Both the position numbers and the translations under genes were made by a program. Under the pieces are notes generated by a model. That model made no database searches, was not told where the DNA came from, and worked only from the letters and a program-made list of their open reading frames with translations. Shown one piece after another: positions 1-64,000 of a stretch of DNA of 64,000 bases; position 1 is the stretch's first letter, and the number at the start of each line of letters is the position of its first letter. The DNA comes from Alphaproteobacteria bacterium (lineage in GTDB: Bacteria; Pseudomonadota; Alphaproteobacteria; RF32; CAG-239). The stretch spans positions 126,261 to 190,260 of the forward strand of contig JAFTWG010000001.1 in the NCBI GenBank assembly GCA_017465405.1. The letters run 5' to 3'.

Positions 1-198
1 TTTTTTTCCATAGAAGAAAATATACCCAATTTTCTATACTTTTGTGTTTATATGATATAATAAAAACAACAAAAATGCATGTATTTTAATATAAAAGAAC
101 TCAAATACCCCATTTTAATATCAATATAAACATTTTTTTTGCACATCTTGACATTTCGTTTTTTATGTGTTATATGTATATACAATAGGAGTAAGTGT

Positions 199-1467
199 AT
201 GTTATCATCTTTTAAAATTCAAAACTTTAAGTCTATTCTTGATTTGAATTTAGATTTCAAATTTGATGAAGGAAAAGCACCTAACGGATACAAAGAACTA
301 GATACTGTAGTATTTCTTGAGCCGAAAAGGAATAATAGGTATATTCCATGTTTATCTATATACGGAGCCAATGCTTCTGGCAAAACAAATATTATAAAAG
401 CCTTAGATACATTTAAAGCTATTATAACGTCTCGCATTGACAACCTATATATACCTAATAAAATCAATACTAAATATGTATCGACATTATTCGAACTATC
501 ATTTTTTATAAAAAATAAAGAATATACATATCTGGTAGAGTATAACAAAGATACAATTGTTTTAGAGTCTCTAAAAGAAAATAATGATATTATATTTGAA
601 ATTTCATTAAAAAAACAAAATCTTATAAAAGTTTCAGGTAAAGGATATACTGAGCAACGGTTAAAAGAAATTTTGGATGTAGAATGCTGTGATACTAATA
701 AAAATCAAAAAATAACCTTTTTAAATCGTATAGCCACGAACTATAGCGGATTAAATAAAATCATATCAGATGTATACAAAGCAATAAAGGAAGATATAGA
801 GATATACCCTATAAATATGTTTCCATTATCATTTGGAATGGAAAAACTGGCGGCTTCACAAGATTATAAAGCAATAAATGCATCATTCGAAAAAATTACA
901 TCATTGCTAAGAAAATTAGATATTGATATTGAGCGTATGCAACTAGATAGAAACACAACTAAACTTGCTCAACCTATAGATTTGCAATCACAACCCTATA
1001 GCATATCGATAAAAGATAATATTTTATCGGTAGATTATATCTACTCATACCATAAGGATATTGATGGTAATGAGGTTAAATTTAAATTTACAGAAGAATC
1101 TGAAGGTACTCAAATAATAGCAGGTTTATTAGGTATATTTTTATCAGCTTTAGATAGAGGAGCAACTCTTATTATTGATGAATTAGAACGTTCTTTGCAT
1201 CCCTTATTATTAACTGAGGTTGTCAGATTATTTAAAGACAAGAGATATAATCGTAAAAATGCACAATTAATATTTACTGCTCATAATACAGATATTTTAG
1301 ATGCTGATTTATTAAGAATTTCTGAAATTGGCGTTGTAAAGAAAAATGCTAATAAAGGAACTGTATTAACAAGAGTTTCTTCTTTTGAGGGAATTAGAAA
1401 TGTAACCAATTTCAGAAAACAATACCTAAATGGTGCTTTCTCTGGTATTCCGCACCCTTATATATAA
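199..1467 (+). CDS. AAA/ABC-type ATPase, AbiLi-like (AAA_21 family); track ORF begins at 139 but the ATG at 199 has an AGGAG RBS
   Basis: Walker A 'GANASGKTN', Walker B 'LIIDELERSLHP', H-loop-like 'FTAHN'. N-terminus 'FKIQNFKSI' is typical of AAA_15/21 starts. An RloB-like gene follows immediately. Confidence 0.6.
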   Translation: MLSSFKIQNFKSILDLNLDFKFDEGKAPNGYKELDTVVFLEPKRNNRYIPCLSIYGANASGKTNIIKALDTFKAIITSRIDNLYIPNKINTKYVSTLFELSFFIKNKEYTYLVEYNKDTIVLESLKENNDIIFEISLKKQNLIKVSGKGYTEQRLKEILDVECCDTNKNQKITFLNRIATNYSGLNKIISDVYKAIKEDIEIYPINMFPLSFGMEKLAASQDYKAINASFEKITSLLRKLDIDIERMQLDRNTTKLAQPIDLQSQPYSISIKDNILSVDYIYSYHKDIDGNEVKFKFTEESEGTQIIAGLLGIFLSALDRGATLIIDELERSLHPLLLTEVVRLFKDKRYNRKNAQLIFTAHNTDILDADLLRISEIGVVKKNANKGTVLTRVSSFEGIRNVTNFRKQYLNGAFSGIPHPYI

Positions 1468-1478
1468 GGATAGAAAAA

Positions 1479-2057
1479 ATGAATTATCCCAAGAATGTAT
1501 ACATTATTATATGCGAAGGTCCTTCAGAAAAAGCGTATTTGCAAGAACTTAATCGCTATCTAGAAGATAATGATTATCCAGTTACAATCGTCCCCAAAAC
1601 AATAAACAATGGGCATTTTAAGCCTGCTCAAATAAAATTTAATGAAGTTAAAAAGCAAAATCCTAAAGATATCATTTATATTTGGGTTGATAAGGATACT
1701 TATATTAGGAATGATGAAGGCGATGGGGAAAAATATAATAAAAAGCCTAAGAATATTCCCGATTTTCATTTTAATTATCATAATTTTGAAGACTTTTTAG
1801 CTATGCATATGCCTGATGATATTTTATCTAATTGGCAAGAAATATGTAGAAAAAAGAACCATTTTAACAAACCTTTACATGCAAATATTTACGAACCATT
1901 ATATAAGCAAAACATTATTAATGATTATGAAAAGGGTTCTATGCCTTTTCCAATAACAAAAGAACAAATTATCAATGCATTAAAAAATCAAAAAGATACC
2001 TCCGTCTTATTTAAGAGTGATTTTTTAAATTTATTAGATGATTTGATAAAAAAATAA
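1479..2057 (+). CDS. RloB/AbiLii-like Toprim-superfamily protein, partner of the upstream ATPase
   Basis: N-terminal 'IIICEGPSEKAYL' matches the RloB CEGxTE-type motif. A downstream acidic 'IWVDKD' is consistent with Toprim DxD. It lies 11 bp after the ATPase stop. Confidence 0.5.
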   Translation: MNYPKNVYIIICEGPSEKAYLQELNRYLEDNDYPVTIVPKTINNGHFKPAQIKFNEVKKQNPKDIIYIWVDKDTYIRNDEGDGEKYNKKPKNIPDFHFNYHNFEDFLAMHMPDDILSNWQEICRKKNHFNKPLHANIYEPLYKQNIINDYEKGSMPFPITKEQIINALKNQKDTSVLFKSDFLNLLDDLIKK

Positions 2058-2077
2058 TAAAAATTATAACAAAGTTA

Positions 2078-2383
2078 TTACATATACTTTCTAACCAAAC
2101 CTTGAATTTCAGCGGCAAGACCGGCAGCCTTAAGGAGTTTGTTATGTTTGTTGCTTTTATCCGTCATATTAAAATATGCATATAGTAACATATTTGAGAC
2201 TAAATCTGCCTTTTCCATAATCTCTTTGATAAGGTCTTCAAATGTGCCGTTATAGGCTTCGGATAAGATTTTATAACTTTTAATCTTTTTATGGTTTTGC
2301 TTCAAAAACTCGTGCAAACCGTTAATATTATTGAAGTTTTTATATCCTTTGCGATTTGTAATTGTCTCAATCAACACCTTCAT
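2078..2383 (-). CDS. hypothetical protein (101 aa)
   Basis: ORF with no recognisable motif; transcribed divergently from the 2531 ORF. Confidence 0.3.
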   Translation of the reverse strand: MKVLIETITNRKGYKNFNNINGLHEFLKQNHKKIKSYKILSEAYNGTFEDLIKEIMEKADLVSNMLLYAYFNMTDKSNKHNKLLKAAGLAAEIQGLVRKYM

Positions 2384-2530
2384 ATCATGTCCTTTTGCTT
2401 TATAAAGGTATTTATGGATTTATATGTCAGATATTGTCGTAATAAAAAGCAATAATATCTAAAATCGCTTGATTTTAAGAATATTATTCAGTTTAATAAA
2501 AATATAATCAACTGACTAGGAAAATAAGCA

Positions 2531-3379
2531 ATGAGTATAGAAGACGAGATTAAAGCCTCTAAAGATTATTTGTTAACATTTGTTAGAGAAGATATAAAAA
2601 TACCAATACTTACTATTGATAATGTTGCCAGAGTTGAAGCAATGATACAAGTAGATTCAAGATATTCTAATAATAGAGATGAATATAATGGAGAGACTTC
2701 TTCAAATTTTTTTCATAAATTAAAAGAAATATTAAAAGATAAAGAAGAATTAAAAGATAATGAAAACACTTTAGAGACTTGTATTTATCAAATAGTACGC
2801 ACAATAGATAAGGAAAACAGCACTCATTTAAATTCAAATATAAGAGCAGAGGATGCTAAAGGTGATAATATAAAAAAAACAGGAAGGTACCTAATAGCAG
2901 ATAAAATCCTGCAGTTTAATAAAAAACGTTTTCTGGAGCATTTAACAAATCCCGACAAAGCATTAAAAGAAGATGGTCTTTTTCGAATAATTGAAATAAG
3001 TGGCGGACGTAAAAATACTTCTTTTGCCAGTAAATTTTGTCATTATGCATGTTTTAACTTATTTGATGATAAGAACAAAGACAATTATTCAATTTATGAC
3101 GCCGTAATAAGGATGGCTTTACCTATTTACATCAAGTGGCATAAAGTTACCGTTGAAAACATCAATTATAAGAATGAATATCGTAAAATAAGGAATGCTT
3201 TATGTAGAATAGATTATAAATTATATCAAACTATTGTTGATACTGTTCTAAAGGCTTCCGAAAGTGATATTAGTAGAAACGGATTTGACCATTTATTATG
3301 GTACTATTTCAAAGGAAAAAATGAGCAAGAAATAGAAGAAATCTACAACAGTATAGATACCATGAACAATTCTAAATAA
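2531..3379 (+). CDS. hypothetical protein (282 aa), possible abortive-infection-type protein
   Basis: Clean ORF with an upstream 'aggaaaataagcaATG' RBS and no family recognised; the role is suggested only by the island context. Confidence 0.35.
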   Translation: MSIEDEIKASKDYLLTFVREDIKIPILTIDNVARVEAMIQVDSRYSNNRDEYNGETSSNFFHKLKEILKDKEELKDNENTLETCIYQIVRTIDKENSTHLNSNIRAEDAKGDNIKKTGRYLIADKILQFNKKRFLEHLTNPDKALKEDGLFRIIEISGGRKNTSFASKFCHYACFNLFDDKNKDNYSIYDAVIRMALPIYIKWHKVTVENINYKNEYRKIRNALCRIDYKLYQTIVDTVLKASESDISRNGFDHLLWYYFKGKNEQEIEEIYNSIDTMNNSK

Positions 3380-3603
3380 TCCTAAATAAATTAGAATATT
3401 ATATTCTTAAATGGCCGTATTAAAATAAAAACGCCGCTAAATCAGTGGATTATTATAAAAAATATTGATTTTGCGGCTTGACAGCTGATTCTTGATATGT
3501 TTAAATCAAATCGAAGCGAGAGACATCGATAAGGTGTTTATCTCAAAAAAGTGAATTTATAACCAACTTGTCCCACTTTTAAGCGGACTAAAAGGAGATT
3601 TAA

Positions 3604-4137
3604 ATGAATACGAATATTTCGCATCCGAATATGGTGCAAGCGCTTATGAAAGCGTTATATCAAAACAATTTGCCCACAATTACAGATTTATTGAACCAAG
3701 GAGTTAATGTTAATCTACCATATAACGATAACGGCTGGACACCTTTTATGTGGGTATGTAAAGAGTTTTACGAAACTGATGTTGTCAAAATGTTCTTGGC
3801 TTATGGTGGCAATATTCATTCTCGCAACAAAGCCGGTGAAACTCCATTTATGATTGCTGCTAAAAAACGAAGCAATCCGGACACATTAGATGTTTTGCTT
3901 AAAGAAGGAAGCGATATTAACGCTCAAGATAATTCCGGAAATACTGCTCTTATGAAAGTAGTTCAACATCCGCAAGCAATGATGCGTTTATGTGTAATTG
4001 AGTTTCTTATCAAAAACGGTGCCGATGTTGATATTAAAAACAATGAAGGCAAAGATATTTGGGACTATGTCGATAATCATAAAGGCTTAAATGAGTTTAT
4101 CCTTTGTACATTGTTAGAGAGGTGTGCAAATGACTAA
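3604..4137 (+). CDS. ankyrin-repeat protein (177 aa)
   Basis: Repeats 'GWTPFMWVCKE', 'GETPFMIAAKK', 'GNTALMKVV' and 'KNGADVDIKNNEGKD' match the ANK consensus. RBS 'aaaggagatttaaATG'. Confidence 0.65.
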   Translation: MNTNISHPNMVQALMKALYQNNLPTITDLLNQGVNVNLPYNDNGWTPFMWVCKEFYETDVVKMFLAYGGNIHSRNKAGETPFMIAAKKRSNPDTLDVLLKEGSDINAQDNSGNTALMKVVQHPQAMMRLCVIEFLIKNGADVDIKNNEGKDIWDYVDNHKGLNEFILCTLLERCAND

Positions 4138-4456
4138 TATTCAAGAGATAGCAAGATTAAACGATGAGTTTAGAGCCAATCCATCAAAAGGAGTACTGAT
4201 TTTAACTCAAGGTATCAGATGTAATTCTTCAGAAGATATTGCAACCATTATCAACAAAGTGCGCAATTTCAATGACTTTAATAAAGACAATAATCCATAC
4301 GGTGAAAAAGATTTTGGAGCGTTTGAATTTAAGGGAAAGAAGATTTTCTGGAAAATTGATTATTATGACCGAGAACTTCTTTACATCTCGCCCGATGCCT
4401 GCAACCCAAAACTGACAAACCGTGTACTTACCATAATGTATGCAGATGAATACTAG
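4124..4456 (+). CDS. DUF3768-like small protein (110 aa); overlaps the ankyrin gene by 14 nt
   Basis: Motifs 'IARLNDEFR', 'NNPYGEKDFGAFEF' and 'FWKIDYYD', as remembered for DUF3768 proteins of plasmids and phages. Confidence 0.45.
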   Translation: MQMTNIQEIARLNDEFRANPSKGVLILTQGIRCNSSEDIATIINKVRNFNDFNKDNNPYGEKDFGAFEFKGKKIFWKIDYYDRELLYISPDACNPKLTNRVLTIMYADEY

Positions 4457-4464
4457 GAGGAAAT

Positions 4465-4617
4465 ATGAAATACGATATTATATGTTCCACAAGTGTAGAT
4501 GAACTGATTAAATGGGTAAACCAAAAACTAAAACAAGGTTGGAAACTTCAAGGCGGAATTGCCACAATGACACATCAACCGAGTTACACCGTGTTTTATC
4601 AAGCAATTATAAAATAA
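4465..4617 (+). CDS. DUF1737-like small protein (50 aa); below the 60-aa ORF-track cutoff
   Basis: Strong RBS 'taggaggaaatATG' 8 nt after the previous stop. 'ELIKWVNQKLKQGWKLQGGIATM...YTVFYQAIIK' resembles DUF1737 phage-associated proteins. Confidence 0.4.
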   Translation: MKYDIICSTSVDELIKWVNQKLKQGWKLQGGIATMTHQPSYTVFYQAIIK

Positions 4618-4687
4618 CAGAATATTTAAGACCGAAAGGCTGTGAGACTTATTTCCTTTCACTTACAGCCTTTCATAGGAGAAAGCC

Positions 4688-5272
4688 ATGACAAACAGTG
4701 AATTTGTAGATGATAAGAAAATTAAGGACATTTTGAACTTTATAAAATCAATGAAACATGCCGAGCAAATAAGAATGATGTTTCTTTGTTCCTTAAACGG
4801 TATGCGTTCAATCAATTTTGCATATTTGCAAGTAAAAGATGTTTTTAATGATGAGTTAAAAGTAAAAGACGTAATATGTCTTGATTATGATAAGAACAAA
4901 GGCAAGAACAAGTGCGAATATTATATGAACAGTCAATTAAAGAAAGAGTTTTGCGAATATTTGAAATATCTTCAAAACAAATGGGCTGATAAACTTTCGC
5001 CGGAAACATATCTGTTTACAAGCCAAAAACTCAATAAACCATATAACCGAGCATCAATAAGCAGGATGTTCAGTTCAATTTATAAAAAGTTCAACATTAA
5101 AGGGGCAAGCCATTTAGGCAGGCACTTGTTTGTATCAAAGTTGGTAAACTCCGGAGTTAATATCTGTTTGGTGCAAAAACTGGCTAATCATAAAAACATA
5201 TCAACTACACAGCATTACTTCAATTATAACCAACAAATGCTTGCCAATGCCGTAGAGAATGTGAAGATATGA
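4688..5272 (+). CDS. tyrosine recombinase (phage-integrase family), catalytic domain only; N-terminal core-binding domain absent
   Basis: Catalytic residues are seen: Arg in 'NGMRSINF', 'HLGRHLF' (HxxR) and 'HKNISTTQHY' (H...Y nucleophile). At 194 aa it is too short to include the SAM-like N-domain. Confidence 0.55.
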   Translation: MTNSEFVDDKKIKDILNFIKSMKHAEQIRMMFLCSLNGMRSINFAYLQVKDVFNDELKVKDVICLDYDKNKGKNKCEYYMNSQLKKEFCEYLKYLQNKWADKLSPETYLFTSQKLNKPYNRASISRMFSSIYKKFNIKGASHLGRHLFVSKLVNSGVNICLVQKLANHKNISTTQHYFNYNQQMLANAVENVKI

Positions 5273-5652
5273 TAACACTAGATAAAACGTGTTTTTTAGC
5301 GCATTGCGATTGGATTTATAACAATCGGTACAAGTTACAAAACAGACTTTGTGCTGATTTTGTGGTATCCGGATTTGTTATAAATGCTTTTGCCAGTCCG
5401 TATTACAGTTATTGTATCGATAAAATAACGGTCAGAAACTTAATCAAACTTTGGAACAATGGATTTGTTTATAATAATTTGCCATTAATCCATTACAGCC
5501 AATCTTATGGTGACAACTCAACACATATTGCTTACATTGATAATGGAAACCTAATTAATCAAACATTCTTCTACAATGATGAACAAAAGTATATCCCGAC
5601 AAATGAAGTAAAACAGATTTTGAAAGATTTGAGAATAAGTGTCAATAAATGA
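5269..5652 (+). CDS. hypothetical protein (127 aa); overlaps the recombinase stop by 4 nt
   Basis: ATGA overlap suggests translational coupling; no motif recognised. Confidence 0.3.
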   Translation: MITLDKTCFLAHCDWIYNNRYKLQNRLCADFVVSGFVINAFASPYYSYCIDKITVRNLIKLWNNGFVYNNLPLIHYSQSYGDNSTHIAYIDNGNLINQTFFYNDEQKYIPTNEVKQILKDLRISVNK

Positions 5653-5749
5653 CATTTCGCAAATTTAATTAGTTGTCATCAAGATTATTTTTATCTATCA
5701 TCATCTTACAGCACAAAGAATAATAGATAAAGATGTTAATAGCAGAAAT

Positions 5750-6163
5750 ATGAAGGAATATAATATGACAACATATAGAAAAGTATATAAAGGATTAACA
5801 TTAGAGCAAAAATCTTTATTAAGAGATTTACTCGTTTATCAAATAAGTAAGTATGATATTCAGAATAACATATCTAAACGTAGTACAGCTGTACATTTTC
5901 TGCATGATATATATGAAGATGATTTAATAGCATTTGATAGTACTATGATAATGATGGATGACATAATTAAAATATGCAGAACTGTTCCAGAAAACGAAAG
6001 AGCAAATATTCAGAGGCAGTTATTGTTAAATTCTGATGACGGACTAGTAGGTATTTTATCAATTTACTCTAATGAAACAATAAATGGACTAAAGGAAATT
6101 TTATCTTCCAAAGATAATATTCATATGGCATCAACAAGTTCTGCATGCTGGAGACATATTTAA
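5750..6163 (+). CDS. hypothetical protein (137 aa)
   Basis: ORF only. Confidence 0.3.
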   Translation: MKEYNMTTYRKVYKGLTLEQKSLLRDLLVYQISKYDIQNNISKRSTAVHFLHDIYEDDLIAFDSTMIMMDDIIKICRTVPENERANIQRQLLLNSDDGLVGILSIYSNETINGLKEILSSKDNIHMASTSSACWRHI

Positions 6164-6400
6164 AACTATTAATTATCAAAATTCTCACCTCTCAAAATGT
6201 TAAACAATGTTTGAAATTCTAACAAAGTTTAACATTTTTATTTTACTCATAAGCCCTACCCTATAAAAACACTAGGAAAACTGTCTATTACAAAGAAAAT
6301 GTTAAAGAAGGAATATTCTTTAACATTTTTATTTTTTTGCTTGTAATATAATTTAAATTAGTATAATATGGATTATATTAAATAATATATGAGGTGGATT

Positions 6401-7801
6401 ATGGAATTTATCGGAAGAACGAAAGAGCTTAAAGATTTAGAGCAAGAATATAAAAATAAACATTCCTTTGTGGTTTTGTATGGTCGGCGCAGAATTGGAA
6501 AAACCGAACTGATTAAGCAATTTATTAAAGATAAACCTGCTCTTTATTTTTTGGCAACGGAAGAGGCTGAACCACAGTGTATGAAAAGATTTTCGGCATC
6601 TTTAGCAGAATTTACCAAACAAGAATATTTAAAAAATGCAAACTTTAACGATTGGATAGAATTGTTTAAGATTTTTGCCGATGTGCAAAATAACCAAACT
6701 AAGATATTGGTTTTAGATGAATTTCAATATTTGGTGAATACTAATCCTGCATTTACCTCTGTATTTCAAAAAGTTTGGGATGAAGTCTTATCAAAAAAGG
6801 ACATAATGGTTATCATCTGCGGTTCTTATATCAATATGATGACACGTCAAGTTTTATCTGAAAAAAGCCCTCTATATGGTCGCCGCACCGCACAAATAAG
6901 ATTAGCGCCACTATCGTTTTGTGAAATTCAAGAGCACTATGCAACAGTTCCTTTTGCCGAATTGGTAGAACAATATGCCGTTACCGGAGGTGTTCCGAAA
7001 TATATGGAATTTTTTGCCAACGACAGTACACTGATGGAAAACATTGCCAGAACAGTTCTGAATACGAACGGTTTTTTGTATGATGAACCGGCATTTTTGC
7101 TCAATAAGGAAGTTAAGGAACCGGTTAACTATTACTCCATAATGAAAGTTATTGCAGCTGAAAATCACAAACTATCGGAAATAGCTTCGGCAATGCAAGT
7201 AGAAAGTAACCGTTTAACACCATATTTGGAAACCTTGCAGGGTTTGTATTTGTTGGAAAAACGTGTTCCGGTAACAGAAAACAACCCGGAAAAAAGCCGT
7301 AAAGGTCTTTATGTTATGCGAGATATTTTTATGCGTTTTTGGTTTAAGTTTGTATTTCCTTACAAAGGAGAACTTGAACTGGATAACCTTAATTTTGTTT
7401 TAAGTAAGCTGAATGAACATTTTATTGATAATCATGTTGCTTTTGTTTATGAAGATATTTGCCGTAACATATTTGCCGAACTATGCAAAAAAAGACTGAT
7501 TGATTTTGTGCCGTCACGTATCGGTTCATATTGGGGTAAAAACGAAGAAATTGATTTGGTTGCCGTAGATGAAAGCAATAAGCGTATTTTTGCAGCGGAA
7601 TGCAAATATTACAAAGATGACAAACCGGTTGATGTAGGGGTTTTCGCAAAATTACAAGAAAAGTGCAAGACTAAAGATTTTTCCGGAAACGACATTACTT
7701 ACGGGCTATTCTCCAAGAGTGGTTTTACTAGCCGTTTAAAAGAAATTGCCGCCGGAAATGATAAATTAATATTAATTAACGGCGTAAAACTGGAAAAGTA
7801 A
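6401..7801 (+). CDS. ATP-binding protein, archaeal-type ATPase with DUF234 C-terminal domain
   Basis: Walker A 'LYGRRRIGKTELI', Walker B 'ILVLDEFQYL', and a C-terminal region typical of DUF234. RBS 'gaggtggattATG' at 6401; the track starts at 6389. Confidence 0.6.
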   Translation: MEFIGRTKELKDLEQEYKNKHSFVVLYGRRRIGKTELIKQFIKDKPALYFLATEEAEPQCMKRFSASLAEFTKQEYLKNANFNDWIELFKIFADVQNNQTKILVLDEFQYLVNTNPAFTSVFQKVWDEVLSKKDIMVIICGSYINMMTRQVLSEKSPLYGRRTAQIRLAPLSFCEIQEHYATVPFAELVEQYAVTGGVPKYMEFFANDSTLMENIARTVLNTNGFLYDEPAFLLNKEVKEPVNYYSIMKVIAAENHKLSEIASAMQVESNRLTPYLETLQGLYLLEKRVPVTENNPEKSRKGLYVMRDIFMRFWFKFVFPYKGELELDNLNFVLSKLNEHFIDNHVAFVYEDICRNIFAELCKKRLIDFVPSRIGSYWGKNEEIDLVAVDESNKRIFAAECKYYKDDKPVDVGVFAKLQEKCKTKDFSGNDITYGLFSKSGFTSRLKEIAAGNDKLILINGVKLEK

Positions 7802-8181
7802 CCTTGTATTTTCATATTAAAAATAATTTCAAGCATCGAGTAAACTTTTTATCAATTTAACTTGGTCTTTCATTGCCAATATTTCGCTGTAATGATTGAC
7901 AAGTACATTGTAAAGTTGAGCGGATTTTTCTTTTATTCCTGCGTCCTCCTGCCAGCCAGAGTTCAAAAGTCGTCAAAATGGCGATTTTTTCTTTTATATA
8001 CAAGCATTTAAGCCGGTTCGAAGATTAGCCACCAAATATACTATACCCCAGATAATCTTCGAACTAATTTTAGCAAGAATTTAACATTTTCAATGAGTTA
8101 TGAAGTTCAGCATATATTTAAAATTTTACTTTACATAATGACATCAATCATTTACTCTGAACATTATAGGAGAAAACTCAT

Positions 8182-9396
8182 ATGTTTACATTGTTAGAAT
8201 TATTCAAAAATATAAACACAACCAAGGCATATTTTTTAGGAGCATTGATAACAGCAAATGAATGCTATATACAGGATAATATAAAATATTGGTCCGTACC
8301 GATAAGACATAATCCTGGACAAGCAACTCCTCACGAACTAAAACAGCACTATAATTTCCTAAAAGTACTGTCTAGAAAGGTTAATGGAAATATTTTAACA
8401 TCTGATATTTTGGGAAATAAAATGGGATTTGCTTCAGGAAAGCAAGGTTTTGCTGTTTTATTTACAAGTGATTTAAAAACAAATTTATCATCAATATTAC
8501 AAGCATCTCAGGTAATATTAACAATGAATTCAGATATAAAAAGATCTTTTTTAATTGGTGTTTTTGATGGGAGATCTTCTCTGGATAAAAATAGTACAAC
8601 GGACGAAATACGAAATATAGCGGTTGATTGTGAAGATAAAGCTGGACATGATATTATTTCATCGATCTTGTCTGATTTTGGAATTACCCCATTAAATCAA
8701 AACGAATCTCGAGAAAGATTGGAAGGCGGTAGACCCAGAAAAAATCAGTTAAGAATTCCTAAAAAGTATGTCTCTGAGTTTGCGACCAATATTGGTTTTA
8801 TTTCTCCTCTGAGATTTAAAGCATTTAAAAATAGCTTTTCTGAAATAATTCCTTATATAAAGAATGAAGACTCTTTATTACCAGGTTTAAAAAGTCTTTC
8901 TTATACCCAGACAGAAGATACCATAGAAGAAAATAAACTTGATGATTTGGTTATAAAAAGCACTAATATTGATAATATTAATCCTATTCTCCATACTTAT
9001 TCAGGGATTGCCAAACCCAAACCTGAACCTATTGTCTCTAAAGGACGTAAATTATATGCAAGAAATCCTCAAACAGCAGTTAATGCTTTAACATTGGCAT
9101 CCTACAAGTGTGAAATTGATGGTAATCACTACACGTTTATTAGAAAGAAAAATAACAAACCCTACACAGAACCTCATCACTTAGTACCCATGGCGTTTTC
9201 TGAAAGATTTGATGTTTCTCTTGATGTAGAAGAAAATATTGTGTCCTTATGCAGTAACTGTCATAATTTTTTGCACTATGGACGTGATGCAAAAGAGCTG
9301 TTAAATATTCTTTACCCAAAACGAAAAAATATGCTAGCTAACGTAGGTATAGATATTGATATAGATGACTTGTATGAAATGTACAACTTAGATTAA
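8182..9396 (+). CDS. putative restriction endonuclease: N-terminal LAGLIDADG-like double motif plus C-terminal HNH nuclease
   Basis: C-terminal 'CEIDGNH...EPHHLVP...LCSNCHNFLH' is an HNH motif. The N-terminus carries 'AYFLGALITANEC' and 'SFLIGVFDGRSSL' about 105 aa apart, which is the LAGLIDADG spacing. It converges on and overlaps the m5C methyltransferase stop by 4 nt. Confidence 0.5.
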   Translation: MFTLLELFKNINTTKAYFLGALITANECYIQDNIKYWSVPIRHNPGQATPHELKQHYNFLKVLSRKVNGNILTSDILGNKMGFASGKQGFAVLFTSDLKTNLSSILQASQVILTMNSDIKRSFLIGVFDGRSSLDKNSTTDEIRNIAVDCEDKAGHDIISSILSDFGITPLNQNESRERLEGGRPRKNQLRIPKKYVSEFATNIGFISPLRFKAFKNSFSEIIPYIKNEDSLLPGLKSLSYTQTEDTIEENKLDDLVIKSTNIDNINPILHTYSGIAKPKPEPIVSKGRKLYARNPQTAVNALTLASYKCEIDGNHYTFIRKKNNKPYTEPHHLVPMAFSERFDVSLDVEENIVSLCSNCHNFLHYGRDAKELLNILYPKRKNMLANVGIDIDIDDLYEMYNLD

Positions 9397-10448
9397 TCTT
9401 CATTTAGGAGAATTGTTTCAGCTATTGCCTTTGCTAATAAAGGAGGAACGGCGTTACCGACTTGTAGCATCTGGTCCATTTTCTTTCCATAAAAAATAAA
9501 ATTATCTGGAAAAGACTGTAATCTTGCTGCTTCCCTAACAGTGAGACATCTATCCTGAAATGGCAAGGTAAATTGTCCTGATGCAGGGGTGTCAAAGCGA
9601 GTTGTTATTGTTCTTGAAAAACCTTTAGGATTCATTCGCGTCCATGTACCACTATAAATAGATTTTGTTTGTTGGTCTTTAGGTAAATCATTTTTAGTGC
9701 TAGTTAACGTAACTAATTTTAATCTATCTAAAGCTATTTTACTATGCTTTGTTGAGATATGATTCCATACTCCATCTGACTTTATCCTCATAAGTTTTTG
9801 GTAATCACTTTTGGGCTGTTGCGTATATGGAACAAATTCTAGACCTTCGCCTGATTTTAAGATTGGCAAATCAGATATAGCATCTTCTACACAAGTTACC
9901 ATATGATTAGTATTAGGTAGTCTGTACCTTAAGTCACTGCCTAATTTACCTAAAAAAACAGCGCGTCTTCTTATTTGAGGAACTCCAAAATCTTCAGCCT
10001 TTAATATTTTTACATCAATATAATATCCTAATTCACCAAAACTATGAATAATCTGTTCTTTAAAATATCCATTTTCTGCTGTTAAAATATTTGGAACATT
10101 TTCTAACACAAAAAACTTAGGCTTAACAACTGAAACAACTTCGACAAACTTTTTGAACATAAAATTACGTTCGTCGTTTAGTCCTATCCTTTTTCCTTTT
10201 TGTGAAAATCCCTGACATGGCGGTCCTCCCATGACAACATCAATCTGATCCACATATTTTGAAAACTCTTTTACTATATCTATATCTCTAATATCCCTAG
10301 AATCAACTATAGTATCTGGATGATTTTTTTTATAAGCATTTGCAATACTTTTATTATATTCATTAGCCCAAAGTACTTTAAATCCAGCTAATTCAAATCC
10401 TAAAGACAGACCGCCAACACCAGCAAACAGATCAATAGCTGTTTTCAC
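9393..10448 (-). CDS. DNA (cytosine-5)-methyltransferase
   Basis: Motif I 'DLFAGVGGLSLGF', motif IV 'GGPPCQGFS' and an 'ENV' motif. Confidence 0.85.
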   Translation of the reverse strand: MKTAIDLFAGVGGLSLGFELAGFKVLWANEYNKSIANAYKKNHPDTIVDSRDIRDIDIVKEFSKYVDQIDVVMGGPPCQGFSQKGKRIGLNDERNFMFKKFVEVVSVVKPKFFVLENVPNILTAENGYFKEQIIHSFGELGYYIDVKILKAEDFGVPQIRRRAVFLGKLGSDLRYRLPNTNHMVTCVEDAISDLPILKSGEGLEFVPYTQQPKSDYQKLMRIKSDGVWNHISTKHSKIALDRLKLVTLTSTKNDLPKDQQTKSIYSGTWTRMNPKGFSRTITTRFDTPASGQFTLPFQDRCLTVREAARLQSFPDNFIFYGKKMDQMLQVGNAVPPLLAKAIAETILLNED

Positions 10449-11176
10449 TTAAACCCTCCCAATTTTCTAGTTGCAATATCATAATATTGCTCTTCCAGCT
10501 CTATCCCGTAAAAGCGTCTTTTTGCCTTTAATGCAGCTAACCCTGTAGAACCACTTCCCATAAAAGGATCTAGTACCAAATCGTTCTCATTTGTTAGTAG
10601 CTTTATAAAATGAGATAAAATTTCTTCTGGTTTCTGCGTTGGATGTTTGCCTTCTTTTTGTTCTTTAGCACTAATAACAGCTGATTCTATATAATCATGA
10701 ACAATTTTGCCTTCATTATTGAAAGTACCTGTTTTTCCTTGATTTATAAAATAAATCCAAGCTTCTGTTGAATTGATAAAATGTAGATTCATATTTCTTG
10801 GCATAGGATTTTTTTTATGCCAAATTCCAGTGGTTTTATAATAGAAACCATATTTTTCAGCAATATGAATGATTGTTTCTACTCTTATAATCGACATAAA
10901 CATTATCATAGCGCCACGCTTTTTTAAAACTCTTGCGCTTTCTTGGAAGAATTTATTCATCAATTCCTCCCATTTATCAGCTGCGGCAAAATCCCAATTT
11001 GATGCTGAAAAATGGTTTTTCCTTAATGCTCCAAGGTTTGTTTCTCTATTTTTCATAAACAATCCAAGATTATAAGGAGGATCAGTAAGTATGAGATCAA
11101 CACTTCTATCTCGTATGTCATGCATTTCTGACACACAATCACCTAAACCTAAGACATATTCCTTTTCTTTAATCAT
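10445..11176 (-). CDS. DNA methyltransferase, beta-class N6-adenine/N4-cytosine
   Basis: 'LILTDPPYN' (motif IV) precedes 'DPFMGSGSTG' (motif I). There is a 4-nt ATGA overlap with the downstream m5C methyltransferase. Confidence 0.8.
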   Translation of the reverse strand: MIKEKEYVLGLGDCVSEMHDIRDRSVDLILTDPPYNLGLFMKNRETNLGALRKNHFSASNWDFAAADKWEELMNKFFQESARVLKKRGAMIMFMSIIRVETIIHIAEKYGFYYKTTGIWHKKNPMPRNMNLHFINSTEAWIYFINQGKTGTFNNEGKIVHDYIESAVISAKEQKEGKHPTQKPEEILSHFIKLLTNENDLVLDPFMGSGSTGLAALKAKRRFYGIELEEQYYDIATRKLGGFK

Positions 11177-11496
11177 ATCTCATACTTTTTTTACTTAATT
11201 ACTCTAATGTGTTAACATAAAACGAATAATCTAAAAAATAAATAAAAAAATAAAGATACTATCAATTTTTCTTAGTAATGTATTTTTATAATAAACATAA
11301 TTTAGTTGCTATATGATGTCTCTACAATAGCTGAATTTACTTCTTCTTATAAATCTATATCAAATCCTAAATTTCGTACATGGGGTAAAAAACAACTTTT
11401 ATTATTCAAAAATAAAAGTTACTTTAACCTCGGTTTCCTAGCACCTAAAGTTAAAAACAATCGTATATCATCTCGCAAATTGTGTGTTCTATTTAG

Positions 11497-11531
11497 CCAA
11501 GAAAAAAGTCGTCATTGTTGACGACTTTTTT
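11497..11531. terminator. hairpin 'aaaaagtcgtcattgttgacgactttttt', bidirectional terminator at the nhaA 3' end
   Basis: Perfect inverted repeat flanked by A- and T-runs. Confidence 0.5.
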
Positions 11532-12690
11532 TGATGTGTTCTTGCCATTGAAAAATGGCTGCTCCCCATAATGCCGATAGTAATGAGCCACATAAAATTC
11601 CTAATCTCACTTCTCCTTGCATATATTCCGGCAAAGACAATTTGCCCACAAACAAGGCCATTGTAAAACCTATACCGGCAATAGCTGAAACTCCATATAA
11701 GTCCGCCAATTTAACATCTTTGGGGAACGAAGCAATTCCTATTTTGATAAGCATCCATGTACTCATAAATATACCTATTTGCTTTCCAAAAAATAAACCG
11801 AATATAATCCCTAAAGTCAATGTATGAGTAAATGTTTCTAATGTTATTCCTCCTAAATATAACCCCGCAGATGCAAAAGCAAAAACCGGCAAAATAACAA
11901 AATCGACCCAAGGTTTTAATTTATGGGACAAAGCTTCTAAGGGAGAACTTTTTCTTAAATGAACTCTCATCGGATAGGCCATAGCGACAACAACACCCGA
12001 TATTGTTGTATGAATACCACCGTTTAGGAAACAATACCACAAAACAACTCCTAATATAAAATAAGGAATAAAATTCGTTATTTCCATTTTATTCAAGAAA
12101 TATAATGCAATACAGGTTAAACTTGCGTAGCCTAACAAATCAATGGAAACACCTTGATTATAGAATAAGGCAATAATTAAAATAGCGCCTAAATCATCAA
12201 ATATTGCAATTGCCAACAGAAATATTTTTACAGCCTGCGGAACACTTTTGCCTACCAACATTAAAATACAAACAGCAAAAGCAATATCGGTTGCGGTCGG
12301 AATAGCCCAGCCATTCATATACTGAGGAGAATTATTATTTAAAATTGCATAAATGATTGCAGGACACACAATCCCTCCGAGTGCCGCTAATGCCGGAACA
12401 ATAATTTGTTTTGCATCTGACAAAAATCCCTCTTTCATTTCTCTTTTTAGTTCTAAGCCAATTTGCAAAAAGAAAAACACCATCAAAACATCATTAATCC
12501 ACCACTCCAGAGAGCGGGAAAATTTTATATCTGCCAAACCTAAAAACAATTGCGTTTCCCAAAAATGGGATATTGGTTCACGCCACGGACTATTTGCTAA
12601 ACAGACCGAAGCAAACATTGACAAAATCATTAAAATTCCGCTGGAAACTTCACTGCTGAAAAAATTACTGATTTTTTGTTTAATATCCAT
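11512..12690 (-). CDS. nhaA: Na+/H+ antiporter NhaA
   Basis: Polytopic membrane protein with an NhaA-like N-terminus and core ('ANSPWREPISHFWETQLFLG', 'ATDIAFA', 'AIFDDLGAI'). Confidence 0.8.
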   Translation of the reverse strand: MDIKQKISNFFSSEVSSGILMILSMFASVCLANSPWREPISHFWETQLFLGLADIKFSRSLEWWINDVLMVFFFLQIGLELKREMKEGFLSDAKQIIVPALAALGGIVCPAIIYAILNNNSPQYMNGWAIPTATDIAFAVCILMLVGKSVPQAVKIFLLAIAIFDDLGAILIIALFYNQGVSIDLLGYASLTCIALYFLNKMEITNFIPYFILGVVLWYCFLNGGIHTTISGVVVAMAYPMRVHLRKSSPLEALSHKLKPWVDFVILPVFAFASAGLYLGGITLETFTHTLTLGIIFGLFFGKQIGIFMSTWMLIKIGIASFPKDVKLADLYGVSAIAGIGFTMALFVGKLSLPEYMQGEVRLGILCGSLLSALWGAAIFQWQEHIKKSRQQ

Positions 12691-13087
12691 ATTTCTCCCC
12701 CTGATAATGGCAAAATTAAAGCCTAAACTACTCCACGCTTAGGTTGTTCAAGTATTTTGTTGGTTTATTCATATTCTAATTAAAACTCGCCCTTCAATAT
12801 TTAAACTGTCTTTCTATAAAAAATTAACTAAAATCGATTTTTCTTATAGATGACAGAATAATGATTAAAAGTTTCAATCTTTCACCCGAAATATTTACTA
12901 TAACTTCGGTTATATATATCTTTTACACATTAATAATGTGTAAAAATGTTCTCTAAGTGATTGTATAAATCAATAGTATCTCAAAGGAAACTATAGTACT
13001 TTCAGGTGCTTACTTTACATTTTGTTGCAGATATACTACCAATTATTTCATAACAATCTTAACTTCAATAAATAAAGGATATGGATT

Positions 13088-14350
13088 ATGAAAAAATTTT
13101 TAGCGACAACCGCTTTATGTACAACTTGTATGTTTAGTATTTCTGCTTATGCTTCAGGATACCAACTTAACGAATATTCTGTTACCAATCTCGGACGTTC
13201 TTTTGCCGGTGCCGGTATAGTTGGTGATGACTACTCTGCAATAGCTTATAACCCTGCCGGTATGACCTTGAAAAAATCCGGTACACAACTAAACTTTACC
13301 GTTGCGGAAATAGCATCTGAGATGAAGGGGCAAAATGCCAAACAAGGCAAAAAAACAGAAATGGATTTTGGGGTACCTCTACCTTCCGTATATGGACAAT
13401 ATCAAGTTAGCGACAAGTGGTTTGTCGGTGCCGGCATTTATGCTCCTTACGGATTAGCAACTAAATATAAAACAGATAGTTTTATTGCCGACAAAGCCAA
13501 AGAGTCTATTTTAGAAGTAATTGATTATAATGTTTCAGCTGCATATAAATTAAATTCTAAATGGTCTTTTGGTGCCAGCTTTATAGCACGTTATATCTAC
13601 GGCAAAATGACTAATAACATTAATGGGGCATCTTTCGGTGCCGGAGATACCAATATTAGCCGTAGCAAATTTGAACTTGACGGTTGGACATATACCGGAA
13701 CTTTTGGCATAATGTACGAACATAATGAAAATACTCGTTTCGGATTATCTTATAAACCAAAATCAGTACAAAGAGTAAAAGGCGACCATACCGTATCGTT
13801 AGCATATCCCTATAATATGCATCCGATATTAGGTAAATATGCAGGTGTTTATACCGATGGAAAAGCATCTCCCGACTTGCCGGAAACGGTTTTATTATCA
13901 GCTTATCATAAACCGTTTGAAAAGGTTGCTTTTACCGGAGCTGTTCGCTTTACTCGTTGGGGAGATTCATTTGAAGAATTTGATATGACTTCAAGTTTCA
14001 CCAAAGGATTAGGTTTGAAACCCGTTGATTATTCTTGGAAAGACACTTGGACAATCTCTCTCGGAACAGACTATTACGTTAACGATAATTGGACTTTGCG
14101 ATTGGGAACAGCTTGGGATCAATCTCCAACTCCGGATAATCAACATCGCACTCATAGAATACCAGATTCTGACAGAATATGGGCTTCCGTAGGTCTCAGC
14201 TATCATTATAAAAATATGCAACTTGATTTAGGATATGCTCATTTATTCATGAAAGAATCTTATATCAGAGATAGCGTAAATAAAGACCATGACACTCAAT
14301 ATAAAGCACATAGCAATATGTTTGGATTAGGTTTTCAATATAATTTCTAA
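13088..14350 (+). CDS. outer-membrane long-chain fatty acid/aromatic hydrocarbon transporter, FadL/OmpP1/TodX family
   Basis: Signal peptide, N-terminal 'SGYQLNEYSVTNLGRSFAGAG' characteristic of FadL, and a beta-barrel C-terminus 'GLGFQYNF'. Confidence 0.7.
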   Translation: MKKFLATTALCTTCMFSISAYASGYQLNEYSVTNLGRSFAGAGIVGDDYSAIAYNPAGMTLKKSGTQLNFTVAEIASEMKGQNAKQGKKTEMDFGVPLPSVYGQYQVSDKWFVGAGIYAPYGLATKYKTDSFIADKAKESILEVIDYNVSAAYKLNSKWSFGASFIARYIYGKMTNNINGASFGAGDTNISRSKFELDGWTYTGTFGIMYEHNENTRFGLSYKPKSVQRVKGDHTVSLAYPYNMHPILGKYAGVYTDGKASPDLPETVLLSAYHKPFEKVAFTGAVRFTRWGDSFEEFDMTSSFTKGLGLKPVDYSWKDTWTISLGTDYYVNDNWTLRLGTAWDQSPTPDNQHRTHRIPDSDRIWASVGLSYHYKNMQLDLGYAHLFMKESYIRDSVNKDHDTQYKAHSNMFGLGFQYNF

Positions 14351-14367
14351 ATCTTTTCATATTCGGC

Positions 14368-14410
14368 AAAACTCCGCATTTTATCAAACAAAATGCGGGG
14401 TTTTGTTTTA
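14368..14410 (+). terminator. rho-independent terminator after the FadL-like gene
   Basis: 'ccgcatttt...aaaatgcgg' stem followed by 'ggttttgtttt'. Confidence 0.6.
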
Positions 14411-14418
14411 ATAAATTT

Positions 14419-15471
14419 TTATTGTGACTCTTTAGTATTAAAATATGTTCCGCAATTTGAATATGTACCTGCATAATTCAAAATATAATTAAAAGGACAA
14501 TCCACAGATACAAAATACTCTGCATCATCGTCAATAACTTTACAGACCTCTTTCAAACTAACTCGTTTATTATCCTCTTTCGTCAATTTTACTTCATCCG
14601 GTTCAATGTTTTGTTCTTTTGCAATGTCTATAACAATTAATTGCTCTCTTAATGCTTCAAAAAAACTCGACACTCCGCTGAATCTCTCTTCTTTAGTGCC
14701 CCAATCTCTTCCATTATAAAACTCATTTATATTATTATAATTTTCCGTTAAATTTCCCAATTCAAAATTTTTCTTTAATAGTGCCATTTGATCATTTTCT
14801 GCTATTTCTATTTCTTTTTTGAATTTTTCTCTTACCTTATTCGGATAATTAACCATTTCATACCCTTGTGCCATACAAAATTCCGGATAGGCATACGTAT
14901 GTCTATATATCTCTCCTACGGCAAGTCCCAAATGAAAAGCCGGTCGATTAGTATCAGGCATGTATTTGTCTTTTAATTCAAACATACCAAAAATTCCAAT
15001 AACGGCTATAATTGAAAAAACAATAGGAAAACGTGTTAAAAAACTTCTCTTTTGTTCATCAATATTTTGTTTTGAAGGACGTATGACAAGAAGCAAATTA
15101 GCTAATATGGCAATAGCAATAACTGTATATATACCCCATTTGATTGTAGGGAAAAAAGATACATCTATATCATAAGTCAAGGCACCGGTGTAAAGCAATG
15201 CAATATTTGTTAAAATATATCCTGTCCCCGAACTTCTAAACGATCTTGCACGTTTTTGCACCAAAGCAGTCAAACAATATATTAACAGGAAAAATACTAT
15301 AATATATGATATAAAACCCAATATACATAATCTTGTCATCATCAAAAGTAAAAAAACAGCTATTATGTATGGTGTACGAGCAATTACACCTTTATAAGAA
15401 AAAAAGAGTTTAAAAATATTACCCGAAAACAAATATTGATTTATTTTTTTTAAAAATTGATTTATCTGCAT
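14419..15471 (-). CDS. hypothetical polytopic membrane protein (350 aa)
   Basis: Several hydrophobic helices in the N-terminal half; no family recognised. Confidence 0.4.
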   Translation of the reverse strand: MQINQFLKKINQYLFSGNIFKLFFSYKGVIARTPYIIAVFLLLMMTRLCILGFISYIIVFFLLIYCLTALVQKRARSFRSSGTGYILTNIALLYTGALTYDIDVSFFPTIKWGIYTVIAIAILANLLLVIRPSKQNIDEQKRSFLTRFPIVFSIIAVIGIFGMFELKDKYMPDTNRPAFHLGLAVGEIYRHTYAYPEFCMAQGYEMVNYPNKVREKFKKEIEIAENDQMALLKKNFELGNLTENYNNINEFYNGRDWGTKEERFSGVSSFFEALREQLIVIDIAKEQNIEPDEVKLTKEDNKRVSLKEVCKVIDDDAEYFVSVDCPFNYILNYAGTYSNCGTYFNTKESQ

Positions 15472-15664
15472 GGCTTTCTCCTTACCATCACATTATAATA
15501 ATGACCTTTAATTTTCAACATTAAATTTTATATCAATTACTGACATATATTCTAATCCCCATCAGATATATTAAAAAATTTAACATTCCTCTCTTGTATG
15601 CCACAAAAAAACACCGCTGATTAGCGGTGTAATTTTTAGCGTCAAACACTCGACATCGTAACCT

Positions 15665-16315
15665 CTAGACTTCGGTATTATTCTCACCATCAAAACCGGG
15701 ATTGATTCCGATATTGATAATGACGTCGACATACTCCTGTCTGAGCTTTACCGTTTTGACAAAATCGAAGGTCTTCTCACCTTGATGTGCCCTAAGGGTA
15801 ATAGTCGCTTCCGTGCAAAAATATAGTTTGTCACCATCCTCTTCATCTCCTAATTCTTTGGTTTGATAATCAATCAATTCAAAAGATGGCTCATAGTGCT
15901 CGCACTCTGAAGAATAAACTCGTGGAAGCACAACGACAAAATAATAACGCACGACATACGTGTCGAAAAATAAAGCCACTTTGTAGGTTTCTCGAACAAA
16001 GTTGATACCGTTTTCCGTGTAATAATTTGCAGATAGCGGTACGACACTCATTTCAAGATAATCACCTACACAATAGGCATCTACGATATTGCTTTCCTCA
16101 CTAGCCTCATCAATGTAGATGTAAGGAGCGAGTGTAGAAAGTTTGGAACCGTGAGAGCCGACACAGTAAACCGAATAATGTGTATCCGTTGCAGGAGCAC
16201 ATATCATTTCGGTGTCCGGAGAAACATTAAGAATCTCATCATCAGACCATACGCAAGAGGTTGTCATAGCACCTAGTACCATACAAACCAAAATTTTGAA
16301 AAACGCTTTTTTCAT
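15665..16315 (-). CDS. hypothetical lipoprotein (216 aa)
   Basis: Signal peptide with lipobox-like 'MTTSC'. Local GC is clearly above the window average. Confidence 0.4.
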   Translation of the reverse strand: MKKAFFKILVCMVLGAMTTSCVWSDDEILNVSPDTEMICAPATDTHYSVYCVGSHGSKLSTLAPYIYIDEASEESNIVDAYCVGDYLEMSVVPLSANYYTENGINFVRETYKVALFFDTYVVRYYFVVVLPRVYSSECEHYEPSFELIDYQTKELGDEEDGDKLYFCTEATITLRAHQGEKTFDFVKTVKLRQEYVDVIINIGINPGFDGENNTEV

Positions 16316-16510
16316 AATAGTATAGTGTTAGTTATTAGAATAATTTCTTAAGCGTTCTAATACTAACATTTTTTGTCCATAGTGTCAAGTATAACCCTTA
16401 CCTGATATTTTACGAATGAACGTATTATATAACAACAAAAAATCCTGAACTTGCAAAACGCAATTCAGGATTTTTAAAAGCTTTAGACCAAAGCACGATA
16501 AACACATTGG

Positions 16511-17140
16511 TTACTCATAAGAGCAAATTCGCCCACTGATAATAACCGGTTGGGTTCTTACTTTTTCCGGCAGACCGTTGGCAATCTTATACAAAATAAC
16601 GGTTGAAACATGGCGGTCAACGGCTACGTTGTAAATATCTCTTACTTGGTCTGATGCAAACTTGATTTCAAATGCCGAAATCTCATTTATATCGACATCT
16701 GCAGGAAGTTGTTGCAAAACCTCATCTACTCCGGGACGCAAACACATATAGTATCCGCCGTAACGATGATAACAGATAAAACGAGCTATTTCTTCAAGAC
16801 CTTCAACCTTAAGAGGTTTTTGTTTGTCATCGCACACGATGTGCTTTTTCGGACTGAAAGAAAAAAGATAACTCTGATTTATGTCAGTCGGTTTTACATA
16901 GACCAAAACAGAGTTTTCATCATTTTCTCCGGCATCAAGTTTTCTGCCTTTCTTATCCACACGTACCAAAGGTTTTATCTGTTTGGCACGGCGAATCAAC
17001 TCTTCATCAGGCATCTCATCAGCAGCAATCAGCATCGGAATAATTCTTTCATATTCTTCTGCAATCTTGCTCATAACACGATTGGGGTTTTTAACCAAAT
17101 CTTGCAAATTCTCAAATTCACGTTCAAAAATCTTGTCCAT
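16511..17140 (-). CDS. hypothetical protein (209 aa)
   Basis: ORF with coding-like composition and higher GC; no motif recognised. Confidence 0.4.
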   Translation of the reverse strand: MDKIFEREFENLQDLVKNPNRVMSKIAEEYERIIPMLIAADEMPDEELIRRAKQIKPLVRVDKKGRKLDAGENDENSVLVYVKPTDINQSYLFSFSPKKHIVCDDKQKPLKVEGLEEIARFICYHRYGGYYMCLRPGVDEVLQQLPADVDINEISAFEIKFASDQVRDIYNVAVDRHVSTVILYKIANGLPEKVRTQPVIISGRICSYE

Positions 17141-17454
17141 AATATAATAATTTAGAAGTTAAAAATACAAAATTAGACTTGCATACTACATCAACGATAA
17201 AAAAATGTCAACACCATGCCGAATGCGACATTTTTTGACATATTCAAACAATATCTTTATTTTATATCAACAGAAAGGAAATCAAAATGTGGTATGTTAA
17301 ACTCAATGGTAATATTCTTCCTACCCCATATCAATTTTTTAGTGATTGTTTAGCCGAATGTATCAGGCTAAAAAACACTATGTGTGCAGTAACAACCGAA
17401 CCTGTGCTAATAGGATAAGTTGAAAGAGAATGATATTCGAACAAACGAATTTTA

Positions 17455-17485
17455 AAAACCGCCGTCTCCGGCGGTTTTTTATTTA
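17455..17485. terminator. hairpin 'aaaaaccgccgtctccggcggttttt' downstream of secA
   Basis: GC-rich inverted repeat with flanking A/T runs. Confidence 0.6.
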
Positions 17486-20221
17486 TTAATTCACAATTTT
17501 GCCATGACAATGTTTATATTTTTGTCCGCTTCCGCAAGGACACGGATCATTACGAGAAACTTTGCCCCATGTATCAGGATTGTTAGCATCAAAAGCCTGT
17601 TTCCCATATTGGAACGGAACAGCTTTTTCTTTTGTCTCCGCTTGCGGTTGTTGTTGATTTGCATTTAACAAGTTTTGCGGTGTTTCGTGTACTTCTTGCA
17701 TTCTGGTCGGAGTTCTGCGTAATTGCAATTCTTCCGGCGATTGAGTTTGAATTTGAACACGACAAGTCATAAATGTTACTCTTTCACGCAACATATCAAG
17801 CATATCAGAAAACATGTTAAATGCTTCTTTCTTATACTCGTTAAGCGGATCTTTTTGACCATAAGCACGCAAGACAATAGTATAACGCATATAGTCTAAA
17901 CTTGCGATATGTTCTTTCCATAGTTGGTCTAAAACCTGCAATAAAATATTTTTTTCTACAAGTTTAACAATATTTTCGGGAAGATTAGCATTTTTTTCTA
18001 CCAGTTGCTTTTCAACCGTTTCAACAACACGTTGAATCATTACATCGCTGTCCATTTCCGGTTCTTTTGCCCATTCTTCCAAAGGCATCAAAAATCCGGT
18101 AACTCGTGCGATCTCTTGTTTGAGATCATCTAACATCCAGTCTTTTGGAGCAGTTCCTCCTCCTATGGCCGAAGCTACAATGTCGGTCAAAAATTCTTCA
18201 CGCATATCACTGACGGTATCAGACACATCAGAAACTTGCATCAATTCTTTTCTTTGTTCATAAATCACTTTGCGTTGATCGTTCATAACGTTGTCAAACT
18301 TCAACAAGTTTTTACGAATATCAAAGTTACGTTCTTCAACCTTTTGTTGAGCTTTTTCCAAAGCCTTACTTATCCATGGGTGAACCAAAGGTTCGCCTTT
18401 AGGCATACCCATTTTCTCCAGCATAGATGACATTCTTTCCGAACCGAAAATACGCATCAAATCGTCTTCCATAGAAAGGAAAAATTTAGATGTTCCGGGG
18501 TCTCCCTGACGACCGGCACGTCCACGTAATTGGTTGTCGATTCGGCGACTTTCGTGACGTTCGGTACCAAGAATATATAAACCGCCGGCAGCAATAACTT
18601 TTGCCTTATCTTCTTCTATTTCTTTTTTGAGTTTTTCTTTGATTTCGGCAATTTGTTCAGCCGTTTCATCACCTTTCAATATAGACTTTAGGCGCATATC
18701 CAAGTTACCGCCCAACTGAATATCGGTACCACGTCCGGCCATATTTGTAGCAATAGTAATAGCTCCTGAAACACCGGCTTGAGCAACAATCGATGCTTCT
18801 CTTTCATGGTGACGAGCATTTAACACTTCAAACTTAACATTACTTTTCTTGCTCAACATATCGGCAACAAGTTCCGATTTCTCAATTGAAGTAGTACCGA
18901 CCAAAACCGGTTGACCTTTTTCGTGACATTCCAAAATTGTTTTAATAATCGCATCATATTTTTCATCTGCGGTGCGATAAATTTCGTCATGTTGGTCATC
19001 ACGCAAAACCGGACGATTAGTCGGAATTTCGATACAAGATAAACCGTAAATGTCTACAAATTCTGCTTCTTCCGTCATAGCGGTACCGGTCATACCGGCA
19101 AGTTTCGGATATAAACGGAAATAATTTTGGAAAGTTATAGAAGCCAAAGTTTGGTTTTCTGATTGGATTCGCACACCTTCTTTTGCTTCAATAGCCTGGT
19201 GTAAACCATCCGAATAGCGACGACCTTCCATCATACGACCGGTAAATTCGTCAATAATAACAACTTTGCCGTCTTTTACGATATAATCGACATCTCTAAT
19301 CTGCATAATGTGAGCACGCAACGCATTGTTAACATGTTGAACTAACGAAACATTACCCATATCATAAAGACTACCGTCTTTAATCAAGCCTTTTTCTTTA
19401 AGCAATTTTTCAACATGTTCCATACCGCTCTCGGTCAAAACAACACTTTTTGCTTTTTCATCTTTTTCATAGTCTTTTTCAACCAAATGCGGAATTATGC
19501 TGTTTACGGCAACATATTTTTCCGAAGAATCTTCGGCAGCACCGGAAATAATAAGCGGGGTACGAGCTTCATCAATCAAAATAGAGTCAACTTCGTCCAC
19601 AATCGCATAGTGGAAAGGACGTTGCACCATTTCGCCAAGTTCAAACTTCATATTATCACGCAAATAGTCAAAACCCAATTCATTATTGGTTCCGTAAATA
19701 ATATCACAAGCGTATGCAACACGGCGTTCTTCGTCATTTTTTTCGTGAACGATATAATCTACGGTCAAACCCAAAAAGCGATAAACCTGTCCCATCCATT
19801 CAGCATCACGTTTTGCCAAATAGTCGTTTACGGTAACAATATGAACACCTTTTCCTTCCAATGCTTGCAAATATGCGGCCAAAGTCGCCACAAGAGTTTT
19901 ACCTTCACCGGTTTTCATTTCGGCAATCATACCTTTGTGCAAAACGATACCGCCGATTAATTGCACGTCGTAATGACGTTGACCTAAAGTTCTTTTTGCT
20001 GCTTCACGAACAACCGCAAAAGCTTCGGGCAACAAATCGTCTAATGTTTCGCCAAGTTTTAATCTGTCTCTGAACTCAACGGTCTTATTACGTAATTCAT
20101 CATCGCTGAGAGCTGAAATGGTCGGTTCTAAAGAATTTATCTTGTTAACTGTTTTTTGTTGTTTTTTGATAAAACGGTCATTGGCACTGCCAAAAAATAC
20201 CTTTGCGATTTTGCCTATCAT
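17486..20221 (-). CDS. secA: preprotein translocase ATPase SecA
   Basis: 911 aa with DEAD motor motifs ('MKTGEGKTL', '[19 protein letters not shown]') and a C-terminal zinc finger '[14 protein letters not shown]'. Confidence 0.95.
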
Positions 20222-20388
20222 TAAATTTCCACCTTGATATTATTAAAAGTTAACCTTACATTTAATGTTTATAATATATAAAGTCAATAGTTTGACTGCA
20301 TTTATAAACTTTTACTAAAGTTTTTTGTTGGAAAATTTTTATTTTAGGGTATAAATTATATCAGTTTTATTCTTTTGGAGGAAAATTT

Positions 20389-21201
20389 ATGAAAACTAAA
20401 TATATTGCTGCTGCCGTCTTGGCTTTAACATTGCTCAACCCTCTAAACGCAAGCGCAGAAGGAAAGAATGGTGTTGCTGCTGTTGTAAATGGCGAAAAAG
20501 TTACTGTTGCCGAAATTAAGAAAATTTATGACAACACTCCGCAAATTAATACTCAGGAAAAATGGGACGTTTTCTATCCTAAAGCTCTCAATGCGTGGGT
20601 GGACAGCAAATTGGTTCAACAAGCCGCTAACAAATCTGATGTAAAAAAATCTAAAGAGTTCAAAGAACAAGTAGAACTTTTCTCTAACGATTTGGCCAGC
20701 AGATTATATTTGAAACAAGAAGTTGAGAAAAAAATCAACAATAATGACCTCAAAAATCTTTATAACCAATATAAGACAAACTTTGTTTCCGAAAAAGAAA
20801 TGAAAGCTCGTCACATTTTGGTTGATAACGAAGCTACCGCTAATGACATTATCAAAAAAATCAAAAAAGGCGAAAAATTTGATGAATTAGCTAAAAAATA
20901 TTCTAAAGAAAAAAGAGCTGACCTCGGTTGGTTTACCAAAAATATGATGGTTCCTGATTTTGGTAATGCCGCTTTTGCTATGAAAAAAGGCGAGCTTTCA
21001 CAAAAACCGGTTAAAACACAATTCGGTTACCACATTATTTTGGTTGATGACCTTCGTGATTCTAAACCTTTGTCTTATGAACAAGCCGAACCACAATTAA
21101 AAGGCATTCTCGCACAAGAAGCCATTAAAGGGGTTATGGGTAACATTGTAAAAGGTGCAAAAATCGAAAAATATACTCTTGACGGTAAAGAAGCTAAATA
21201 G
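20389..21201 (+). CDS. secreted parvulin-type peptidyl-prolyl cis-trans isomerase (PpiC/SurA-like)
   Basis: Signal peptide and a rotamase core 'ARHILV...LGWFTKNMMVPDFGNAAF...FGYHIILV'. Confidence 0.75.
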   Translation: MKTKYIAAAVLALTLLNPLNASAEGKNGVAAVVNGEKVTVAEIKKIYDNTPQINTQEKWDVFYPKALNAWVDSKLVQQAANKSDVKKSKEFKEQVELFSNDLASRLYLKQEVEKKINNNDLKNLYNQYKTNFVSEKEMKARHILVDNEATANDIIKKIKKGEKFDELAKKYSKEKRADLGWFTKNMMVPDFGNAAFAMKKGELSQKPVKTQFGYHIILVDDLRDSKPLSYEQAEPQLKGILAQEAIKGVMGNIVKGAKIEKYTLDGKEAK

Positions 21202-21217
21202 TCAAGATGGCACTTAC

Positions 21218-21247
21218 GAAAAAACTCCGCTGATTAGCGGAGTTTTT
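21218..21247. terminator. hairpin 'aaaaaactccgctgattagcggagtttttt'
   Basis: Inverted repeat. Its core 'ccgctgattagcgg' is identical to the hairpin at 15607-15640. Confidence 0.55.
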
Positions 21248-21653
21248 TCATTTCTGATAACTTGTTATTGATATATTCTTTTCTTTTTGCCGACAGATGA
21301 GTTTTTTCGAGATGTTGTTCCAAAATATTTCTTATTTCTTCTCTATATTTTGCGGAAGATTTTGCAATTTTAGTCAGATAAAAAACCGCACCTTCAAAAA
21401 TCTGGTCATGTTTATCGTCAAGTTGCGGAACAATTTTTTTATATGGAGGATTGGTATTTGTTCCTTTTTTAGAAGTTCTTTTTTCAAACACCAATTTTTG
21501 AATTTCTCTTGCTGCGTTTTCGTTCATTGCTAAACGTTTGCGAGAAAAAAGTCCCGTTCTGTTTATCATTGACGACAATCGTTTAATTAAATTTTCCATC
21601 TGTCCTCCTCTATACTTTTCAAGAACATAATCGATAAAATTTAAAATTTCCAT
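21234..21653 (-). CDS. hypothetical protein (139 aa)
   Basis: ORF only. Confidence 0.3.
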   Translation of the reverse strand: MEILNFIDYVLEKYRGGQMENLIKRLSSMINRTGLFSRKRLAMNENAAREIQKLVFEKRTSKKGTNTNPPYKKIVPQLDDKHDQIFEGAVFYLTKIAKSSAKYREEIRNILEQHLEKTHLSAKRKEYINNKLSEMKKLR

Positions 21654-21717
21654 AAAAAAGATACTTGAATTTTTATTTTATTTTTTTAAGATATCAAAAA
21701 ATTATAAGGAAACTGAC

Positions 21718-22080
21718 ATGAAAAAGATTTTTTATTCATTTATTGCCATAATATTAATGATTACCGCTTGCGGAAAAGACAAATATGAAACCGCTGATAT
21801 TTTGATATTTACCCAGCAAGGATGTAGCCATTGTGAAAATGCGGTAGAATTTATCAACAATCGCATATTACCGAAAAATCCTGAACTTAAATTTGTAGAA
21901 GTTGACATCACTTATGATAGCAAAAATATACAAATATTAAAAAAATTCCTGACTAAATATAATTTCAAAGGTAACGAAATCGGAACTCCGATTATCATTT
22001 TCAACAACCAATTATTGATGGGTTGGAACATCAAAAACAAAGTAAAATTACAAAAAACTTTTGAATTTGATAAAGACTAA
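21718..22080 (+). CDS. thioredoxin/glutaredoxin-fold lipoprotein (CxxC)
   Basis: Lipobox 'ITAC', then 'FTQQGCSHCENAVEF' CxxC in a glutaredoxin-like context. Confidence 0.45.
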   Translation: MKKIFYSFIAIILMITACGKDKYETADILIFTQQGCSHCENAVEFINNRILPKNPELKFVEVDITYDSKNIQILKKFLTKYNFKGNEIGTPIIIFNNQLLMGWNIKNKVKLQKTFEFDKD

Positions 22081-23207
22081 TAAGTTTTTTGCAATATTTT
22101 AGCAACATCGGCAGCACTCATATTGCTTTGCGAGGCTTGTGAGTGCTGTTCTTTTGTTGGAGCAATGTCTTCTTTTGCGGTTTCTCTTTGAGCCTTCTTT
22201 GTCGCAATTTTAATATCCCCGAGTTTTGCCCCCAGTTTATTGAAAAACTCTCCATCCAAGGTTTTTCCTTGTTCAAGATATTCTTTATATAAAGGATATA
22301 TCTTAGGGGCTAAACGGTTCGCCGCATCAAAACCGTGATACCATTCCCTATCCGGATTATCTAAAGGAGAAACTCCTGTTCTTTTTTCATCCATCAACGC
22401 AGACGAACAAGCAGCAAAAGCTTCATCAAGTGCAGCCAATCCTTGAGCTCCTCTAACCTGACCTTGAGGACAGGCCTTTATATATTCATCCATAACATTA
22501 ACGACTTCTCGCATTTTTCCCTTTGCTTCGCCATTAATTATGTCTTTTTTGATTTGTGAACGTGCAAAAATATGGTGAGTTGCCTCGTGTAAAGGAGTAC
22601 TTATCTTATTTTCTCCTACCGTAGAATTTCCGACATAACTTTTTGAGCTTAATTGATAAGAAGGAAAGTTTTGATAAAAACCGGAACTTGTACACATCCC
22701 GTCATATAGCGGAATATTTGGAGAAGGATTGATATAGCCGATCAATTTATCCGTTTTTTCATCTACTCCAAAAAATTTATATAATTTGCTTACATCTTCC
22801 GTATAACCTAATTTTTCGTCTGCTTGTATACCATTCAAAGTTACTAAATTAGAAGCCATAGTCAGTTCTGCGGACTTATAAAACTCGTGATATGCACCGA
22901 AAGCCTTTTGCAAGTTAGGAGTAATTTTTTCCATATCTTCTTTTGAAATATCTAGATGTAACGACATACTTTGAGCAAAATCATCTATATTTTGAATTTG
23001 ACCGTTTTGAATATCTTTTCCGAGCAATGACAGTTTTTGAATTTTTCCGCCTATTCCTTTGGGATAACAGCCTTTTATCGCCTCAATATCCTGATTTTCA
23101 AAGCTTTTGAGATATGTATCAAATTGCGGCTGCCCATAGGCAGATAAAGTTTCTTGCCACATAAAGTAGAAGCTCATCATCTCATTTGCCTGAAACTCAA
23201 TCGCCAT
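22077..23207 (-). CDS. hypothetical protein with HExxH motif (putative zinc metallopeptidase, no signal peptide)
   Basis: 'TPLHEATHHIF' with a candidate third ligand Glu about 30 aa downstream ('NVMDEY'). Confidence 0.4.
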   Translation of the reverse strand: MAIEFQANEMMSFYFMWQETLSAYGQPQFDTYLKSFENQDIEAIKGCYPKGIGGKIQKLSLLGKDIQNGQIQNIDDFAQSMSLHLDISKEDMEKITPNLQKAFGAYHEFYKSAELTMASNLVTLNGIQADEKLGYTEDVSKLYKFFGVDEKTDKLIGYINPSPNIPLYDGMCTSSGFYQNFPSYQLSSKSYVGNSTVGENKISTPLHEATHHIFARSQIKKDIINGEAKGKMREVVNVMDEYIKACPQGQVRGAQGLAALDEAFAACSSALMDEKRTGVSPLDNPDREWYHGFDAANRLAPKIYPLYKEYLEQGKTLDGEFFNKLGAKLGDIKIATKKAQRETAKEDIAPTKEQHSQASQSNMSAADVAKILQKTY

Positions 23208-23648
23208 TTATAAAACTCCACCAAACAATTAAGTTTATTTTATCACACAAATTTAGACAAAACAAGATATTAAATTTTACATTCTCGCATAAGTAATATT
23301 TTTCTCTTTATTTTTGCTAATATTTGTTTTATGCTCACAGACAGATGCAGACAATAGTTTGTATTTAGTACCTAAAAAACGGTACGGGGCTTTCATCGGC
23401 TCTTACATTGTTCGGTGTTAGGGTATAACATCGTCATATTGTTAGTTGTTAATCTCCTCTAACAGTAAATATATCCCCGATTGAAATGGTTATTAACTTT
23501 TTTGGTCGGGGAGCTTTTAGCGTATGTTCAGAAGATTACCACTTTAAAGGCTATAAGAATCATTTAACAATGTATGATTGATGAACTCTCCGACCACCTC
23601 AAAAAAGGTGGTTTTATTTTATTTAACTAAATTTGGAGAATAAATCAT

Positions 23649-24053
23649 ATGAAAAAATTAATACTAATATTAATGATTGTAGCTATTTTGCCCGGATGTG
23701 CTACAATAATTAAAGGAAAAACTAAAGATATCAATATATTAACCAATACAGGGGAAGAAGCCGTAGTTGATGTTGTATCTGCTTCTGGTGTTCAAACTGT
23801 TACAATTCCATCAGTTGTAAATGTTAAAAAAGATAACAGACCGATAACTATTACAGTTAAAGGGGATAAATGTCACAGGGCAACAACCACTATAGTACCA
23901 GAAAAAGTAGAATTATGGACTATAGCTAATGTTTTCCTGTATGTATTTGATTTAACAGGAACAACAACAGATGCCTCAACTGGTGCTATGTGGGATTATG
24001 ATGACAGTATCGTAGTACCCGTATATCAAAAAAATGGCTGTTCATCTAGATAA
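23649..24053 (+). CDS. small lipoprotein (134 aa)
   Basis: 'ILPGCAT' lipobox after a hydrophobic signal. Confidence 0.4.
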   Translation: MKKLILILMIVAILPGCATIIKGKTKDINILTNTGEEAVVDVVSASGVQTVTIPSVVNVKKDNRPITITVKGDKCHRATTTIVPEKVELWTIANVFLYVFDLTGTTTDASTGAMWDYDDSIVVPVYQKNGCSSR

Positions 24054-25602
24054 AATTATTTTAAGCCTTTTAAGTATTGTATATATCAATAATGCTTATG
24101 CTCAATATGATTTTGATTTACAAAATGATATATACAAATCTTCTGATTGGCATAATTTATTGCATTATGAGAAAGGAAAAAGTGTTATCGATAAAAATAG
24201 CGCATTTTTCCTTTCTCCCGAAGGATATAAAAATCCTAAAGCAGAATATATTGCCACAATCAAAGAATTTTTAAATACAGATAACTTAAACGACAAACAT
24301 GCAATTTGTCGTTATCCGGCAAGATTTAACTATATTTTGCAAACATTAAATTTGTCTGACGATAAATTTCCTAAACCTAATTGCTACGATTATACAGAAT
24401 ATAAAAACAAAGTTCCTTTCGAAAAAATATCCATAATTTTTGCTGCCGAAAACAATATCAGTCCGTCAACAATGCTCGGACATTCGTTTTTAAAAATTGA
24501 AGGGCAAAATAAAGCTCACTCTTTCAGCTATTTTGCCGCTTTTGATACAACTAATTCTCTCAATTTTTATACCAAAGTATTAACTTCCGGTATCGATGGT
24601 ATGTATATATTATCCCCTTATAGAGTAAAACAAAACGAATATATAAATAAAGAAAAACGCTCATTATGGGAGTTTGAACTACAATTAAATGAAAACGAAA
24701 AAGAAAAGCTAAAGGCTCATTTATGGGAATTAAAAGATAAAAATATAAAATATAAATTTGTTTCCCATAACTGTAACACGGCTCTAATCAATATCTTAAA
24801 AACTGCAAATAGCAATTTTTCGTCCGGTAACATAAAACCTTTTATAACACCGGTAGAATATATTCAAGAATTGCAAGACAAAGACAAAATAAGCAACATA
24901 AGTATTGAACCATCAGTATCTCAAAAAAAAGCCATACAAAAATTCGGATTAAATTATGTCGGAAATGCCCCTAAACCTATGCGATTTTCTTTTTCTCAAG
25001 ATTTATCTAACAATATAAGCAATATAAATTTCAGTCCGGTATATCAAGATATAAGAGATATTTCCAATGCTTATTTTCCCGATTTAGAAAGCAAAATGCT
25101 TGATTTATCGTTCAATTATTACAATGCAAAAAAGAAATTTGTAATTGATAAAATTGATATATTAAAAATGCAATCCGTTATTGATTATCAAACGACGGGC
25201 AGCTTGTCTAAATATTTTCGTTTAGGTTTCGAGAACAATCTGTTTTCAAATAAAAATTCTATCAAACCAGTTGTAGAACTTGGATTGGGAATAGGAAAGA
25301 AAATTGCTTCAACCACTTTTTATATCTTACCTAAAATAGGATATCACTATGATAATTTTTCAAATTTTTATATAAATCCTCAAGTCGGTTTTATATCAAG
25401 AATAAATGATAAAACAAAGCTTTTATTTTCTTATGAAAAATATTTTAACAGCAATAAAAATAACATCGAATTTGAAGAAAAATATAACTTGTATTTAGGC
25501 TATAAAATATTTGAAAATACTGAAATGTATATTGACTACTCCCATTTTTATAATGCCAGAAACAGTGAAGCACTAACAACCGGTGTAACATTTCATTTTT
25601 AA
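24034..25602 (+). CDS. secreted/outer-membrane protein, possibly Lnb/DUF4105-like N-domain with C-terminal beta-barrel
   Basis: Signal peptide 'NNAYAQ' and a C-terminus ending 'TTGVTFHF', which is OMP-like. The family call is from memory only. Confidence 0.35.
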   Translation: MAVHLDKIILSLLSIVYINNAYAQYDFDLQNDIYKSSDWHNLLHYEKGKSVIDKNSAFFLSPEGYKNPKAEYIATIKEFLNTDNLNDKHAICRYPARFNYILQTLNLSDDKFPKPNCYDYTEYKNKVPFEKISIIFAAENNISPSTMLGHSFLKIEGQNKAHSFSYFAAFDTTNSLNFYTKVLTSGIDGMYILSPYRVKQNEYINKEKRSLWEFELQLNENEKEKLKAHLWELKDKNIKYKFVSHNCNTALINILKTANSNFSSGNIKPFITPVEYIQELQDKDKISNISIEPSVSQKKAIQKFGLNYVGNAPKPMRFSFSQDLSNNISNINFSPVYQDIRDISNAYFPDLESKMLDLSFNYYNAKKKFVIDKIDILKMQSVIDYQTTGSLSKYFRLGFENNLFSNKNSIKPVVELGLGIGKKIASTTFYILPKIGYHYDNFSNFYINPQVGFISRINDKTKLLFSYEKYFNSNKNNIEFEEKYNLYLGYKIFENTEMYIDYSHFYNARNSEALTTGVTFHF

Positions 25603-25668
25603 AAAATATCCCGAAAATTGCTTTATCAATTTTCGGGGTATTTCTCATGTCCAAACTTTTGGAAATGT

Positions 25669-26583
25669 TCATTTTTGTGTGCCTTTTATAAAATCTAGCA
25701 CATCACTCCATACTTTTTGTTTGCCTACTTCATTTAATACTTCGTGTCTCATTTTCGGATAAATCAAAGAGCTTACATTTTGATACCCTACTTTGTGCAT
25801 AAAATTAACCGCATTGTAAAATTTTTGCTCAGAAATCATACAAGCGTCATCGGAACCGGAAATAAAGAGAATGGGCATCGTCGGTTGAGAAACTTTCCAC
25901 CCTTTGTGGCAATAGGTTTCTCCCATCATCTTCATAAGATTGTTCGCTCCGTTCATTGTAAATCTGAAATTGCACAGAGGATTCTCTCGTACACTTTTTC
26001 GCGCCTCAGGGTCGGAACAAGTCCAAGCCTGTGTTCCCTCTGATACAAACTTTTTGTTATAAACATCGGATGTAAACATCTGAATCAATTTAGAACGAGA
26101 ACGACCAAACCCCGTTAAACAAGCAATTCCGGTCAAAAAACGTCCGACAACAGATAATGGATTCCAACTGGGACTGCCGCAAACTATCAAACCGGACAAG
26201 GTTGAATCGTTTTGCTTTGCATATACCCTCGCTGCTAATGAACCCATACTGTGACCGAGAAGATAATAAGGTAATCCGCAAAATTCCTTTAGTCCCCAGT
26301 CAACTATGGTTTTGATGTCAGCAACAAGTGCCTTGTAGCCGCCCGAATAGAAATATCCGAGATCGTTTATATCCTTAACACTCTCTCCGTGACCACGAAG
26401 ATCGGCAGCGATACAAACAATACCATTATCCGAAAGAAAATTCATTAGCGGTCTGAACCTTTCTTTACATCCACACATTCCATGCACAAGCTGAATAACG
26501 GCCAAAGGTTTATCCTTCGGTAGGCTTACCGCAACAGCAAGACTCAGGTCGTCATAACCTGATTTCAATGTGAAACTTTTCAT
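25669..26583 (-). CDS. alpha/beta hydrolase (lysophospholipase/monoacylglycerol lipase-like)
   Basis: Nucleophile elbow 'GHSMGS' and an HGxxG-like 'VHGMCG'. Confidence 0.7.
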   Translation of the reverse strand: MKSFTLKSGYDDLSLAVAVSLPKDKPLAVIQLVHGMCGCKERFRPLMNFLSDNGIVCIAADLRGHGESVKDINDLGYFYSGGYKALVADIKTIVDWGLKEFCGLPYYLLGHSMGSLAARVYAKQNDSTLSGLIVCGSPSWNPLSVVGRFLTGIACLTGFGRSRSKLIQMFTSDVYNKKFVSEGTQAWTCSDPEARKSVRENPLCNFRFTMNGANNLMKMMGETYCHKGWKVSQPTMPILFISGSDDACMISEQKFYNAVNFMHKVGYQNVSSLIYPKMRHEVLNEVGKQKVWSDVLDFIKGTQK

Positions 26584-26690
26584 AGGTAATAATTTATAAG
26601 TGATATTAGAATAGACAGAATTTTAAACAAAATCCCAATCCGTGTCAACAAAAAAGCGATGAAATATTGATTTTATACCTATGATATTTA

Positions 26691-29012
26691 TTAATGACGG
26701 CGCATTACTAAAAGACCTGTTCTTGTTCTCATATACTCTTTTTTAACCCCATTTTGTCTAATGATTTCCGCAATATCATCATATCCTTTTGTTACAGCAT
26801 ATAACATTGCCGTAGACCCATAATTACTTTCCGCATTAACATCGGCACCTTTAGATAAAAGTAATTCAACAATTTCTTTTTTCCCATCATACGATGCCTT
26901 CATCAATGCAGTATCGCCATTATCATCTTTAGCATTAATATCTGCTCCTTTTGATAAAAGTAATTCAACAATTTCTTTATGTCCGTTTGACGATGCATAT
27001 GTCAATGCAGTATAGCCATTATTACTAGCTTTAGCATTAATATCTGCTCCTTTTGATAAAAGTAATTCAACAACTTCTTTTTTTCCGCTCAACGATGCCA
27101 TTATCAATGCAGTACCAACATCATCATTAGCATTAATATCTGCTCCTTTTGATAAAAGTAATTCAACAACTTCTTTTTTTCCATTCAACGATGCAAACAT
27201 TAATGCAGTAAAGCCAGCTTTAGATTTAGCATTAATATCCGCACCTTTAGATAAAAGTAATTCAACAATTTCTTTATATCCTCGACCTGAAGCAGACATT
27301 AATGTGGTATTCCCATCATTCGCTATCACATTAATATTCGTACCTTTAGATAAAAGTAATTCAGCGATTTCTTTATATCCGTCCAGTAAAGCAAGGAAAA
27401 AAGCAGTATACCCATCATTATTTTTCGCATCAACATCAGCACCTTTTGATACAAGAAATTCAACAAATTCTTTATTTCCTAAAGTTGTAGCAAGTATCAA
27501 TGCTGTTTTACCTTCATTATTTTTTGAATTAATATTTGCTCCGCTGTTAATTTCTTTTTCTATATCCTCAAATGTTCGACCGTTTAACCATTCAATATTT
27601 GCGAGTGTATCAGCACTTTTTAAGCACGTGGTACGATCTTCATTTTCTTTACATCTATATAATTCCTTAAAATAACAAGGCTCAAGATATGGATTTGTTT
27701 TTCCAATATTTAATGTACCATAAATGCTAACAGATACTTTTTCGCCTTTAGTGGCTTTTTCTAATTTTTCAGATTCTTCTATACTCATTATACAAGGCAG
27801 AATTTCTGATATATCATAATATGTAATACTATCATAATTATCATTAAATTTCATTATATGAAAATCTTTAATTAGAATATTTTTACCATCATATTTGTCT
27901 GAAGTTCTTTTTCGCCCTCCCGGACTTTCTAAATCTGCGATAATACATCCAAATCCTTTACAAGCCCCTCGAACTCCAGGAATTACCATATCAAATGTAT
28001 AATCTATCTTTGATTTTTTATCTGAAGTATCATCTTCTGAAAATGATAAACGGCTATTAGCATAAACATCACACACTTCCTTTTTTTCCTCTATGTGTTT
28101 AAAAACATTTATAATTTTTTGAATATCATCTTTTTCTAATATATTTAATGGAAAACCATTTATAATTAAGCTTGTAACATTTGTAATTTGGTTTTTGACC
28201 ACAGCTTTATCTGATGGCACTATTTCTGTATTATTATCGGGCTGTGTACTATTAAGGTTAAATTTTTCTTTAATATGATTTAATTTACTATCTAAATCAC
28301 TATCGTTAAAATCAATTTCCATCAATTCTTTATAAACTTCATATGAGTTTTTTCCATTTTGGGAAGCTATCAAAATATCTATAGCTTTTTTAGTATATGT
28401 GTTATCAGTCTCCAGTGGTCTAAATACAAATTTTACATCAGGGTTATCTTGGATTAAGCTATTCAATACAGGGAAAAGTTTTTTTGAATATGGACAGTAA
28501 AAATCAAAAAATTCTGTAATAACAACTTTGGCATCATCTGGACCTACAACTATTCCATTATCATCATTTTCCAGAATCTTTATTTTTTCATTATTTAATT
28601 TTTTAAGATAGTCAGATTTATCTGGTGTCTGGATAATATTAACAACATTTGTTATTTTACAATTTTTGCCATTAGATAAGTTTAATTCTTCTTTCACCTC
28701 TCCGTTCTCGTATTTTGAAAGTAAATTGCCATTTAACACACCATCAATATAATTTGCTTCAATTTCAATTCCACCAGATGGAAAATATGAAGTAAACTTA
28801 CCATTTCTTTTTCCATCTTTATATAATACAACTTTTTCTAATACTTCATTATTATATTTTTTTACAATACCCGTAATCGGTTTTTGTTTTTTGTCATAAC
28901 ATATATTATCCGTATTACAGATAATATCATTATAATTATATTCTTTATCACCACATCCACAAAGTGTTGACAATACAGAAAGCATTAAAAGTGTTTTGTG
29001 TCCGAGTTTCAT
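26691..29012 (-). CDS. multidomain lipoprotein-signal protein: MORN/YwqK-like repeats + DsbA-like (CxxS) thioredoxin domain + 8-9 ankyrin repeats
   Basis: N-terminal 'LSTLCGCG'. MORN-like 'YKDGKRNGKFTSYFPSGG...NYIDGVLNG'. 'VVITEFFDFYCPYSKKLFPVLN...FVFRPL' is homologous to the DsbA at 48156-48884. The C-terminus has highly similar 33-aa ANK units 'GKKEVVELLLSKGADINAK'. Confidence 0.7.
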   Translation of the reverse strand: MKLGHKTLLMLSVLSTLCGCGDKEYNYNDIICNTDNICYDKKQKPITGIVKKYNNEVLEKVVLYKDGKRNGKFTSYFPSGGIEIEANYIDGVLNGNLLSKYENGEVKEELNLSNGKNCKITNVVNIIQTPDKSDYLKKLNNEKIKILENDDNGIVVGPDDAKVVITEFFDFYCPYSKKLFPVLNSLIQDNPDVKFVFRPLETDNTYTKKAIDILIASQNGKNSYEVYKELMEIDFNDSDLDSKLNHIKEKFNLNSTQPDNNTEIVPSDKAVVKNQITNVTSLIINGFPLNILEKDDIQKIINVFKHIEEKKEVCDVYANSRLSFSEDDTSDKKSKIDYTFDMVIPGVRGACKGFGCIIADLESPGGRKRTSDKYDGKNILIKDFHIMKFNDNYDSITYYDISEILPCIMSIEESEKLEKATKGEKVSVSIYGTLNIGKTNPYLEPCYFKELYRCKENEDRTTCLKSADTLANIEWLNGRTFEDIEKEINSGANINSKNNEGKTALILATTLGNKEFVEFLVSKGADVDAKNNDGYTAFFLALLDGYKEIAELLLSKGTNINVIANDGNTTLMSASGRGYKEIVELLLSKGADINAKSKAGFTALMFASLNGKKEVVELLLSKGADINANDDVGTALIMASLSGKKEVVELLLSKGADINAKASNNGYTALTYASSNGHKEIVELLLSKGADINAKDDNGDTALMKASYDGKKEIVELLLSKGADVNAESNYGSTAMLYAVTKGYDDIAEIIRQNGVKKEYMRTRTGLLVMRRH
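26780..27480. repeat. tandem ~99-bp nucleotide repeats inside the ankyrin gene
   Basis: 'agcattaatatctgctccttttgataaaagtaattcaacaa' recurs near 26932, 27032, 27130 and 27228. Confidence 0.7.
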
Positions 29013-29229
29013 TTTACATCTCCATAAAAGCCCATTTATGGCGATGCTAATTAATTATATTCATATCATTTTATATAAAATTCATAATTTCCAACAATTC
29101 TGTGGATTTATAGTCCTTTTTTATTTAAATTTTAACATTTTCCCCTTATTCTCAGGCTATATAATCTAAATGGGCATCTATTTTATATATCCTTGATAAA
29201 TAATAATACAATTTATCAAGGATTTAGTT

Positions 29230-29835
29230 ATGACAATTTATGCTTATATCAGGGTCAGTTCAGACCAACAGAACTGTGCTAATCAGAAATATAGTTTGGA
29301 TGAATATGCTGCTAAAAATAAAATTAAAATCAATGAATATATAGAAGAAACCATATCTTCAAGAAAGCATCTAAAAGATAGAAAATTAGGTAAATTATTG
29401 GATAAAATTGGTGAACAAGACCTAATCATCACCACTGAAATCTCAAGACTTGGAAGGAATATGCTTGAAGTAATGGGGATTCTCCAACAATGCTTGGAAA
29501 AAGAATGTGAAATCATTACTATAAAGGAAAATTACCATCTTGGTGCTGATATTCAGTCAAAAGTGCTTGCATTTGCATTCTCTCTTGCTGCTGAAATTGA
29601 AAGGCAACTTATCTCCCAAAGAACCAAGGAGTGTCTTAAAAGATTAAAAAATGAAGGCAAACATTTAGGAAGACCATATGGGTTTACATATAAAAAATTA
29701 AAAAAGAAGCATAATAAAATAAAAGAATTATTGGATAAAAATGTATCCAAGGCAGAAATATCAAGATTGATGGGATGCACTTGGTCCACACTTCATAGAT
29801 ACATCAATGAGTTTATAAAAGTAAAAGAACCATAG
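29230..29835 (+). CDS. serine recombinase (resolvase/invertase family) with C-terminal HTH
   Basis: 'IYAYIRVSSDQQ' catalytic Ser motif, 'EISRLGRN', and a C-terminal 'SKAEISRLMGCTWSTLHRY' HTH. Confidence 0.8.
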   Translation: MTIYAYIRVSSDQQNCANQKYSLDEYAAKNKIKINEYIEETISSRKHLKDRKLGKLLDKIGEQDLIITTEISRLGRNMLEVMGILQQCLEKECEIITIKENYHLGADIQSKVLAFAFSLAAEIERQLISQRTKECLKRLKNEGKHLGRPYGFTYKKLKKKHNKIKELLDKNVSKAEISRLMGCTWSTLHRYINEFIKVKEP

Positions 29836-29904
29836 ATTGCTCTATACTCCTAATTAATATTTTTTATAACTTTTTACCTTTGCCCCCAACTTTGACGATG
29901 AACC

Positions 29905-29933
29905 AACAAAAAACCGCCGAAATCGGCGGTTTT
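29905..29933. terminator. hairpin 'aaaaaccgccgaaatcggcggttttt'
   Basis: Inverted repeat with A/T flanks, between the recombinase and tRNA-Asp. Confidence 0.55.
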
Positions 29934-29937
29934 TAAG

Positions 29938-30014
29938 TGGCGGGAGTGACGAGGCTCGAACTCGCGACCTCCTGCGTGACAGGCAGGCGCTCTAACCAAC
30001 TGAGCTACACCCCC
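29938..30014 (-). tRNA. tRNA-Asp (GUC)
   Basis: Reverse complement reads 'GGGGGTGTAGCTCAGTTGGTTAGAGCGCCTGCCTGTCACGCAGGAGGTCGCGAGTTCGAGCCTCGTCACTCCCGCCA'. Anticodon stem cctgc/gcagg with loop ctGTCac, T-loop TTCGAGC, and an encoded CCA. Confidence 0.8.
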
Positions 30015-30185
30015 ACATAATTCGCTATCCTTATAACCAACATTTTTTATATTTGCAAGTGTTTTTTTTATTTTTTTTCATTTTTTTTATAAAATTAACA
30101 TTACCGTAATTTTTATCTGGTATTTTTTTATACGTTGTGCTAGAGTGCAACGTCGATAATTTTTTGATAATTAAAGGATAAAACT

Positions 30186-31580
30186 TTGGTTAAAAAGCTG
30201 ATAAAACAAATATATCCTACAATTAAGAGCAAACAATATTGGGTTACATTTTGTTCTACATTTGCCATTGGATTGGCCATAATTTTAGTTATGTTCAATT
30301 ATACACCGGTAGAAGCTTCGATTTCTCCGGAAAAAACTATTGAACAAATCAAAAACGAAGCTATAGAAAATTTTGAAGAAGAAACCGTTTTATCCGATAA
30401 CGATACCAATTTAGATGCTGTTGAAGAAGCAAAAAATATCCAAATCGTCGAAATAAAATCGGGCGATACATTATTAAAAATGTTAACCGGATTAGGACTT
30501 GATTATAACGAAGCCAACAATATATTCCTTGCTACCAAAAAAGTTTTTGATCCCAGAGATTTGCGAGTTGGTCAAAAGTTTGAGATAGAGCTGTCAGAAG
30601 ACGGCAAATCAGTTATCTCTATGCGTTCAACTTTACGTACCAGCGAACATTTACAATTATCTCAAAATGAAGAAGGTAAATATTCTGCACAAATCATTAA
30701 AGACGAGCTTACTTTAGAACTCCAGTCCGCTAAAGGAAAAATTAACGGAACTCTTTCTATTGCGATGAACAACAATGGTGTGCCAAAGAGTATTGTTGCC
30801 GATTTTATTAATATATACTCTTATAGCATAGATTTCCGTCGTGATGTAAAAAAAGGCGACAGCTACGAAATTATATATGAAAATTATATCACTCCTGAGG
30901 GAAAAATCGCTAAATATGGCAATATTATATATGCTGTTCTAAATCTTGGAAAAAGTAAAATAGAACTCTATCGTTTTAAGGATTCAAACGGAAATGTTGA
31001 CTATTATGATGCTAAAGGTTTAGCTTTGAAAAAAACATTAAGCCGCCGTCCAATGCAATATCAATCCGGTAGAATATCTTCATATTTCGGTCGTCGTCGT
31101 CACCCAATATACAAAGATATTCGAGTTCACTGGGGAATTGATTACCCTGCTCCCAAAGGTTCTCATATTTACGCCGCCGGTGATGGTGTGATTCAAGTTG
31201 CTCAATACCGTAGCGGATATGGCAACTACATAAAAATTCGTCATAACAGCGAATATAGCACCGCATACGGACACATGAACGGTTTTGCAAAAGGGATGAA
31301 ACCGGGAACCAGAGTTAAACAAGGTCAAATTATCGGCTATGTAGGTTCTACCGGTCGTTCTACCGGACCACATTTACACTACGAAGTCATTAAAAACGGC
31401 AAACGTGTCAATCCACTGACAATCAAAGCTTCTGCATCTGAAAACTTGCGCGGACAAAAGCTGGCAAAATTCAAAAAAGAAGTTGCAAAAATTAATAGCA
31501 CTTATGAAAAAATGCTGGCTAACAAGCAAAAAGAAGAAAAAATTGCCCAATCTCCGACTACCAACCCATCTGAGATTTAA
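30186..31580 (+). CDS. M23 family peptidoglycan endopeptidase with LysM-like N-region
   Basis: 'HWGIDYPAPKGSHIYAAGDG...GYVGSTGRSTGPHLHYEV' is the M23 HxxxD/HxH signature. The TTG start at 30186 is uncertain; the ATG at 30291 is an alternative. Confidence 0.75.
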   Translation: MVKKLIKQIYPTIKSKQYWVTFCSTFAIGLAIILVMFNYTPVEASISPEKTIEQIKNEAIENFEEETVLSDNDTNLDAVEEAKNIQIVEIKSGDTLLKMLTGLGLDYNEANNIFLATKKVFDPRDLRVGQKFEIELSEDGKSVISMRSTLRTSEHLQLSQNEEGKYSAQIIKDELTLELQSAKGKINGTLSIAMNNNGVPKSIVADFINIYSYSIDFRRDVKKGDSYEIIYENYITPEGKIAKYGNIIYAVLNLGKSKIELYRFKDSNGNVDYYDAKGLALKKTLSRRPMQYQSGRISSYFGRRRHPIYKDIRVHWGIDYPAPKGSHIYAAGDGVIQVAQYRSGYGNYIKIRHNSEYSTAYGHMNGFAKGMKPGTRVKQGQIIGYVGSTGRSTGPHLHYEVIKNGKRVNPLTIKASASENLRGQKLAKFKKEVAKINSTYEKMLANKQKEEKIAQSPTTNPSEI

Positions 31581-31995
31581 ATACTTCTTTATCAATTCCG
31601 TTGATTGTTAATATATCGGGATTTTTAATAATTTCCGGAAATTCGGTCATACGAAAAACACTTCGCTCATCTGCGCCATCAACAAATGCCGTCACATTAC
31701 CGGAAGCACATTCTATATATCTCTTTGATGCCACTCGCCAAACCTCGGCAATTTTCTCCATATCATCATCATTTTGAGCAAAGTCTTCTAAATTAAGCTC
31801 AAGCAAAGCTTTGCCGCAAGGGGTATAATCAAGAATTGTCGATGACCGATTTTGAGCAACATATTCTTTAGCTTTAATCTTATTTTCTTTTGACGGTTGA
31901 AAACTTACTGAAAAAACTACTACACTGTCTTTTGAAGTTTGCACATCATAAGTTAAAGCAATTTCCATTGCTTTTCGCAATAATTCTTTATCCAT
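31558..31995 (-). CDS. hypothetical protein (145 aa), translationally coupled to clpB
   Basis: Its ATG overlaps the clpB TAA stop by 1 nt (taATG); no motif recognised. Confidence 0.4.
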   Translation of the reverse strand: MDKELLRKAMEIALTYDVQTSKDSVVVFSVSFQPSKENKIKAKEYVAQNRSSTILDYTPCGKALLELNLEDFAQNDDDMEKIAEVWRVASKRYIECASGNVTAFVDGADERSVFRMTEFPEIIKNPDILTINGIDKEVFKSQMGW

Positions 31996-34550
31996 TATAT
32001 TTTCTCTATATCCAGTTCGTTATCTTTGACAACAATACTTGCCGTATCATTATCTGCTATATCTCCATTCAAAATTTTTAAGGCAAGTTTATTTTCTATC
32101 TGTGTTTTTATCAAACGTTTCAACGGACGAGCTCCGAAAATTTCATCATATCCGTTTTCTGAAATCCACGATACCGCAGCATCACTAAAATACAACTTAA
32201 TATTTCGTTCTTCTAATCTTTTTTCAATATTATGCAGTTGTATTTTTGCAATTTGACGAATATCCTCTTTACCCAACTTATGAAACATACTTATTTCATC
32301 TATTCGATTGATAAATTCAGGACGGAATGCCGTTTTAACAACATTCATAACGTCTTCCTTGCTGCCACCACGCATCAAAATATCCGAACCCAAATTTGAT
32401 GTCATAATTATTATGGTATTTTTGAAATCAACCGTACGTCCTTTGCTATCGGTTAAACGTCCGTCATCAAGAACCTGCAACAATATATTAAATACATCGG
32501 GATGCGCCTTCTCAACTTCGTCAAACAGCAAAACTTGATAAGGGCGACGACGAACAGATTCGGTCAAAGCTCCACCCTCTTCATATCCTACATAACCGGG
32601 AGGAGAACCGATAAGACGAGCAACCGCATGCTTTTCCATATATTCCGACATATCAATTCTAAACATTGCGTTTTCATCATTAAACAGAAACTCGGCCAAT
32701 GCTTTACTCAATTCGGTTTTACCGACACCGGTCGGACCTAAAAATAAAAACGATCCGATTGGTTGTTTATGATCACTAATTCCGGCACGAGAGCGACGAA
32801 CCGCATTGGAAACCGCCGAAATGGCATCTTTTTGCCCGACAACTCGTTGAGATAAAAATTCTTCCATACGTAGCAACTTATCTTTTTCGCCTTCCAACAT
32901 TTTATCTACCGGAATCCCCGTCCATTTAGAAATAACTTCAGCTATTGCCGTGTCGGTCACCACCTGTTCCGTTTCATTTTTTTGCTCTTCCGCCAAATTT
33001 TCAAGCTCTTTTAATTTCTTTTCTAATTGCGGAATCTCCCCATATTGCAACTGACCGGCTTTTTCAAATTGTCCATTTCTTTGGGCTATCATTACTTCTA
33101 TTTTAGCTTTGTCCAGCTTGTCTTTTACATCGGTCAAATCAGCCAATGCCTGCTTTTGCGAAAACCACTTTTCAGATAATCTTTTAGCTTTTTCTTCTTC
33201 ATCCGCAATATCTTTTTCTATCTCTTGCAGACGTTTTTTTGATTGTTCATCTTTTTCTTTTTTCAAGGCTTCTCTTTCAATTTTAAGCTGCAATATTTTT
33301 CTGTCTAAGCTATCTAATTCTTCCGGTTTAGAATCTATTGCCATTCTTAAAGCACTGGCGGCCTCATCCATTAAGTCTATTGCCTTGTCCGGTAAAAATC
33401 TGTCACTGATATATCTATCAGACAATGTCACCGCAGAAATTAGAGCGCTGTCCGAAATTCTGACTCCATGATGCAGTTCAAACTTTTCTTTAATTCCTCG
33501 TAAAATGGATATACTTTCTTCAATTCCGGGTTCTGCAACAAAAACCGGTTGGAAACGTCGAGCCAAAGCAGCATCTTTTTCAACATATTTTTTATATTCA
33601 TTTAATGTTGTTGCCCCCAAACAATGCAGTTCACCTCTGGCTAAAGCAGGTTTTAATAAATTAGAGGCATCCATAGAACCTTCACTTGCTCCGGCACCGA
33701 CAATTGTATGCATTTCATCAATAAACAAAATTATTTGTCCTTCCGATGCTTCGACATCTTTTAAAACTGCTTTTAAGCGTTCTTCAAACTCACCTCTGAA
33801 CTTTGCTCCGGCAATCAATGCTCCCATATCAAGAGCTAACAACCTTTTTCCTTTTAGACTTTCCGGAACATCATTATTGATAATACGCATTGCCAAGCCT
33901 TCAACAATTGCTGTTTTTCCTACTCCGGGTTCTCCGATAAGAACCGGATTATTTTTGGTTCTGCGTGATAAAACTTGAACCGAACGGCGAATTTCATTAT
34001 CTCTACCGATGACCGGATCAAGTTTTCCTTCTTTCGCTTTTGCCGTAATATCTATTGCATATTTTTTTAGAGCTTCAAAATTGTCTTCGGCATTTACACT
34101 ATCAGCTAAACGTCCTTGACGATAATCAGAAATAACCTGATTCATTTTTTGCGGATTGATGTCATTATTTTTCAAAATATTATATGCTTCGTTTCCGGCT
34201 GTTGTTACTAATGCTTGCAACAAACGCTCGACCGTAACATATTTATCGTTAGCTTTATCGGCAATTTTTTCCGCAGATAGTGTAACGGCAGAAAAATCTT
34301 GTGAAGCAACAGTTTGAACATTACCTGACACTTGCGGAATTTTTAAAAAAGCTTCATTCACATCATTTTTAAGACGGCTGATATTTCCACCGGATTGTGT
34401 AATTATCTTTTCTATTACATTATCATTTTCATCAAGCATGGCTTTTAACAGGTGAAGCGCCGTAATATACTGATGTTGAGATGCAATTGCATTATTAATT
34501 GCTGTTTTAATAAGTTCTTGAGAACGAGTAGTAAACTTTTCCGAATTCAT
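31995..34550 (-). CDS. clpB: chaperone ClpB (Hsp104/Hsp100 disaggregase)
   Basis: Two AAA modules ('[15 protein letters not shown]', '[17 protein letters not shown]') and a coiled-coil middle domain. True start '[11 protein letters not shown]' is at 34550 with an aggag RBS; the track ORF extends to 34613. Confidence 0.95.
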
Positions 34551-34666
34551 CTTGATATCTCCTATATGTAATATATAGTTAACGACAAATTGCAAAATCA
34601 AGTATCCAAACAAAAAAACCTCTCCGTTTCCGAAGAGGTTTTTTAATACCTTATATTAAATTGAAA

Positions 34667-35035
34667 TTACTTCAATTCAACTTTAGCACCAGCGTCTTCA
34701 AGTTTCTTCTTGATTTCTTCAGCTTCAGCCTTAGGAGCATTTTCCTTAATAGTTTTAGGAGCACCATCAACTAAATCTTTAGCTTCTTTCAAGCCTAATT
34801 GAGTGATAGCACGGATTTCTTTAATAACATTGATTTTGTTATCACCGGCAGCAACCAAAACTACTTCGAATTCATCTTTTTCTTCAGCAGCGGCAGCACC
34901 AGCACCCGGAGCAGCTACAGCAACAGCAGCGGCAGCAGAAACGCCCCATTTTTCTTCTAACATTTTTGAAAGATCAGCAGCTTCCATAACAGTCAAAGCT
35001 GACAATTCATCTACTAACTTGGCTAAATCGGCCAT
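34667..35035 (-). CDS. rplL: 50S ribosomal protein L7/L12
   Basis: '[22 protein letters not shown]...' with an Ala-rich hinge and conserved C-terminal domain. Confidence 0.95.
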
Positions 35036-35095
35036 TTTTTTTCTCCATAAATAAATTAAATCTTGTTTTATAAAAAACTACAACACACACAGCAA

Positions 35096-35578
35096 TTAAG
35101 CTGCTTCTTTTTCTGAATAAGCTTTGGTAACACGAGCCAATTGAGCACCCGGAGCTTGCAAAAGACCAATAATCTTTGCACGCAATTCGTCGAGAGACGG
35201 GATGCTTGCCAATGTTTTGATTTCGTCGATTGACAATACACCGGTACTTAAAGCACCACCAACGATAACCAATTTCTCATTACCTTTTGCGAATTCTACA
35301 CAAGCTTTACAAGCAGAAATCGGATCATTGGCGAATGCAATAGCAGTCGGACCTTTGAACAAATCTTCAAGACCTGCAAATTTTGTATCTTTCAGAGCCA
35401 GACGTGTGATGCGATTTTTAGTAACTCTGAAACCAGCTCCGGCTTTGCGGATGTTGTCACGCAATTCTGATACTTCTGCAACTGTCAATCCCTTATAGTG
35501 AGAGATTACAATTGACTCAGAATCATTGAACAACTGCTTTAATTCTTCGAGCAACTGTACTTTTTCATCACGATTCAC
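35096..35578 (-). CDS. rplJ: 50S ribosomal protein L10
   Basis: Position immediately upstream of rplL, and L10-like sequence. Confidence 0.9.
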   Translation of the reverse strand: MNRDEKVQLLEELKQLFNDSESIVISHYKGLTVAEVSELRDNIRKAGAGFRVTKNRITRLALKDTKFAGLEDLFKGPTAIAFANDPISACKACVEFAKGNEKLVIVGGALSTGVLSIDEIKTLASIPSLDELRAKIIGLLQAPGAQLARVTKAYSEKEAA

Positions 35579-35832
35579 TTTTCTATCTCCAAATTAAACA
35601 TTGCATAAACAATGTTTGATTTCACAATTCTACCACTGCAAGCAGTGGCAAGGTTAATCTGTCCGGGAGAAAAAATTAAGAAATTTTATTAACTCCGTCT
35701 ATGCAGGATATTTAAGGTTACCCGCCTGCAGTCTTGGACAGTTTCTCGGATATTTCCGAGATTGCGGGACGGACGAAAGTCCGTCCCAAACTCTTTAATC
35801 TCTAATTTTTACAATCAAGCTAGAGCCGATTA
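35579..35832 (-). promoter_or_regulatory. probable L10 (rplJ) leader, structured 5' UTR
   Basis: About 250 nt untranslated between rplA and rplJ. It contains the hairpin 'gggacggactttcgtccgtccc' and further paired segments. The position matches the L10-leader autoregulatory element; the fold was not computed. Confidence 0.35.
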
Positions 35833-36516
35833 TTAAAGATTAGAAAGATCAACATGTACACCAGCGCCCATTGTAGAGCTGATGCAAATTTTCTTCATAT
35901 AAGTACCTTTAGCACCTGAAGGTTTAGCTTTTATGATAGCATCAATCAAAGTTTTTGCATTTTCATAAATAGCTTCTTCGCTAAAGCTTACTTTACCGAT
36001 ACCGGCATGAACAATACCTGTTTTTTCTGCACGATATTGAACTTCACCGGCCTTAGCTTTTTTAACAGCTCCGGCAACATCCATGGTAACAGTACCCAAT
36101 TTCGGGTTTGGCATTAAGCCTTTAGGTCCCAAAATACGAGCAACACGACCAGCCATACCCATCATATCAGGAGTAGCGATACAACGATCAAAATCAACCT
36201 TTCCGGAAAGGATAGAGTCGATTAAGTTTTCAGCACCGACAACATCTGCACCTGCAGCCTTAGCTTCATCAGCTTTTTCGCCTTGAGCCAAAACAGCTAC
36301 ACGAATAGTTTTACCGGTACCGTTAGGTAAAGAGCATACACCTCTTACCATTTGATCGGCATATTTCGGATCAACACCAAGATTGATAGCCATATCAACA
36401 GTTTCGTCAAATTTGGCATTTGCATTTTCTTTAACAAGTTTAACAGCTTCTTTCAAAGAATAGAGCTTTGACTTGTCAATAGTTTTATAGATATTAGCAA
36501 TTCTCTTTCCTGTCAT
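35833..36516 (-). CDS. rplA: 50S ribosomal protein L1
   Basis: Typical L1 sequence downstream of rplK. Confidence 0.95.
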
Positions 36517-36520
36517 TGTC

Positions 36521-36961
36521 CTACTCCACTACTTTAACGCCCATAGAAACAGCTTGACCTTTAACCATATTCATAGCTGCTTCAACTGTTGAACAATTCA
36601 AGTCAGGAAGTTTTGCAGTAGCAATTTCTCTTACTTGATCCATGGTAATTTGACCAGCAACAGTTTTGCCCGGTTCTTTAGAAGCAGACTTAATTTTTGC
36701 AGCGGTCTTGATGTAGTAAGCAACCGGAGGAAGCTTTGTAATGAATGTGAAAGACTTATCTTCAAAAGCTGTAATAACTACAGGAACAGGAATACCCGGT
36801 TCCATTTTTTGAGTAGCAGCATTGAAAGCCTTACAAAATTCCATAATATTCAAGCCTTTTTGACCCAATGCAGGACCAACCGGAGGAGAAGGGTTTGCCT
36901 TTCCAGCGGGGATTTGAAGCTTGATTAATCCTAAAATCTTCTTTTTAGATTTAACAGCCAT
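36521..36961 (-). CDS. rplK: 50S ribosomal protein L11
   Basis: '[22 protein letters not shown]' L11 signature. Confidence 0.95.
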
Positions 36962-37118
36962 TTTAATACCTCACTTTAGGTTTGTGGTAAGATTATGGCT
37001 AATCCCCCACAAATTATTATAAATACACGATTCGCATTTCGATAGAACAGAGTCCTGTCGAAATGTTGCCTCTGTATAACACAACAATTTAATTTTGCAA
37101 GCTTTTTTTTACAAAAAA

Positions 37119-38882
37119 TTAATCAATTTTTATTTTTAGCAATTCTTCACATTGCTTATCCATTTGTTCTTCGACGTTAACATAATTTTTTACTATGTCA
37201 TCAATATCGGCTTGGGTAATTTTTCGTTCTCGCAAGTCTATGGCTTTATAATCTTTTCCATAGACAGAGTAATAATCCTCGTACTTCAAATCCCCACCGA
37301 TTATTTCATCAGAAAAAGAAACTCGTTTGTTTGGAATCCCCAAAGCATCAGCAAATATTAAACCATGCAAAGAAGAAGATAAAATGCAATAACAATCCAT
37401 CATATCACGTAAAACTTGTATCGGAGTATCTTCAACTGTAATAATTTTCACATTATCAGGTATAACATTTTTTATACTTTCTTCATTTTTATCATAGAAG
37501 TGAGGAATTACACCAATATACTTACCTTTGGGACGATTATAGTCCTTAACTATTTCCCTTATCAAAACAGCCGGATCCGCAGTTATACTTACATTAATCC
37601 CCAGTAATTGCTTTATCTTTTCTTGAGATTTTTTTCCTCTTATCGCAAATATATTAAGTTTTCTTCCAAATTTTTCCGGGAACACAATATCTCGATGCAT
37701 TCCTGTACCTATTATAGTAATTTCTTTCTTTTCACGAACATTTCCCTCAAATATACGCGACAACAAAGAGCCTACACAATATAAATTTGCTCGATTAAGA
37801 TTAGGTATTACACACCAACCATAAATATAACGAGCAATATAAAGATTAAGCATGTCTCCAAAATTCGAAAAACCGGAAAAAACAGCCATTCTCCAGATTT
37901 TTCTTTTTCCCGGATATCGTCTTTTTCTGGTCACATACCAACATTTTAAATATGTAATAATCTTTTTAAAATAAGAGACTTTGGAATATTTGATAATATT
38001 TTCTGTTAAAACACAGCCATTATTTTTTGCAAAATCATATATTTTTTCCAGTTCTGCACTTTCAAACCCGTATTTTTTTATATCTGCAAAAACTTTTCTG
38101 AAAACTTTTTTATACTTTCGCAATAATAGTTTTCTGTATTCAGGAATATAACGTATATTGATTTCCCCACCCAGAACTGCATATAAATTTTTTATAAGAG
38201 CGTTTTGTCCTTGATATATTCCCTCCGCACTTATCCTGTACATATACGAACAATCAGGCAACACCGCCAAATTTCCAAATTTCAACATATAAAGGGTCAT
38301 TGTTGTATCATTTACAAAATTATATGGAAAATTTTGCGGAAAACCAAAATAAAAAATATTTCTGAAAGTAATAGAACAATTATGTACATATAATTTTTCT
38401 TGAATATACGACACTATGGAATAAATTTTAACTTCTTCACAAATAGGGTGAGGTTTCATATTTCCATTTTCTTGAACAAGAGTATGCCCGCTTCCGCATC
38501 CTATACATTTAGGATTTGCATTCAATACATCAACTTGTTTTTGAAATTTATATTCATCTCCGTAATAATCATCACCATCAAGCAACATAAAAAATTTGCC
38601 TTTAGCGTGTTTAATTAAATTTAAACGATTCGAAGCAGCTTTTTCGATATTTATGCAGTTCAAATCTGCGCAAAAAGATTCATACACCTTAATAAAATCA
38701 TATTTATCAGTGTATTCCTTTATTATTTTCAGGCTTTCTTCCTTTTTACCATCAAGTCCGATTAGCACTTCATAATCAAAGTTTGTTTTTTGACATACAA
38801 TACTATTTAATGTATTTCGTATATATTTTTCTTGATTACAAAAAGTTACACACACAGATAACGTTACCATAATGAGCTCCAA
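37119..38882 (-). CDS. bifunctional glycosyltransferase: N-terminal GT2 family + C-terminal polysaccharide pyruvyl-transferase-like domain
   Basis: N-terminal 'VTLSVCVTFCNQEKYIRNTLNSIVCQ...DYEVLIGLDG...FMLLDGDDYY' shows the GT-A DxD. The C-terminal half 'FSNFGDMLNLYIARYI...IIGTGMH' resembles PS_pyruv_trans. Confidence 0.55.
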   Translation of the reverse strand: MELIMVTLSVCVTFCNQEKYIRNTLNSIVCQKTNFDYEVLIGLDGKKEESLKIIKEYTDKYDFIKVYESFCADLNCINIEKAASNRLNLIKHAKGKFFMLLDGDDYYGDEYKFQKQVDVLNANPKCIGCGSGHTLVQENGNMKPHPICEEVKIYSIVSYIQEKLYVHNCSITFRNIFYFGFPQNFPYNFVNDTTMTLYMLKFGNLAVLPDCSYMYRISAEGIYQGQNALIKNLYAVLGGEINIRYIPEYRKLLLRKYKKVFRKVFADIKKYGFESAELEKIYDFAKNNGCVLTENIIKYSKVSYFKKIITYLKCWYVTRKRRYPGKRKIWRMAVFSGFSNFGDMLNLYIARYIYGWCVIPNLNRANLYCVGSLLSRIFEGNVREKKEITIIGTGMHRDIVFPEKFGRKLNIFAIRGKKSQEKIKQLLGINVSITADPAVLIREIVKDYNRPKGKYIGVIPHFYDKNEESIKNVIPDNVKIITVEDTPIQVLRDMMDCYCILSSSLHGLIFADALGIPNKRVSFSDEIIGGDLKYEDYYSVYGKDYKAIDLRERKITQADIDDIVKNYVNVEEQMDKQCEELLKIKID

Positions 38883-38960
38883 CAGTACAAAATAATAATT
38901 ACCTACATAACATAATATTATAAATATGCAACTTTATTTTATTTATTCTATAAAAAACAA

Positions 38961-38990
38961 AAAAGGTCGCATATCTCTATGCGACCTTTT
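38961..38990. terminator. hairpin 'ggtcgcatatctctatgcgacc' with A/T flanks
   Basis: Inverted repeat between mscL and the GT gene. Confidence 0.5.
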
Positions 38991-39010
38991 TGCACCATAA
39001 AAAATTATGA

Positions 39011-39499
39011 TTATTTTTTAGCTCTCGGTTTTCTTGCTTTTGGAGCATCTTCCTTAGCCTTTTCAGACTTCAATTCAGAAGTACAATGAGGGCAACGAGT
39101 AGCTTTTATATCAACAGTTGAACAACAAAACGGACACTGCTTGGTTGTCGGAGCTGCAGCTTCCGCATCAGCTTCTTTTTTATCCAATGCAGATTGAAGC
39201 TTGTTTAATGCCTTAATTAAAATGAACACGGCAAAAGCCACAATGATAAAACTGATTAACGCATTAAAGAACAAACCATAGTTAATAGAAACAGGATTTT
39301 CTCCTGAAGAAATAACCCATTTCAAATCTGAAAAATCAACCTTACCTAATAACAAACCGATAGGAGGCATAATTACATCTTTAACCATTGAGTCAACAAT
39401 TTTACCGAAAGCGGCACCGATGATAATACCGACAGCCATATCAATAACATTGCCACGCATTGCGAATTTTTTAAATTCCGTAAAAAAAGATTTTATCAT
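39011..39499 (-). CDS. mscL: large-conductance mechanosensitive channel MscL with C-terminal zinc-ribbon extension
   Basis: '[20 protein letters not shown]' is the MscL TM1 signature. The C-terminal '[18 protein letters not shown]' is a CxxC..CxxC ribbon followed by a Lys/Arg tail. Confidence 0.8.
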
Positions 39500-39526
39500 T
39501 TTTAGTTCCTTACATTAGTTTACAAA

Positions 39527-39556
39527 TAAAAAAGGCTGAAAATATCGCTTTCCAGC
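39527..39556 (-). terminator. terminator downstream of nusG
   Basis: Minus-strand hairpin 'ggctggaaagcgatattttcagcc' followed by 'ttttttatttg'. Confidence 0.5.
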
Positions 39557-39578
39557 CCTAAATTTTTCATATTGCCGG

Positions 39579-40109
39579 TTAAATTTTTTCAACCTGATTA
39601 AAGTCTAAATCAACCGGAGTCGGACGACCGAAAATAGAAACAGAAAGTTTCAAACGAGATTTTTCTGTATCAACATCTTCAACCAAACCGATAAATGAAG
39701 CAAACGGACCATCACAAACTCTGACTTGTTCGCCAACTTCAAATTTGATAATGGTTTGCGGACGTTCAACACCTTCTTCAATTTGTTTGATAATACGCTC
39801 TGCTTCTGCATCAGAAATCGGGAGAGGCTTATTTCTCGGCCCCAAAAATCCGGTAACACGAGGAGTGTTTTTAATAACCATCCAACAATCGTCTGACATT
39901 TCCATTTTCACCAAGACATATCCCGGGAAAAATTTACGTTCAGAGTTTACTTTGGTACCCTTCTTAACTTCAACAACATTCTCGGTAGGCACCATAACCT
40001 CAAGAATTTTATCTTCCATATTTTTTAATACGGCTTGTTCTCTAAGCGATTCGGCAACCTTTTTCTCAGAACCGGAATAAACGTGAACAACATACCAACG
40101 AGCGGCCAT
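39579..40109 (-). CDS. nusG: transcription antiterminator NusG
   Basis: 'WYVVHVYSGSEKKV' N-terminal NGN domain and KOW motif. ATG at 40109 has an AGGAG RBS; the track uses a TTG at 40127. Confidence 0.9.
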   Translation of the reverse strand: MAARWYVVHVYSGSEKKVAESLREQAVLKNMEDKILEVMVPTENVVEVKKGTKVNSERKFFPGYVLVKMEMSDDCWMVIKNTPRVTGFLGPRNKPLPISDAEAERIIKQIEEGVERPQTIIKFEVGEQVRVCDGPFASFIGLVEDVDTEKSRLKLSVSIFGRPTPVDLDFNQVEKI

Positions 40110-40119
40110 AAACTGTCTC

Positions 40120-40308
40120 CTAACCAAAGATTAATTTAACGAGAAAGCCGAAAAACTGATCAACAAAAAAGAAAAATGTTGCAGCAATAGCGACCAAAAC
40201 CAAAACCATAAAAGAAGTTTGTGTAACTTCTCCTCTTGTCGGCCATGTAACTTTTTTAACCTCTTGTTTTACTTGTCTGAAAAATGTAATCGGATTAACT
40301 TTTGCCAT
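40120..40308 (-). CDS. secE: preprotein translocase subunit SecE
   Basis: 62 aa, 'FFRQVKQEVKKVTWPTRGEV' followed by one TM helix. Canonical position upstream of nusG. Confidence 0.85.
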   Translation of the reverse strand: MAKVNPITFFRQVKQEVKKVTWPTRGEVTQTSFMVLVLVAIAATFFFFVDQFFGFLVKLIFG

Positions 40309-40540
40309 CGACTTTACCCAAATATAAAAACTTTAAACCCAACACCGAAAATCGGCGAAACCACAACTGCAAACATTATCGAATTTAGCCTCGATATGTA
40401 TCGCAGACTTTTTAAGTTGTGCTTAATAAATATCTTTTAAGGCGATATGTCAAGCAATTATTTTATAATATCCTGATTTTTACTGTTTTTATACATATAA
40501 AGCCGGAGGTTATCCGGCTTTATATTCTTTTGTAAAAAAA

Positions 40541-41782
40541 TTAGCTCAAGTCTTTTCGGGTTCCATCCATATTAATTAACGTCTTTACTCCGTCAGCAAC
40601 TAACACATCCAGTTGTTTACCGAATTTCTTAGAACGTTTTAGCATAGTTACGATTTTACCTTCTTTCTGCAACTCTTTAGCTGTTTTTACTACATCTGCA
40701 AAAGACACATTGTCATCATAAGCCAAAACAACTTTTTCATTCATAAGTGGAACAAAACCTTCTTCTTGCAGAATGGCAGAAATTCGTTCAAATCCGATAG
40801 AAAAACCAACCGCCGGAACAGATTCTCCCAAAAACTTGCCAATCATACCGTCATAACGACCACCGCCGGCAACTGAAGAGCCAAATTTAGGGCTGACAAT
40901 TTCAAAAACCATACCGGTATAATATCCCATTCCTCTAACCAAAGACTTGTCATATACCGCTGTATATTTTCCGTCAGATACGGAATTGGCGAAATCTAAA
41001 ACTTTTTTAAGATTTTCAACCACATCTTTATTAGAACAATATTTTTCCGCAGCCGATAAAGCATTTTCATCTGCTACGCTCAAAATATCTATAAATTTCG
41101 CAACCACCTCAGAAGAATATTCTTTTTCCAAAAGCTCGTTTTTAACCCCGTCCAAACCTATTTTATCAAGTTTGTCAAAACTGATGCAAACAGAAGAAAC
41201 ATCATCAGCATTAAATCCTGCCGATAAAATCATATCAGTTAAAATGCGTCTATCATTGATTCTGACCGTAAAATCGCTAAAACCAATATCTTGCAGAGCA
41301 GAAGTAGTAGCTGCAATCAATTCCATTTCCGCATTTATACTTGCATCGCCGATTATATCAATATCGCATTGATAAAATTCACGCAACCGACCTTTTTGAG
41401 GTCTTTCAGCGCGAAATACCTTATCAATTTGCAAAGCCTTAAAGGGGGATGAAAGAAGATGTCTGTTGTTTGCATAATAACGAGATAAAGGCATTGTTAA
41501 GTCATAGCGGAGACCACTATCAACCAAATCATTTTCGGTTAAATTTTCTTGAGATAAATCCAATTTTTGTCCGCGTTTAAGCAATTTGAATATCATTGCT
41601 AAATTTTCGCCACCGTCACTTTGATTTAATCTGTCAATATCTTCCATAATCGGAGTATTAATCTTATTAAATCCGTAGCTCTTATATGAATTTTCAATTT
41701 TAGAACGCAAATAATCTCTGATTTCCACCTCTTTGGGCAAAAAATCTTTTGTGCCGCGAACCGGCAATGTGCTCATTTTCAT
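40541..41782 (-). CDS. hisS: histidine--tRNA ligase
   Basis: Class II aaRS motifs 'GTKDFLP', 'FRAERPQKGRLREFYQCD' and 'GGGRYDGM'. Start 'MKMSTLPVRG' is at 41782; the track starts at 41830. Confidence 0.9.
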   Translation of the reverse strand: MKMSTLPVRGTKDFLPKEVEIRDYLRSKIENSYKSYGFNKINTPIMEDIDRLNQSDGGENLAMIFKLLKRGQKLDLSQENLTENDLVDSGLRYDLTMPLSRYYANNRHLLSSPFKALQIDKVFRAERPQKGRLREFYQCDIDIIGDASINAEMELIAATTSALQDIGFSDFTVRINDRRILTDMILSAGFNADDVSSVCISFDKLDKIGLDGVKNELLEKEYSSEVVAKFIDILSVADENALSAAEKYCSNKDVVENLKKVLDFANSVSDGKYTAVYDKSLVRGMGYYTGMVFEIVSPKFGSSVAGGGRYDGMIGKFLGESVPAVGFSIGFERISAILQEEGFVPLMNEKVVLAYDDNVSFADVVKTAKELQKEGKIVTMLKRSKKFGKQLDVLVADGVKTLINMDGTRKDLS

Positions 41783-41910
41783 CTTTCTTTCCCTTATTTT
41801 ATACAAACAACAGCAACTTTTATAAAACACAAATAAACATAAATCAATTTTTTTATTATAACTTTCTTTAAGATAATCTTACTGATTTTATTTATACAAT
41901 AAAAAAAAGG

Positions 41911-41938
41911 CCCTAAAGGACCTTTTTTAGAAAACTGC
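41911..41938. terminator. hairpin 'aaaaaaaaggccctaaaggacctttttt'
   Basis: Inverted repeat with A/T flanks. Confidence 0.5.
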
Positions 41939-41944
41939 TTTCAA

Positions 41945-42415
41945 TCAGATAATCACTTTCTGAGGTGCTGCCGCTTTGAGAACAAAGTGCAAATACACGT
42001 CAGAACGTTCCACACCATCATCACACTTCACACCGTTATCCCAACAGTATCGGGCATCAATCCGTCCATGCCAATCAGTATATACCGATGATGTTTTGGC
42101 TTGCTCAATCTCAAAATCGAACTGCCTGCTGCAAGAGTTAAACTCGGCAATTTCATCTGCCGCAACCAAACGAGCCCATAAACAGTTTGGATTTTTCTCA
42201 CGAAATTCCGCCACATAGGCATACGCTTCTTCCAAAGTCAGATTTTTTGCGAACGGAACTGCCGACATATAGACATTAACCTCCTCAACCGCAAAAATCC
42301 CCTTAGAACAATCGTGAAAACGATCTGTCTTTAGCCAAGCTACAAAACGTTTGCTTTTAACATCTGCATCTGCGAGATGAAAAAAATCTTCGTTCAGAAA
42401 TTTAATTTTTTCCAT
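41945..42415 (-). CDS. hypothetical protein (156 aa), markedly higher GC than surroundings
   Basis: ORF with about 45% GC by eye against a ~30% background. Confidence 0.4.
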   Translation of the reverse strand: MEKIKFLNEDFFHLADADVKSKRFVAWLKTDRFHDCSKGIFAVEEVNVYMSAVPFAKNLTLEEAYAYVAEFREKNPNCLWARLVAADEIAEFNSCSRQFDFEIEQAKTSSVYTDWHGRIDARYCWDNGVKCDDGVERSDVYLHFVLKAAAPQKVII

Positions 42416-42570
42416 AGTTTTGGTTTTGATTTAATTTAATAAAAATATCTTTTCATAAACTAAACATTATCATAGATTTCTTTGATAATCAACCGCCTTT
42501 TTCGATTAACATACAACAAAAACAAGCCCAATCCTAATGATTGAGCTTGTTGCATGGCAATATCAAAATA

Positions 42571-43155
42571 TTATTCTCCTTGATCACCTTTTCCAAAAAA
42601 TTTAGCAAGTCTTGATGATATGTTACTGCTTTGTGCATCTTGTTTTTTATACTTTGCAACAGTATTTTTAGCATCCATGGGAATACCATTTTCTTTTCTA
42701 TTGTGTTCTACAGTCATAACTCTAGACTTTTCAATATCACGTATTTTTCCGTCTTTTGTAATTGCACCGCTTTTCACATCTTCAAAATATCTAAAAGTTA
42801 TATCAGCTACTAAATAAGGATTGACATCATCTCCCATCGCTAAATCATATCGCTCATGAGCCTTTTTCATATCCTCTCTTGAAATTTCTGTTACATCAGT
42901 TGGTAATTTTCTTATAAGATGTGCAGCTGCTAATGTTGATAATACCAGTTCAGGAGAATCAGAAAACTTCTCAGGATTAACTTCTTTGAGAGCTTCCATT
43001 CTAACCTTTAGAATTTCTGGTATTGCTTCTACCTCATCTGGCCATTTAGAAACTGTTTTTGACAATTCAGATTTACGTCTTTGATACATTCTTTCCATAA
43101 GCTCAGATACTTTATCTACATTTTCTTCAGTTACTCTTATGCCTTCCCATCCCAT
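42571..43155 (-). CDS. hypothetical protein (194 aa)
   Basis: ORF only. Confidence 0.35.
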   Translation of the reverse strand: MGWEGIRVTEENVDKVSELMERMYQRRKSELSKTVSKWPDEVEAIPEILKVRMEALKEVNPEKFSDSPELVLSTLAAAHLIRKLPTDVTEISREDMKKAHERYDLAMGDDVNPYLVADITFRYFEDVKSGAITKDGKIRDIEKSRVMTVEHNRKENGIPMDAKNTVAKYKKQDAQSSNISSRLAKFFGKGDQGE

Positions 43156-43386
43156 TTTATTCTCTCCCCTAATAAATGATTTAACTAGCAGTTATAATAT
43201 CACACTTTATAAAAAAAACAACGCCATTATGACAAAATCATTGTTAAAATTTTTGTCCAGATAAATAAGCAAACAAATCTTTAAAGTCTTTTTATCAATA
43301 AACAAAAAAACTCTTTACTTTAGACAAAATTTATAGTATTAGTGTAACTAATAACTAAATTATTAACATCTATTAAATTTAAAGAA

Positions 43387-44136
43387 ATGGAACAGAAAAT
43401 CGTTAATTTTGTGGTTTCCCATAGTGAAATCAGTGCAGAAGATTTTGAAAAAATGACTTGGGCAGAACAAGTTGACTACATCTTACTGCATCTTGCAGGT
43501 GGTAGCAATCGTTGGTGCATCAACAAAAACTTCATGAGTTTCATGGCTCAATGTGGTAAGGAATGCATTAAGATGGATAGACAGACAGGACAAAAACTTG
43601 CTCCTACACTATTTGTTATCGCTATGCAACGACTTTCAAAGGGTGCGGTACTGCACGATGTGGTAAACTTTAAGGAACAGTTATCAAACAGATTTTGGCT
43701 ATATTCGTCGGCTCATGATGACTATCATATCATGACGCCTGATTGTCTAGAATTTATCTACAACGGCCTTATGGTTGCTGCACAACTTGAACCTACTAGA
43801 GATTATGCTCTAAAAATCGCTTGGGGGCTCACTGAACATCTTGACGAAAACGGCAATTGCCTCAATGGTTTTGACTTGTACTGCGAAAATTCAGCAGAAG
43901 AAGGGAAAAAATTATATGCTAAGGCTATTGAAATCATCGAAAAAACTGCATCCGCAGAGGATATCTTTTCTCGATATTCAAAACCGGGACAGTGGCAAAA
44001 GCACAAGCTGTGGCTGAAAAACTATCTCATGGAAAACAATCGCTGGAACGACTTTTTCAAAAAGATAGACGTTTCTACGAGTTTGTTTAATTTTCGCAAA
44101 CGTATGCAAATAATCCGAGAGATTAAATGTGCATAA
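43387..44136 (+). CDS. hypothetical protein (249 aa)
   Basis: ORF with about 40% GC, followed by a strong terminator. Confidence 0.4.
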   Translation: MEQKIVNFVVSHSEISAEDFEKMTWAEQVDYILLHLAGGSNRWCINKNFMSFMAQCGKECIKMDRQTGQKLAPTLFVIAMQRLSKGAVLHDVVNFKEQLSNRFWLYSSAHDDYHIMTPDCLEFIYNGLMVAAQLEPTRDYALKIAWGLTEHLDENGNCLNGFDLYCENSAEEGKKLYAKAIEIIEKTASAEDIFSRYSKPGQWQKHKLWLKNYLMENNRWNDFFKKIDVSTSLFNFRKRMQIIREIKCA

Positions 44137-44160
44137 AGTAGCACAATGATTTAAACAATA

Positions 44161-44190
44161 AAAAAAGACCGCTTTCAACGGTCTTTTTTT
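44161..44190 (+). terminator. rho-independent terminator 'aaaaaagaccgctttcaacggtcttttttt'
   Basis: Perfect stem plus a T7 run. Confidence 0.7.
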
Positions 44191-44211
44191 ATTGGCAGGG
44201 GCAGTAAGATT
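44184..44211. repeat. direct repeat copy 1: duplicated tRNA-Trp 3' end plus downstream flank (att-like)
   Basis: 'tttttttattggcaggggcagtaagatt' matches 44369-44395 at every base except a single extra T in the T-run. Confidence 0.7.
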
Positions 44212-44348
44212 GACTTGATTTATAAAAATCTGCGTCGCACTGGCGCTCATTGGCTTTTGCCAACCGCGATACCCGGTATCGCTTTCGCTTGTAGTCAAAC
44301 TCACTTTCTCGTGAGTTCGAACCATAACTTTCCCTATTGCCAACAAAA

Positions 44349-44376
44349 AAACCACCTAAAAAGGTGGCTTTTTTAT
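44349..44376. terminator. hairpin 'aaaaaaaccacctaaaaaggtggctttttt' immediately 3' of tRNA-Trp
   Basis: Inverted repeat that could terminate in either direction. Confidence 0.55.
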
Positions 44377-44395
44377 TGGCAGGGGCAGTAAGATT
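44369..44395. repeat. direct repeat copy 2 (part of tRNA-Trp 3' end)
   Basis: See copy 1. Confidence 0.7.
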
Positions 44396-44452
44396 CGAAC
44401 TCACGACACTCGGTTTTGGAGACCGATGCTCTACCAACTGAGCTATACCCCT
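44377..44452 (-). tRNA. tRNA-Trp (CCA)
   Basis: Reverse complement 'AGGGGTATAGCTCAGTTGGTAGAGCATCGGTCTCCAAAACCGAGTGTCGTGAGTTCGAATCTTACTGCCCCTGCCA'. Anticodon stem tcggt/accga with loop ctCCAaa, T-loop TTCGAAT, and an encoded CCA. Confidence 0.85.
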
Positions 44453-44523
44453 ATTGCATCTTGCGTAAATGTTAATACACAATATTAATCAATAAATCAA
44501 GAGTTTTTTTATTTTATTTTATT

Positions 44524-45630
44524 TTAATTTCCCTCGATATGCAACAACAACGATGCTGATATCATTGTAATTATCAATGTCGGCGCCCATACTGCTAATG
44601 TCATCGGAATATAATTATTGATACCGAAAGCATAAATAACCTGTGACAGAAAATAAACAATAAATCCGGTCGAAATTCCGCCAACAATCATAAACATAAC
44701 ACCGCCTCTTCGGGTATTTCCGCGCAAAGCAAAAACAGCTGCCACCAATACCATCGCCATCAACAAAAAGGGTGATGCCCACAATGATAAATATCTCATT
44801 TTATGACGTACAACAGAAAAACCCGACTGCTCATAAAACTTTATTGTTTCCGGTAAATCCCAGAATGAAATAGCTTCCGGGTCAATAAAATTCTCCTTAA
44901 TTCTATCTATCGTTAATGTTGTTTTATAGTCATAATTACTCAATTTTTGAGTTGGTTTTCCGGCCTCAAAAATTTTTACTGACTTCATTTCCATCTGGTC
45001 GCCACGCAATTCTGCAGCATAAGCTTCTATTCGGCTCAACAATTTGGAATTTTCACTCAACTCAAGTACACTGACTTTTCGCAATAATAAAACATCATTT
45101 TCTTGACGAACGGATTTTGCCTCCAATACTCTGATAGTATTATCTTCTCCCGCCTCTCTAATCCACAGACCTTTATCAGAAAACAAAACGGCTTTGGGAT
45201 TTTTGGTTTTAAAACGATAGTTCATAGTTTCATGAACTTCGTACAAATATGAAGATATAGGATTAATAATGGCAATATTTATCATTCCGACAACAAAAAC
45301 CGCAAAAAGAACCGGTGCCAAAAATCCCCATATAGAAACTCCGGCCGCACGCATTATTACAAATTCGTTAGAGCGGCTAACTTTCCAAAATGTAACCATT
45401 GCAGCAATCATCATTACAAAAGGAAAAACCATTTCAAATGTTCTGGGCAGTTTTGAAAAAGACATTTTTAATATAAACATAAAATCAACATCAGGTCTTT
45501 CGGCAGTACGACGCAGTTGTTCAATAATCTCAAACATTAAAATTACACCGACAATCATCAGCAATACAGCAATAAAACTCAAAATAAGCTGACGTGTTAA
45601 ATATCTGCCTAAAATAGATGTAGGATTCAT
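44524..45630 (-). CDS. LPS export ABC permease, LptF/LptG (YjgP/YjgQ) family
   Basis: N-terminal 'ILGRYLTRQLILSFIAVLLMIVGVILMFEIIEQL' is typical; 6 TM helices with a periplasmic loop. Confidence 0.7.
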   Translation of the reverse strand: MNPTSILGRYLTRQLILSFIAVLLMIVGVILMFEIIEQLRRTAERPDVDFMFILKMSFSKLPRTFEMVFPFVMMIAAMVTFWKVSRSNEFVIMRAAGVSIWGFLAPVLFAVFVVGMINIAIINPISSYLYEVHETMNYRFKTKNPKAVLFSDKGLWIREAGEDNTIRVLEAKSVRQENDVLLLRKVSVLELSENSKLLSRIEAYAAELRGDQMEMKSVKIFEAGKPTQKLSNYDYKTTLTIDRIKENFIDPEAISFWDLPETIKFYEQSGFSVVRHKMRYLSLWASPFLLMAMVLVAAVFALRGNTRRGGVMFMIVGGISTGFIVYFLSQVIYAFGINNYIPMTLAVWAPTLIITMISASLLLHIEGN

Positions 45631-45691
45631 ATTAAAAACCTCTGTTAATCTCGGCTACAACATATAAAAAAATATCTTTTTTTGCAAGCAA

Positions 45692-46360
45692 TCATTTTTT
45701 ATCTTTTGCTTCTTCAATGAGTTCATTTACAAACTTTTGCAAACCATCTTGTTGACGAACTCTTTTCATTCTTTCACCGGAAATGATACGACGAATTTTT
45801 TCAACCGTATCCTCAAGTTCGGCATTAACCACAACATAGTCAAACTCATCCCAGTGAACAATTTTATCAACTACCAAATTCATACGTTTTTCTATGACTT
45901 CTGTACTATCCGTTCCTCTATTTTCCAATCGTTCACGAACTTCCTTAATTGAAGGAGGCAACAAATAAATGGTAACCACATCTTTAGGTGCTCTTTGACG
46001 CATTTGACGAGCACCTTCCCAATCTATATCAAAGACCACGTCTTCGCCAACGTTCAGAAAGCTGTCAACTTCAGAACGAAGTGTTCCGTAACGATTTCCA
46101 TATTGCGAATCAACAAATTCATAAAAAGCATCTTCTTCAATATATTTGTTATATTGTTCATCACTGACAAAATAATAATCAACTCCGTCAACTTCATTAT
46201 GACGGGGAGGACGTGTTGTTACCGAAACCGAAAATTTCAGTTTATCATCTCTTTTGAGAAGTTCTTTTATAACTGTTCCTTTACCGGTACCGGAAGGTGC
46301 ATCAATCAAAAACATTGCACCTTTACGAACTTTTCGCAAATAATTGATAATATCTTCCAT
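45692..46360 (-). CDS. gmk: guanylate kinase
   Basis: 'APSGTGKGT' P-loop and 'SVSVTTRPPRHNEVDGVDYYFV'. Start may be the internal Met at 46315. Confidence 0.85.
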   Translation of the reverse strand: MEDIINYLRKVRKGAMFLIDAPSGTGKGTVIKELLKRDDKLKFSVSVTTRPPRHNEVDGVDYYFVSDEQYNKYIEEDAFYEFVDSQYGNRYGTLRSEVDSFLNVGEDVVFDIDWEGARQMRQRAPKDVVTIYLLPPSIKEVRERLENRGTDSTEVIEKRMNLVVDKIVHWDEFDYVVVNAELEDTVEKIRRIISGERMKRVRQQDGLQKFVNELIEEAKDKK

Positions 46361-46363
46361 TTT

Positions 46364-47248
46364 CTACTCCATATTTTGTACTTGTTCACGTAATTGTTCT
46401 ATTGTAGCTTTTAATTCCATACCACAATTTATAATTTGCACATCTGCCGCTTTTGAACAGGTTGTGTTTGCTTCTCGATTAAATTCCTGACACAAAAAAT
46501 CCATTCTGCGTCCTACACTTTGCCCGCTGTTTAAAAGTTGCTCCGCCGTTTTTAAATGCGCACGTAAACGGTCAATTTCTTCTCTTATATCCGCCTTATT
46601 AACCAAAAAAACAATTTCTTGAGCTAAGCGTTCTTCTGTAATGTTAATGTCATTCCCTAAAAATTCGGAAATTTGTTGTTTTAATTTTTCCGCAATAGTT
46701 GTCGGAACTTTTTCTGCTTTTTCAACAATTTGTTCTACAATATCAGATATTTTTTTCAATAATCCGCCTAAAACTTCCGCTATTTTTTCACCTTCTTTTT
46801 GACGGTCATTTTGCAATCCGATACAACATTTTTCAAAATCAGCGAGCAAAACTTTTTTCAATTCATCTATAAGCTCATCATCATAAGTTTTACGTTCAAT
46901 TTCCACAACCCCGTTTATATTCAATAATTCCCCGGCCGTAGGCATATTAACCTTACCGGATTGTGCTAAATTCAGAGCTGTTTCAGACAGCAAATTTAGT
47001 AGTTCTTCATTAATTTTTACTTTTGGTGTTTCAGCATCGGCACTAATGTCCAGATTTACATTTATTGTTCCTCTTTCAAAATATTTTTGTGCCACAGACT
47101 TCAGCTCCAAACTCATCACATCTAGCCACGACGGCAATCTTACTTTAAAGTCAAGATTTTTACCGTTAACACTTTTCATTTCAAAAGCCCAATCAAACAA
47201 CGTATCACGAACTTGACATCTGCCGCTTGAACGTGAAAAACCGGTCAT
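46364..47248 (-). CDS. yicC: YicC family stress-induced protein (UPF0701)
   Basis: 'MTGFSRSSG...WAFEMKSVNGKNLDFKVRLP' at the N-terminus, plus the conserved yicC-gmk pairing. Confidence 0.75.
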   Translation of the reverse strand: MTGFSRSSGRCQVRDTLFDWAFEMKSVNGKNLDFKVRLPSWLDVMSLELKSVAQKYFERGTINVNLDISADAETPKVKINEELLNLLSETALNLAQSGKVNMPTAGELLNINGVVEIERKTYDDELIDELKKVLLADFEKCCIGLQNDRQKEGEKIAEVLGGLLKKISDIVEQIVEKAEKVPTTIAEKLKQQISEFLGNDINITEERLAQEIVFLVNKADIREEIDRLRAHLKTAEQLLNSGQSVGRRMDFLCQEFNREANTTCSKAADVQIINCGMELKATIEQLREQVQNME

Positions 47249-47335
47249 ACTGGATATTTTCAAAAAAATTCTCCTCAAATTGTTTTTTTCGTTTATTATA
47301 AATATAAAATATTAACAATCAATGGATAAAAAAAT

Positions 47336-48100
47336 ATGGCAACAAAATTTAAGAATATCGTTATCACCGGTGCTTCATCAGGTATAGGTGAAGCTCTAAC
47401 CGAATATTACGCTCAAAAAGGAGCTGAAAATATTTTTATTTGCGGACGTAATGTTGAAAGACTGGAAAAGGTAGCTGACATAAGCCGAAAATATAAATGT
47501 AATATATACAGTAAAATTATTGATGTTACCGATTCTGAACAACTGAAATCATGGATTGAAGAAGCAAATCAAATTGCTCCGCTAAATCTAGTGGTAGCTA
47601 ATGCCGGTGTTGCAACTTTAGAAGAAACTCCCGAAAATATATATAATACGTTTAATATAAACGTATTGGGAGTACTGCATACGATTTTACCGGCTTTGGA
47701 TATTTTCAAAAAAAGAGAAAATAAAAAAGCTTGCGCTATTGCAATTATGAGTTCAATAGCTGGTTATCACGGTCTTGCAGCTTGTCCGTCATATAGTGCC
47801 AGCAAAGCATGTGTCAAAGCCTATGGTGAAGCTTTGCGAGCATCTTTAAGAGGTAGCAGTATTCAAGTAAATGTTATCTGTCCCGGATTTGTAAAATCTC
47901 GTATTACCGACAAAAACACTTGTCCGATGCCGTTTTTCATGTCTGCGGAAAAAGCAGCACAAATTATCGGAAGCAGAATTGAACGCAACGTCGGGCTAAT
48001 CGCTTTTCCGTGGCAAATGCGTTTGGCAACTTGGGCTGTATCAATTTTACCGAATTGGATAAGCAATTATATTTATTCAAAACTTCCGCACAAAGTATAA
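47336..48100 (+). CDS. short-chain dehydrogenase/reductase (SDR)
   Basis: 'ITGASSGIGEA' cofactor motif and 'YSASKACVKAY' catalytic YxxxK. Confidence 0.75.
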   Translation: MATKFKNIVITGASSGIGEALTEYYAQKGAENIFICGRNVERLEKVADISRKYKCNIYSKIIDVTDSEQLKSWIEEANQIAPLNLVVANAGVATLEETPENIYNTFNINVLGVLHTILPALDIFKKRENKKACAIAIMSSIAGYHGLAACPSYSASKACVKAYGEALRASLRGSSIQVNVICPGFVKSRITDKNTCPMPFFMSAEKAAQIIGSRIERNVGLIAFPWQMRLATWAVSILPNWISNYIYSKLPHKV

Positions 48101-48105
48101 CAAAA

Positions 48106-48134
48106 AAATCGCTCTGAAATCAGAGCGATTTTTT
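48106..48134 (+). terminator. terminator 'aaaaatcgctctgaaatcagagcgatttttt'
   Basis: Stem-loop plus T-run after the SDR gene. Confidence 0.6.
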
Positions 48135-48155
48135 ATAAATGCAACTCAAAAAATA

Positions 48156-48884
48156 CTATTTTGCTGCATCAATTTTTGCTTGAATTTCAGCAGAGAACGG
48201 TTGAACAATTTCACCATTCAAAATCAAAGTCGGAACACCGCCTACTTCAATATTTTGAGCCAATTCGTTGTTAGCAGCGAAAGCAGCTTCAACCTTTTCA
48301 GATTTCATATCTTCTTTCATTTTGTTAACATCGATACCGGCTTTTTCTGCCAATTCATTAACCAATTCTTCGCTCAAAGATTTTTGAACTGTGAACAATG
48401 CTGTATGCAATTCTGTAAATTTGCCTTGTTCATTAGCAGCCAAAACTGCTTTCGCAGCATATTCAGAGTGCGGAGAAACGAAAGCTAATGGTCTCAATAC
48501 CAATTTTACATCAGTATTTTTAGCCAAAACTTGATTCAACTCTGGGAACAATCTGTGGCAGTATCCGCAAGCATAATCAAAAAATTCAACAATTACAACT
48601 TCAGCATCAGCACTACCTTGGAAAGGAGCATTGTCAGCTTTCAAAGCTTCTTCATGTTCTTTAATTTTAGCTTTTAAATTAGCTTCTGCTTCTTCTCTGG
48701 CTTTAATTTCATAGGCTTGCAAAGCATTGATTACATATTCCGGATGGTCTTTCAAAATTTGTTCAACATTAACCGGAGCATTGTTTTGTTCAGCAGCTTT
48801 TTTAGCACATGGCAAATAGTCTTTAACCAAAGCAGCAACAGCAACCAACAAAGCGATAATTGAAATAACAAGTGATTTTTTCAT
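48156..48884 (-). CDS. periplasmic thiol:disulfide interchange protein, DsbA family
   Basis: Signal peptide and 'EFFDYACGYCHRLFPEL' CxxC in a DsbA-like context. Confidence 0.7.
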   Translation of the reverse strand: MKKSLVISIIALLVAVAALVKDYLPCAKKAAEQNNAPVNVEQILKDHPEYVINALQAYEIKAREEAEANLKAKIKEHEEALKADNAPFQGSADAEVVIVEFFDYACGYCHRLFPELNQVLAKNTDVKLVLRPLAFVSPHSEYAAKAVLAANEQGKFTELHTALFTVQKSLSEELVNELAEKAGIDVNKMKEDMKSEKVEAAFAANNELAQNIEVGGVPTLILNGEIVQPFSAEIQAKIDAAK

Positions 48885-49035
48885 TATTTAATCCTCAAAT
48901 TATAAATCATAAAACACTGTTAATCTAAACAATATCTGTTAATATTACAAGAATAAAAAAATATTTATTCCAAAAATCTAATCTTTTTTAACTTTTAAGA
49001 ATTATTATATAGCGATAAATAATGGAGGATTATAC

Positions 49036-49695
49036 ATGTTTAAGCTAAAAATTTCACTTTTTTCAAAAACCAAATCACTGGAAGCAAAAATAGATAGTTT
49101 TCATGACAAGATTATCGATTCTGCTACTATTTTTCGCAAAGCTGTAAACACATTTTTTTCAAGTGATGATTTTGATGATTTGAAAAAAGTCAGTAAACAG
49201 ATAAAAAAAGTTGAACATCAGGCAGATGATTTACGCCGTGAAATTGAAAATCAATTATATGCTCAAAATTTGTTGCCTAACCTCCAAGCTGATATATTAA
49301 AATTGGTTGAAAGCCTTGATGAAATAAACAATCACTTCGATAAAGTTGTATATAAATTTTATATTGAACGACCGGAAATTCCTGAAAATTTAAAGAGAAA
49401 TATTATAAAATTGTGCAATCAAGTTGCTGATAGCGGCGAATATATGGGAATTGCTTCTCGCGCATTTTTTAAAGACTTGAGTGCAGTCAGAGACTACACT
49501 CACAAGGTTTATCTGATGGAACAAGAATCTGATGAAACTTATAACACCATAAAAAAAGCTATTTTCAAATCAGACTTACCTTTAGCAAACAAATTACAAC
49601 TCGATTCTTTTATTAATCGCATTACCGAAATTGCGGATATTGCAGAAGATTGTGCCGATGAATTACTGATTTTCACCCTTAAGAGAGATATTTAA
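49036..49695 (+). CDS. DUF47/PhoU-like phosphate transport regulator (Pit accessory protein)
   Basis: Helical protein immediately upstream of the Pit transporter, overlapping it by 1 nt. Confidence 0.6.
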   Translation: MFKLKISLFSKTKSLEAKIDSFHDKIIDSATIFRKAVNTFFSSDDFDDLKKVSKQIKKVEHQADDLRREIENQLYAQNLLPNLQADILKLVESLDEINNHFDKVVYKFYIERPEIPENLKRNIIKLCNQVADSGEYMGIASRAFFKDLSAVRDYTHKVYLMEQESDETYNTIKKAIFKSDLPLANKLQLDSFINRITEIADIAEDCADELLIFTLKRDI

Positions 49696-50744
49696 TGTTA
49701 AGTTTTTTAGTTTTTTTGAGTAGCGGTCTTTTTTTAGGATGGTCATTAGGAGCTAATGACGGAGCCAATCTTTTTGGTACGGCAGTCGGAACCAAAATGG
49801 TAAAGTTTAGAACAGCTGCGATAATTTCATCAATATTCGTAACTTTAGGAGCTGTTATTGCCGGTAGCGGCACAACCGAAACAATCAACAAGCTCGGACA
49901 CATAAATGCTATTGCCGGCGCATTTATGGTAGTTTTTGCCGCAGCATTGACTATTTACTGGATGACAAAAGCTCGCATATCAGTATCAACTTCACAAGCC
50001 ATTGTAGGAGCCATCATAGGTTGGAATATATACAGCGCCAGACCGACCGATTATTCACTTTTAACAACTATTGCCGGTACTTGGATATTTTGCCCGATTC
50101 TTTCCGCAATATTTGCTATTATCTTATACTTTTTTACTAAAATAGTTCTTAAATGGTGTAAAATATCTCTCATCAGACAAGATTGTTATATCCGGATCGG
50201 CTTAATTTTAGCCGGAGCTTTCGCAGCCTATGCTTTGGGAGCTAATAACATAGCAAACGTTATGGGAGTTTTTACCGGCTCCAATATGTTAAATGCTCTA
50301 CCGTTACCATTCGGATTATCGCTTTCTCCGACACAGGTATTATTCTTAATTGGCGGTATTGCAATAAGTGTAGGTATTTTTACTTATTCAAAAGCGACGA
50401 TGAATGCCGTCGGTAGAGATATTATGCAAATGAGTCCGACTGCTGCTTGGATTGTCGTTGTTGCACAATCTTTGGTATTATTCGTTTTTGCTTCTCCGAA
50501 TTTACACAACTTTTTAATATCTCATAATCTTCCGGCAATTCCCTTGGTTCCTGTTTCAAGCTCTCAAGCAGTAATCGGAGCAGTTATGGGTATCGGATTA
50601 TTAAAAGGCGGAAACGGGATTAATTGGAAACTCATAGGCAGAATTATAATCGGTTGGGTTGCCACACCTGCAATCGCCACTCTGGTTTGCTATATTTCGT
50701 TGTTTGTTTTAGCAAATGTATTTAATCTGACCGTTTATAACTAA
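49695..50744 (+). CDS. inorganic phosphate transporter, PiT family
   Basis: Duplicated 'GANDGANLFGTAVGT' and 'GANNIANVMG' signature motifs. Confidence 0.8.
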   Translation: MLSFLVFLSSGLFLGWSLGANDGANLFGTAVGTKMVKFRTAAIISSIFVTLGAVIAGSGTTETINKLGHINAIAGAFMVVFAAALTIYWMTKARISVSTSQAIVGAIIGWNIYSARPTDYSLLTTIAGTWIFCPILSAIFAIILYFFTKIVLKWCKISLIRQDCYIRIGLILAGAFAAYALGANNIANVMGVFTGSNMLNALPLPFGLSLSPTQVLFLIGGIAISVGIFTYSKATMNAVGRDIMQMSPTAAWIVVVAQSLVLFVFASPNLHNFLISHNLPAIPLVPVSSSQAVIGAVMGIGLLKGGNGINWKLIGRIIIGWVATPAIATLVCYISLFVLANVFNLTVYN

Positions 50745-51185
50745 CTACACACGATGATATGGGTGTCCGGCAATTATTGTTTGAATACGATAAATTTGTT
50801 CGGATAATACTGCTCGCATTAAAATATGCGGTAATGTAAGTTTTCCGAACGATAGCAATAAATCTGCCCTATCTCTGGTAGATTGCAAATGGCCATCGGC
50901 ACCTCCGATTAAAAAACATAACTCGGAGCATCCGTTAATTTGCCATTTTTCCACTTTTGCTGCCAACTCCGTACTTTTCATATTTTCGCCACGTTCATCA
51001 AGAACAATTACTTTTGCTCCGCTCGGTATTACCGATTGCAAAAATTTGGCTTCTTCTTCCTGATTGGAATTATCAGCTTCTTTTATAACCACATTCCAAG
51101 ATGAACGCTTTATATATTCATCTATCAAAGCTTTTTCCGGAGAATTTTTTTTACATTTTCCTATTGCTGCTATCGTAACTTTCAT
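50745..51185 (-). CDS. rlmH: 23S rRNA (pseudouridine1915-N3)-methyltransferase RlmH
   Basis: SPOUT fold with the C-terminal '...IAGHPYHR' typical of RlmH. Confidence 0.8.
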   Translation of the reverse strand: MKVTIAAIGKCKKNSPEKALIDEYIKRSSWNVVIKEADNSNQEEEAKFLQSVIPSGAKVIVLDERGENMKSTELAAKVEKWQINGCSELCFLIGGADGHLQSTRDRADLLLSFGKLTLPHILMRAVLSEQIYRIQTIIAGHPYHRV

Positions 51186-51234
51186 TTTATCAGTCCCATA
51201 TTAGAAAAAGCAGTTCTTTTGAACTGCCTTTATC

Positions 51235-51576
51235 TTATTCTTCACGCATATTAGCGATTGCATTCCACATTTTTTCCAAATTGTAAAACTCACGAACTTC
51301 CGGACGGAAAATGTGAACAATTACATCAAAAGCATCAATCAAAACCCAATCGCCTTTTGTTTCACCTTCGCTAACAGATTTATAACCGGCTTCTTTCAAA
51401 TTTTCTTGGATTCTTTGGGCAATAGAAATTACATGTCTGTCCGAATTACCGGAAGCAACAACCATTTCGTTGGCAATAGATGTTTTTCCTCTCAAATCAA
51501 TTACTACAACATCTTCTGCTTTACCATCTTCTAAAGAAGATTTTACAATATCTAAAATTTCATTTTCTTTTGTCAC
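51235..51576 (-). CDS. rsfS: ribosomal silencing factor RsfS (Iojap)
   Basis: 113 aa, 'DWVLIDAFDVIVHIF'; position upstream of rlmH. Confidence 0.8.
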   Translation of the reverse strand: MTKENEILDIVKSSLEDGKAEDVVVIDLRGKTSIANEMVVASGNSDRHVISIAQRIQENLKEAGYKSVSEGETKGDWVLIDAFDVIVHIFRPEVREFYNLEKMWNAIANMREE

Positions 51577-51591
51577 TTTTTTATCCTCTCA

Positions 51592-52674
<1,083 letters not shown>

Positions 52675-52728
52675 TTACAAATAAAATAAAGGGGGCTTAT
52701 AGCCCCCTCCACCTTAAAGACTGACTGA

Positions 52729-52980
52729 TTATTCAGTAACAACTGAAACAAAAGTCTTATCACCAGATTTTCTGAAGGCTACTTTACCTTCAACCAAAGC
52801 GAAAATAGTGTGGTCTTTACCCATACCTACATTATCACCCGGATGATATTTGGTTCCACGTTGACGGATAATGATGTTTCCGGCAATAACTGCTTGACCG
52901 CCAGACTTTTTCAAGCCCAAGCGACGGCCTTCGGTATCACGTCCGTTATCGCTACTACCACCTGACTTCTTGTGTGCCAT
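52729..52980 (-). CDS. rpmA: 50S ribosomal protein L27
   Basis: '[10 protein letters not shown]...RQRGTK...PG.NVG.G.D.T' L27 signature. Confidence 0.95.
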
Positions 52981-53008
52981 AACTTATCTCCTTTAATCTC
53001 TCTATTCG

Positions 53009-53314
53009 TTAAGCAATTTCTGCAATTTTAACGATAGTAATATTCTGTCTGTGGCCTTTTTTACGACGATAGTTTTGTCTTCTTTTCTTTTTGAAAACAA
53101 TAACTTTGTCAGCTTTAGCCTGTTTAACAATAGTAGCTTTAACAGATGCACCGGCTACCAATGGAGCACCGATAACATCGTCTTTTGCCAACACTTCGCT
53201 GAAAACAACACTTGCACCGGCTTCACCAGCAAGTTTTTCAACTTTAATAACATCACCGGTAGTAACTTTATATTGTTTTCCGCCTGTTCTAATTACTGCG
53301 TACATTTTTTTCAC
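53009..53314 (-). CDS. rplU: 50S ribosomal protein L21
   Basis: '[14 protein letters not shown]' start; L21-L27 pairing. Confidence 0.95.
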
Positions 53315-53401
53315 CTAATATATTTTGATTATTTAAACACAAAACGTTGTTTGCAATATACATAACTTTTTTTTGCTGTCAACAACATTTTCAATAAAAA
53401 A

Positions 53402-53911
53402 TTAACTATTCTTCTTTTTATTCGCAAACCGATACAATTCGGGACGCATAAATTTGCCTTGCCAAATGCCTGCTTTTTCCTTTTTCGCATAATTTTCGGC
53501 TTTTTTATACGGAATTCCTTCATCTCTGTATACAACCGCCCAACCGGCACGTACCATTTTTTCATTTATATCCGTATTATCGATGTAACATACACTTAAA
53601 CTTCTTCTATACCTGTCTTTTGAATGTTCTTTACATTCTACATCTCCAGATTTTACAATATCTTCGAGATATTTTTTTGCTTTTATTCCACAGGAATATT
53701 TTTTGTGATTTTTATCATAACAATATTGTTTATATTCCGGCGAGTCGATTCCTAATAGTCTGACACGAGTGCTTCCTATCTCCAGACTATCGCCGTCAAC
53801 CACTTTAATTTTATTGCTGGCATCAGCTTTTATAACACTTGTATAAGGATAAAAATAATGTGCAATCACAAAAAGAATCAGCGCAAAAATGGTTTTTAAA
53901 GCTTTAGACAT
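53402..53911 (-). CDS. thermonuclease (staphylococcal nuclease homolog), membrane-anchored/secreted
   Basis: N-terminal TM/signal, then 'VVDGDSLEI...VRLLGIDSPE...RYRRSL...GWAVVY', matching SNase catalytic residues. Confidence 0.7.
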   Translation of the reverse strand: MSKALKTIFALILFVIAHYFYPYTSVIKADASNKIKVVDGDSLEIGSTRVRLLGIDSPEYKQYCYDKNHKKYSCGIKAKKYLEDIVKSGDVECKEHSKDRYRRSLSVCYIDNTDINEKMVRAGWAVVYRDEGIPYKKAENYAKKEKAGIWQGKFMRPELYRFANKKKNS

Positions 53912-54033
53912 CGTCTTTCCCCTAAAAAAGAATACTATTAATTATGCAAATACTAAATTATTACTTGATAAGCAAGAAAAATACTTTTATTATAACTACA
54001 GTTTTAGGTTAATTAACTAAAGGATTTAAAGTC

Positions 54034-54915
54034 GTGTCTAAAATAAAAGCCATTGTCTTGTTGAGTTTTGTATTATTTGCAACAAGTAACTGTAGTTTCT
54101 GGAATCGTAGTGTACAAGAGGTTATGAACGATCCTTTTAATACTGCAAATACTCCACCTCCGGAATATGTTAAACGCCATGTACAAATGGCCCCGTTACA
54201 AATGCCTCGCAACATCATTGTTTGTCGTTCAAAACAATGTGCTCCGGTAAATTTGTCAATGTCCAAAGAATATATCTATAACAGTTTGGTTCAGTTAATG
54301 CAAAACAACAATAATCAAAAGGCTTTGATTTGTGCTGCTGACACCGGAACTCGAAATTGTTACAGCAATTTCATTTCTTTACCGATAACAGTTGGCATTA
54401 CCCCTGCTTATATGTTTGTTGATTCGGTAAAAATCAGCGATGTTCATGTATCAAAAGGTGCTCGCTCAATTAAATTGATGCTTAACTATAATGTTACATA
54501 TAATGGTCAAACTCCGGATTGTGCTCCTGACAAGACATTGTTATTTGTAAAAAATACCGATAATATTGTTATGGAAGATGAAGGATATCAATGTAAAATG
54601 ACCACTATCGGTACAACTACCGTAAAAACATTATTCTTAATCGACTACATTGATATGGATTACGGATTTATCGGCGGTTATTACTCTATAGGACTTTCCG
54701 GACCTGCATATGGCGGTGGCAGCGGTTATATGATGATACGTTTAGCTAAAAAAGCTCTTCCGTTAAAAGAAAACCTGCCGGTAGCTCCTAAAAAGCACCC
54801 CAGTCAAGTAGAAATTGATGCAGCAAATCACATGGCTCATCCGGTTTCAAATGCAATGCCTGCAAATCAAAATACAGGCGGAGTGCAGATTTTTCCGATA
54901 AACAGAAAAAAATAA
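54034..54915 (+). CDS. hypothetical secreted protein/lipoprotein (293 aa), Cys-rich
   Basis: Signal peptide 'AIVLLSFVLFATSNCS'; no family recognised. Confidence 0.4.
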   Translation: MSKIKAIVLLSFVLFATSNCSFWNRSVQEVMNDPFNTANTPPPEYVKRHVQMAPLQMPRNIIVCRSKQCAPVNLSMSKEYIYNSLVQLMQNNNNQKALICAADTGTRNCYSNFISLPITVGITPAYMFVDSVKISDVHVSKGARSIKLMLNYNVTYNGQTPDCAPDKTLLFVKNTDNIVMEDEGYQCKMTTIGTTTVKTLFLIDYIDMDYGFIGGYYSIGLSGPAYGGGSGYMMIRLAKKALPLKENLPVAPKKHPSQVEIDAANHMAHPVSNAMPANQNTGGVQIFPINRKK

Positions 54916-54932
54916 AAACACAAGTAAACTCA

Positions 54933-54960
54933 AAGGCTCTGAACAATCAGAGCCTTTTTA
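54933..54960 (+). terminator. terminator 'aaaggctctgaacaatcagagccttttt'
   Basis: Stem-loop plus T-run. Confidence 0.6.
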
Positions 54961-54961
54961 T

Positions 54962-54989
54962 TTGACATTAACATCTGTTTTGGTACAAT
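54962..54989 (+). promoter_or_regulatory. near-consensus sigma70-type promoter
   Basis: TTGACA (54962-54967), a 16-nt spacer, then TACAAT (54984-54989). Confidence 0.45.
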
Positions 54990-55014
54990 TGCGACAACTT
55001 AATATTATTATGCC

Positions 55015-55224
55015 ATGATAACATTGTCATTCATTGCAATTGTCCTTTTGGGAACATTGTTTCTTTTTGCTTTCAGCAAGTTACTCAAAAGTATTTTTAA
55101 TGCTGTTGCCGTTTTTAAATATCGGAAAAATCCTGACGGAATACATATTTCATCACCGGGATTTTGCATTAACGGCAAGTCTAAGAAAATAGAAGGAGGA
55201 AGTAAAGTAAAAACCCCTTTCTGA
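55015..55224 (+). CDS. small hydrophobic protein (69 aa) between two terminators
   Basis: 'ITLSFIAIVLLGTLFLFAF' is a single TM helix, followed by a basic tail. It is preceded by the promoter above and followed by the hairpin at 55226-55258. Confidence 0.3.
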   Translation: MITLSFIAIVLLGTLFLFAFSKLLKSIFNAVAVFKYRKNPDGIHISSPGFCINGKSKKIEGGSKVKTPF

Positions 55225-55225
55225 A

Positions 55226-55258
55226 AAAATAAGCAGGCCATCTGAAAAGACGCCTGCT
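55226..55258 (+). terminator. terminator 'aagcaggccatctgaaaagacgcctgctttt'
   Basis: Stem 'aagcaggc/gcctgctt' plus T-run. Confidence 0.55.
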
Positions 55259-55267
55259 TTTGCATTT

Positions 55268-56206
55268 TTATTGTTTGGCAACATATGAAAAATATCGCGG
55301 TTTTTCATAAACAACTATCTTACGTATTCTCTCAAAGTTAATTGTTTTATTACCATAAATAATCTTTCCGTCTTGATAAGGCATTTCTCCATGACGTTCT
55401 TGGTATTCTTTCAAATCATGCAAATTCATAAACACACCGTTATCAAAAAACACGTTCCAACCATAGCAAGATTCTGTTTCAACATGAATTACTCTGATTG
55501 TTTTATCCGTATCCAAAAATTCCGGTGTATTCTCCGGAGAGATTTTGTAGCTTTTATCTTTTAACTCACCACTATACCAATTCAAAATTTCTTGTTGACG
55601 TTCAGCTGTATTTTCTACAAAACTACTTTCATCAACCGTTGCCGGATTGAATTTTTCACCTCTTGAAGATGGCTCTTGAACAACAATTTCTTCTGCCGGA
55701 GTTGCATCAAATTCAACATCAGAGATATTAAAATCATCTTCTTTATCAAAAGAAAAATCATCATCTTCTACAACAATTTCAGGTTCTGCCAAAACAAGCT
55801 CTGATTCTACTTCAGGTTTGATTTCGGATTGTGGCTCCGGTTTAGGTTCTTCCTTTTTGGTCGGCATCGGTGCAGGAATGGGAGCATTAGGAGCAAGTTT
55901 TCCGGCACGAGCCGCTTGAAATGAATTTAGTGCGGCATCAAAATCATCAATATCAAAATTAGCAAAATCGGCAGGTGTCGTATTTTGTAATTTTTCAATA
56001 TCATCAGTGTTTGAATCGACAATATCTTCTATTTCTATAGTAGCATTAGAAAACTCTGCCGACTTATTTTCAGCAACAACATCTTCTAAAAAATCATTTA
56101 AACCGGCATCTTTAACATCATCAAGATTGATATTGTTATTATCTTCATCTTCAATATCATACAAGGCTTTTAAATCGATACCTAAATCTTTTTCATCTTC
56201 TTCCAT
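55268..56206 (-). CDS. hypothetical highly acidic protein (312 aa)
   Basis: The N-terminal two-thirds is D/E-rich and low-complexity. The C-terminal ~90 aa is globular, 'YGWNVFFDNGVFMNLHDLKEYQERHG'. Confidence 0.35.
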   Translation of the reverse strand: MEEDEKDLGIDLKALYDIEDEDNNNINLDDVKDAGLNDFLEDVVAENKSAEFSNATIEIEDIVDSNTDDIEKLQNTTPADFANFDIDDFDAALNSFQAARAGKLAPNAPIPAPMPTKKEEPKPEPQSEIKPEVESELVLAEPEIVVEDDDFSFDKEDDFNISDVEFDATPAEEIVVQEPSSRGEKFNPATVDESSFVENTAERQQEILNWYSGELKDKSYKISPENTPEFLDTDKTIRVIHVETESCYGWNVFFDNGVFMNLHDLKEYQERHGEMPYQDGKIIYGNKTINFERIRKIVVYEKPRYFSYVAKQ

Positions 56207-56311
56207 ATTTATTCCTTAACCAAAAATTCTTTACATTATTTGTATCAAAAAATTTCTTTTAATTCAACACCGAATGTTTACTATCGAAAAACATATCTTC
56301 GGATATGCGAA

Positions 56312-57682
56312 TTATAAGGGAATACTAATGAGTACCCTCAAGCCTCCCATCGGTGAATCTTGCAATTCAATTACTCCTCCGTGAGAAGTTACAATATCTT
56401 TTGCAATTGATAATCCCAATCCGACACCGCCGGTTTCTTTATTTCTGGATTCATCCAAGCGATAAAATGCCTTAAATACATCTTCTCTTTTTTCGGCAGG
56501 AATCCCAGGACCATCATCATCGACTGTAACCTCCACTTTACAACCGACACTTTCTAAACTTACGGCAATAGTTTTTCCGTAGTTAAAAGCATTTCCGATG
56601 ACATTACTTAATGCACGTTTTAAAGCTTGTTCACGACCTTGAACAGCACTTACTTGGTCATTAGTAGAGTATCGAATAAGAGCTTTATTTGATGTTCTGA
56701 ACTTATTTATAATACTCAAAATAACTTCATTTAAGTCTACAAAACTCGGCTTTTCTCCACCTTCGCCACTAACAAACGATAAATAACCGTCTAACATTTT
56801 TTCCATTTCGGTAACGTCTTGCAAAAACTCTTCTTTATCAAGTCCGCTTTTTTCTTTATTGTCAGGCAATAAAGCCAACTGCAAACGCATTCTTGTCAAT
56901 GGAGTGCGTAAATCATGAGATACACCTGCCAACATTTGTGTACGCTCGCTAATTTGGCGTTGAATACGTTCTTTCATTTTAATAAATGCAATACCAGCTT
57001 TTCTGACTTCTGATGAACCGAACGGTTTGAAATCTTTGTTATCAATACCCTTACCAAAATCTTCCGCTGCTTCTGCCAAATTGGCAATAGAACGAACTTG
57101 GATACGCAAAAACATAACCGCAACCAAGAATAAAAGCATTGACGTACCAATCATCCATGCAACAAAACCAAAAATTGAAGTTGAGAAAATATTTTTAGAA
57201 TTTGTCGTAAATTGATAAAGACCTTCTTGTGTCTCGACAAAAACTATTAAATCTTGATCTTTAAGATATATACTGGTTATATCATCAGGAAATTTCTTTG
57301 CTAAAGATTCTTCTAAAAATCCGGTAATCATTTTATTATTACGACGAACTTTTCTTATAACATCATGTTTTTCATCGTTATTATAATATTTAAAACTCAA
57401 ATCATATTGTTTTTCCGACAGCTCTTGAATTTCTGCAATTTGGTTTGGAGCATGTTCTGCCAGTTCCATCGTAAATGCCATATTAGACGTTAAATTAGAA
57501 GACAAACGACGCCCTACTCTTCCCCAAGAACCATCAAAAAATGCCACTATCGACACCACTTGAACAACAATAAGCGGAATAAAAATCAATAACATTGTTC
57601 TAAAAAACAATGTCTTTGGCATGAACTTTATTCTGACATATTTCAAAAAATTTTCAATTTTATTTGGAAAAACTAAATGCAT
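56312..57682 (-). CDS. sensor histidine kinase, EnvZ-like
   Basis: Two TM helices, a HAMP region, H-box 'LAGVSHDLRTPLTRMRL', and ATPase G-boxes 'GGVGLGLSI'. Confidence 0.75.
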   Translation of the reverse strand: MHLVFPNKIENFLKYVRIKFMPKTLFFRTMLLIFIPLIVVQVVSIVAFFDGSWGRVGRRLSSNLTSNMAFTMELAEHAPNQIAEIQELSEKQYDLSFKYYNNDEKHDVIRKVRRNNKMITGFLEESLAKKFPDDITSIYLKDQDLIVFVETQEGLYQFTTNSKNIFSTSIFGFVAWMIGTSMLLFLVAVMFLRIQVRSIANLAEAAEDFGKGIDNKDFKPFGSSEVRKAGIAFIKMKERIQRQISERTQMLAGVSHDLRTPLTRMRLQLALLPDNKEKSGLDKEEFLQDVTEMEKMLDGYLSFVSGEGGEKPSFVDLNEVILSIINKFRTSNKALIRYSTNDQVSAVQGREQALKRALSNVIGNAFNYGKTIAVSLESVGCKVEVTVDDDGPGIPAEKREDVFKAFYRLDESRNKETGGVGLGLSIAKDIVTSHGGVIELQDSPMGGLRVLISIPL

Positions 57683-57693
57683 TGTTATCTCCT

Positions 57694-58383
57694 TTATTCT
57701 GTCAACAACATATATCCTTTTCCCCTTACCGTTTGCAGATAACGAGGATTTTTTGAATCTTTCTCTATTTTTTTACGCAATCTGGTTACTTGCACATCAA
57801 TTGAACGAGGACCTTGCCCGGCCCCTAACAATTCTGCCAATCTTTCACGACTGAATATTTGACCGGATTTTTGTCCCAACATAGACAACATAGCCTGTTC
57901 AACCGGAGTTATGTGAATAATCTGTCCTTGTTTGTTGGTTAGCTCTTTTTTATCCAAATCGTACCAACATAATCCGAGATTTAATTTTGAATTTACTTTA
58001 TCTCTTTCTTGCGGTGCTCTTTTTAAAATATTTTTAATTCTCAAAACTAATTCTTTCGGTTCGAAAGGCTTGGCTAAATAATCATCAGCCCCCAACTCAA
58101 GTCCGTTAATTCTATCGCCGGCCTCTCCCATTGCCGTTAATAAAATAACCGGCACACTGTCTTCTTTGCGAAGTTTAGATAAAAACTCCAAACCCGTCTC
58201 ATTTGGCATCATAATGTCAACAATAAGTATATCAAACTTATATTCTTTGAGCATATCCCTAGCCTCGTCAGCTCCTTTAGCAGACGATACCATAAAGTCG
58301 TTCTCTCTCAAAAAACGAGTTAAGAGAGAACGCAATCTGGTATCATCGTCTACTACAAGAATATGAGTTCTTTTGCCAATCAT
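57694..58383 (-). CDS. response regulator, OmpR family
   Basis: 'ILVVDDD' receiver domain and a winged-helix C-terminus 'VDVQVTRLRKKIE...RYLQTVRGKGY'. Confidence 0.85.
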   Translation of the reverse strand: MIGKRTHILVVDDDTRLRSLLTRFLRENDFMVSSAKGADEARDMLKEYKFDILIVDIMMPNETGLEFLSKLRKEDSVPVILLTAMGEAGDRINGLELGADDYLAKPFEPKELVLRIKNILKRAPQERDKVNSKLNLGLCWYDLDKKELTNKQGQIIHITPVEQAMLSMLGQKSGQIFSRERLAELLGAGQGPRSIDVQVTRLRKKIEKDSKNPRYLQTVRGKGYMLLTE

Positions 58384-58395
58384 AATGGCTCCGCA

Positions 58396-59151
58396 CTATT
58401 CAGCTGTTGTCACTGATTTGTTTTTAGGTTTTCTTCCACGTTTTACCGGGTATGTTCCGCTTTTTTTATTTCCCGGCTTAGGTCCGCGTTTTTTCTGTGC
58501 GGTATTTTTTACCTTTTCGGAAACTGCCGTCTTTACCTTTACGGCAATTTTCTTTACTTCTTGTTCAACCACTTTAACCGGATTTTTCTTATTATTTTCT
58601 ACGGTATAAATATAGTCTAAACATTTTTCAAAATATTGATATCCGGTTATAAAAGTAAGAATCCCGGCAACCCACAACATCCATTCTCCCAAGAAACCAA
58701 CATATTCACCGATAACATAAAGTTTTTCGAGCAAAATCATCGAGATTGCAACCATTTGGAATCCTGTTTTCCACTTTGCCAAGCGAGTTACAGGCATTCC
58801 CACACGAAATTCTGCTAAAAATTCACGCAATCCGGAAACCAAAACTTCACGGCACATAATGATAATTACCGGAATATAACTGATAGGATGTACCATCCCG
58901 TTTGCAACGATAATCAACAATGCAGAAACAACCAAAAGTTTGTCAGCAATAGGATCAAGCAAACGTCCTAAAACAGAATTTTGATTGCGCGCACGCGCCA
59001 AATAACCGTCTAAATAATCGGTAATTGATGCGATAACAAACAAAACACCTGCTAAAATAGACCATAATGTTGTATGAATATAAATAGCTAAAAATATTAC
59101 TGGAATAACAACAATTCTAGAAATTGTCAGAATATTTGGAAGATTATACAT
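58396..59151 (-). CDS. pgsA: CDP-diacylglycerol--glycerol-3-phosphate 3-phosphatidyltransferase with about 70-aa Lys-rich C-terminal extension
   Basis: 'DYLDGYLAR...GRLLDPIADK' CDP-alcohol phosphatidyltransferase motif. The tail 'KKRGPKPGNKKSGTYPVKRGRKPKNK' is AT-hook-like. Confidence 0.8.
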   Translation of the reverse strand: MYNLPNILTISRIVVIPVIFLAIYIHTTLWSILAGVLFVIASITDYLDGYLARARNQNSVLGRLLDPIADKLLVVSALLIIVANGMVHPISYIPVIIIMCREVLVSGLREFLAEFRVGMPVTRLAKWKTGFQMVAISMILLEKLYVIGEYVGFLGEWMLWVAGILTFITGYQYFEKCLDYIYTVENNKKNPVKVVEQEVKKIAVKVKTAVSEKVKNTAQKKRGPKPGNKKSGTYPVKRGRKPKNKSVTTAE

Positions 59152-59207
59152 AATTTTACACCTATAATTTGTTTAAGTTAACTCTATGCTATAATATTGC
59201 ATAATTT

Positions 59208-61013
59208 TTATTTGTGAAAGTAATTAAATATTTTTTCCGCTATTTTTTTACTGATTCCGTTCACTTTTTGCAAATCTGATATATTTGCCTGCGAAACAGC
59301 CTCAAGCGAACCGAAATAATTAAGCAATTTTTTCTTTCTATCACGTCCGATTCCATCAATTTCATCCAGTTTAGAAACAAACATTGATTTTCCCCTCTTT
59401 TTGCGATGTGTTCCTATTGCAAAACGGTGAGCCTCATCACGAATATTTTGCATATAAAATGCCAAAGGGGATTGGAATGGCAATGAAAAACTTTCTTTTC
59501 CTTTCATGTGATAAAATTCTTTTCCGGCATTTCGCTCCGGACCTTTAGAAATAGCTATTATTGCAATATCTGATAAATCATAATTTTTTAAACATTCATG
59601 AACAGCATTTAACTGTCCCATGCCACCATCAAGCAAAATAACATCAGGTTTGTTTTCTGCAGTCATTTTATCAAAACGACGAGTTAAAACCTCTTTCATC
59701 ATAGCAAAATCATCATTTGTAATTTCTTCGTTTTTTATATTAAACGTCCTATATGATTTTTTATCAAAACCTTCAGGTGTCGCTACAATCATCGCACCGA
59801 CAGCATAACTTCCCTGAATATGCGAGTTATCATAAACTTCAATTCGTTGAGGAATATTTTTCAGTCCGAAAACCTTTTTCATCTCTTGTAAATTATTTAA
59901 CACCGAAGTCTCCAAAGCCATTTTACGTTCTAAAGCTTCTTTAGCGTTTTTTAATGTATTTTGCAAAACCTTATGCTTTGCACCTTTTTTATAGGTATTA
60001 ATTTTTACGCCTAATGCCTGTTCTAAAAATTCTCGTCCTTGAGGCTCTTCCGAAACAATTATTTCATCCGGTAATTGATGACTGGCATAAAATCGGCTCA
60101 AAAAAGCTTCTAATATTTCTTTTGCATCTGCACCATGTACTTGTTTCGGGAAAAAAGCTATATTACCGCAGTTTTGTCCGGCTCTGATAAAAAACACTTG
60201 CACACAACAACAACTATGCTGAACATATATAGCAATAACATCTGCCGATTTTATATTATCATATTCGGTAGTTTTTCCTTGTTGAATATTGGTTAAAGCT
60301 TTTATTCTGTCACGATATAAAATCGCCGTTTCAAAATCGCAAGCATCACTTGCTTCCTGCATTTTCTGTGACATTTGTTCTTGAATATTAATATTTTTCC
60401 CCTCAAGAAATTCAACAGCTTCATTCACCAGTTTTTTATAATCTTCTTTTGATATCTTTCCCACGCAAGGAGCAGAACATCTTTTAATTTGATACATCAA
60501 ACACGGGCGTTCCCGATTCTTAAATTCACTGTCACTGCAAGAACGCAATAAAAAGGCTTTTTGCAATAAATCAAGAGTATTATTGACAGCCAAGACATTA
60601 GCAAACGGACCAAAATATTTGTATCCGGATTTTTTAACTCCTCGATATTTTTTTAATACAGGAAAATCATCATTTACATTCAAACTTAAATAAGGAAAAG
60701 TTTTATCATCACGAAGTAAGATATTATATTTTGGCTCAAGCTTTTTTATCAACTCATTTTCAAGTAACAAAGCTTTTGTTTCCGATTCGACAACAATAAA
60801 TTCCATACGACATATTTGCGCGACCATTCTTTGTAAACGAGCCGGAAGTTTATCAATATGCGAATAAGCTACAATCCTTTTTCTTATATTCTTGGCTTTA
60901 CCTACGTATAGAACTTTTTCATTTTCGTCAATCATTCGATATACACCGGGGGATTCCGGAGCTACTTTTATATTTTTCTCCAGAATTTCTAATCCCCGTT
61001 TTATATCAAACAA
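59208..61013 (-). CDS. uvrC: excinuclease ABC subunit C
   Basis: GIY-YIG 'GVYRMIDENEKVLYVGKAKNIRKR', a UvrBC-interacting region, and C-terminal RNaseH-like/HhH regions. Confidence 0.9.
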   Translation of the reverse strand: MFDIKRGLEILEKNIKVAPESPGVYRMIDENEKVLYVGKAKNIRKRIVAYSHIDKLPARLQRMVAQICRMEFIVVESETKALLLENELIKKLEPKYNILLRDDKTFPYLSLNVNDDFPVLKKYRGVKKSGYKYFGPFANVLAVNNTLDLLQKAFLLRSCSDSEFKNRERPCLMYQIKRCSAPCVGKISKEDYKKLVNEAVEFLEGKNINIQEQMSQKMQEASDACDFETAILYRDRIKALTNIQQGKTTEYDNIKSADVIAIYVQHSCCCVQVFFIRAGQNCGNIAFFPKQVHGADAKEILEAFLSRFYASHQLPDEIIVSEEPQGREFLEQALGVKINTYKKGAKHKVLQNTLKNAKEALERKMALETSVLNNLQEMKKVFGLKNIPQRIEVYDNSHIQGSYAVGAMIVATPEGFDKKSYRTFNIKNEEITNDDFAMMKEVLTRRFDKMTAENKPDVILLDGGMGQLNAVHECLKNYDLSDIAIIAISKGPERNAGKEFYHMKGKESFSLPFQSPLAFYMQNIRDEAHRFAIGTHRKKRGKSMFVSKLDEIDGIGRDRKKKLLNYFGSLEAVSQANISDLQKVNGISKKIAEKIFNYFHK

Positions 61014-61025
61014 TTTTTTGCTCCG

Positions 61026-61343
61026 TTAAAAAACAAATTGTTCAAAGATAAATGCGCTGACAGCAGCCGAAGCAATCAATAATATACTTTGACTGATAAA
61101 ACGTTTAAAAGTCTCTGACCAATCTATAGTTGAACTATATCCTTTAAAAACTTGATTGAACGCAAATGTATACACAAAAGCAATGGCTATCGCTACCAAA
61201 TAAGTGTCATACCACATAAATATTGAATAGAGTTTATCCGTATTGAAGCGATACGATAAGAAGGCTCCACTACCCAATCCCAGAAGAAACATCGGATTTA
61301 AAACCGTGCCACTCGAAAAAAAGTTAAGAATACCTCGAAACAT
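61026..61343 (-). CDS. small membrane protein (105 aa), hypothetical
   Basis: Three hydrophobic segments. Confidence 0.3.
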   Translation of the reverse strand: MFRGILNFFSSGTVLNPMFLLGLGSGAFLSYRFNTDKLYSIFMWYDTYLVAIAIAFVYTFAFNQVFKGYSSTIDWSETFKRFISQSILLIASAAVSAFIFEQFVF

Positions 61344-62689
61344 TATGCCTCCTGAAATTTTTTAACCGCATCAATAATCATATTAGCAGATTCTTCAACG
61401 ATTGCTTTATCGCTACCGGAAACCCATACTCGGATTTTTGGCTCGGTTCCCGATGGGTGTAACACAACTCGTCCTATCCCTTCCATTTTATTCTTAGCTG
61501 CTTCAACTATTGTTTTAACTTCATCGGAAGCAACCGCTTTTTTTACTGTTTCTCTATCCGCAACAGAAACACTGACAAAAACATAAGGGTCGAAATCGAA
61601 TAGCGGAAATACTTCATTAGGTTTTTTACCGCTTTTCATCAAAGCTAAACAAACCAACAAAGCATTAACCATTCCATCACCGCTTTTGCAATAATCAAGA
61701 GCAACAATATGACCGGATTCTTCACCACCGATACTGCAACCTACTTCTTGCATTTTTGCAATAATTGCTCTTTCGCCTACTTTTACGCTATGATAATCAA
61801 ATCCTAAATTTCTGACATATCTTTCCATTGCTGTATTAGAAATAATTGTAGATACAACAGAATCACCGCGATATTTACCGATTTGTTTGAGATATTGCGC
61901 CAAAAAAGCTATAAGCTGTTCTGCGGGAACTTTTCGTCCTTCACTGTCACAAACCAACAATCTGTCTCCATCTCCATCAACGGCAATACCTATATGTGCA
62001 TGCGATTCTCTTACTGTTTCGTATAGTTTTTCCGGATGTTGAGAACCACAATCTTTGTTAATATTATAACCGTCAGGTTCATTACCCAAAACGATTACTC
62101 CGGCACCTAAATCCTTAAACACTTGAGGCATAATTCCGGCAAAGCAACCGTTAGCACAATCCAACACCACACGCAATCCGGTCAAAGGACGAGGCTCATC
62201 AATAATTTGTTTTGCTTTTTCCAAATACATAACTATAGCGTCTTTCACTTCGGTAATTCTACCCAATTTTTCGCTACCTAGTTCAAACTCACCTCTTTCT
62301 ACCATTTCTTCTAATTTAGCGGTAACTTCATCATCAAATTTATCACCGGTAGAATCAATAAGTTTAATTCCGTTATCATAATAAGGATTATGAGAAGCAG
62401 TTATCATAACCGACATATCTACATCTAAATCCGCTGTTATTGAAGTTAATGCCGGAGTTGGCAAAACACCTAACAAAACAACATCAACACCAGCCGCTAA
62501 AAATCCGGCAGTTAATGCAGATTGTAACATTTCTCCCGAAATTCTGGTATCACGAGCGATTGCAACTTTATGATAAACTTTACAAATTTCCAAACCGCAA
62601 GCGGTACCTAACTTTGATGCAAAATCAACATTCATCGGAAATTTATTAGCTACTCCGCGAACACCATCAGTTCCAAACAATTTTCCCAT
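61343..62689 (-). CDS. glmM: phosphoglucosamine mutase
   Basis: 'GVMITASHNPYYDNGIKL' phosphoserine loop and 'GGEESGH'. Confidence 0.9.
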   Translation of the reverse strand: MGKLFGTDGVRGVANKFPMNVDFASKLGTACGLEICKVYHKVAIARDTRISGEMLQSALTAGFLAAGVDVVLLGVLPTPALTSITADLDVDMSVMITASHNPYYDNGIKLIDSTGDKFDDEVTAKLEEMVERGEFELGSEKLGRITEVKDAIVMYLEKAKQIIDEPRPLTGLRVVLDCANGCFAGIMPQVFKDLGAGVIVLGNEPDGYNINKDCGSQHPEKLYETVRESHAHIGIAVDGDGDRLLVCDSEGRKVPAEQLIAFLAQYLKQIGKYRGDSVVSTIISNTAMERYVRNLGFDYHSVKVGERAIIAKMQEVGCSIGGEESGHIVALDYCKSGDGMVNALLVCLALMKSGKKPNEVFPLFDFDPYVFVSVSVADRETVKKAVASDEVKTIVEAAKNKMEGIGRVVLHPSGTEPKIRVWVSGSDKAIVEESANMIIDAVKKFQEA

Positions 62690-62812
62690 AATAAAAACTC
62701 CTTAATTAAACAATGAAAATAATATACAAGCATAAAAAATAAATATCAATCATATTAACATTTTACGCATAATTAAAATATTTGTACTATGCTGTTCTAA
62801 AGGAGATAAAAA

Positions 62813-63394
62813 ATGAATTTACCCGAAATAATAAAAGGCAAAAAAGTTACACTAATCCGTCCATATCCGGCAACTTTTGAATTGGCAAAAGAAATATTTG
62901 CAGCTATTGACAGTTCTCGTTCCTCTTTAGAAAGATGGTTTGCTTGGACCGAAACAACAAAATCTGCCGAAGATTCTTTTATTTATCTTATTGATTGGTG
63001 TCAAAAACATTGGGAAGAACAAAGCGGATTTGCTTATATTATCAGAGAAAACGAAAATAATAAATTAGTCGGCATGATAGACCTTGTGAAAGTAAGTAAA
63101 TCATCGTTAAAAACTCAATTCGGTTATTGGCTAAGAGAAGACGCACAAGGAAACGGTTATATGCACGATGCCGTAACAAGTTTAGAAAAAGTTTGTTTTG
63201 ACTGCGGTTTCAACCGTATTGAAATCAGAAACAATACCGCAAACATCCGCTCGGCCAATGTAGCGAAACGAGCCGGATATAATTTAGACGGTATTTTACG
63301 TCAAAATCGATGGGATAAAAAAACACAATCTTTTCACGACAGCAACGTTTGGTCAAAAATCAAAAGCGATTTAGAAAATACCATTATAAAATAG
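62813..63394 (+). CDS. GNAT family N-acetyltransferase (RimJ/RimL-like)
   Basis: 'FGYWLREDAQGNGYMHDAV' acetyl-CoA binding region. Confidence 0.65.
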   Translation: MNLPEIIKGKKVTLIRPYPATFELAKEIFAAIDSSRSSLERWFAWTETTKSAEDSFIYLIDWCQKHWEEQSGFAYIIRENENNKLVGMIDLVKVSKSSLKTQFGYWLREDAQGNGYMHDAVTSLEKVCFDCGFNRIEIRNNTANIRSANVAKRAGYNLDGILRQNRWDKKTQSFHDSNVWSKIKSDLENTIIK

Positions 63395-63444
63395 AAAAGC
63401 TTGAAAATGCTGACTAAAAGTCAGTCATTTTCAAGCTCAAGTTA

Positions 63445-63651
63445 CTAATCCCCTAAAAGGCCGTCCCAGAATCTCCACATCACCACAAAGGTAATAAGAG
63501 AGAGGACTATTGTCCAAAATATATTAATGCCTATTGCTATATGGAAGAGTCCATACAACAAGTAGCCTGCAAGGAACATGAGAACTCCCTCAACTCCTAT
63601 AAAGACGATAAACACTAATACGCCGACAACCCTCTTCAAGAAATCGAACAT
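63445..63651 (-). CDS. small membrane protein (68 aa), hypothetical
   Basis: Two hydrophobic helices; low confidence. Confidence 0.25.
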   Translation of the reverse strand: MFDFLKRVVGVLVFIVFIGVEGVLMFLAGYLLYGLFHIAIGINIFWTIVLSLITFVVMWRFWDGLLGD

Positions 63652-64000
63652 AATATACAGTGAAAGATTCTATTGCTCAAGCAACACGGGCTCACCACCT
63701 CCGTTTTTAAAAGAATATAGAACAGTCAGAACTCTTGAGCGAACTGACAGAATAATAATCTAATATAATGTATCTAAAAAGATAATAAATTACTTTTAGC
63801 ATATCATTTTCTAGACAAAAAACAAGCGTTATTTTTGTCTTGTCATCTGTTGTTTTCATACTAAATCATAAAATTTAGGAAGATGTATAAAAAAAGAGAA
63901 AAAATTTTAGTGTATATAGAAATACATGAATTTTTTCTCTTTGAAGTTTTGGGTTAAAATATATCTCATAAAAAACTCGGAGAATGAGGTAAATAATAAG

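Follow-up and report, generated by a model that had tools for sequence, protein, structure and literature searches.

The gene at 26691..29012 in the genome of an uncultured, AT-rich gut alphaproteobacterium is best read as that of a phase-variable, possibly size-variable envelope protein. The product would be exported via Sec, anchored by lipid and function in binding, its extracytoplasmic part being built from successive binding modules. First comes an N-terminus stapled by a disulfide and containing three MORN-variant repeats; next, a DsbA/ScsC-fold domain in which the cis-proline is gone and, of the active-site cysteines, the nucleophilic one alone is left (CPYS); then a rare six-cysteine domain; and last, an array of 8 to 12 ankyrin repeats. 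As a disulfide donor, the DsbA-like domain would be inactive; at most, it would hold a partner by a long-lived mixed disulfide, or simply by its peptide groove. Expression would be set by a divergently encoded serine invertase of the Mpi family, which would invert the ~140 bp enclosed by a pair of 26-bp dyad sites (one member of the pair overlaps the ribosome-binding site of the mosaic gene) and thereby give ON/OFF phase variation; the ankyrin array may also change its length by recombination between long perfect repeats. The probability of this explanation as a whole (a fused, lipid-anchored binding protein, switched by an invertase, with an array of variable length) is put at roughly 0.55. 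The first-pass annotation of the window (the whole stretch of 64,000 nucleotides analyzed here) was confirmed in part as to what it had observed and supported in part as to how it had interpreted it; it is probably the neighboring Mpi-type invertase, not repeat slippage, that turns expression on and off. The mosaic gene, its parts, and a comparison gene are as follows:

26691..29012, minus strand: coding sequence of the 773-residue mosaic lipoprotein (NCBI MBQ8784549.1)
28953..29012, minus strand: signal peptide and lipobox L17-C18-G19-C20 (residues 1-20), PROSITE-type pattern match
28665..28952, minus strand: N-terminal module (residues 21-116), Cys32/Cys38 pair and three 23-residue MORN-variant repeats
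28098..28652, minus strand: DsbA/ScsC-fold domain (residues ~121-305), from Pfam, PDB sequence matches, AF2 and Foldseek
28485..28496, minus strand: active-site motif CPYS replacing CxxC (residues 173-176), from alignment
28170..28178, minus strand: V279-T280-S281 replacing the V-cisPro-T loop, from alignment
27615..28013, minus strand: six-cysteine domain (residues ~334-466), located after the DsbA-like part and before the ankyrin array
26757..27578, minus strand: eight ankyrin repeats (residues ~479-752), from Pfam and TRF
26922..27114, minus strand: 193-bp stretch (nt 1899-2091 of the coding sequence), junction of a 378-bp length difference, perfectly duplicated in an allele of 899 residues
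48156..48884, minus strand: resident canonical DsbA (CGYC, VPT), for comparison

The open reading frame is real; it starts with ATG and has GGAGA 6 nt upstream. Pfam matches, the lipobox and fold prediction agree with the earlier proposal that export, thioredoxin-fold and ankyrin modules are genuinely fused in one protein of 773 residues. This architecture was matched by no other protein among the 5.8 billion clusters searched. Homology searches with the full-length and the N-terminal sequence returned only the protein itself, beside ankyrin-only, MORN-only or DsbA-only matches; a first GTDB scan with the N-terminal 458 residues as query gave no match, and exact look-up of the 773-residue product gave zero contigs on record.

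The lipoprotein signal was judged by the rule PROSITE PS51257 ([LIVMFWSTAG]2-[LIVMFYSTAGCQ]-[AGS]-C, with the cysteine at position 15-35), which also requires a basic n-region and a hydrophobic h-region. The sequence MLSVLSTLCGC satisfies it, with Cys20 as the predicted lipidated residue and K2 and K6 present, and ILGGC is aligned to this lipobox in the homologue from locus L006 (see below). The signal assigned at first pass thus holds, and the protein would be exported and lipidated. The MORN repeats are weaker than had been claimed: three repeats with a periodicity of 23 residues are visible by eye in the N-terminal module, but MORN_2 (PF07661) reaches only 21.1 bits (E 3e-4; Pfam), below its gathering cut-off of 29.6. 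Homologues give "faint" MORN_2 matches, and the pLDDT of this part of the predicted model is below 50.

The segment that follows has the thioredoxin fold with helical insertion of the DsbA family. DSBA and Thioredoxin_4 (PF01323 and PF13462) match residues 151-302 above cut-off (E 6e-9 and 4e-8), the PDB sequence matches are ScsC and DsbA-like proteins, and the top structural matches are ScsC, DsbA1, BcfH and alpha-DsbA2 (Foldseek; ScsC/DsbA probability 1.00, TM 0.70-0.77 against ScsC 4gxz). With an AF2 pLDDT of 90-97, the thioredoxin-like segment does fold as DsbA/ScsC in prediction, as had been anticipated. Common to it and the ScsC/DsbA oxidoreductases (ScsC of Salmonella, Proteus and Caulobacter, the DsbA1 lipoprotein of Francisella, alpha-DsbA2 of Wolbachia) are the fold (TM 0.65-0.78, target-normalized), an N-terminal helical extension, the Thioredoxin_4 and DSBA matches, and the predicted periplasmic or lipoprotein context. 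In contrast to these proteins, which stand alone at ~240 residues, the domain is embedded in a multi-domain protein and contains CPYS, not CxxC, and VTS, not V-cisPro-T. Among 66 aligned family members, only the mosaic protein contains CxxS, and only the mosaic protein lacks proline at the cis-proline position; CxxC is present in 64 of the 65 homologues (the remaining one has FGYC), and their loop reads VPT, VPA or VPS in 63 cases and TPT in one. The change from CGYC to CPYS, recognized earlier, was borne out by BLASTP and alignment with the resident DsbA; the loss of the cis-proline had been missed. As to the paralogy claimed for the two, they do belong to a common family, but a recent copy is contradicted by their identity of 33% over 179 residues (BLASTP; E 1e-17), which is no closer than that to other alphaproteobacterial DsbAs.

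Having lost both CxxC and the cis-proline, the domain would therefore not act as a disulfide oxidase, and the disulfides of the mosaic lipoprotein are probably made by the resident DsbA. That the CxxS variant forms mixed disulfides, as had been stated, is just one of the possibilities because the cis-proline is lost too; a dead binding module appears at least as likely. ERp44 and yeast Eug1p, natural CxxS proteins of the thioredoxin fold, are eukaryotic ER proteins that keep the cis-proline. As in these, a single nucleophilic cysteine could hold clients by a mixed disulfide. [quoted passage not shown] Judged by its residues, the DsbA-fold domain unites the two changes by which DsbA is trapped on its substrates in the laboratory: the resolving cysteine is gone, and threonine takes the place of the cis-proline. 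It might thus serve as a natural device for covalent capture, Cys173 forming long-lived disulfides to a host, phage or neighboring-cell protein recognized by the ankyrin repeats, but the odds of this are long. In any case, the mosaic protein is a natural experiment on the role of the DsbA fold once both catalytic hallmarks are lost.

The six-cysteine domain had been overlooked at first pass. Its cysteines Cys351, 356, 407, 446, 454 and 463 are invariant in the alignment, and its pLDDT is 30-45 within a larger model and 33 alone. Exhaustive HMMER searches of 1.84 billion representative proteins yielded only two homologues, P0188 (61% identity) and P0189 (42%); P0190 was rejected as a spurious repetitive match. 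All three known occurrences sit behind the same family of switches, which ties this orphan domain to a specific genomic context. P0188 is the third cargo gene of L006 (metagenome scaffold SZOS23-1_SAMN29183139), a locus comprising an invertase, a MORN lipoprotein of 361 residues, a MORN protein of 245 residues and the six-cysteine lipoprotein of 188 residues. The L006 invertase is 77% identical to that of the window, the switch is the same, and residues 1-116 of the mosaic protein, including the N-terminal module, share 58% identity with the first cargo gene product at its N-terminus, that is, with the 361-residue lipoprotein. L006 differs in that the parts are separate genes, that DsbA-fold domain and ankyrin array are absent, and that the switch is in the opposite orientation. 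The mosaic gene would have arisen by fusion of parts of such a small operon for exported proteins, which still exists in unfused form in another bacterium. Eight cysteines of the mosaic protein are conserved with exported homologues, which argues for an oxidizing compartment.

The ankyrin array consists of 7-8 tandem repeats of 33 residues (Pfam; Ank families E 1e-42 to 1e-64, Ank_2 E 7e-64). The corresponding 99-bp units had been described as near-identical, which they are not: TRF finds 6.5 copies with 78% matches, unit-to-unit DNA identity is 60-87%, and the longest perfect direct repeat inside the gene is 56 nt. Because of this divergence, and because no homopolymer exceeds A7, the slipped-strand expansion and contraction put forward earlier is unlikely; phase variation by homopolymers or simple sequences was rejected on the same run length. 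More plausibly, phase variation would be driven by the adjacent invertase switch.

The number of repeats does differ between assemblies. A 99.8%-identical strain has, on three long contigs, an allele with 12 repeats (899 residues) instead of eight, and the window gene corresponds to this allele minus 378 bp between two perfect 193-bp repeats, a pair present in the long allele only. In a sample with flanks 100% identical to the window, two contigs assembled at k=141 (L048 and L002) both break off 141 nt into the 193-bp stretch, a pattern that its duplication would produce, so that the 8-repeat form may be a collapse. The difference between 773 and 899 residues would be due either to recombinational deletion or to assembly collapse. 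Of what had been predicted, variation between assemblies was found, and the recombinational size variation comes down to one 378-bp event that may be an assembly artifact. A repeat-number difference between metagenome assemblies can thus be traced to one perfect-repeat pair longer than the assembler k-mer, and such differences should not be accepted without long reads.

The probable invertase and its proposed switch, likewise missed at first pass, lie immediately upstream of the mosaic gene:

29019..29044, no strand: site A, 26-bp dyad TCTCCATAAAAG-CC-CATTTATGGCGA
29031..29174, no strand: putatively invertible segment from one core to the other, with 142 bp separating the two central dinucleotides
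29161..29186, no strand: site B, 26-bp dyad ATAATCTAAATG-GG-CATCTATTTTAT
29190..29222, no strand: conserved palindrome TCCTTGATAAAT-N9-ATTTATCAAGGA (I15), directly before the invertase start
29230..29835, plus strand: serine recombinase of 201 residues, probably of the Mpi (master DNA invertase) family, from Pfam Resolvase and NCBIfam NF009949

The divergent recombinase gene encodes a protein that matches NF009949 over positions 2-197 of 203 (E 7e-77), with 257.7 bits against an equivalog cut-off of 272; its PDB matches are gamma-delta resolvase and a chain deposited as "DNA-invertase," and HTH_7 is recorded for its homologues. The 217 bp between the two genes contain both dyad sites. The core of site B is the reverse complement of that of site A, so that two inverted sites with matching cores enclose a short segment beside the gene, and the outer half of site A covers the Shine-Dalgarno sequence of the mosaic gene. 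The palindrome is a candidate operator or accessory site; apart from it, the large inverted repeats found around the mosaic gene were AT-rich chance pairs only. At 29160-29165, a perfect TATAAT points toward the invertase gene, and consensus promoter scans of the segment gave nothing above chance. Co-transcription of the mosaic gene with the downstream alpha/beta-hydrolase gene is considered unlikely because the latter has its own promoter-like site (TTGACA-17-TAAAAT).

At the switch, contigs L001/L047 and L048 show the same arrangement as the window, and the opposite orientation was not found in any assembly of this strain. Inverted junctions would read CCATAAAAGCCCATTTAGATTAT and GCCATAAATGGGCATCTATTTT (also written ...CCATAAAAGCCCATTTAGATTATATAGCC... 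and ...GCATCGCCATAAATGGGCATCTATTTTATA...). A junction-specific scan of JGI metagenomes found no inverted copy of this locus; it returned two chance matches and one related but different switch (L051).

The same design recurs in relatives of the invertase from metagenome-assembled genomes of gut Alphaproteobacteria. Of 38 upstream regions compared, 28 contain an inverted pair of 11-nt repeats, 90-160 nt apart, as against 1.5 (maximum 4) in shuffled controls. From locus to locus the cores vary, but the two cores of any one locus remain complementary. Across different genomes, homologous loci show the segment in either orientation: compared with the window group, L006, L015, L017 and L019 have inverted inner half-sites and an inverted segment, and the segments of L006 and L014 are 0.71 identical as reverse complements versus 0.18 in forward orientation. 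The genes faced by the homologous switches (a Type ISP restriction-modification enzyme, EcoRI-like and N6 methylases, an autotransporter and RgpF) are typical phase-variable cargo. Possibly, gut Alphaproteobacteria place such cassettes of invertase and switch as portable regulatory modules before very different genes. Many of the related loci adjoin integrases, a tRNA-Asp gene is adjacent at the window locus, and one related genome is labeled Rickettsiales. A Logan contig carrying the nearby M23 gene breaks inside tRNA-Asp, and no direct repeat of the tRNA-Asp 3′ end that could mark an island border was found within the window.

An ankyrin array behind a signal peptide had been called atypical for translocated effectors, a view that needs correction in the light of precedents: the 23-kD Bd3460 of Bdellovibrio (PMC4686830) as well as RARP-1 of Rickettsia parkeri and AnkB of Pseudomonas aeruginosa (PMC9553169) are ankyrin proteins behind signal peptides. 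In all three, a Sec signal is followed by ankyrin repeats that act within the envelope (PMC4686830, PMC9553169), but they are much shorter than the mosaic protein and are not described as lipoproteins, as containing a DsbA-fold or six-cysteine domain, or as lying behind an invertible switch. On the model of Bd3460, the mosaic protein could be a periplasmic inhibitor, immunity protein or chaperone that neutralizes or escorts an own or incoming envelope enzyme, with the dead DsbA-fold domain holding cysteine-containing clients. The periplasmic location of RARP-1 and AnkB and of ScsC-type domains would fit, as would a gene for an M23 peptidoglycan peptidase 1.2 kb away. This gene, however, is separated by the invertase and the tRNA and lies outside the switch-linked module, no M23 peptidase is among the called genes of the other six-cysteine loci (L006 and L008), no partner was identified, and an ON/OFF switch is unexpected for housekeeping protection, which together make such a role rather unlikely.

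It is also unlikely that there is no programmed variation, that is, that the recombinase is a leftover mobile-element resolvase, that the dyads serve as res sites or operators, that expression of the gene is constitutive and that the 8/12 difference is purely an assembly artifact. The single orientation seen for this strain, the k=141 contigs breaking exactly at the 193-bp stretch, and the integrases and tRNA-Asp gene mentioned above are consistent with this reading. Against it, the swapped inner half-sites and reverse-complemented segments of homologous loci are patterns that inversion produces, the cores co-vary within loci, and the best family match of the recombinase is to Mpi invertases.

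Translocation into a eukaryotic host cell by a secretion system of type IV or I, on the pattern of Legionella, Rickettsia or Orientia, is very doubtful. Partial matches to Dot/Icm Ank effectors exist, all far below cut-off (AnkH, 119 versus 600 bits) and confined to the repeats; a basic C-terminal tail (MRTRTGLLVMRRH) and the genome labeled Rickettsiales could be cited in addition. Lipobox and conserved cysteines point to an oxidizing extracytoplasmic compartment instead, the DsbA-fold domain points to the cell envelope, and no secretion-system genes were seen among the annotated part of the window genes. Finally, although the architecture is unique in databases and short-read assemblies break inside the gene, mis-assembly of unrelated genes into a chimera is barely conceivable, given that the 899-residue allele, which lies on three long contigs of other assemblies, contains residues 1-697 and the C-terminus unchanged, that residues 1-679 are matched with 100% identity by an independent MEGAHIT contig, and that the breaks are confined to the ankyrin repeats.

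The preferred reading, an invertase-switched envelope protein, has its closest parallel in Mpi of Bacteroides fragilis and in switches of the Hin/Gin type, which likewise employ a small serine recombinase; as with Mpi, a short intergenic segment, here putatively invertible, lies between inverted sites directly upstream of surface or restriction genes. Hix and gix are 26-bp dyad sites with a 2-bp core, as are the sites of this switch. Their sequence (of the type TAAAyGG) is presumably unrelated to the Mpi repeats. Deletion of mpi locks promoter states (PMC10403206). Mpi is one global enzyme for many promoters, whereas each invertase here lies beside its own switch with its own core, and the bacterium belongs to the Alphaproteobacteria instead of the Bacteroidales. 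If the proposed switch functions, gut Alphaproteobacteria of this type would phase-vary restriction enzymes, methylases, an autotransporter and this lipoprotein via Mpi-like invertases, each with its own site. To our knowledge, invertase phase variation of this kind has so far been documented mainly in Bacteroidales, and the gut Alphaproteobacteria in question have not been cultured and have hardly been studied.

The protein is encoded in a stretch with a G+C content of 34% that also encodes SecA, ClpB, L7/L12 and L10. All claims made here derive from computational analysis of metagenome assemblies. The identical NCBI record is MBQ8784549.1 ([quoted passage not shown]; 196-kb contig), and related contigs stem from ruminant-gut metagenomes (the XIEF21-1 scaffold; MAGs of water deer, sheep and roe deer). 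The gene and its modules are:

26691-29012, minus strand: 773-aa ORF of the putative lipoprotein, ATG start with GGAGA ahead
Residues 1-20: predicted lipoprotein signal, MLSVLSTLCGC with Cys20, matching the PROSITE lipoprotein rule
Residues 21-116: Cys32/Cys38 pair and three MORN-variant repeats of 23 aa each
Residues ~121-305: DsbA-family domain (Pfam DSBA 36.4 bits, Thioredoxin_4 34 bits, both above cut-off)
Residues ~334-466: six-Cys domain, all six cysteines invariant
Residues ~479-752: eight ankyrin repeats

The MORN segment scored 21.1 bits against Pfam MORN_2 (cut-off 29.6), the PDB sequence matches of residues ~121-305 were ScsC and DsbA-like proteins, and the six-Cys segment matched nothing in any domain library searched. 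The first-pass annotation had named four of these five modules and overlooked the six-Cys domain.

The DsbA-like domain is 33% identical to the resident DsbA (48156-48884, minus strand) over 179 residues (E 1e-17). Where the latter has FFDYACGYCHRLFP at the active site and GVPTLILNG in the cis-Pro loop, the window protein has FFDFYCPYSKKLFP and NVTSLIING; therefore, the resolving cysteine and the cis-proline are both lost, and the CxxS variant claimed earlier was borne out. In a family alignment (query plus 65 members), CxxC and the proline were each present in 64/65 members, and the sole CxxS and the sole VTS were those of the window protein. That this thioredoxin-like part folds as a DsbA was upheld by AlphaFold2 (71-sequence alignment; pLDDT 90-97 throughout) and by its Foldseek neighbours, namely Salmonella ScsC (4gxz; TM 0.70-0.77 on target), 3gyk, Proteus and Caulobacter ScsC, Francisella DsbA1, BcfH and Wolbachia alpha-DsbA2. 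Judged by its sequence, the domain cannot be an oxidase because it is without the active-site disulfide. In E. coli DsbA, the C33A exchange permits a mixed disulfide at Cys30 and blocks its resolution, and in P151T the loop adopts the trans form, with turnover severely impaired (PMC13269488). Given this behavior, the domain would either hold a partner covalently or be a dead module that binds peptides. Paralogy with the resident DsbA, also proposed in the first pass, holds in the sense of common family membership (33% identity), not of recent duplication: other alphaproteobacterial DsbAs are 26-44% identical to the domain, the resident one being no closer, which suggests on sequence grounds that this family member is old or was imported. 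At 25.6%, its G+C content lies well under that of the resident dsbA gene (36.2%).

When 1.84 billion representative proteins were searched exhaustively by HMMER with the six-Cys region (residues 306-488), only two real relatives emerged: P0188 (188 aa), which is 61% identical and has a lipobox of its own, LLSAC, and P0189 (221 aa), which is 42% identical and has a hydrophobic anchor at its N-terminus. Both genes lie downstream of a divergent recombinase 77-78% identical to that of the window. On metagenome scaffold SZOS23-1_SAMN29183139 (L006), the gene order runs from the invertase through a 361-aa lipoprotein and a 245-aa secreted MORN protein to P0188. Over its first 119 residues, the 361-aa protein shares 58% identity with residues 1-116 of the window protein, a stretch that takes in signal peptide, lipobox and Cys pair. 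Given these N-terminal and six-Cys identities (58% and 61%), the window gene resembles the first gene of an L006-like operon fused to the last, with a DsbA-fold domain apparently inserted between them and the ankyrin array added at the end. The predicted location of the protein, extracytoplasmic and oxidising, fits, since eight cysteines are kept with exported homologues and a canonical DsbA is encoded in the same genome.

The 217-bp intergenic stretch between lipoprotein gene and invertase carries the sites of the putative switch, listed here with the recombinase gene:

29019-29044: site A, TCTCCATAAAAG-CC-CATTTATGGCGA
29161-29186: site B, ATAATCTAAATG-GG-CATCTATTTTAT
29190-29222: palindrome adjoining the invertase start codon
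29230-29835, plus strand, divergent from the lipoprotein gene: 201-aa recombinase matching NCBIfam NF009949

The match to NF009949 ("master DNA invertase Mpi family serine-type recombinase") spans positions 2-197 of 203; its E value is 7e-77, and its score, 257.7 bits, lies slightly below the 272-bit equivalog cut-off. Sites A and B are 142 bp apart and their cores are mutually reverse-complementary (CC/GG); they are therefore in inverted orientation. The outer half of site A is the reverse complement of the Shine-Dalgarno region of the lipoprotein gene. The opposite orientation was found neither in assemblies of the window strain nor in a junction-specific metagenome scan for it, and promoter scans of the window segment did not point to either state as ON. 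As the window stands, a perfect TATAAT (29160-29165) is directed towards the invertase; inversion would turn it towards the lipoprotein gene, which is no more than a hint.

A GTDB scan with the window recombinase returned 38 loci, nearly all from gut Alphaproteobacteria MAGs (hosts: ruminants, horse, mouse, rabbit and Hadza people). The 38 upstream regions of recombinase genes that were analysed came from those of these loci whose upstream sequence was long enough, together with the window, L006 and L008; two copies were contributed by some loci. An inverted repeat (11 nt, at most one mismatch, 90-160 nt apart) occurred at the equivalent position in 28 of them (shuffled controls: mean 1.5, maximum 4). 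The cores vary among loci, yet are complementary inside each: GCCC/GGGC in the window, GTCCG/CGGAC in L013, GCTCT/AGAGC in L017, GACCG/CGGTC in L014 and CCACCG/CGGTGG in L031. Compared with the window, L009, L010, L013, L008, L022, L014, L016 and L033, the inner half-sites are swapped in L006, L015, L017 and L019, where a CTCTCCATAAA-type half lies beside the invertase and a TATAnnCTAAA-type half beside the cargo gene. Across the two groups, the intervening segments align better in reverse complement, and within each group better forward (L006 vs L014, 0.71 reverse complement and 0.18 forward; L006 vs L015, 0.66 forward and 0.49 otherwise). Swapped half-sites and reversed segments among homologous loci are, at the level of sequence, what inversion produces.

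The cargo facing homologous switches comprises a Type ISP restriction enzyme, EcoRI-like and N6 adenine methylases, an autotransporter and an RgpF-type polysaccharide gene; MORN and six-Cys lipoprotein genes face such switches as well. The L008 and L022/L023 invertases are each 79% identical to that of the window, and the L008 and L022 switch segments are 84% identical. Because invertases equally close to that of the window, and segments so alike, accompany wholly different cargo (SHOCT and six-Cys proteins in L008, a 1013-aa autotransporter in L022/L023), the invertase-plus-switch unit may be portable, as the sequences suggest. In some genomes, paired invertase genes 1.5-4 kb apart, each with its own upstream inverted repeats, form switch clusters (L022/L023, 6001 and 7373; L037, 5995 and 9392; L043, 2219 and 5991; L034). 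Related invertases also occur in bins labelled Gastranaerophilales and Muribaculaceae (L045, L046, L020), through either horizontal spread or mis-binning. On the 3.7-kb contig L051 (JAEIGA010138742.1), which carries no recombinase gene, a related switch at ~236-500 (TTCTCCATAATTGCCCATTTAGATTATATAGC ... CATTCTCCATATATGGGCAATTATGGAGAA) separates two divergent genes whose products share their opening peptide, MSMYKPEDVVRDELRNI; by flipping, it could select between these alternatives. Small ankyrin proteins (159-240 aa; e.g., L025 6628-7314, minus strand) are encoded just 3′ of related invertase genes in L009, L010, L011, L016, L019, L024, L025 and L027, often near integrase-like genes in gut Alphaproteobacteria MAGs. 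They resemble the window array weakly (E 1e-6 to 1e-9), and no obvious signal peptide was seen among the N-termini inspected.

Around the window locus, a tRNA-Asp gene (29938-30014, minus strand) lies 100 bp past the invertase gene, with a GC-rich hairpin (AAAAACCGCCGAAATCGGCGGTTTTT; 29910-29935) ahead of it; the rest of the window holds no direct repeat of the tRNA 3′ end, and hence no border of an island was identified. Between the lipoprotein stop codon and an alpha/beta-hydrolase gene (25669-26583) is a near-consensus promoter-like site (TTGACA-17-TAAAAT, 11/12 matches; 26620-26648, minus strand); separate transcription of the hydrolase gene is therefore probable. At a distance of two genes from the lipoprotein gene lies:

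24034-25602, plus strand: 522-aa Lnb-type lipoprotein-related periplasmic protein (Lnb_N, DUF7843, DUF7840)

Three ORFs at 21234-24053 (139, 376 and 134 aa) had no NCBIfam match, the 376-aa one no Pfam match either; together with a 120-aa ORF (21718-22080), their order is kept in the related strain L001 (4/4).

The 99-bp ankyrin units had been called near-identical. As TRF reported period 99, 6.5 copies and 78% matches, units are 60-87% identical in DNA (36-76% in protein), and the longest perfect repeat inside the gene is 56 nt, this description was too strong. Slipped-strand mispairing, also suggested then, is a poor model for these units, and the gene contains no homopolymer run longer than A7. 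A longer member of the protein's 90% cluster, P0173 (899 aa, 12 repeats), is found on three contigs of 0.2-1 Mb, one of which (L001) is 99.86% identical to the window along one flank (11 mismatches in 9.4 kb). In the P0173 gene, a stretch of 193 bp is directly duplicated without any mismatch, the copies being spaced 378 bp apart. The window gene equals its 5′ part through nt 2091 joined to its 3′ part from nt 1899, identical in both, that is, the P0173 allele minus exactly one 378-bp unit, in frame. Such a loss is the expected outcome of homologous recombination between the 193-bp copies, and is also expected from a de Bruijn assembler skipping the loop. In sample ERZ28018951, whose flanks are 100% identical to the window, one MEGAHIT k141 contig ends at CDS nt 2039 and another starts at nt 1951; both enter the 193-bp stretch by 141 nt from opposite sides, which indicates that it has two contexts in that sample. 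Thus, the variation in repeat number anticipated earlier exists between assemblies (8 vs 12), the 8-repeat form being a putative one in cells.

Invertible promoters and Mpi are well known, invertons are broadly catalogued (PMC10403206; PMC11602134), and periplasmic ankyrin proteins have precedents (PMC4686830, PMC9553169). New, as judged from sequence comparison, are the domain combination, unique among 5.8 billion protein clusters; a natural DsbA fold without either hallmark; an orphan six-Cys domain tied to this Mpi-like switch family; and a one-invertase-one-switch cassette family of gut Alphaproteobacteria. The protein would be exported and lipid-anchored, showing four binding modules in the periplasm or on the surface, with oxidation catalysis presumably lost from the DsbA-fold module. 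The main alternative to an exposed structure would be a periplasmic inhibitor or chaperone resembling Bd3460; a translocated effector is unlikely for a protein opening with a lipoprotein signal. The Mpi-like invertase would turn the lipoprotein gene on and off across the population, and the ankyrin array may shorten via recombination between long perfect repeats. Because the fellow cargo of these switches comprises restriction systems, an autotransporter and a polysaccharide gene, the arrangement suggests that the protein is an exposed structure, which would be under fluctuating selection by phage, host immunity or competitors.

Follow-up and report, generated by a model that had tools for sequence, protein, structure and literature searches.

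A clade-fixed mscL and a variable cargo slot, here holding a predicted glycosyltransferase-pyruvyltransferase fusion, lie between nusG and rplK in an uncultured alphaproteobacterium

The interval between nusG and rplK in this alphaproteobacterial genome probably combines two layers: an mscL gene fixed throughout the clade, and a cargo slot that here carries a predicted enzyme adding a sugar and capping it with pyruvate in one protein. The window (the whole 64-kb stretch of DNA that was analyzed) shows the following order on the minus strand, to which all coordinates below refer: secE, nusG, a terminator, mscL, a terminator, a gene fusing a family 2 glycosyltransferase (GT2) to a pyruvyltransferase-like domain, the rplK promoter, and rplKAJL. 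The location of the two genes between nusG and rplK, as given in the original prediction, was confirmed in the sequence. Their interpretation as unrelated genes that arrived in one 2.4-kb insertion was not, as mscL is ancestral in the clade and the glycosyltransferase gene alone is variable.

The secE gene lies at 40120-40308 and nusG at 39579-40109 (TIGR00922, 231.5 bits; PF02357 plus KOW). The NusG product was assigned 176 residues from the ATG at 40109, the length also found in its relatives; the mechanically called reading frame starts at a TTG at 40127. A terminator-like hairpin and T tract follow nusG (39532-39559; an 11-pair stem with 4 G-C pairs, then TTTTATTT). The ATG of mscL (39011-39499, 162 residues) lies approximately 32 nt beyond this hairpin, and no promoter-like site was found between the two. 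A second terminator-like hairpin with a T tract (38960-38991; a 14-pair stem, 100% complementary) follows mscL and bounds the cargo slot on its left side. The proposed terminator of nusG is thus upheld as a terminator-like site, and mscL has one of its own; the 8-kb region contains 15 terminator-like sites, versus 4.7 +/- 2.0 in shuffled sequences. The full mechanical reading frame of the fusion gene spans 37119-38882, and its likely start is the ATG at 38870, which is preceded by GGAG. The resulting gene (37119-38870) encodes 583 residues that are 100% identical to a database protein named 'MAG: glycosyltransferase [Alphaproteobacteria bacterium]' (P0001). The right border of the slot is a putative rplK promoter, assigned from its sequence (37073-37100; TTGCAA, 16 nt, TGTGT-TATACA). 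It is followed by a leader (36962-37072), conserved in the multi-locus alignment and containing the near-invariant TTGTGGGGGATTAGCCATAATCTTACCACAAACCT, and by rplK itself (L11; 36521-36961; TIGR01632, 200 bits), the first gene of rplKAJL. An Rfam search of the whole window at gathering scores returned two tRNAs only; at E<=1 the rplK leader gave only a chance match to a CRISPR repeat and no known ribosomal-protein leader family.

A set of 25 related loci, with nusG 77-99% identical, was compared with the window. mscL directly follows nusG in 23 of the 25 and in the window; its position between nusG and rplKAJL is therefore ancestral in this clade of uncultured gut and rumen alphaproteobacteria. 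The original prediction had allowed that relatives might show the arrangement as ancestral, which is what was found for mscL, whereas the fusion part is variable. The order nusG-mscL-fusion-rplK is kept in loci whose fusion proteins are 84%, 75%, and 53% identical. The description of the nusG-rplK junction as highly conserved holds for more distant genomes (Endolissoclinum, Pelagibacteraceae, Rickettsiales), where nusG mostly adjoins rplK, but the junction is broken in the clade and also in cultivated Gluconobacter, in which Pqi-like genes on the opposite strand follow nusG. Masked sequence was considered as the cause of the missing rplK in the Gluconobacter loci and rejected, as no N runs were present. 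The break is a lineage trait and not a singular event. If mscL and the glycosyltransferase gene had arrived together, as one recent 2.4-kb insertion into an otherwise intact secE-nusG-rplK cluster of the source genome, this would fit the adjacency of nusG and rplK in distant genomes, the terminator-like sites of both genes, and the low G+C of the fusion gene (0.301, versus 0.34 for the window and 0.36-0.41 for its neighbors). Such an event is nevertheless very improbable: mscL is found after nusG with or without the glycosyltransferase gene, rplK comes directly after mscL in six loci, and the G+C of mscL (0.358) is ordinary for the window. This indicates that mscL and the fusion gene have different histories.

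The MscL protein comprises a channel core (residues 1-121), a putative zinc ribbon with the motif CPFC-N10-CPHC (residues 122-139; 39083-39136), and a variable tail rich in Lys, Arg, Ala, and Pro (39014-39082; 23 residues, nine of them Lys or Arg), which marks the left edge of the variable region. The two CxxC pairs and the basic tail named in the original prediction are thus present. The protein passed three MscL family models: PF01741 (E 4.7e-42; 143.6 bits, cut-off 27.4), TIGR00220 (134.1 bits, cut-off 71), and NF001843 (157.4 bits, cut-off 142), the last two being NCBIfam equivalog models. Profile coverage stops early (up to 111 of 123 positions in Pfam and 119 of 135 in NCBIfam), and only residues 4-121 align to E. 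coli MscL, at residues 2-119 (E 4.8e-33). The canonical C-terminal helix, which forms a bundle, is absent, as the alignment ends at residue 121 and the ribbon begins at residue 122. Membership of the MscL family does not depend on this helix. The channel core is homologous to that of canonical MscL (E. coli; M. tuberculosis, 2OAR), but their C-terminal helix, of the LLxEIRDxL type seen in motif-less representatives, gives way here to the ribbon and basic tail.

The ribbon is no local oddity; the homologs point to a subfamily found across phyla. CxxC-N10-CxxC was present in 118 of 120 close homologs and in 130 of the 150 best 50%-identity cluster representatives, and the spacing was 10 in every sequence with the motif (118/118 and 130/130). 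Holders include Waddlia and Salinisphaeraceae. Judged by these sequences, MscL proteins with CxxC-N10-CxxC are a widespread cross-phylum subfamily with a putative zinc ribbon in place of the C-terminal helix. The tail alone gave only sub-threshold matches to curated zinc-ribbon models (E 0.02-0.4), and a precomputed PF13248 match exists for two close relatives. Full-text literature searches, incomplete in coverage, returned no description of a zinc ribbon or zinc finger in MscL. Since the pentameric C-terminal bundle has given way to the ribbon, gating or assembly in this subfamily could depend on zinc or on redox state. Its spread over phyla, including cultivated Waddlia, makes it a cheap target for channel biophysics.

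Between the mscL terminator and the rplK promoter lies a hypervariable spacer with alternative cargos. Slot contents were counted in the 21 loci with both mscL and rplK downstream. The slot was empty (210-245 bp) in six loci; in four others it measured approximately 560-640 bp without a long reading frame, and at least three of these hold a short reverse-strand reading frame. Rfam detected nothing in the ~600-bp spacers of L017 and L021, where such a short reverse-strand frame was found instead. Glycan genes, always including a PS_pyruv_trans domain, occupied eight loci; two of these, L005 and L006, share their records with L002 and L001. An EcoRI-type methylase with a GmrSD/HNH nuclease was present in one locus and small lipoproteins in two. 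GT2, pyruvyltransferase, and Fe-S genes and an IS200-type transposase are among the cargos of the relatives. The borders, namely the mscL terminator on one side and the rplK promoter and leader on the other, are conserved whatever the cargo. A hairpin equivalent to the mscL terminator and the rplK promoter were found in empty-slot relatives as well, and CTTGCAAA and TTGTGnTATA are invariant in 10 loci with any cargo. A comparison of L004 (gene present) with L024 (slot empty) located the breakpoints: the two loci show 96% identity starting at the final 5 nt of the fusion reading frame, and the left breakpoint falls inside the part of mscL that encodes the tail. The only flanking repeat, an AT-rich direct match of 15/17 positions (37009-37025 and 38910-38926), is probably due to chance, since one of its copies falls within the conserved leader and empty slots have this leader too.

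The fusion protein is more divergent than HisS and ClpB, being 75-84% identical between genomes in which these two are 94-99% identical. Sliding-window comparison revealed a hypervariable mosaic segment (37461-37853; residues ~340-470) in which alleles with 90-100% identity over the rest of the gene drop to 38-55%, and one allele (P0002) changes its closest relative within the gene. This part of the pyruvyltransferase domain probably faces the acceptor. Errors in metagenome assembly or binning are hardly credible as the source of the slot's variability. All related loci except the distant ones do come from metagenome-assembled genomes or metagenome contigs, the gene order of L007 is permuted, and L010 carries an implausible 'Bacteroidaceae' label. 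However, independent samples and assemblers yield the same arrangement, on contigs as long as 713 kb, with collinear flanks and with precise junctions that are found repeatedly (e.g., L002, L003, and L005).

No integrase, att-like repeat, tRNA, or mobility gene was found at the slot of the window, and the mechanism of exchange is therefore read from the pattern of variation. The ~30-bp stretch from the mscL terminator to the rplK promoter would be a hot spot for recombination and cargo, at which alleles and cargos are swapped by homologous recombination through the conserved flanks. The cassette might otherwise be the passenger of a mobile element, of the IS200/IS605 type or similar, that targets the spacer without homologous exchange. 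This is quite unlikely. An IS200-like Y1 transposase fragment does adjoin the fusion gene in L015, the only locus with such a fragment, and other mobile and defense genes are present in the window away from the slot; yet no transposase, integrase, or terminal repeat was detected at the slot in the window, L001, L002, or L004. The breakpoints fall at conserved flanks and not at element ends, and mosaicism within the gene fits homologous exchange.

The fusion gene encodes a GT2 domain, a helical linker, and a compact pyruvyltransferase domain, as indicated by Pfam and an AF2 model of the full-length protein (pLDDT 88, pTM 0.89). Both domains named in the original prediction were recovered above the gathering cut-offs. 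PF00535 matched residues 9-146 (E 1.8e-16, 61 bits, cut-off 23.3) within a GT-A domain of residues 1-215 (38226-38870). The DxD motif L-D98-G-D100-D101 does not vary among 15 sequences with identities as low as 32%, and D188 (N-D-T), a candidate for the catalytic base Asp, is invariant among the fusion homologs. Foldseek matched the GT-A fold of the model to TarS, TarP, RmlT, SpsA, and K4CP with probability 1.0, with E values of 1e-8 to 1e-10 for enzymes of the TarS/TarP/RmlT/SpsA type, and phmmer against PDB sequences matched the fusion to TarS (5tze). TarS and TarP of S. aureus, RmlT of Listeria, and SpsA of B. subtilis share the fold, the DxD motif, and a post-catalytic helical extension; they differ in their low identity (13-18%) and in carrying trimerisation or other C-terminal domains and no pyruvyltransferase. 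No hydrophobic segment of transmembrane strength was found in the fusion protein.

The C-terminal domain (37122-37904; residues 323-583) matched PF04230 at residues 364-517 (E 6.6e-13, 49.6 bits, cut-off 25.3), a match that spans profile positions 60-272 of 280 only. The domain is compact, without the insert of ~45 residues found in larger PF04230 members. N336-F-G338-D339, R411, D432, H502, and K529 are invariant, and S415 is nearly so. The NxGD, Rxxx(S/T), and His motifs are those of pyruvyltransferases (PMC10629545); in the fusion, NxGD, RxxxS (R411-G-K-K-S415), and His are kept across homologs down to 32% identity. Mutation of R148 or H308 inactivates CsaB (PMC10435577), and the equivalents of CsaB R148, H308, and K328 are invariant here as R411, H502, and K529. 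A second Arg contacts phosphoenolpyruvate in CsaB (R306) and Pvg1p (R337), two positions ahead of the His; throughout the subfamily this site is occupied by Ser or Ala. Full-length pyruvyltransferases in the slots of L002 and L028 also have Ser at this position, so this Arg is not universal in the PF04230 family. Single-sequence and profile searches of PDB sequences reached no pyruvyltransferase, neither WbbZ nor Pvg1p; only the structure searches did. The full-length model gave only GT-A matches against the PDB because the N-terminal domain dominates, and the C-terminal domain was therefore modeled separately. Its GT-B-like fold is nearest to solved pyruvyltransferases.

The C-terminal domain might instead be another GT-B-like enzyme, such as a second glycosyltransferase or a TagF-like glycerophosphotransferase, or an inactive scaffold. 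This alternative is unlikely. The PF04230 score lies above the cut-off with no match to Glyphos_transf or GT-B glycosyltransferase families, and the invariance of the three motifs also argues against it. The closest stand-alone homologs (260-300 residues, 30-40% identity) all carry PF04230, with members named 'polysaccharide pyruvyl transferase family' in Lactococcus, Acinetobacter, Proteus, and Hahella, and WbbZ (6x1l) was the best match in both structural searches. A pyruvyltransferase domain remains the preferred assignment.

The closest known system is the Klebsiella wbbY-wbbZ locus, an unlinked glycosyltransferase and pyruvyltransferase locus that extends the O antigen and caps it with pyruvate (PMC10629545). 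The K. pneumoniae O1 locus likewise pairs a glycosyltransferase with a compact pyruvyltransferase of ~260 residues, apart from the main glycan cluster, and the NxGD, RxxxS/T, and His motifs of WbbZ all occur in the fusion. The differences are clear: WbbZ is only 16% identical to the fusion domain, wbbY and wbbZ are two divergently transcribed genes instead of one fused 583-residue polypeptide, WbbY is a polymerase with two glycosyltransferase modules where the fusion has one GT2 module, and the fusion gene sits between mscL and rplK. CsaB of Paenibacillus alvei and Pvg1p of S. pombe (5AX7) share PF04230 and the GT-B-like fold of two Rossmann halves. They differ in the Arg position described above, in lacking a GT2 fusion, and, for CsaB, in size (~400 versus ~260 residues); the fusion has no link to SLH-domain anchoring or N-glycans. 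No published description of a glycosyltransferase-pyruvyltransferase fusion was found in literature of incomplete coverage.

Variable surface-glycan loci between housekeeping genes are well known, for example the O-antigen clusters between galF and gnd. Like these, the slot lies between conserved flanks, takes alternative cargos, is low in G+C, and is far more divergent than the sequence on either side. Unlike them, it is tiny (one to three genes), encodes a modifying step and not a whole pathway, also takes a methylase-nuclease pair and lipoprotein genes, and abuts the promoter of a ribosomal protein operon.

By analogy with wbbY-wbbZ, the most likely function of the fusion would be a module that adds a sugar and caps it with pyruvate. 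In the clade, a zinc-ribbon-type mscL became fixed between nusG and rplKAJL; in the source genome, the slot beside it contains one self-contained gene, whose product would be a cytoplasmic enzyme not bound to the membrane. Its inverting GT-A domain may transfer one sugar from a nucleotide-sugar donor to a glycan acceptor whose synthesis is encoded elsewhere in the genome, and the WbbZ/Pvg1p-type domain may place a ketal-pyruvate from phosphoenolpyruvate on the added sugar. This would give O antigen, capsule, or another envelope glycan an anionic cap or side group, perhaps under phage or host selection. A partner flippase or polymerase, which the original prediction had suggested looking for, was not found in the window: its reading frames of at least 120 residues include no Wzx, Wzy, ABC exporter, further glycosyltransferase, or acceptor-making gene.

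Two further readings, independent of each other, are rather doubtful: that the spacer is a dedicated serotype-switching site, and that MscL is zinc- or redox-dependent. One-protein modules and alternative pyruvylation cassettes could then swap at the mscL-rplK spacer by recombination, residues ~340-470 could be the exchanged specificity cassette, and the pyruvate cap could be a chain-terminating or export signal of O antigen.

In sum, all parts of this locus belong to known families, and current knowledge is not overturned. The acceptor choice of pyruvyltransferases has been described as little understood (PMC10435577, PMC10629545), and the mosaic region would offer a natural experiment on it if the prediction is true. 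In that case, the fusion would be a minimal, portable one-gene module that equips a surface glycan with a pyruvylated sugar, which is anionic and resembles sialic acid. It might then serve as a glyco-engineering tool, and would help explain antigenic variation in abundant uncultured alphaproteobacteria of the gut and rumen.

The locus lies on the minus strand in the order hisS (40541-41830), secE (40120-40308), nusG (39579-40109), mscL (39011-39499), a long ORF (37119-38870/38882), and rplK (36521-36961), the last followed by rplA, rplJ, and rplL. For the long ORF, the most likely start codon is the ATG at 38870, which has a GGAG just upstream. Its 583-aa product, a fusion of a GT2 glycosyltransferase and a pyruvyltransferase, is identical to the database protein 'MAG: glycosyltransferase [Alphaproteobacteria bacterium]'. 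Terminator-like hairpins follow nusG (39559-39532) and mscL (38991-38960), and no terminator was found between the fusion gene and rplK. In the nusG-mscL spacer (39500-39578), only ~32 nt, in which no promoter-like site was seen, separate the hairpin from the mscL start codon; mscL may be expressed by read-through of the terminator of nusG, itself a termination factor gene, or from a promoter within nusG.

The original prediction was correct in each item of this description (gene order, nusG terminator, fused domains, and MscL tail), and it read mscL and the fusion gene as a ~2.4-kb insertion between nusG and rplK. The genes do intervene, but they have two different histories. The comparison covered loci that encode fusion-protein relatives and, from one genome per species, 62 loci around nusG homologs; the window's ten proteins were mapped onto all of these. 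The related set (L001-L028, minus three incomplete or rearranged loci; nusG 77-99% identical) comes entirely from MAGs of uncultured gut, rumen, or faecal 'Alphaproteobacteria', 'Rhodospirillales', and 'Azospirillum sp.', or from metagenome contigs. In every related locus nusG is directly followed by mscL, except in one pair (L023 and L026) with unrelated genes downstream of nusG. In most distant genomes, including those of Endolissoclinum, Pelagibacteraceae, and Rickettsiales, nusG adjoins rplK. This indicates that mscL after nusG is a fixed, ancestral feature of the clade. The nusG-rplK junction is also less inviolable than had been supposed, as it is broken in cultivated Gluconobacter, where Pqi-like genes on the opposite strand follow nusG. 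The apparent insertion is thus a clade-wide placement of mscL plus a small recombining slot, which here carries an apparently rare GT2-pyruvyltransferase fusion.

Other junctions of the region also vary. In the window, clpB (31995-35035, minus strand) directly follows rplL in place of rpoB-rpoC, and other genes occupy this position in L004, a related locus; in this clade, then, rplKAJL and rpoBC are no longer linked either. The usual neighbor preceding secE is tRNA-Trp. In the window hisS stands there, and tRNA-Trp (44377-44452) lies ~4 kb further upstream, with three unannotated ORFs in between (40309-44452). On the short L007 contig (6035 bp in all), secE-nusG-mscL is downstream of rplKAJL; either the order is truly rearranged, or the contig is circularly permuted or misjoined. 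L010, an alphaproteobacterial secE-nusG-mscL contig with a 91% identical nusG, sits in a 'Bacteroidaceae bacterium' bin, probably through a binning error.

The slot, extending from the mscL hairpin to the putative rplK promoter, was surveyed in the 21 loci having both mscL and a downstream rplK. It is empty (210-245 bp) in L012, L013, L014, L016, L024, and L025, and measures ~560-640 bp without a long ORF in L017-L019 and L021. The fusion gene occurs alone in the window, L001/L006, and L004, and with an IS200-like transposase fragment in L015. In L002/L003/L005 it is accompanied by a GT2 gene and a gene for a Fer4/FrhB/pyruvyltransferase protein; L011 has the same two companions but, of the fusion itself, just the GT2 half. 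Other cargos are a GT2-aldo/keto reductase with an acetyltransferase/Fer4/FrhB protein and a pyruvyltransferase (L028), an EcoRI-type methylase with a GmrSD/HNH nuclease (L027), and two or three lipoprotein genes (140-145 aa) on the opposite strand (L008 and L009). All the glycan-type cargos include a PS_pyruv_trans domain. Both borders stay the same: the left one is the mscL terminator, and the right one is a conserved promoter-like CTTGCAAA...TTGTGnTATA with the strongly conserved rplK leader behind it. The window's cargo takes the place of a stretch that measures ~30 bp in empty slots. L004, which carries the gene, and L024, which is empty, share 91% identity up to the mscL 3' tail and 96% from a point 5 nt before the end of the fusion ORF, with 1.9 kb swapped for ~110 bp in between. 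The variable basic tail of MscL thus borders the exchanged segment.

Several slot elements deserve separate mention. The rplK leader (36962-37072) hardly varies within the clade; it includes TTGTGGGGGATTAGCCATAATCTTACCACAAACCT and a TTGTGG/CCACAA stem, matched no Rfam family, and is a candidate L1/L11 autoregulatory leader. Two 4Fe-4S motifs and an FrhB/FdhB (F420-dehydrogenase beta-like) domain are joined to a pyruvyltransferase or acetyltransferase in L002:5617-7998, L011:9343-11703, and L028:10165-11925. The lipoprotein-like genes, found in two species as two or three tandem paralogs (L008:8143-9140 and L009:6446-7958), had no Pfam match. A short conserved reverse-strand ORF with its own hairpin is present in at least three of the ~600-bp spacers (L017:8029-8671, L018, and L019) and beside the IS200-like gene (L015:8979-9287); the L021 spacer is arranged similarly, but its sequence has no match to those of L017-L019.

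The domain calls for the fusion protein hold, as both the N-terminal GT2 (PF00535, E 1.8e-16) and the C-terminal PS_pyruv_trans (PF04230, E 6.6e-13) matches exceed the curated cut-offs. In the AF2 model, which is confident (pLDDT 88, pTM 0.89), a helical linker (~220-315) lies between a GT-A domain (1-215) and a two-lobed alpha/beta domain (~323-583). The matches to the full model are GT-A enzymes of wall-polymer decoration: TarS, TarP, RmlT, SpsA, and chondroitin polymerase. PDB sequence searches with the fusion protein did not reach WbbZ (6x1l), the best structural match of the C-terminal domain; WbbZ caps the O1 antigen of Klebsiella, and its pyruvyltransferase activity has been validated by experiment (PMC10629545). 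In an alignment of 15 homologs, down to 32% identity, the invariant residues are L-D98-G-D100-D101 (DxD) and D188 in the GT2 part, and N336-F-G338-D339, R411, D432-P, H502-G, and K529 in the C-terminal part; S415 of R411-x-x-x-S415 is nearly invariant. The motifs conserved in glycan pyruvyltransferases, NxGD, Rxxx(S/T), and a His (PMC10629545), are all present. R411, H502, and K529 are the counterparts of R148, H308, and K328 of the ketal-pyruvyltransferase CsaB, which is inactivated by mutation of R148 or by replacement of H308 with Ala or Arg (PMC10435577). The equivalent of CsaB R306, by contrast, is Ser or Ala, as also in the full-length pyruvyltransferases of L002 and L028. Stand-alone homologs of the C-terminal domain (260-300 aa, 30-40% identity, 'polysaccharide pyruvyl transferase family') occur in Lactococcus, Acinetobacter, Proteus, Hahella, and others. 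The fusion protein has no hydrophobic segment of transmembrane strength and is therefore expected to work in the cytoplasm, the site of PEP and nucleotide sugars.

In the proposed mechanism, the GT2 domain would attach one sugar to an acceptor glycan whose synthesis is encoded elsewhere in the genome, and the pyruvyltransferase domain would then place a ketal-pyruvate on this sugar and so give it a negative charge. Nearest in function is the unlinked wbbY-wbbZ locus of Klebsiella, from which the fusion differs in being a single polypeptide that has one glycosyltransferase module. The target could be an O antigen, a capsule, or another polymer. Among the ORFs of at least 120 aa in the 64-kb window, the search for a partner flippase or polymerase was negative, and neither an exporter nor any further glycan gene turned up. 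From the LptF/G gene that the window does contain, one can conclude only that the organism produces LPS.

The fusion protein diverges faster than its neighbors. HisS and ClpB of the window are 96-99% identical to those of L002, but the fusion protein only 75%; for L001, the values are 94-95% and 84%. The divergence is mainly at residues ~340-470 (38-55% identity), while the GT2 core and the last 100 residues retain 90-100%. P0002, a database homolog, is 100% identical to the window's protein across windows spanning residues ~21-200 and nearer to another homolog, P0004, at residues 381-440. The G+C content is 0.301 for the fusion gene, versus 0.34 for the window and 0.36-0.41 for neighboring genes. 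This pattern is that of a surface-antigen locus swapped via conserved flanks, and phage or host may be the selecting agent.

MscL, a full match to the curated models, follows E. coli MscL up to residue 121 (E. coli residue 119), just before the E. coli C-terminal helix. The predicted ribbon begins at residue 122, with CPFC-N10-CPHC followed by 23 residues including nine Lys/Arg. The CxxC-N10-CxxC motif is present in 118 of the 120 closest homologs. When 1.84 billion cluster representatives were searched exhaustively, the best 150 included 130 with the motif, always with a spacing of 10, and most of the other 20 end in the canonical LLxEIRDxL helix. Among named taxa, the motif occurs for example in Salinisphaeraceae and Waddlia chondrophila (WP_013182521.1). 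This alternative MscL C terminus is thus widespread rather than peculiar to this locus; the Lys/Arg tail occurs only in close relatives. A literature search found no report of a zinc-ribbon MscL. The ribbon may stabilize the pentamer or form a cytoplasmic sieve, and may respond to zinc or redox state.

A second variable slot (window ~41857-41887; L001:2700-5011) is empty in the window; in the close relative L001 it holds, between a 156-aa ORF and hisS, a gene for a 729-aa fusion of GT2 and CDP-glycerol glycerophosphotransferase (Glyphos_transf). The clade may tend to carry single-gene bifunctional glycan-modifying cassettes in the spacers between housekeeping genes. Elsewhere in the window, a mobile/defense-type region (139-11176 and 29230-30014) encodes an AbiEii-like AAA ATPase, a phage-type integrase, a DUF234 ATPase, and C5- and N6/N4-DNA methylases, and a resolvase gene adjoins tRNA-Asp. 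MORN, DsbA/thioredoxin, and many ankyrin repeats occur together in a 773-aa protein (26691-29012), and a separate 177-aa protein has ankyrin repeats (3604-4137); MORN and ankyrin repeats are eukaryote-like features, here in a gut alphaproteobacterium.

In sum, all components of the locus fall in known families. What is new is the fused architecture, the pyruvylation-biased slot beside the putative rplK promoter, and the mosaic, presumably acceptor-side region of the predicted enzyme, which are variants rather than new kinds.

Follow-up and report, generated by a model that had tools for sequence, protein, structure and literature searches.

A duplicated tRNA-Trp tail in an alphaproteobacterial genome probably marks the two ends of one RtT-like unit

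The 178-bp repeats at the tyrT locus of Escherichia coli and the rtT RNA have been known since the late 1970s, and to our knowledge no function has been agreed on for either. The curated Rfam family RtT appears to be an enterobacterial curiosity. Duplicated tRNA 3′ ends are known from mobile DNA, in which islands and prophages of the tyrosine-integrase type (P4-like and others) duplicate the 3′ end of a tRNA gene as attL and attR. CIMEs are decayed att-flanked integrative elements and are not known to have a conserved RNA-like structure. The mode of action of the E. coli rttR RNA is still unknown (bioRxiv 10.1101/2024.07.17.603846). In the E. coli rrn operons, the genes for three sRNAs (rrA, rrB, and rrF) are described as lying between dual terminators (PMC8144298). 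Here, we analyzed a 64-kb stretch of alphaproteobacterial DNA, referred to below as the window, in which the 3′ end of the tRNA-Trp gene occurs twice.

The tRNA-Trp gene (anticodon CCA, CCA encoded) was located at 44377-44452 on the minus strand by ARAGORN and by the Rfam tRNA model (68.3 bits), and no tmRNA was detected by ARAGORN. As the initial annotation had reported, the 3′ end of this gene recurs with a spacer of 157 bp (44212-44368), and the repeat of 28 nt given there was confirmed as 27 nt of exact identity (44185-44211 and 44369-44395, 100%), or 28 nt if an extra T at 44184 is counted. The repeat period in the window is 184 bp. On the minus strand, the tRNA-proximal copy (44369-44395) consists of the last 19 nt of tRNA-Trp (44377-44395) and the A-tract of a terminator, T1, and the distal copy (44185-44211) consists of a pseudo 3′ end (44193-44211, AAUCUUACUGCCCCUGCCA) and the A-tract of a second terminator, T2. 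The tRNA part of the repeat, which runs from the T-loop AAT through CCA and is followed by ATAAAAAA, is the same letter for letter at 44193-44211 and 44377-44395. The remaining 8 nt come from the A-tracts of two palindromic terminators that differ from each other, so that the tRNA-derived part of the repeat is 19 nt only. The initial annotation had also considered that the repeat might belong to a dispersed terminator family. Such a family, or a dispersed repeat family of another kind, is excluded by the counts in 64 kb, where the 23-nt repeat core has two copies when up to three mismatches are allowed (0 expected from 100 shuffles) and the full-length unit described below has a single match. 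Strain-specific DNA starts right after the distal copy of the repeat.

Read along the minus strand, the locus consists of tRNA-Trp, T1, a 154-nt structured domain, and T2, and the unit as a whole (44192-44376, minus strand) lies directly 3′ of tRNA-Trp on the same strand. T1 (44346-44376, minus strand), a terminator-like site with a short hairpin at 44352-44367, separates the tRNA from the unit body, and it is bidirectional in form because A and T runs flank the hairpin. All units have a hairpin at the position of T1, the sequence of which differs from unit to unit. The unit body (44192-44345, minus strand, 154 nt) was matched over its full length by R1, a covariance model constructed from eight alphaproteobacterial units only, with a score of 141.4 bits and an E-value of 2.8e-41, the E-values of this model being roughly calibrated. 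This was the sole full-length significant match in the window, and the second match (12.9 bits, E = 0.56) overlapped the tRNA gene itself. The minimum free energy (MFE) of the unit body was -51.7 kcal/mol. The two strands folded equally well (z = -3.97 for the minus strand and -4.15 for the plus strand), and the counts of G.U and A.C, 38 and 37, showed no strand preference.

In the MFE fold, helices 1 and 2 involve an inverted and diverged counterpart of the tRNA-Trp 3′ segment (44319-44342, minus strand), which comprises the acceptor 3′ strand and the T-stem 3′ strand. In both the MFE and centroid folds, a closing helix, P1, arises where this copy base-pairs with the tRNA-like strand at the end of the unit. 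The "T-arm-like piece" that the initial annotation had noticed between the two repeats is real and corresponds to the tRNA 3′ segment in inverted orientation (44309-44326 against 44389-44406, 89% complementary), and a second tRNA gene or tRNA fragment is ruled out. Helix 3 is the hairpin HP2 (44297-44318, minus strand; GAACUCAC / GAGAAA / GUGAGUUU), the stem of which is the T-stem 5′ strand of the tRNA plus UUC, paired with its own complement. The X domain (44212-44296, minus strand), located at the fixed T-loop position, contains the ACUACAAGCGAAAG motif and three helices, Px1 (44266-44282), Px2 (44250-44263), and Px3 (44212-44236), and the conserved insert of about 95 nt sits exactly in the T-loop (TTYGA / insert / AAT). 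T2 (44156-44194, hairpin core 44167-44183), a perfect 16-nt palindrome with 100% complementarity, is common to the unit on the minus strand and to ORF3, described below, on the plus strand.

The module was found 3′ of tRNA-Trp, and elsewhere at tRNA-Ser or another tRNA 3′ end, in many gut and rumen Alphaproteobacteria. Units directly 3′ of tRNA-Trp occur in the relatives L005, L013, L083, L092, and L117 and in about 30 metagenome loci. Tandem arrays are frequent in relatives (192 bp × 2.4 copies with 96% identity in L013, three copies in L117, and tandem units also in L092); the window holds a single unit. In L049, L062, and L099, the units are linked to tRNA-Ser and their terminal copy ends in AATCCCTCCTCATCCGCCA, and the units of L132 carry the 3′ end of another tRNA on a stretch that itself has no tRNA gene. 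The Ser-linked and L132 units share the same conserved middle, and their inverted piece, HP2 stem, and terminal copy follow their own tRNA, so that the HP2 stem varies with the adjoining tRNA (Trp, Ser, or Tyr). In L005, a close relative with 99% LptG identity, the terminal tRNA copy of the unit has three mismatches, which indicates that the terminal copy is not under strict constraint.

Base pairing was evaluated over 27 distinct units in an alignment fitted to the covariance model, in which 81% of cells were paired compared with 70% in shuffles (0 of 500 shuffles as high) and at most 37% in slid controls, and 22 pairs had changes on both sides against 14.5 expected. By helix, the paired cells amounted to 81% in helix 1, 51% in helix 2, and 97% in helix 3 (HP2). 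Covariation was seen in Px1 (GC/CG 17:8, CG/GC 16:9, and AU/GC 14:12) and in Px3 (GC/AU 17:7); with a plain MAFFT alignment, RNAalifold recovered only the invariant hairpin. The Px1 loops are mostly GNRA and are accompanied by a conserved G.A mismatch, both on the tRNA strand only. No ORF is kept across the units, and a protein-coding unit, either tpr-like or with an ORF on the plus strand, is ruled out because the longest frame lacks a conserved start and lies on another strand and in another frame from one unit to the next. The 157 bp between the repeats are part of a conserved module of about 180-190 bp and not a decayed remnant.

We then compared the module with the tyrT locus of E. coli, which carries a 178-bp unit in 3.1 copies, annotated as rttR/tpr, and three Rfam RtT matches. 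R1 matched all four E. coli units over their full length and on the correct strand (23.1, 17.3, 14.3, and 13.7 bits), with roughly calibrated E-values of 1.7e-6 to 1.6e-3, the next best match having 5 bits (E = 0.78), and three of these matches agreed with the Rfam RtT coordinates to within 1 nt. By sequence, each of the E. coli units has a 19-nt tRNA tail (AATCCTTCCCCCACCACCA) and an inverted copy that makes P1, and the T-loop junctions are the same (TTCGA/C... and ...GAGT/AATCC). The rttR gene is an annotated ncRNA on the tRNA strand, and no integrase is annotated within the 2.2 kb examined around the repeats. The Rfam RtT model (RF00391) gave no match in the window at E ≤ 10 or on L117 at E ≤ 0.5, and thus the unit falls outside the curated family in its modelled form; the score of RF00391 owes much to the tRNA-derived parts, which are Tyr-specific. 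A sequence-only nhmmer profile of the alphaproteobacterial units found nothing in E. coli, so that RtT homology rests on one covariance model together with the anatomy. At permissive thresholds, a search of the window with Rfam returned the tRNA only. BjrC1505 (23 bits), AgrB, leaders, and RNAI, which appeared as weak and terminator-driven Rfam matches, were rejected as the family of the unit.

A single tRNA-linked unit of the RtT kind probably accounts for both copies of the tRNA-Trp tail, which would be its two ends rather than an insertion scar. The direct repeat had been taken by the initial annotation as the signature of integration into the tRNA 3′ end, but by itself it loses this meaning, as every member of the family ends with about 19 nt of the adjoining tRNA. 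As to how such a unit might work, RNA polymerase from the tRNA-Trp promoter would read through T1 and produce a co-transcript ending at T2, and by analogy with the rrn operons we propose an expression route of the rrn type for the unit. Such an RNA route requires a leaky T1. No promoter-like site was found inside the unit. The unit RNA is predicted to fold into a closed multi-helix form, with the inverted copy and the tRNA-like 3′ strand as the closing helix, and its tRNA-identical 3′ end may be processed by tRNA end-maturation enzymes, as E. coli rtT is from the tyrT transcript. At the DNA level, the duplicated 19 nt could offer homology for unequal crossing-over, which would generate the tandem arrays seen in relatives. 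The same 19 nt could also serve tyrosine integrases targeting tRNA-Trp as a second attB, a use that is seen in relatives, and gene islands would then have two places to insert, namely the tRNA and the distal end of the unit.

Beyond the distal repeat copy lie three genes, namely ORF3 (43387-44136, plus strand), ORF2 (42571-43155, minus strand), and ORF1 (41945-42415, minus strand). ORF3 (249 aa) is an accessory gene restricted to the clade, and its product has a HEAT/ARM-like, all-alpha fold, ORF2 (194 aa) has no functional assignment, and ORF1 (156 aa, 42% GC) is an orphan with relatives in only two clusters among 5.8 billion proteins. The description of these ORFs as three unknown genes holds, since comparison with Pfam, PHROG, and PADLOC gave nothing above curated cutoffs, only weak sub-threshold scores. 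They had also been described as a higher-GC islet, the first gene having about 45% GC against a background of 30%. The GC content of ORF1 is indeed high, in the top 2.3% of windows of its size (sd 4.2% within the 64-kb window), but the values are 42.0% against a window mean of 34.0%, and ORF1 alone is an outlier; ORF3 (39.1%) and ORF2 (33.5%) are not. On the inner side, the islet is flanked by hisS, encoding histidine--tRNA ligase (40541-41830, minus strand; TIGR00442, 314.7 bits, above cutoff), which is conserved as the inner flank in the species and is followed by secE (40120-40308).

The comparison with relatives suggested by the initial annotation showed that the islet is strain-variable accessory DNA. 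ORF1 is present in both L005 and L006, ORF2 is present in L006 and missing from L005, and ORF3 is missing from both L005 and L006 (98% LptG identity), where other genes stand in place of the missing ORFs. L008 has an empty site, with secE 54 nt past tRNA-Trp and nothing between. No integrase remnant was found in the window by tblastn or Pfam, and no third or inverted copy of the repeat core was found at the far end of the islet, only a 10-mer (41875-41884) that is not kept in L005. The three ORFs are accessory cargo at the distal site of the unit, without an integrase. Accordingly, the suggestion that they are cargo of an element that has lost its integrase is right about their accessory, strain-variable nature; it is not borne out as regards the element, the genes being outside the segment bounded by the repeats and neither a remnant nor a third core accompanying them.

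In relatives, the tRNA-Trp tail is a genuine attachment site, both at the tRNA and at the copy in the unit. In L254, the CCA of tRNA-Trp is followed by AAAATTAACACC... and then by a DUF6538 ORF, and in L120 the same left end and the same ORF follow the CCA of the copy in the unit. The element in these two loci carries the N-terminal remnant of a DUF6538-type tyrosine integrase, the full-length homologues of which have DUF6538 and Phage_integrase domains. An integrase remnant lies beside the repeat in L255 as well, and L256 has an intact DUF6538-type integrase 79 nt past tRNA-His. A tblastn search of plasmids with the integrase fragment gave no match, and a literature search returned no paper mentioning DUF6538. 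The initial reading of the repeats as att sites is correct in that integrases use this site in relatives; it fails in taking the 157 bp as the remnant of an integrative element.

We regard it as unlikely that the unit represents a small mobile element of the non-autonomous type, either an att-flanked mini-element or a retained attP arm, which tRNA-targeting integrases acting in trans would move or produce and whose structure would serve recombination instead of an RNA. Such an element would suit the direct att-core copies at both ends, the tandem arrays, the integrase remnants adjoining units, and the combination of one X domain with pieces of whichever tRNA adjoins. It would also suit a patchy distribution among close relatives, the unit being missing from L008, L009, L011, and L025, and a breakpoint in L006 that falls exactly inside the HP2 loop. 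However, the GNRA loops and the conserved G.A mismatch point to selection on RNA, the related sequence in E. coli is annotated as a processed RNA, and there is one copy per locus and no dispersed family. Moreover, units were found neither in 80 viral loci nor beside the intact integrase of L256, and X sequence is absent where the mobile-looking DNA of L117 has its right end. With regard to a phage-borne attP, the 15-mer GACTACAAGCGARAG had more than 120 viral matches, yet R1 gave no match in the 80 loci examined, and these matches are thus ascribed to chance, as is the one match obtained by hairpin pattern.

A classical att duplication, in which an integrase element entered the tRNA-Trp 3′ end and left the 157 bp behind, with the ORFs as further cargo of that element or of one in tandem with it whose integrase has been lost, is improbable to a degree that we would seriously doubt it, and for the 157 bp it is largely refuted. 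The length and position of the repeat, from the T-loop to the 3′ end, are usual for such an event, DUF6538 integrases use the very same sequence in relatives, and the islet varies among strains. In addition, the cargo in human-gut relatives is bordered by the tRNA on one side and by a decayed core copy on the other, in the fashion of a classical island. As in an attL/attR pair, the repeat is the tRNA 3′ end and an empty site exists in L008, but no mobile element lies between the repeats and no integrase lies beside the repeat in the window. The 157 bp are conserved and covary across species, at least three tRNA types, and E. coli; the genes are outside the repeat-bounded segment; integrase remnants and a third core copy are both absent from the window; and unit sequence is lacking at the left end of each integrase element (L254, L120, and L256). 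A plus-strand product, either a small basic peptide or an sRNA that has T1, read in the reverse direction, as its own terminator and whose 5′ part is antisense to the 3′ end of tRNA-Trp, is highly improbable: although T1 and T2 are bidirectional in form, the fold is as good as that of the minus strand, an open frame runs through the L117 units, and BjrC1505, an alphaproteobacterial sRNA, gave a weak full-length match (23 bits against a gathering score of 50), the Px1 loops would be UUCC, UUUC, or UCCC and the conserved mismatch U.C, a promoter-like site was not found, the longest frame changes strand and frame between units without a conserved start, and the rttR gene of E. coli lies on the same strand as its tRNA.

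The reading of the two tails as the ends of one RtT-like unit has several implications. The occurrence of the RtT architecture in uncultured gut Alphaproteobacteria, with different tRNAs and with arms tracking each of them, points to an old, general element. The alphaproteobacterial units provide comparative material in the form of covarying helices, invariant motifs, and a fixed T-loop junction, which makes the role of the RNA and the origin of the unit testable questions. Duplication of a tRNA tail can mislead island-finding heuristics, and a pseudo-tail can itself be a genuine secondary site of integration, which helps to explain hotspots of gene content without a resident integrase. It is conceivable, if rather doubtful, that RtT-like units are widespread, self-renewing, tRNA-templated elements, each made of a copied tRNA 3′ segment with a conserved domain of about 95 nt at one fixed T-loop position and an inverted copy of that segment, that re-template on Trp, Ser, Tyr, and other tRNAs across Alpha- and Gammaproteobacteria. 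The spare attB of each unit would then act as a landing pad, steering islands off the essential tRNA and seeding integrase-less hotspots; or the units might be integrase-made.

Among the known systems, the E. coli RtT units and the unit described here are alike in following a tRNA gene directly on its 3′ side and in the same orientation, in closing with the last 19 tRNA nt from the T-loop AAT, and in pairing an inverted copy with the tRNA-like 3′ strand (P1 of Rfam). Both also have the T-stem 5′ strand and TTCGA followed by an insert (..ACU.C.AGCGA(A/G)AG.., hairpins, ..GAGU/AAUC). The single period of 184 bp in the window is close to the 178 bp of E. coli, and the tandem units of E. coli have their counterpart in the alphaproteobacterial units of relatives. 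They differ in that the present units occur in Alphaproteobacteria instead of Gammaproteobacteria and adjoin tRNA-Trp, tRNA-Ser, and one other tRNA instead of tRNA-Tyr. Furthermore, every unit here has an intrinsic terminator between CCA and the inverted copy, whereas E. coli has none; HP2 here is a long perfect hairpin; a tpr-like ORF is absent from the units here; and the window has one unit where E. coli has an array.

Like the genes for the three sRNAs (rrA, rrB, and rrF) as described (PMC8144298), the unit would be a short RNA gene that has a terminator on either side and lies downstream of a stable-RNA gene. Expression is reported as measured for those sRNAs (PMC8144298), whereas for the unit it is a prediction. 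The sequences are unrelated, and those sRNAs have no copy of the 3′ end of the upstream RNA and form no arrays. With attL/attR islands, the locus shares a direct repeat of about 19-27 nt from the T-loop through CCA, adjoining variable accessory genes, and, in relatives, a tyrosine-integrase family that targets this tail. Unlike in those islands, the repeats here enclose a conserved structured module of 157 bp and no mobile element, the cargo lies outside the repeats, and the window has neither an integrase nor a distal repeat beyond the cargo. CIMEs resemble the unit in being short segments with two att cores, no recombinase, and a tRNA-type site with tandem accretion; in contrast to CIMEs, the internal sequence of the unit is conserved across bacterial classes, and its arms follow the adjoining tRNA.

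The minus-strand tRNA-Trp(CCA) gene (44377-44452; Rfam tRNA, 68.3 bits) overlaps at its 3' end one copy of an exact 27-nt direct repeat (44185-44211 and 44369-44395), and the duplication of the tRNA-Trp tail reported in the initial annotation is thus real, with 157 bp separating the two copies. The repeat comprises the final 19 nt of tRNA-Trp (AATCTTACTGCCCCTGCCA, from the T-loop through the encoded CCA) and 8 additional nt (ATAAAAAA), which are the A-tract of two palindromic terminators that differ from each other, T1 (hairpin at 44352-44367) and T2 (perfect 16-nt arms at 44156-44171 and 44179-44194). With three mismatches allowed, the 23-nt repeat core occurred only twice in the 64-kb window and never in 100 shuffles. 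The T-arm-like piece noticed in the spacer is also present, and it is an inverted copy of the tRNA-Trp 3' segment. The best-supported reading is that the feature is an RtT-like, tRNA-linked unit (184 bp, minus strand, body 44192-44345), and that the duplicated tRNA tail is also a secondary attachment site. The attachment site proposed in the initial annotation stands, whereas the 157 bp taken there for the remnant of an integrated element is a conserved RtT-like unit.

Sequences resembling that of the window were found 3' of tRNA-Trp in four related loci (L005, L013, L083, and L079), and L013 carries a 192-bp unit repeated 2.4 times in tandem with 96% identity, internal to its contig. Scanning metagenome contigs for the invariant hairpin GAACTCACGNNRAARTGAGTT gave 42 loci, approximately 34 of which had the whole module, and tRNA-Trp adjoined it wherever the contig extended far enough. 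Several loci had tandem units, including L092 (2-3 units) and L117 (3 units). No ORF conserved across the units was found. Read on the tRNA strand from the unit alignment, a unit consists of the 19-nt tRNA tail; a terminator in which a sequence-variable hairpin stands between an A-tract and a T-tract; the acceptor and T-stem 3' strands in diverged, inverted form (TGGCA-nnn-GGG...); the T-stem hairpin HP2 (GAACTCAC / GNNRAA / GTGAGTTY); GAC and the conserved block ACTACAAGCGAAAG; a further two or three hairpins, whose sequence varies, and then the block GAGCGC..GTGCGAC; and AAT with the remainder of the tRNA tail. In a 98%-identical relative (L006, 3040-3110), the unit breaks exactly within the HP2 loop (..AACTCACGAGAAAG|GGGGATCGAC..), beyond which lies a collapsed remnant of hybrid appearance that ends in ..CAAGAGTAAAA. 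The three-unit array of L117 (5150-5850 of a 76-kb rumen contig) has no intact tRNA-Trp upstream and starts with a truncated tail (GGTTCTTACTGCCCCTGCCA). It is preceded by mobile-looking genes (ankyrin repeats, DUF3768, and HTH_36) and, on the tRNA strand, by a promoter of consensus sequence (TTGACA-17-TATACA), and the region has the appearance of the attR flank of a large insertion.

Units were also linked to tRNA-Ser (L062, L049, and L099). Their middle is the same as in the Trp-linked units (..CACTACAAGGCGCAGGCAGACGGAAGTATGCC..), while tRNA-Ser sequence makes up the inverted piece, the terminal copy (AATCCCTCCTCATCCGCCA), and both strands of the HP2 stem (GAAGTCCC/GGGGGTTC). A third type, ending in ..GCGCACCA, flanks a homologue of ORF3, one of the genes next to the unit in the window, in L132 and L133; no tRNA gene was present on the stretch examined. 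In L132 (1-1230) and L133, the ORF3 homologue lies between one complete and one truncated unit, with about 100 bp (core, terminator, inverted copy, and hairpin) duplicated on either side, as if it had been captured within a unit array. The three tRNA-specific parts and the common middle of the Trp, Ser, and ..GCGCACCA types show that the unit copies tRNA positions ~49-76, with a conserved domain of ~95 nt inserted at one fixed T-loop site (TTYGA | ... | AAT), and that the same tRNA segment stands ahead of it in inverted form. The internal domain is conserved and the flanking pieces come from whichever tRNA precedes the unit. That the units are widespread self-renewing tRNA-templated elements, able to re-template themselves on different tRNAs and either spare attB landing pads or integrase-made, seems to us rather unlikely.

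Single-sequence folds recurrently closed the same helices, namely P1 (the inverted copy paired with the tRNA-like strand), HP2, and Px1, Px2, and Px3 of the inserted domain. We built a covariance model (R1) from eight units using the folded structure and measured covariation on 27 distinct units aligned to it. Although this alignment, being fitted to R1, favours the structure by construction, 81% of cells were paired compared with 70% in column shuffles (none of 500 equalled it), 22 pairs showed two-sided changes against 14.5 expected, and slid controls reached at most 37% pairing. Base pairs alternated in Px1 (GC/CG 17:8, CG/GC 16:9, and AU/GC 14:12) and in Px3 (GC/AU 17:7). The slid controls and double changes strongly support the structure. 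Neither the G.U and A.C counts (38 vs 37) nor the folding z-scores of the two strands (-3.97 and -4.15) chose the strand. Read on the tRNA strand, most units have GGAA, GAAA, GGGA, or GUAA in the Px1 loop, whereas the opposite strand reads UUCC and the like. GNRA loops are a feature of RNA, and these loops, together with a conserved G.A mismatch in Px1, point to the tRNA strand.

A gut metagenome contig (L001) matches the window sequence exactly, and the source group comprises uncultured gut and rumen Alphaproteobacteria. Scanning with the neighbouring LptG protein gave 80 related loci. The ancestral gene order was likely LptG, tRNA-Trp, secE, and nusG. The secE start lies 54 nt from tRNA-Trp in L008, compared with a 4.07-kb gap in the window that holds the 184-bp unit, three ORFs, and hisS, which is positioned between tRNA-Trp and secE in this species. 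Elsewhere in the window (37119-39499, minus), mscL and a 587-aa ORF (called as 583 aa) with glycosyltransferase/pyruvyl-transferase domains lie between nusG and rplK and split the usually contiguous secE-nusG-rplKAJL cluster. The islet of ORF1 (41945-42415, minus), ORF2 (42571-43155, minus), and ORF3 (43387-44136, plus) had been described as higher in GC, which was overstated: the values are 42.0%, 33.5%, and 39.1%, respectively, against a window mean of 34.0%. In L005 (LptG identity 99%), a 1083-aa S41-peptidase/kinase protein replaces ORF3 and ORF2; in L006 (98%), a 519-aa GNAT-domain protein and a 348-aa protein replace ORF3, and an additional 729-aa protein, probably a glycosyltransferase as judged by eye, lies between ORF1 and hisS. 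Because gene content differs exactly there, the islet is accessory, strain-variable DNA, most variable at its repeat-side end. ORF1 is an orphan with two related clusters. ORF3 has 19 clade-restricted relatives, some likewise beside units, and is confidently predicted to fold into helical repeats (pLDDT 94); structure comparison gave no informative match. An ORF3 homologue also lies upstream of secE in L131 (SUUR01000011, 3265-12603), on an island encoding a SIR2-domain protein (861 aa), a large serine recombinase (528 aa), and a D12 methyltransferase, with no tRNA or unit within the 12.6 kb examined. Where the islet ends away from the unit, window 41875-41906 (plus strand; AATCTTACTG, 12 nt, CAATAAAAAAAA, and a terminator hairpin) resembles a degenerate inverted core with its terminator; the 10-mer is not conserved in L005 and is therefore probably a chance match.

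It is plausible that an integrase element brought ORF1-3 at the pseudo-tail of the unit. Neither an integrase remnant nor a third copy of the core was found in the window, and the islets examined contained no intact integrase. In L120, which is 90.6% identical to the window over LptG, tRNA, and unit, the sequence that runs on from the unit end (..CTGCCCCTGCCA) starts with AAAATCAACACCAATCTATTGATTTTACAATAGATTGGTGTT... and includes a 61-aa ORF with a match to Pfam DUF6538 (36.5 bits; cutoff 27). The same element sequence and ORF (72 aa) directly follow the genuine tRNA-Trp CCA in L254, with no unit, and a deletion in L255 joins the conserved T-loop insert of a unit to the same ORF. Full-length homologues (~600 aa) have an N-terminal DUF6538 and a C-terminal Phage_integrase domain. 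These junctions and homologues show that the tRNA-Trp tail is the target of a DUF6538-type integrase family, for which the genuine tail and its copy in the unit have both served as sites. An intact homologue (L256) lies 79 nt past tRNA-His, followed by resolvase and zeta-toxin genes. Human-gut relatives carry cargo between tRNA-Trp and a decayed core copy ahead of the unit, the outcome predicted by insertion at the tRNA itself. Among such cargo (L126, 3886-6084; L116, 2594-4198) are a STAND-like ATPase and a helicase of the UvrD/GajB type, matched by PADLOC GajB at about 290 bits, which suggests that defence genes occupy the tRNA-Trp/unit hotspot. The DUF6538 frames of L120 (2388-2570), L254 (4017-4235), and L255 (1860-2114) remain open over 61-84 aa with 71-85% identity and differing C-termini, and they reflect either one truncated ancestor or an arm-binding-like domain kept as a small protein. 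The unit is not simply an attP arm of these elements, as no unit sequence was found at their left ends or where the mobile-looking DNA of L117 ends on its right.

In the tyrT operon of E. coli, a 178-bp unit is repeated 3.14 times, each ending in the final 19 nt of tRNA-Tyr. We compared the K-12 region (NC_000913, 1286000-1288200; L128), which is annotated with tyrT, tyrV, the ncRNA rttR, and the ORF tpr, and has a 178-bp repeat in 3.1 copies with three Rfam RtT matches (134-137 bits). The E. coli unit follows the alphaproteobacterial plan, in which an inverted segment of the T-stem 3' and acceptor strands (GGGGAAGGAT) comes before AAGGTTCGA|C, TCGAGCG..AGCGAGAGAGCG, a set of hairpins, and ..GCTGAGT|AATCCTTCCCCCACCACCA at the end; P1 of the Rfam model corresponds precisely to the inverted copy paired with the tRNA-like strand. 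By this anatomy and the E. coli precedent, the RNA would arise when transcription reads through T1 and the tRNA-like end is then processed. A 2024 preprint (bioRxiv 10.1101/2024.07.17.603846) states that how rttR acts is not yet known. Against a relation, the Rfam RtT model did not match the alphaproteobacterial units, nor did a sequence profile of these units match E. coli. However, R1 run with filters off matched four sites in L128, each full-length and on the tRNA strand: 1363-1496 (minus) in the tyrT-tyrV spacer (23.1 bits, E 1.7e-6), and 1066-1197 (17.3 bits), 888-1019 (14.3 bits), and 710-841 (13.7 bits), with E values of 1e-4 to 1.6e-3; the fifth-best match had 5 bits. The lower three deviate from the Rfam RtT coordinates by no more than 1 nt. 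The top match, in the spacer, is a fourth RtT-like unit whose HP2 (GAACCTT/AAGGTTC) is a clean hairpin equal to the tRNA-Tyr T-stem; at its gathering score, Rfam RtT finds only the three units downstream of tyrV. We conclude that the alphaproteobacterial module is RtT-type and has a detectable relationship to RtT, but falls outside RF00391 as curated, and that it differs from E. coli RtT in having a terminator in every unit and in adjoining tRNAs other than tRNA-Tyr.
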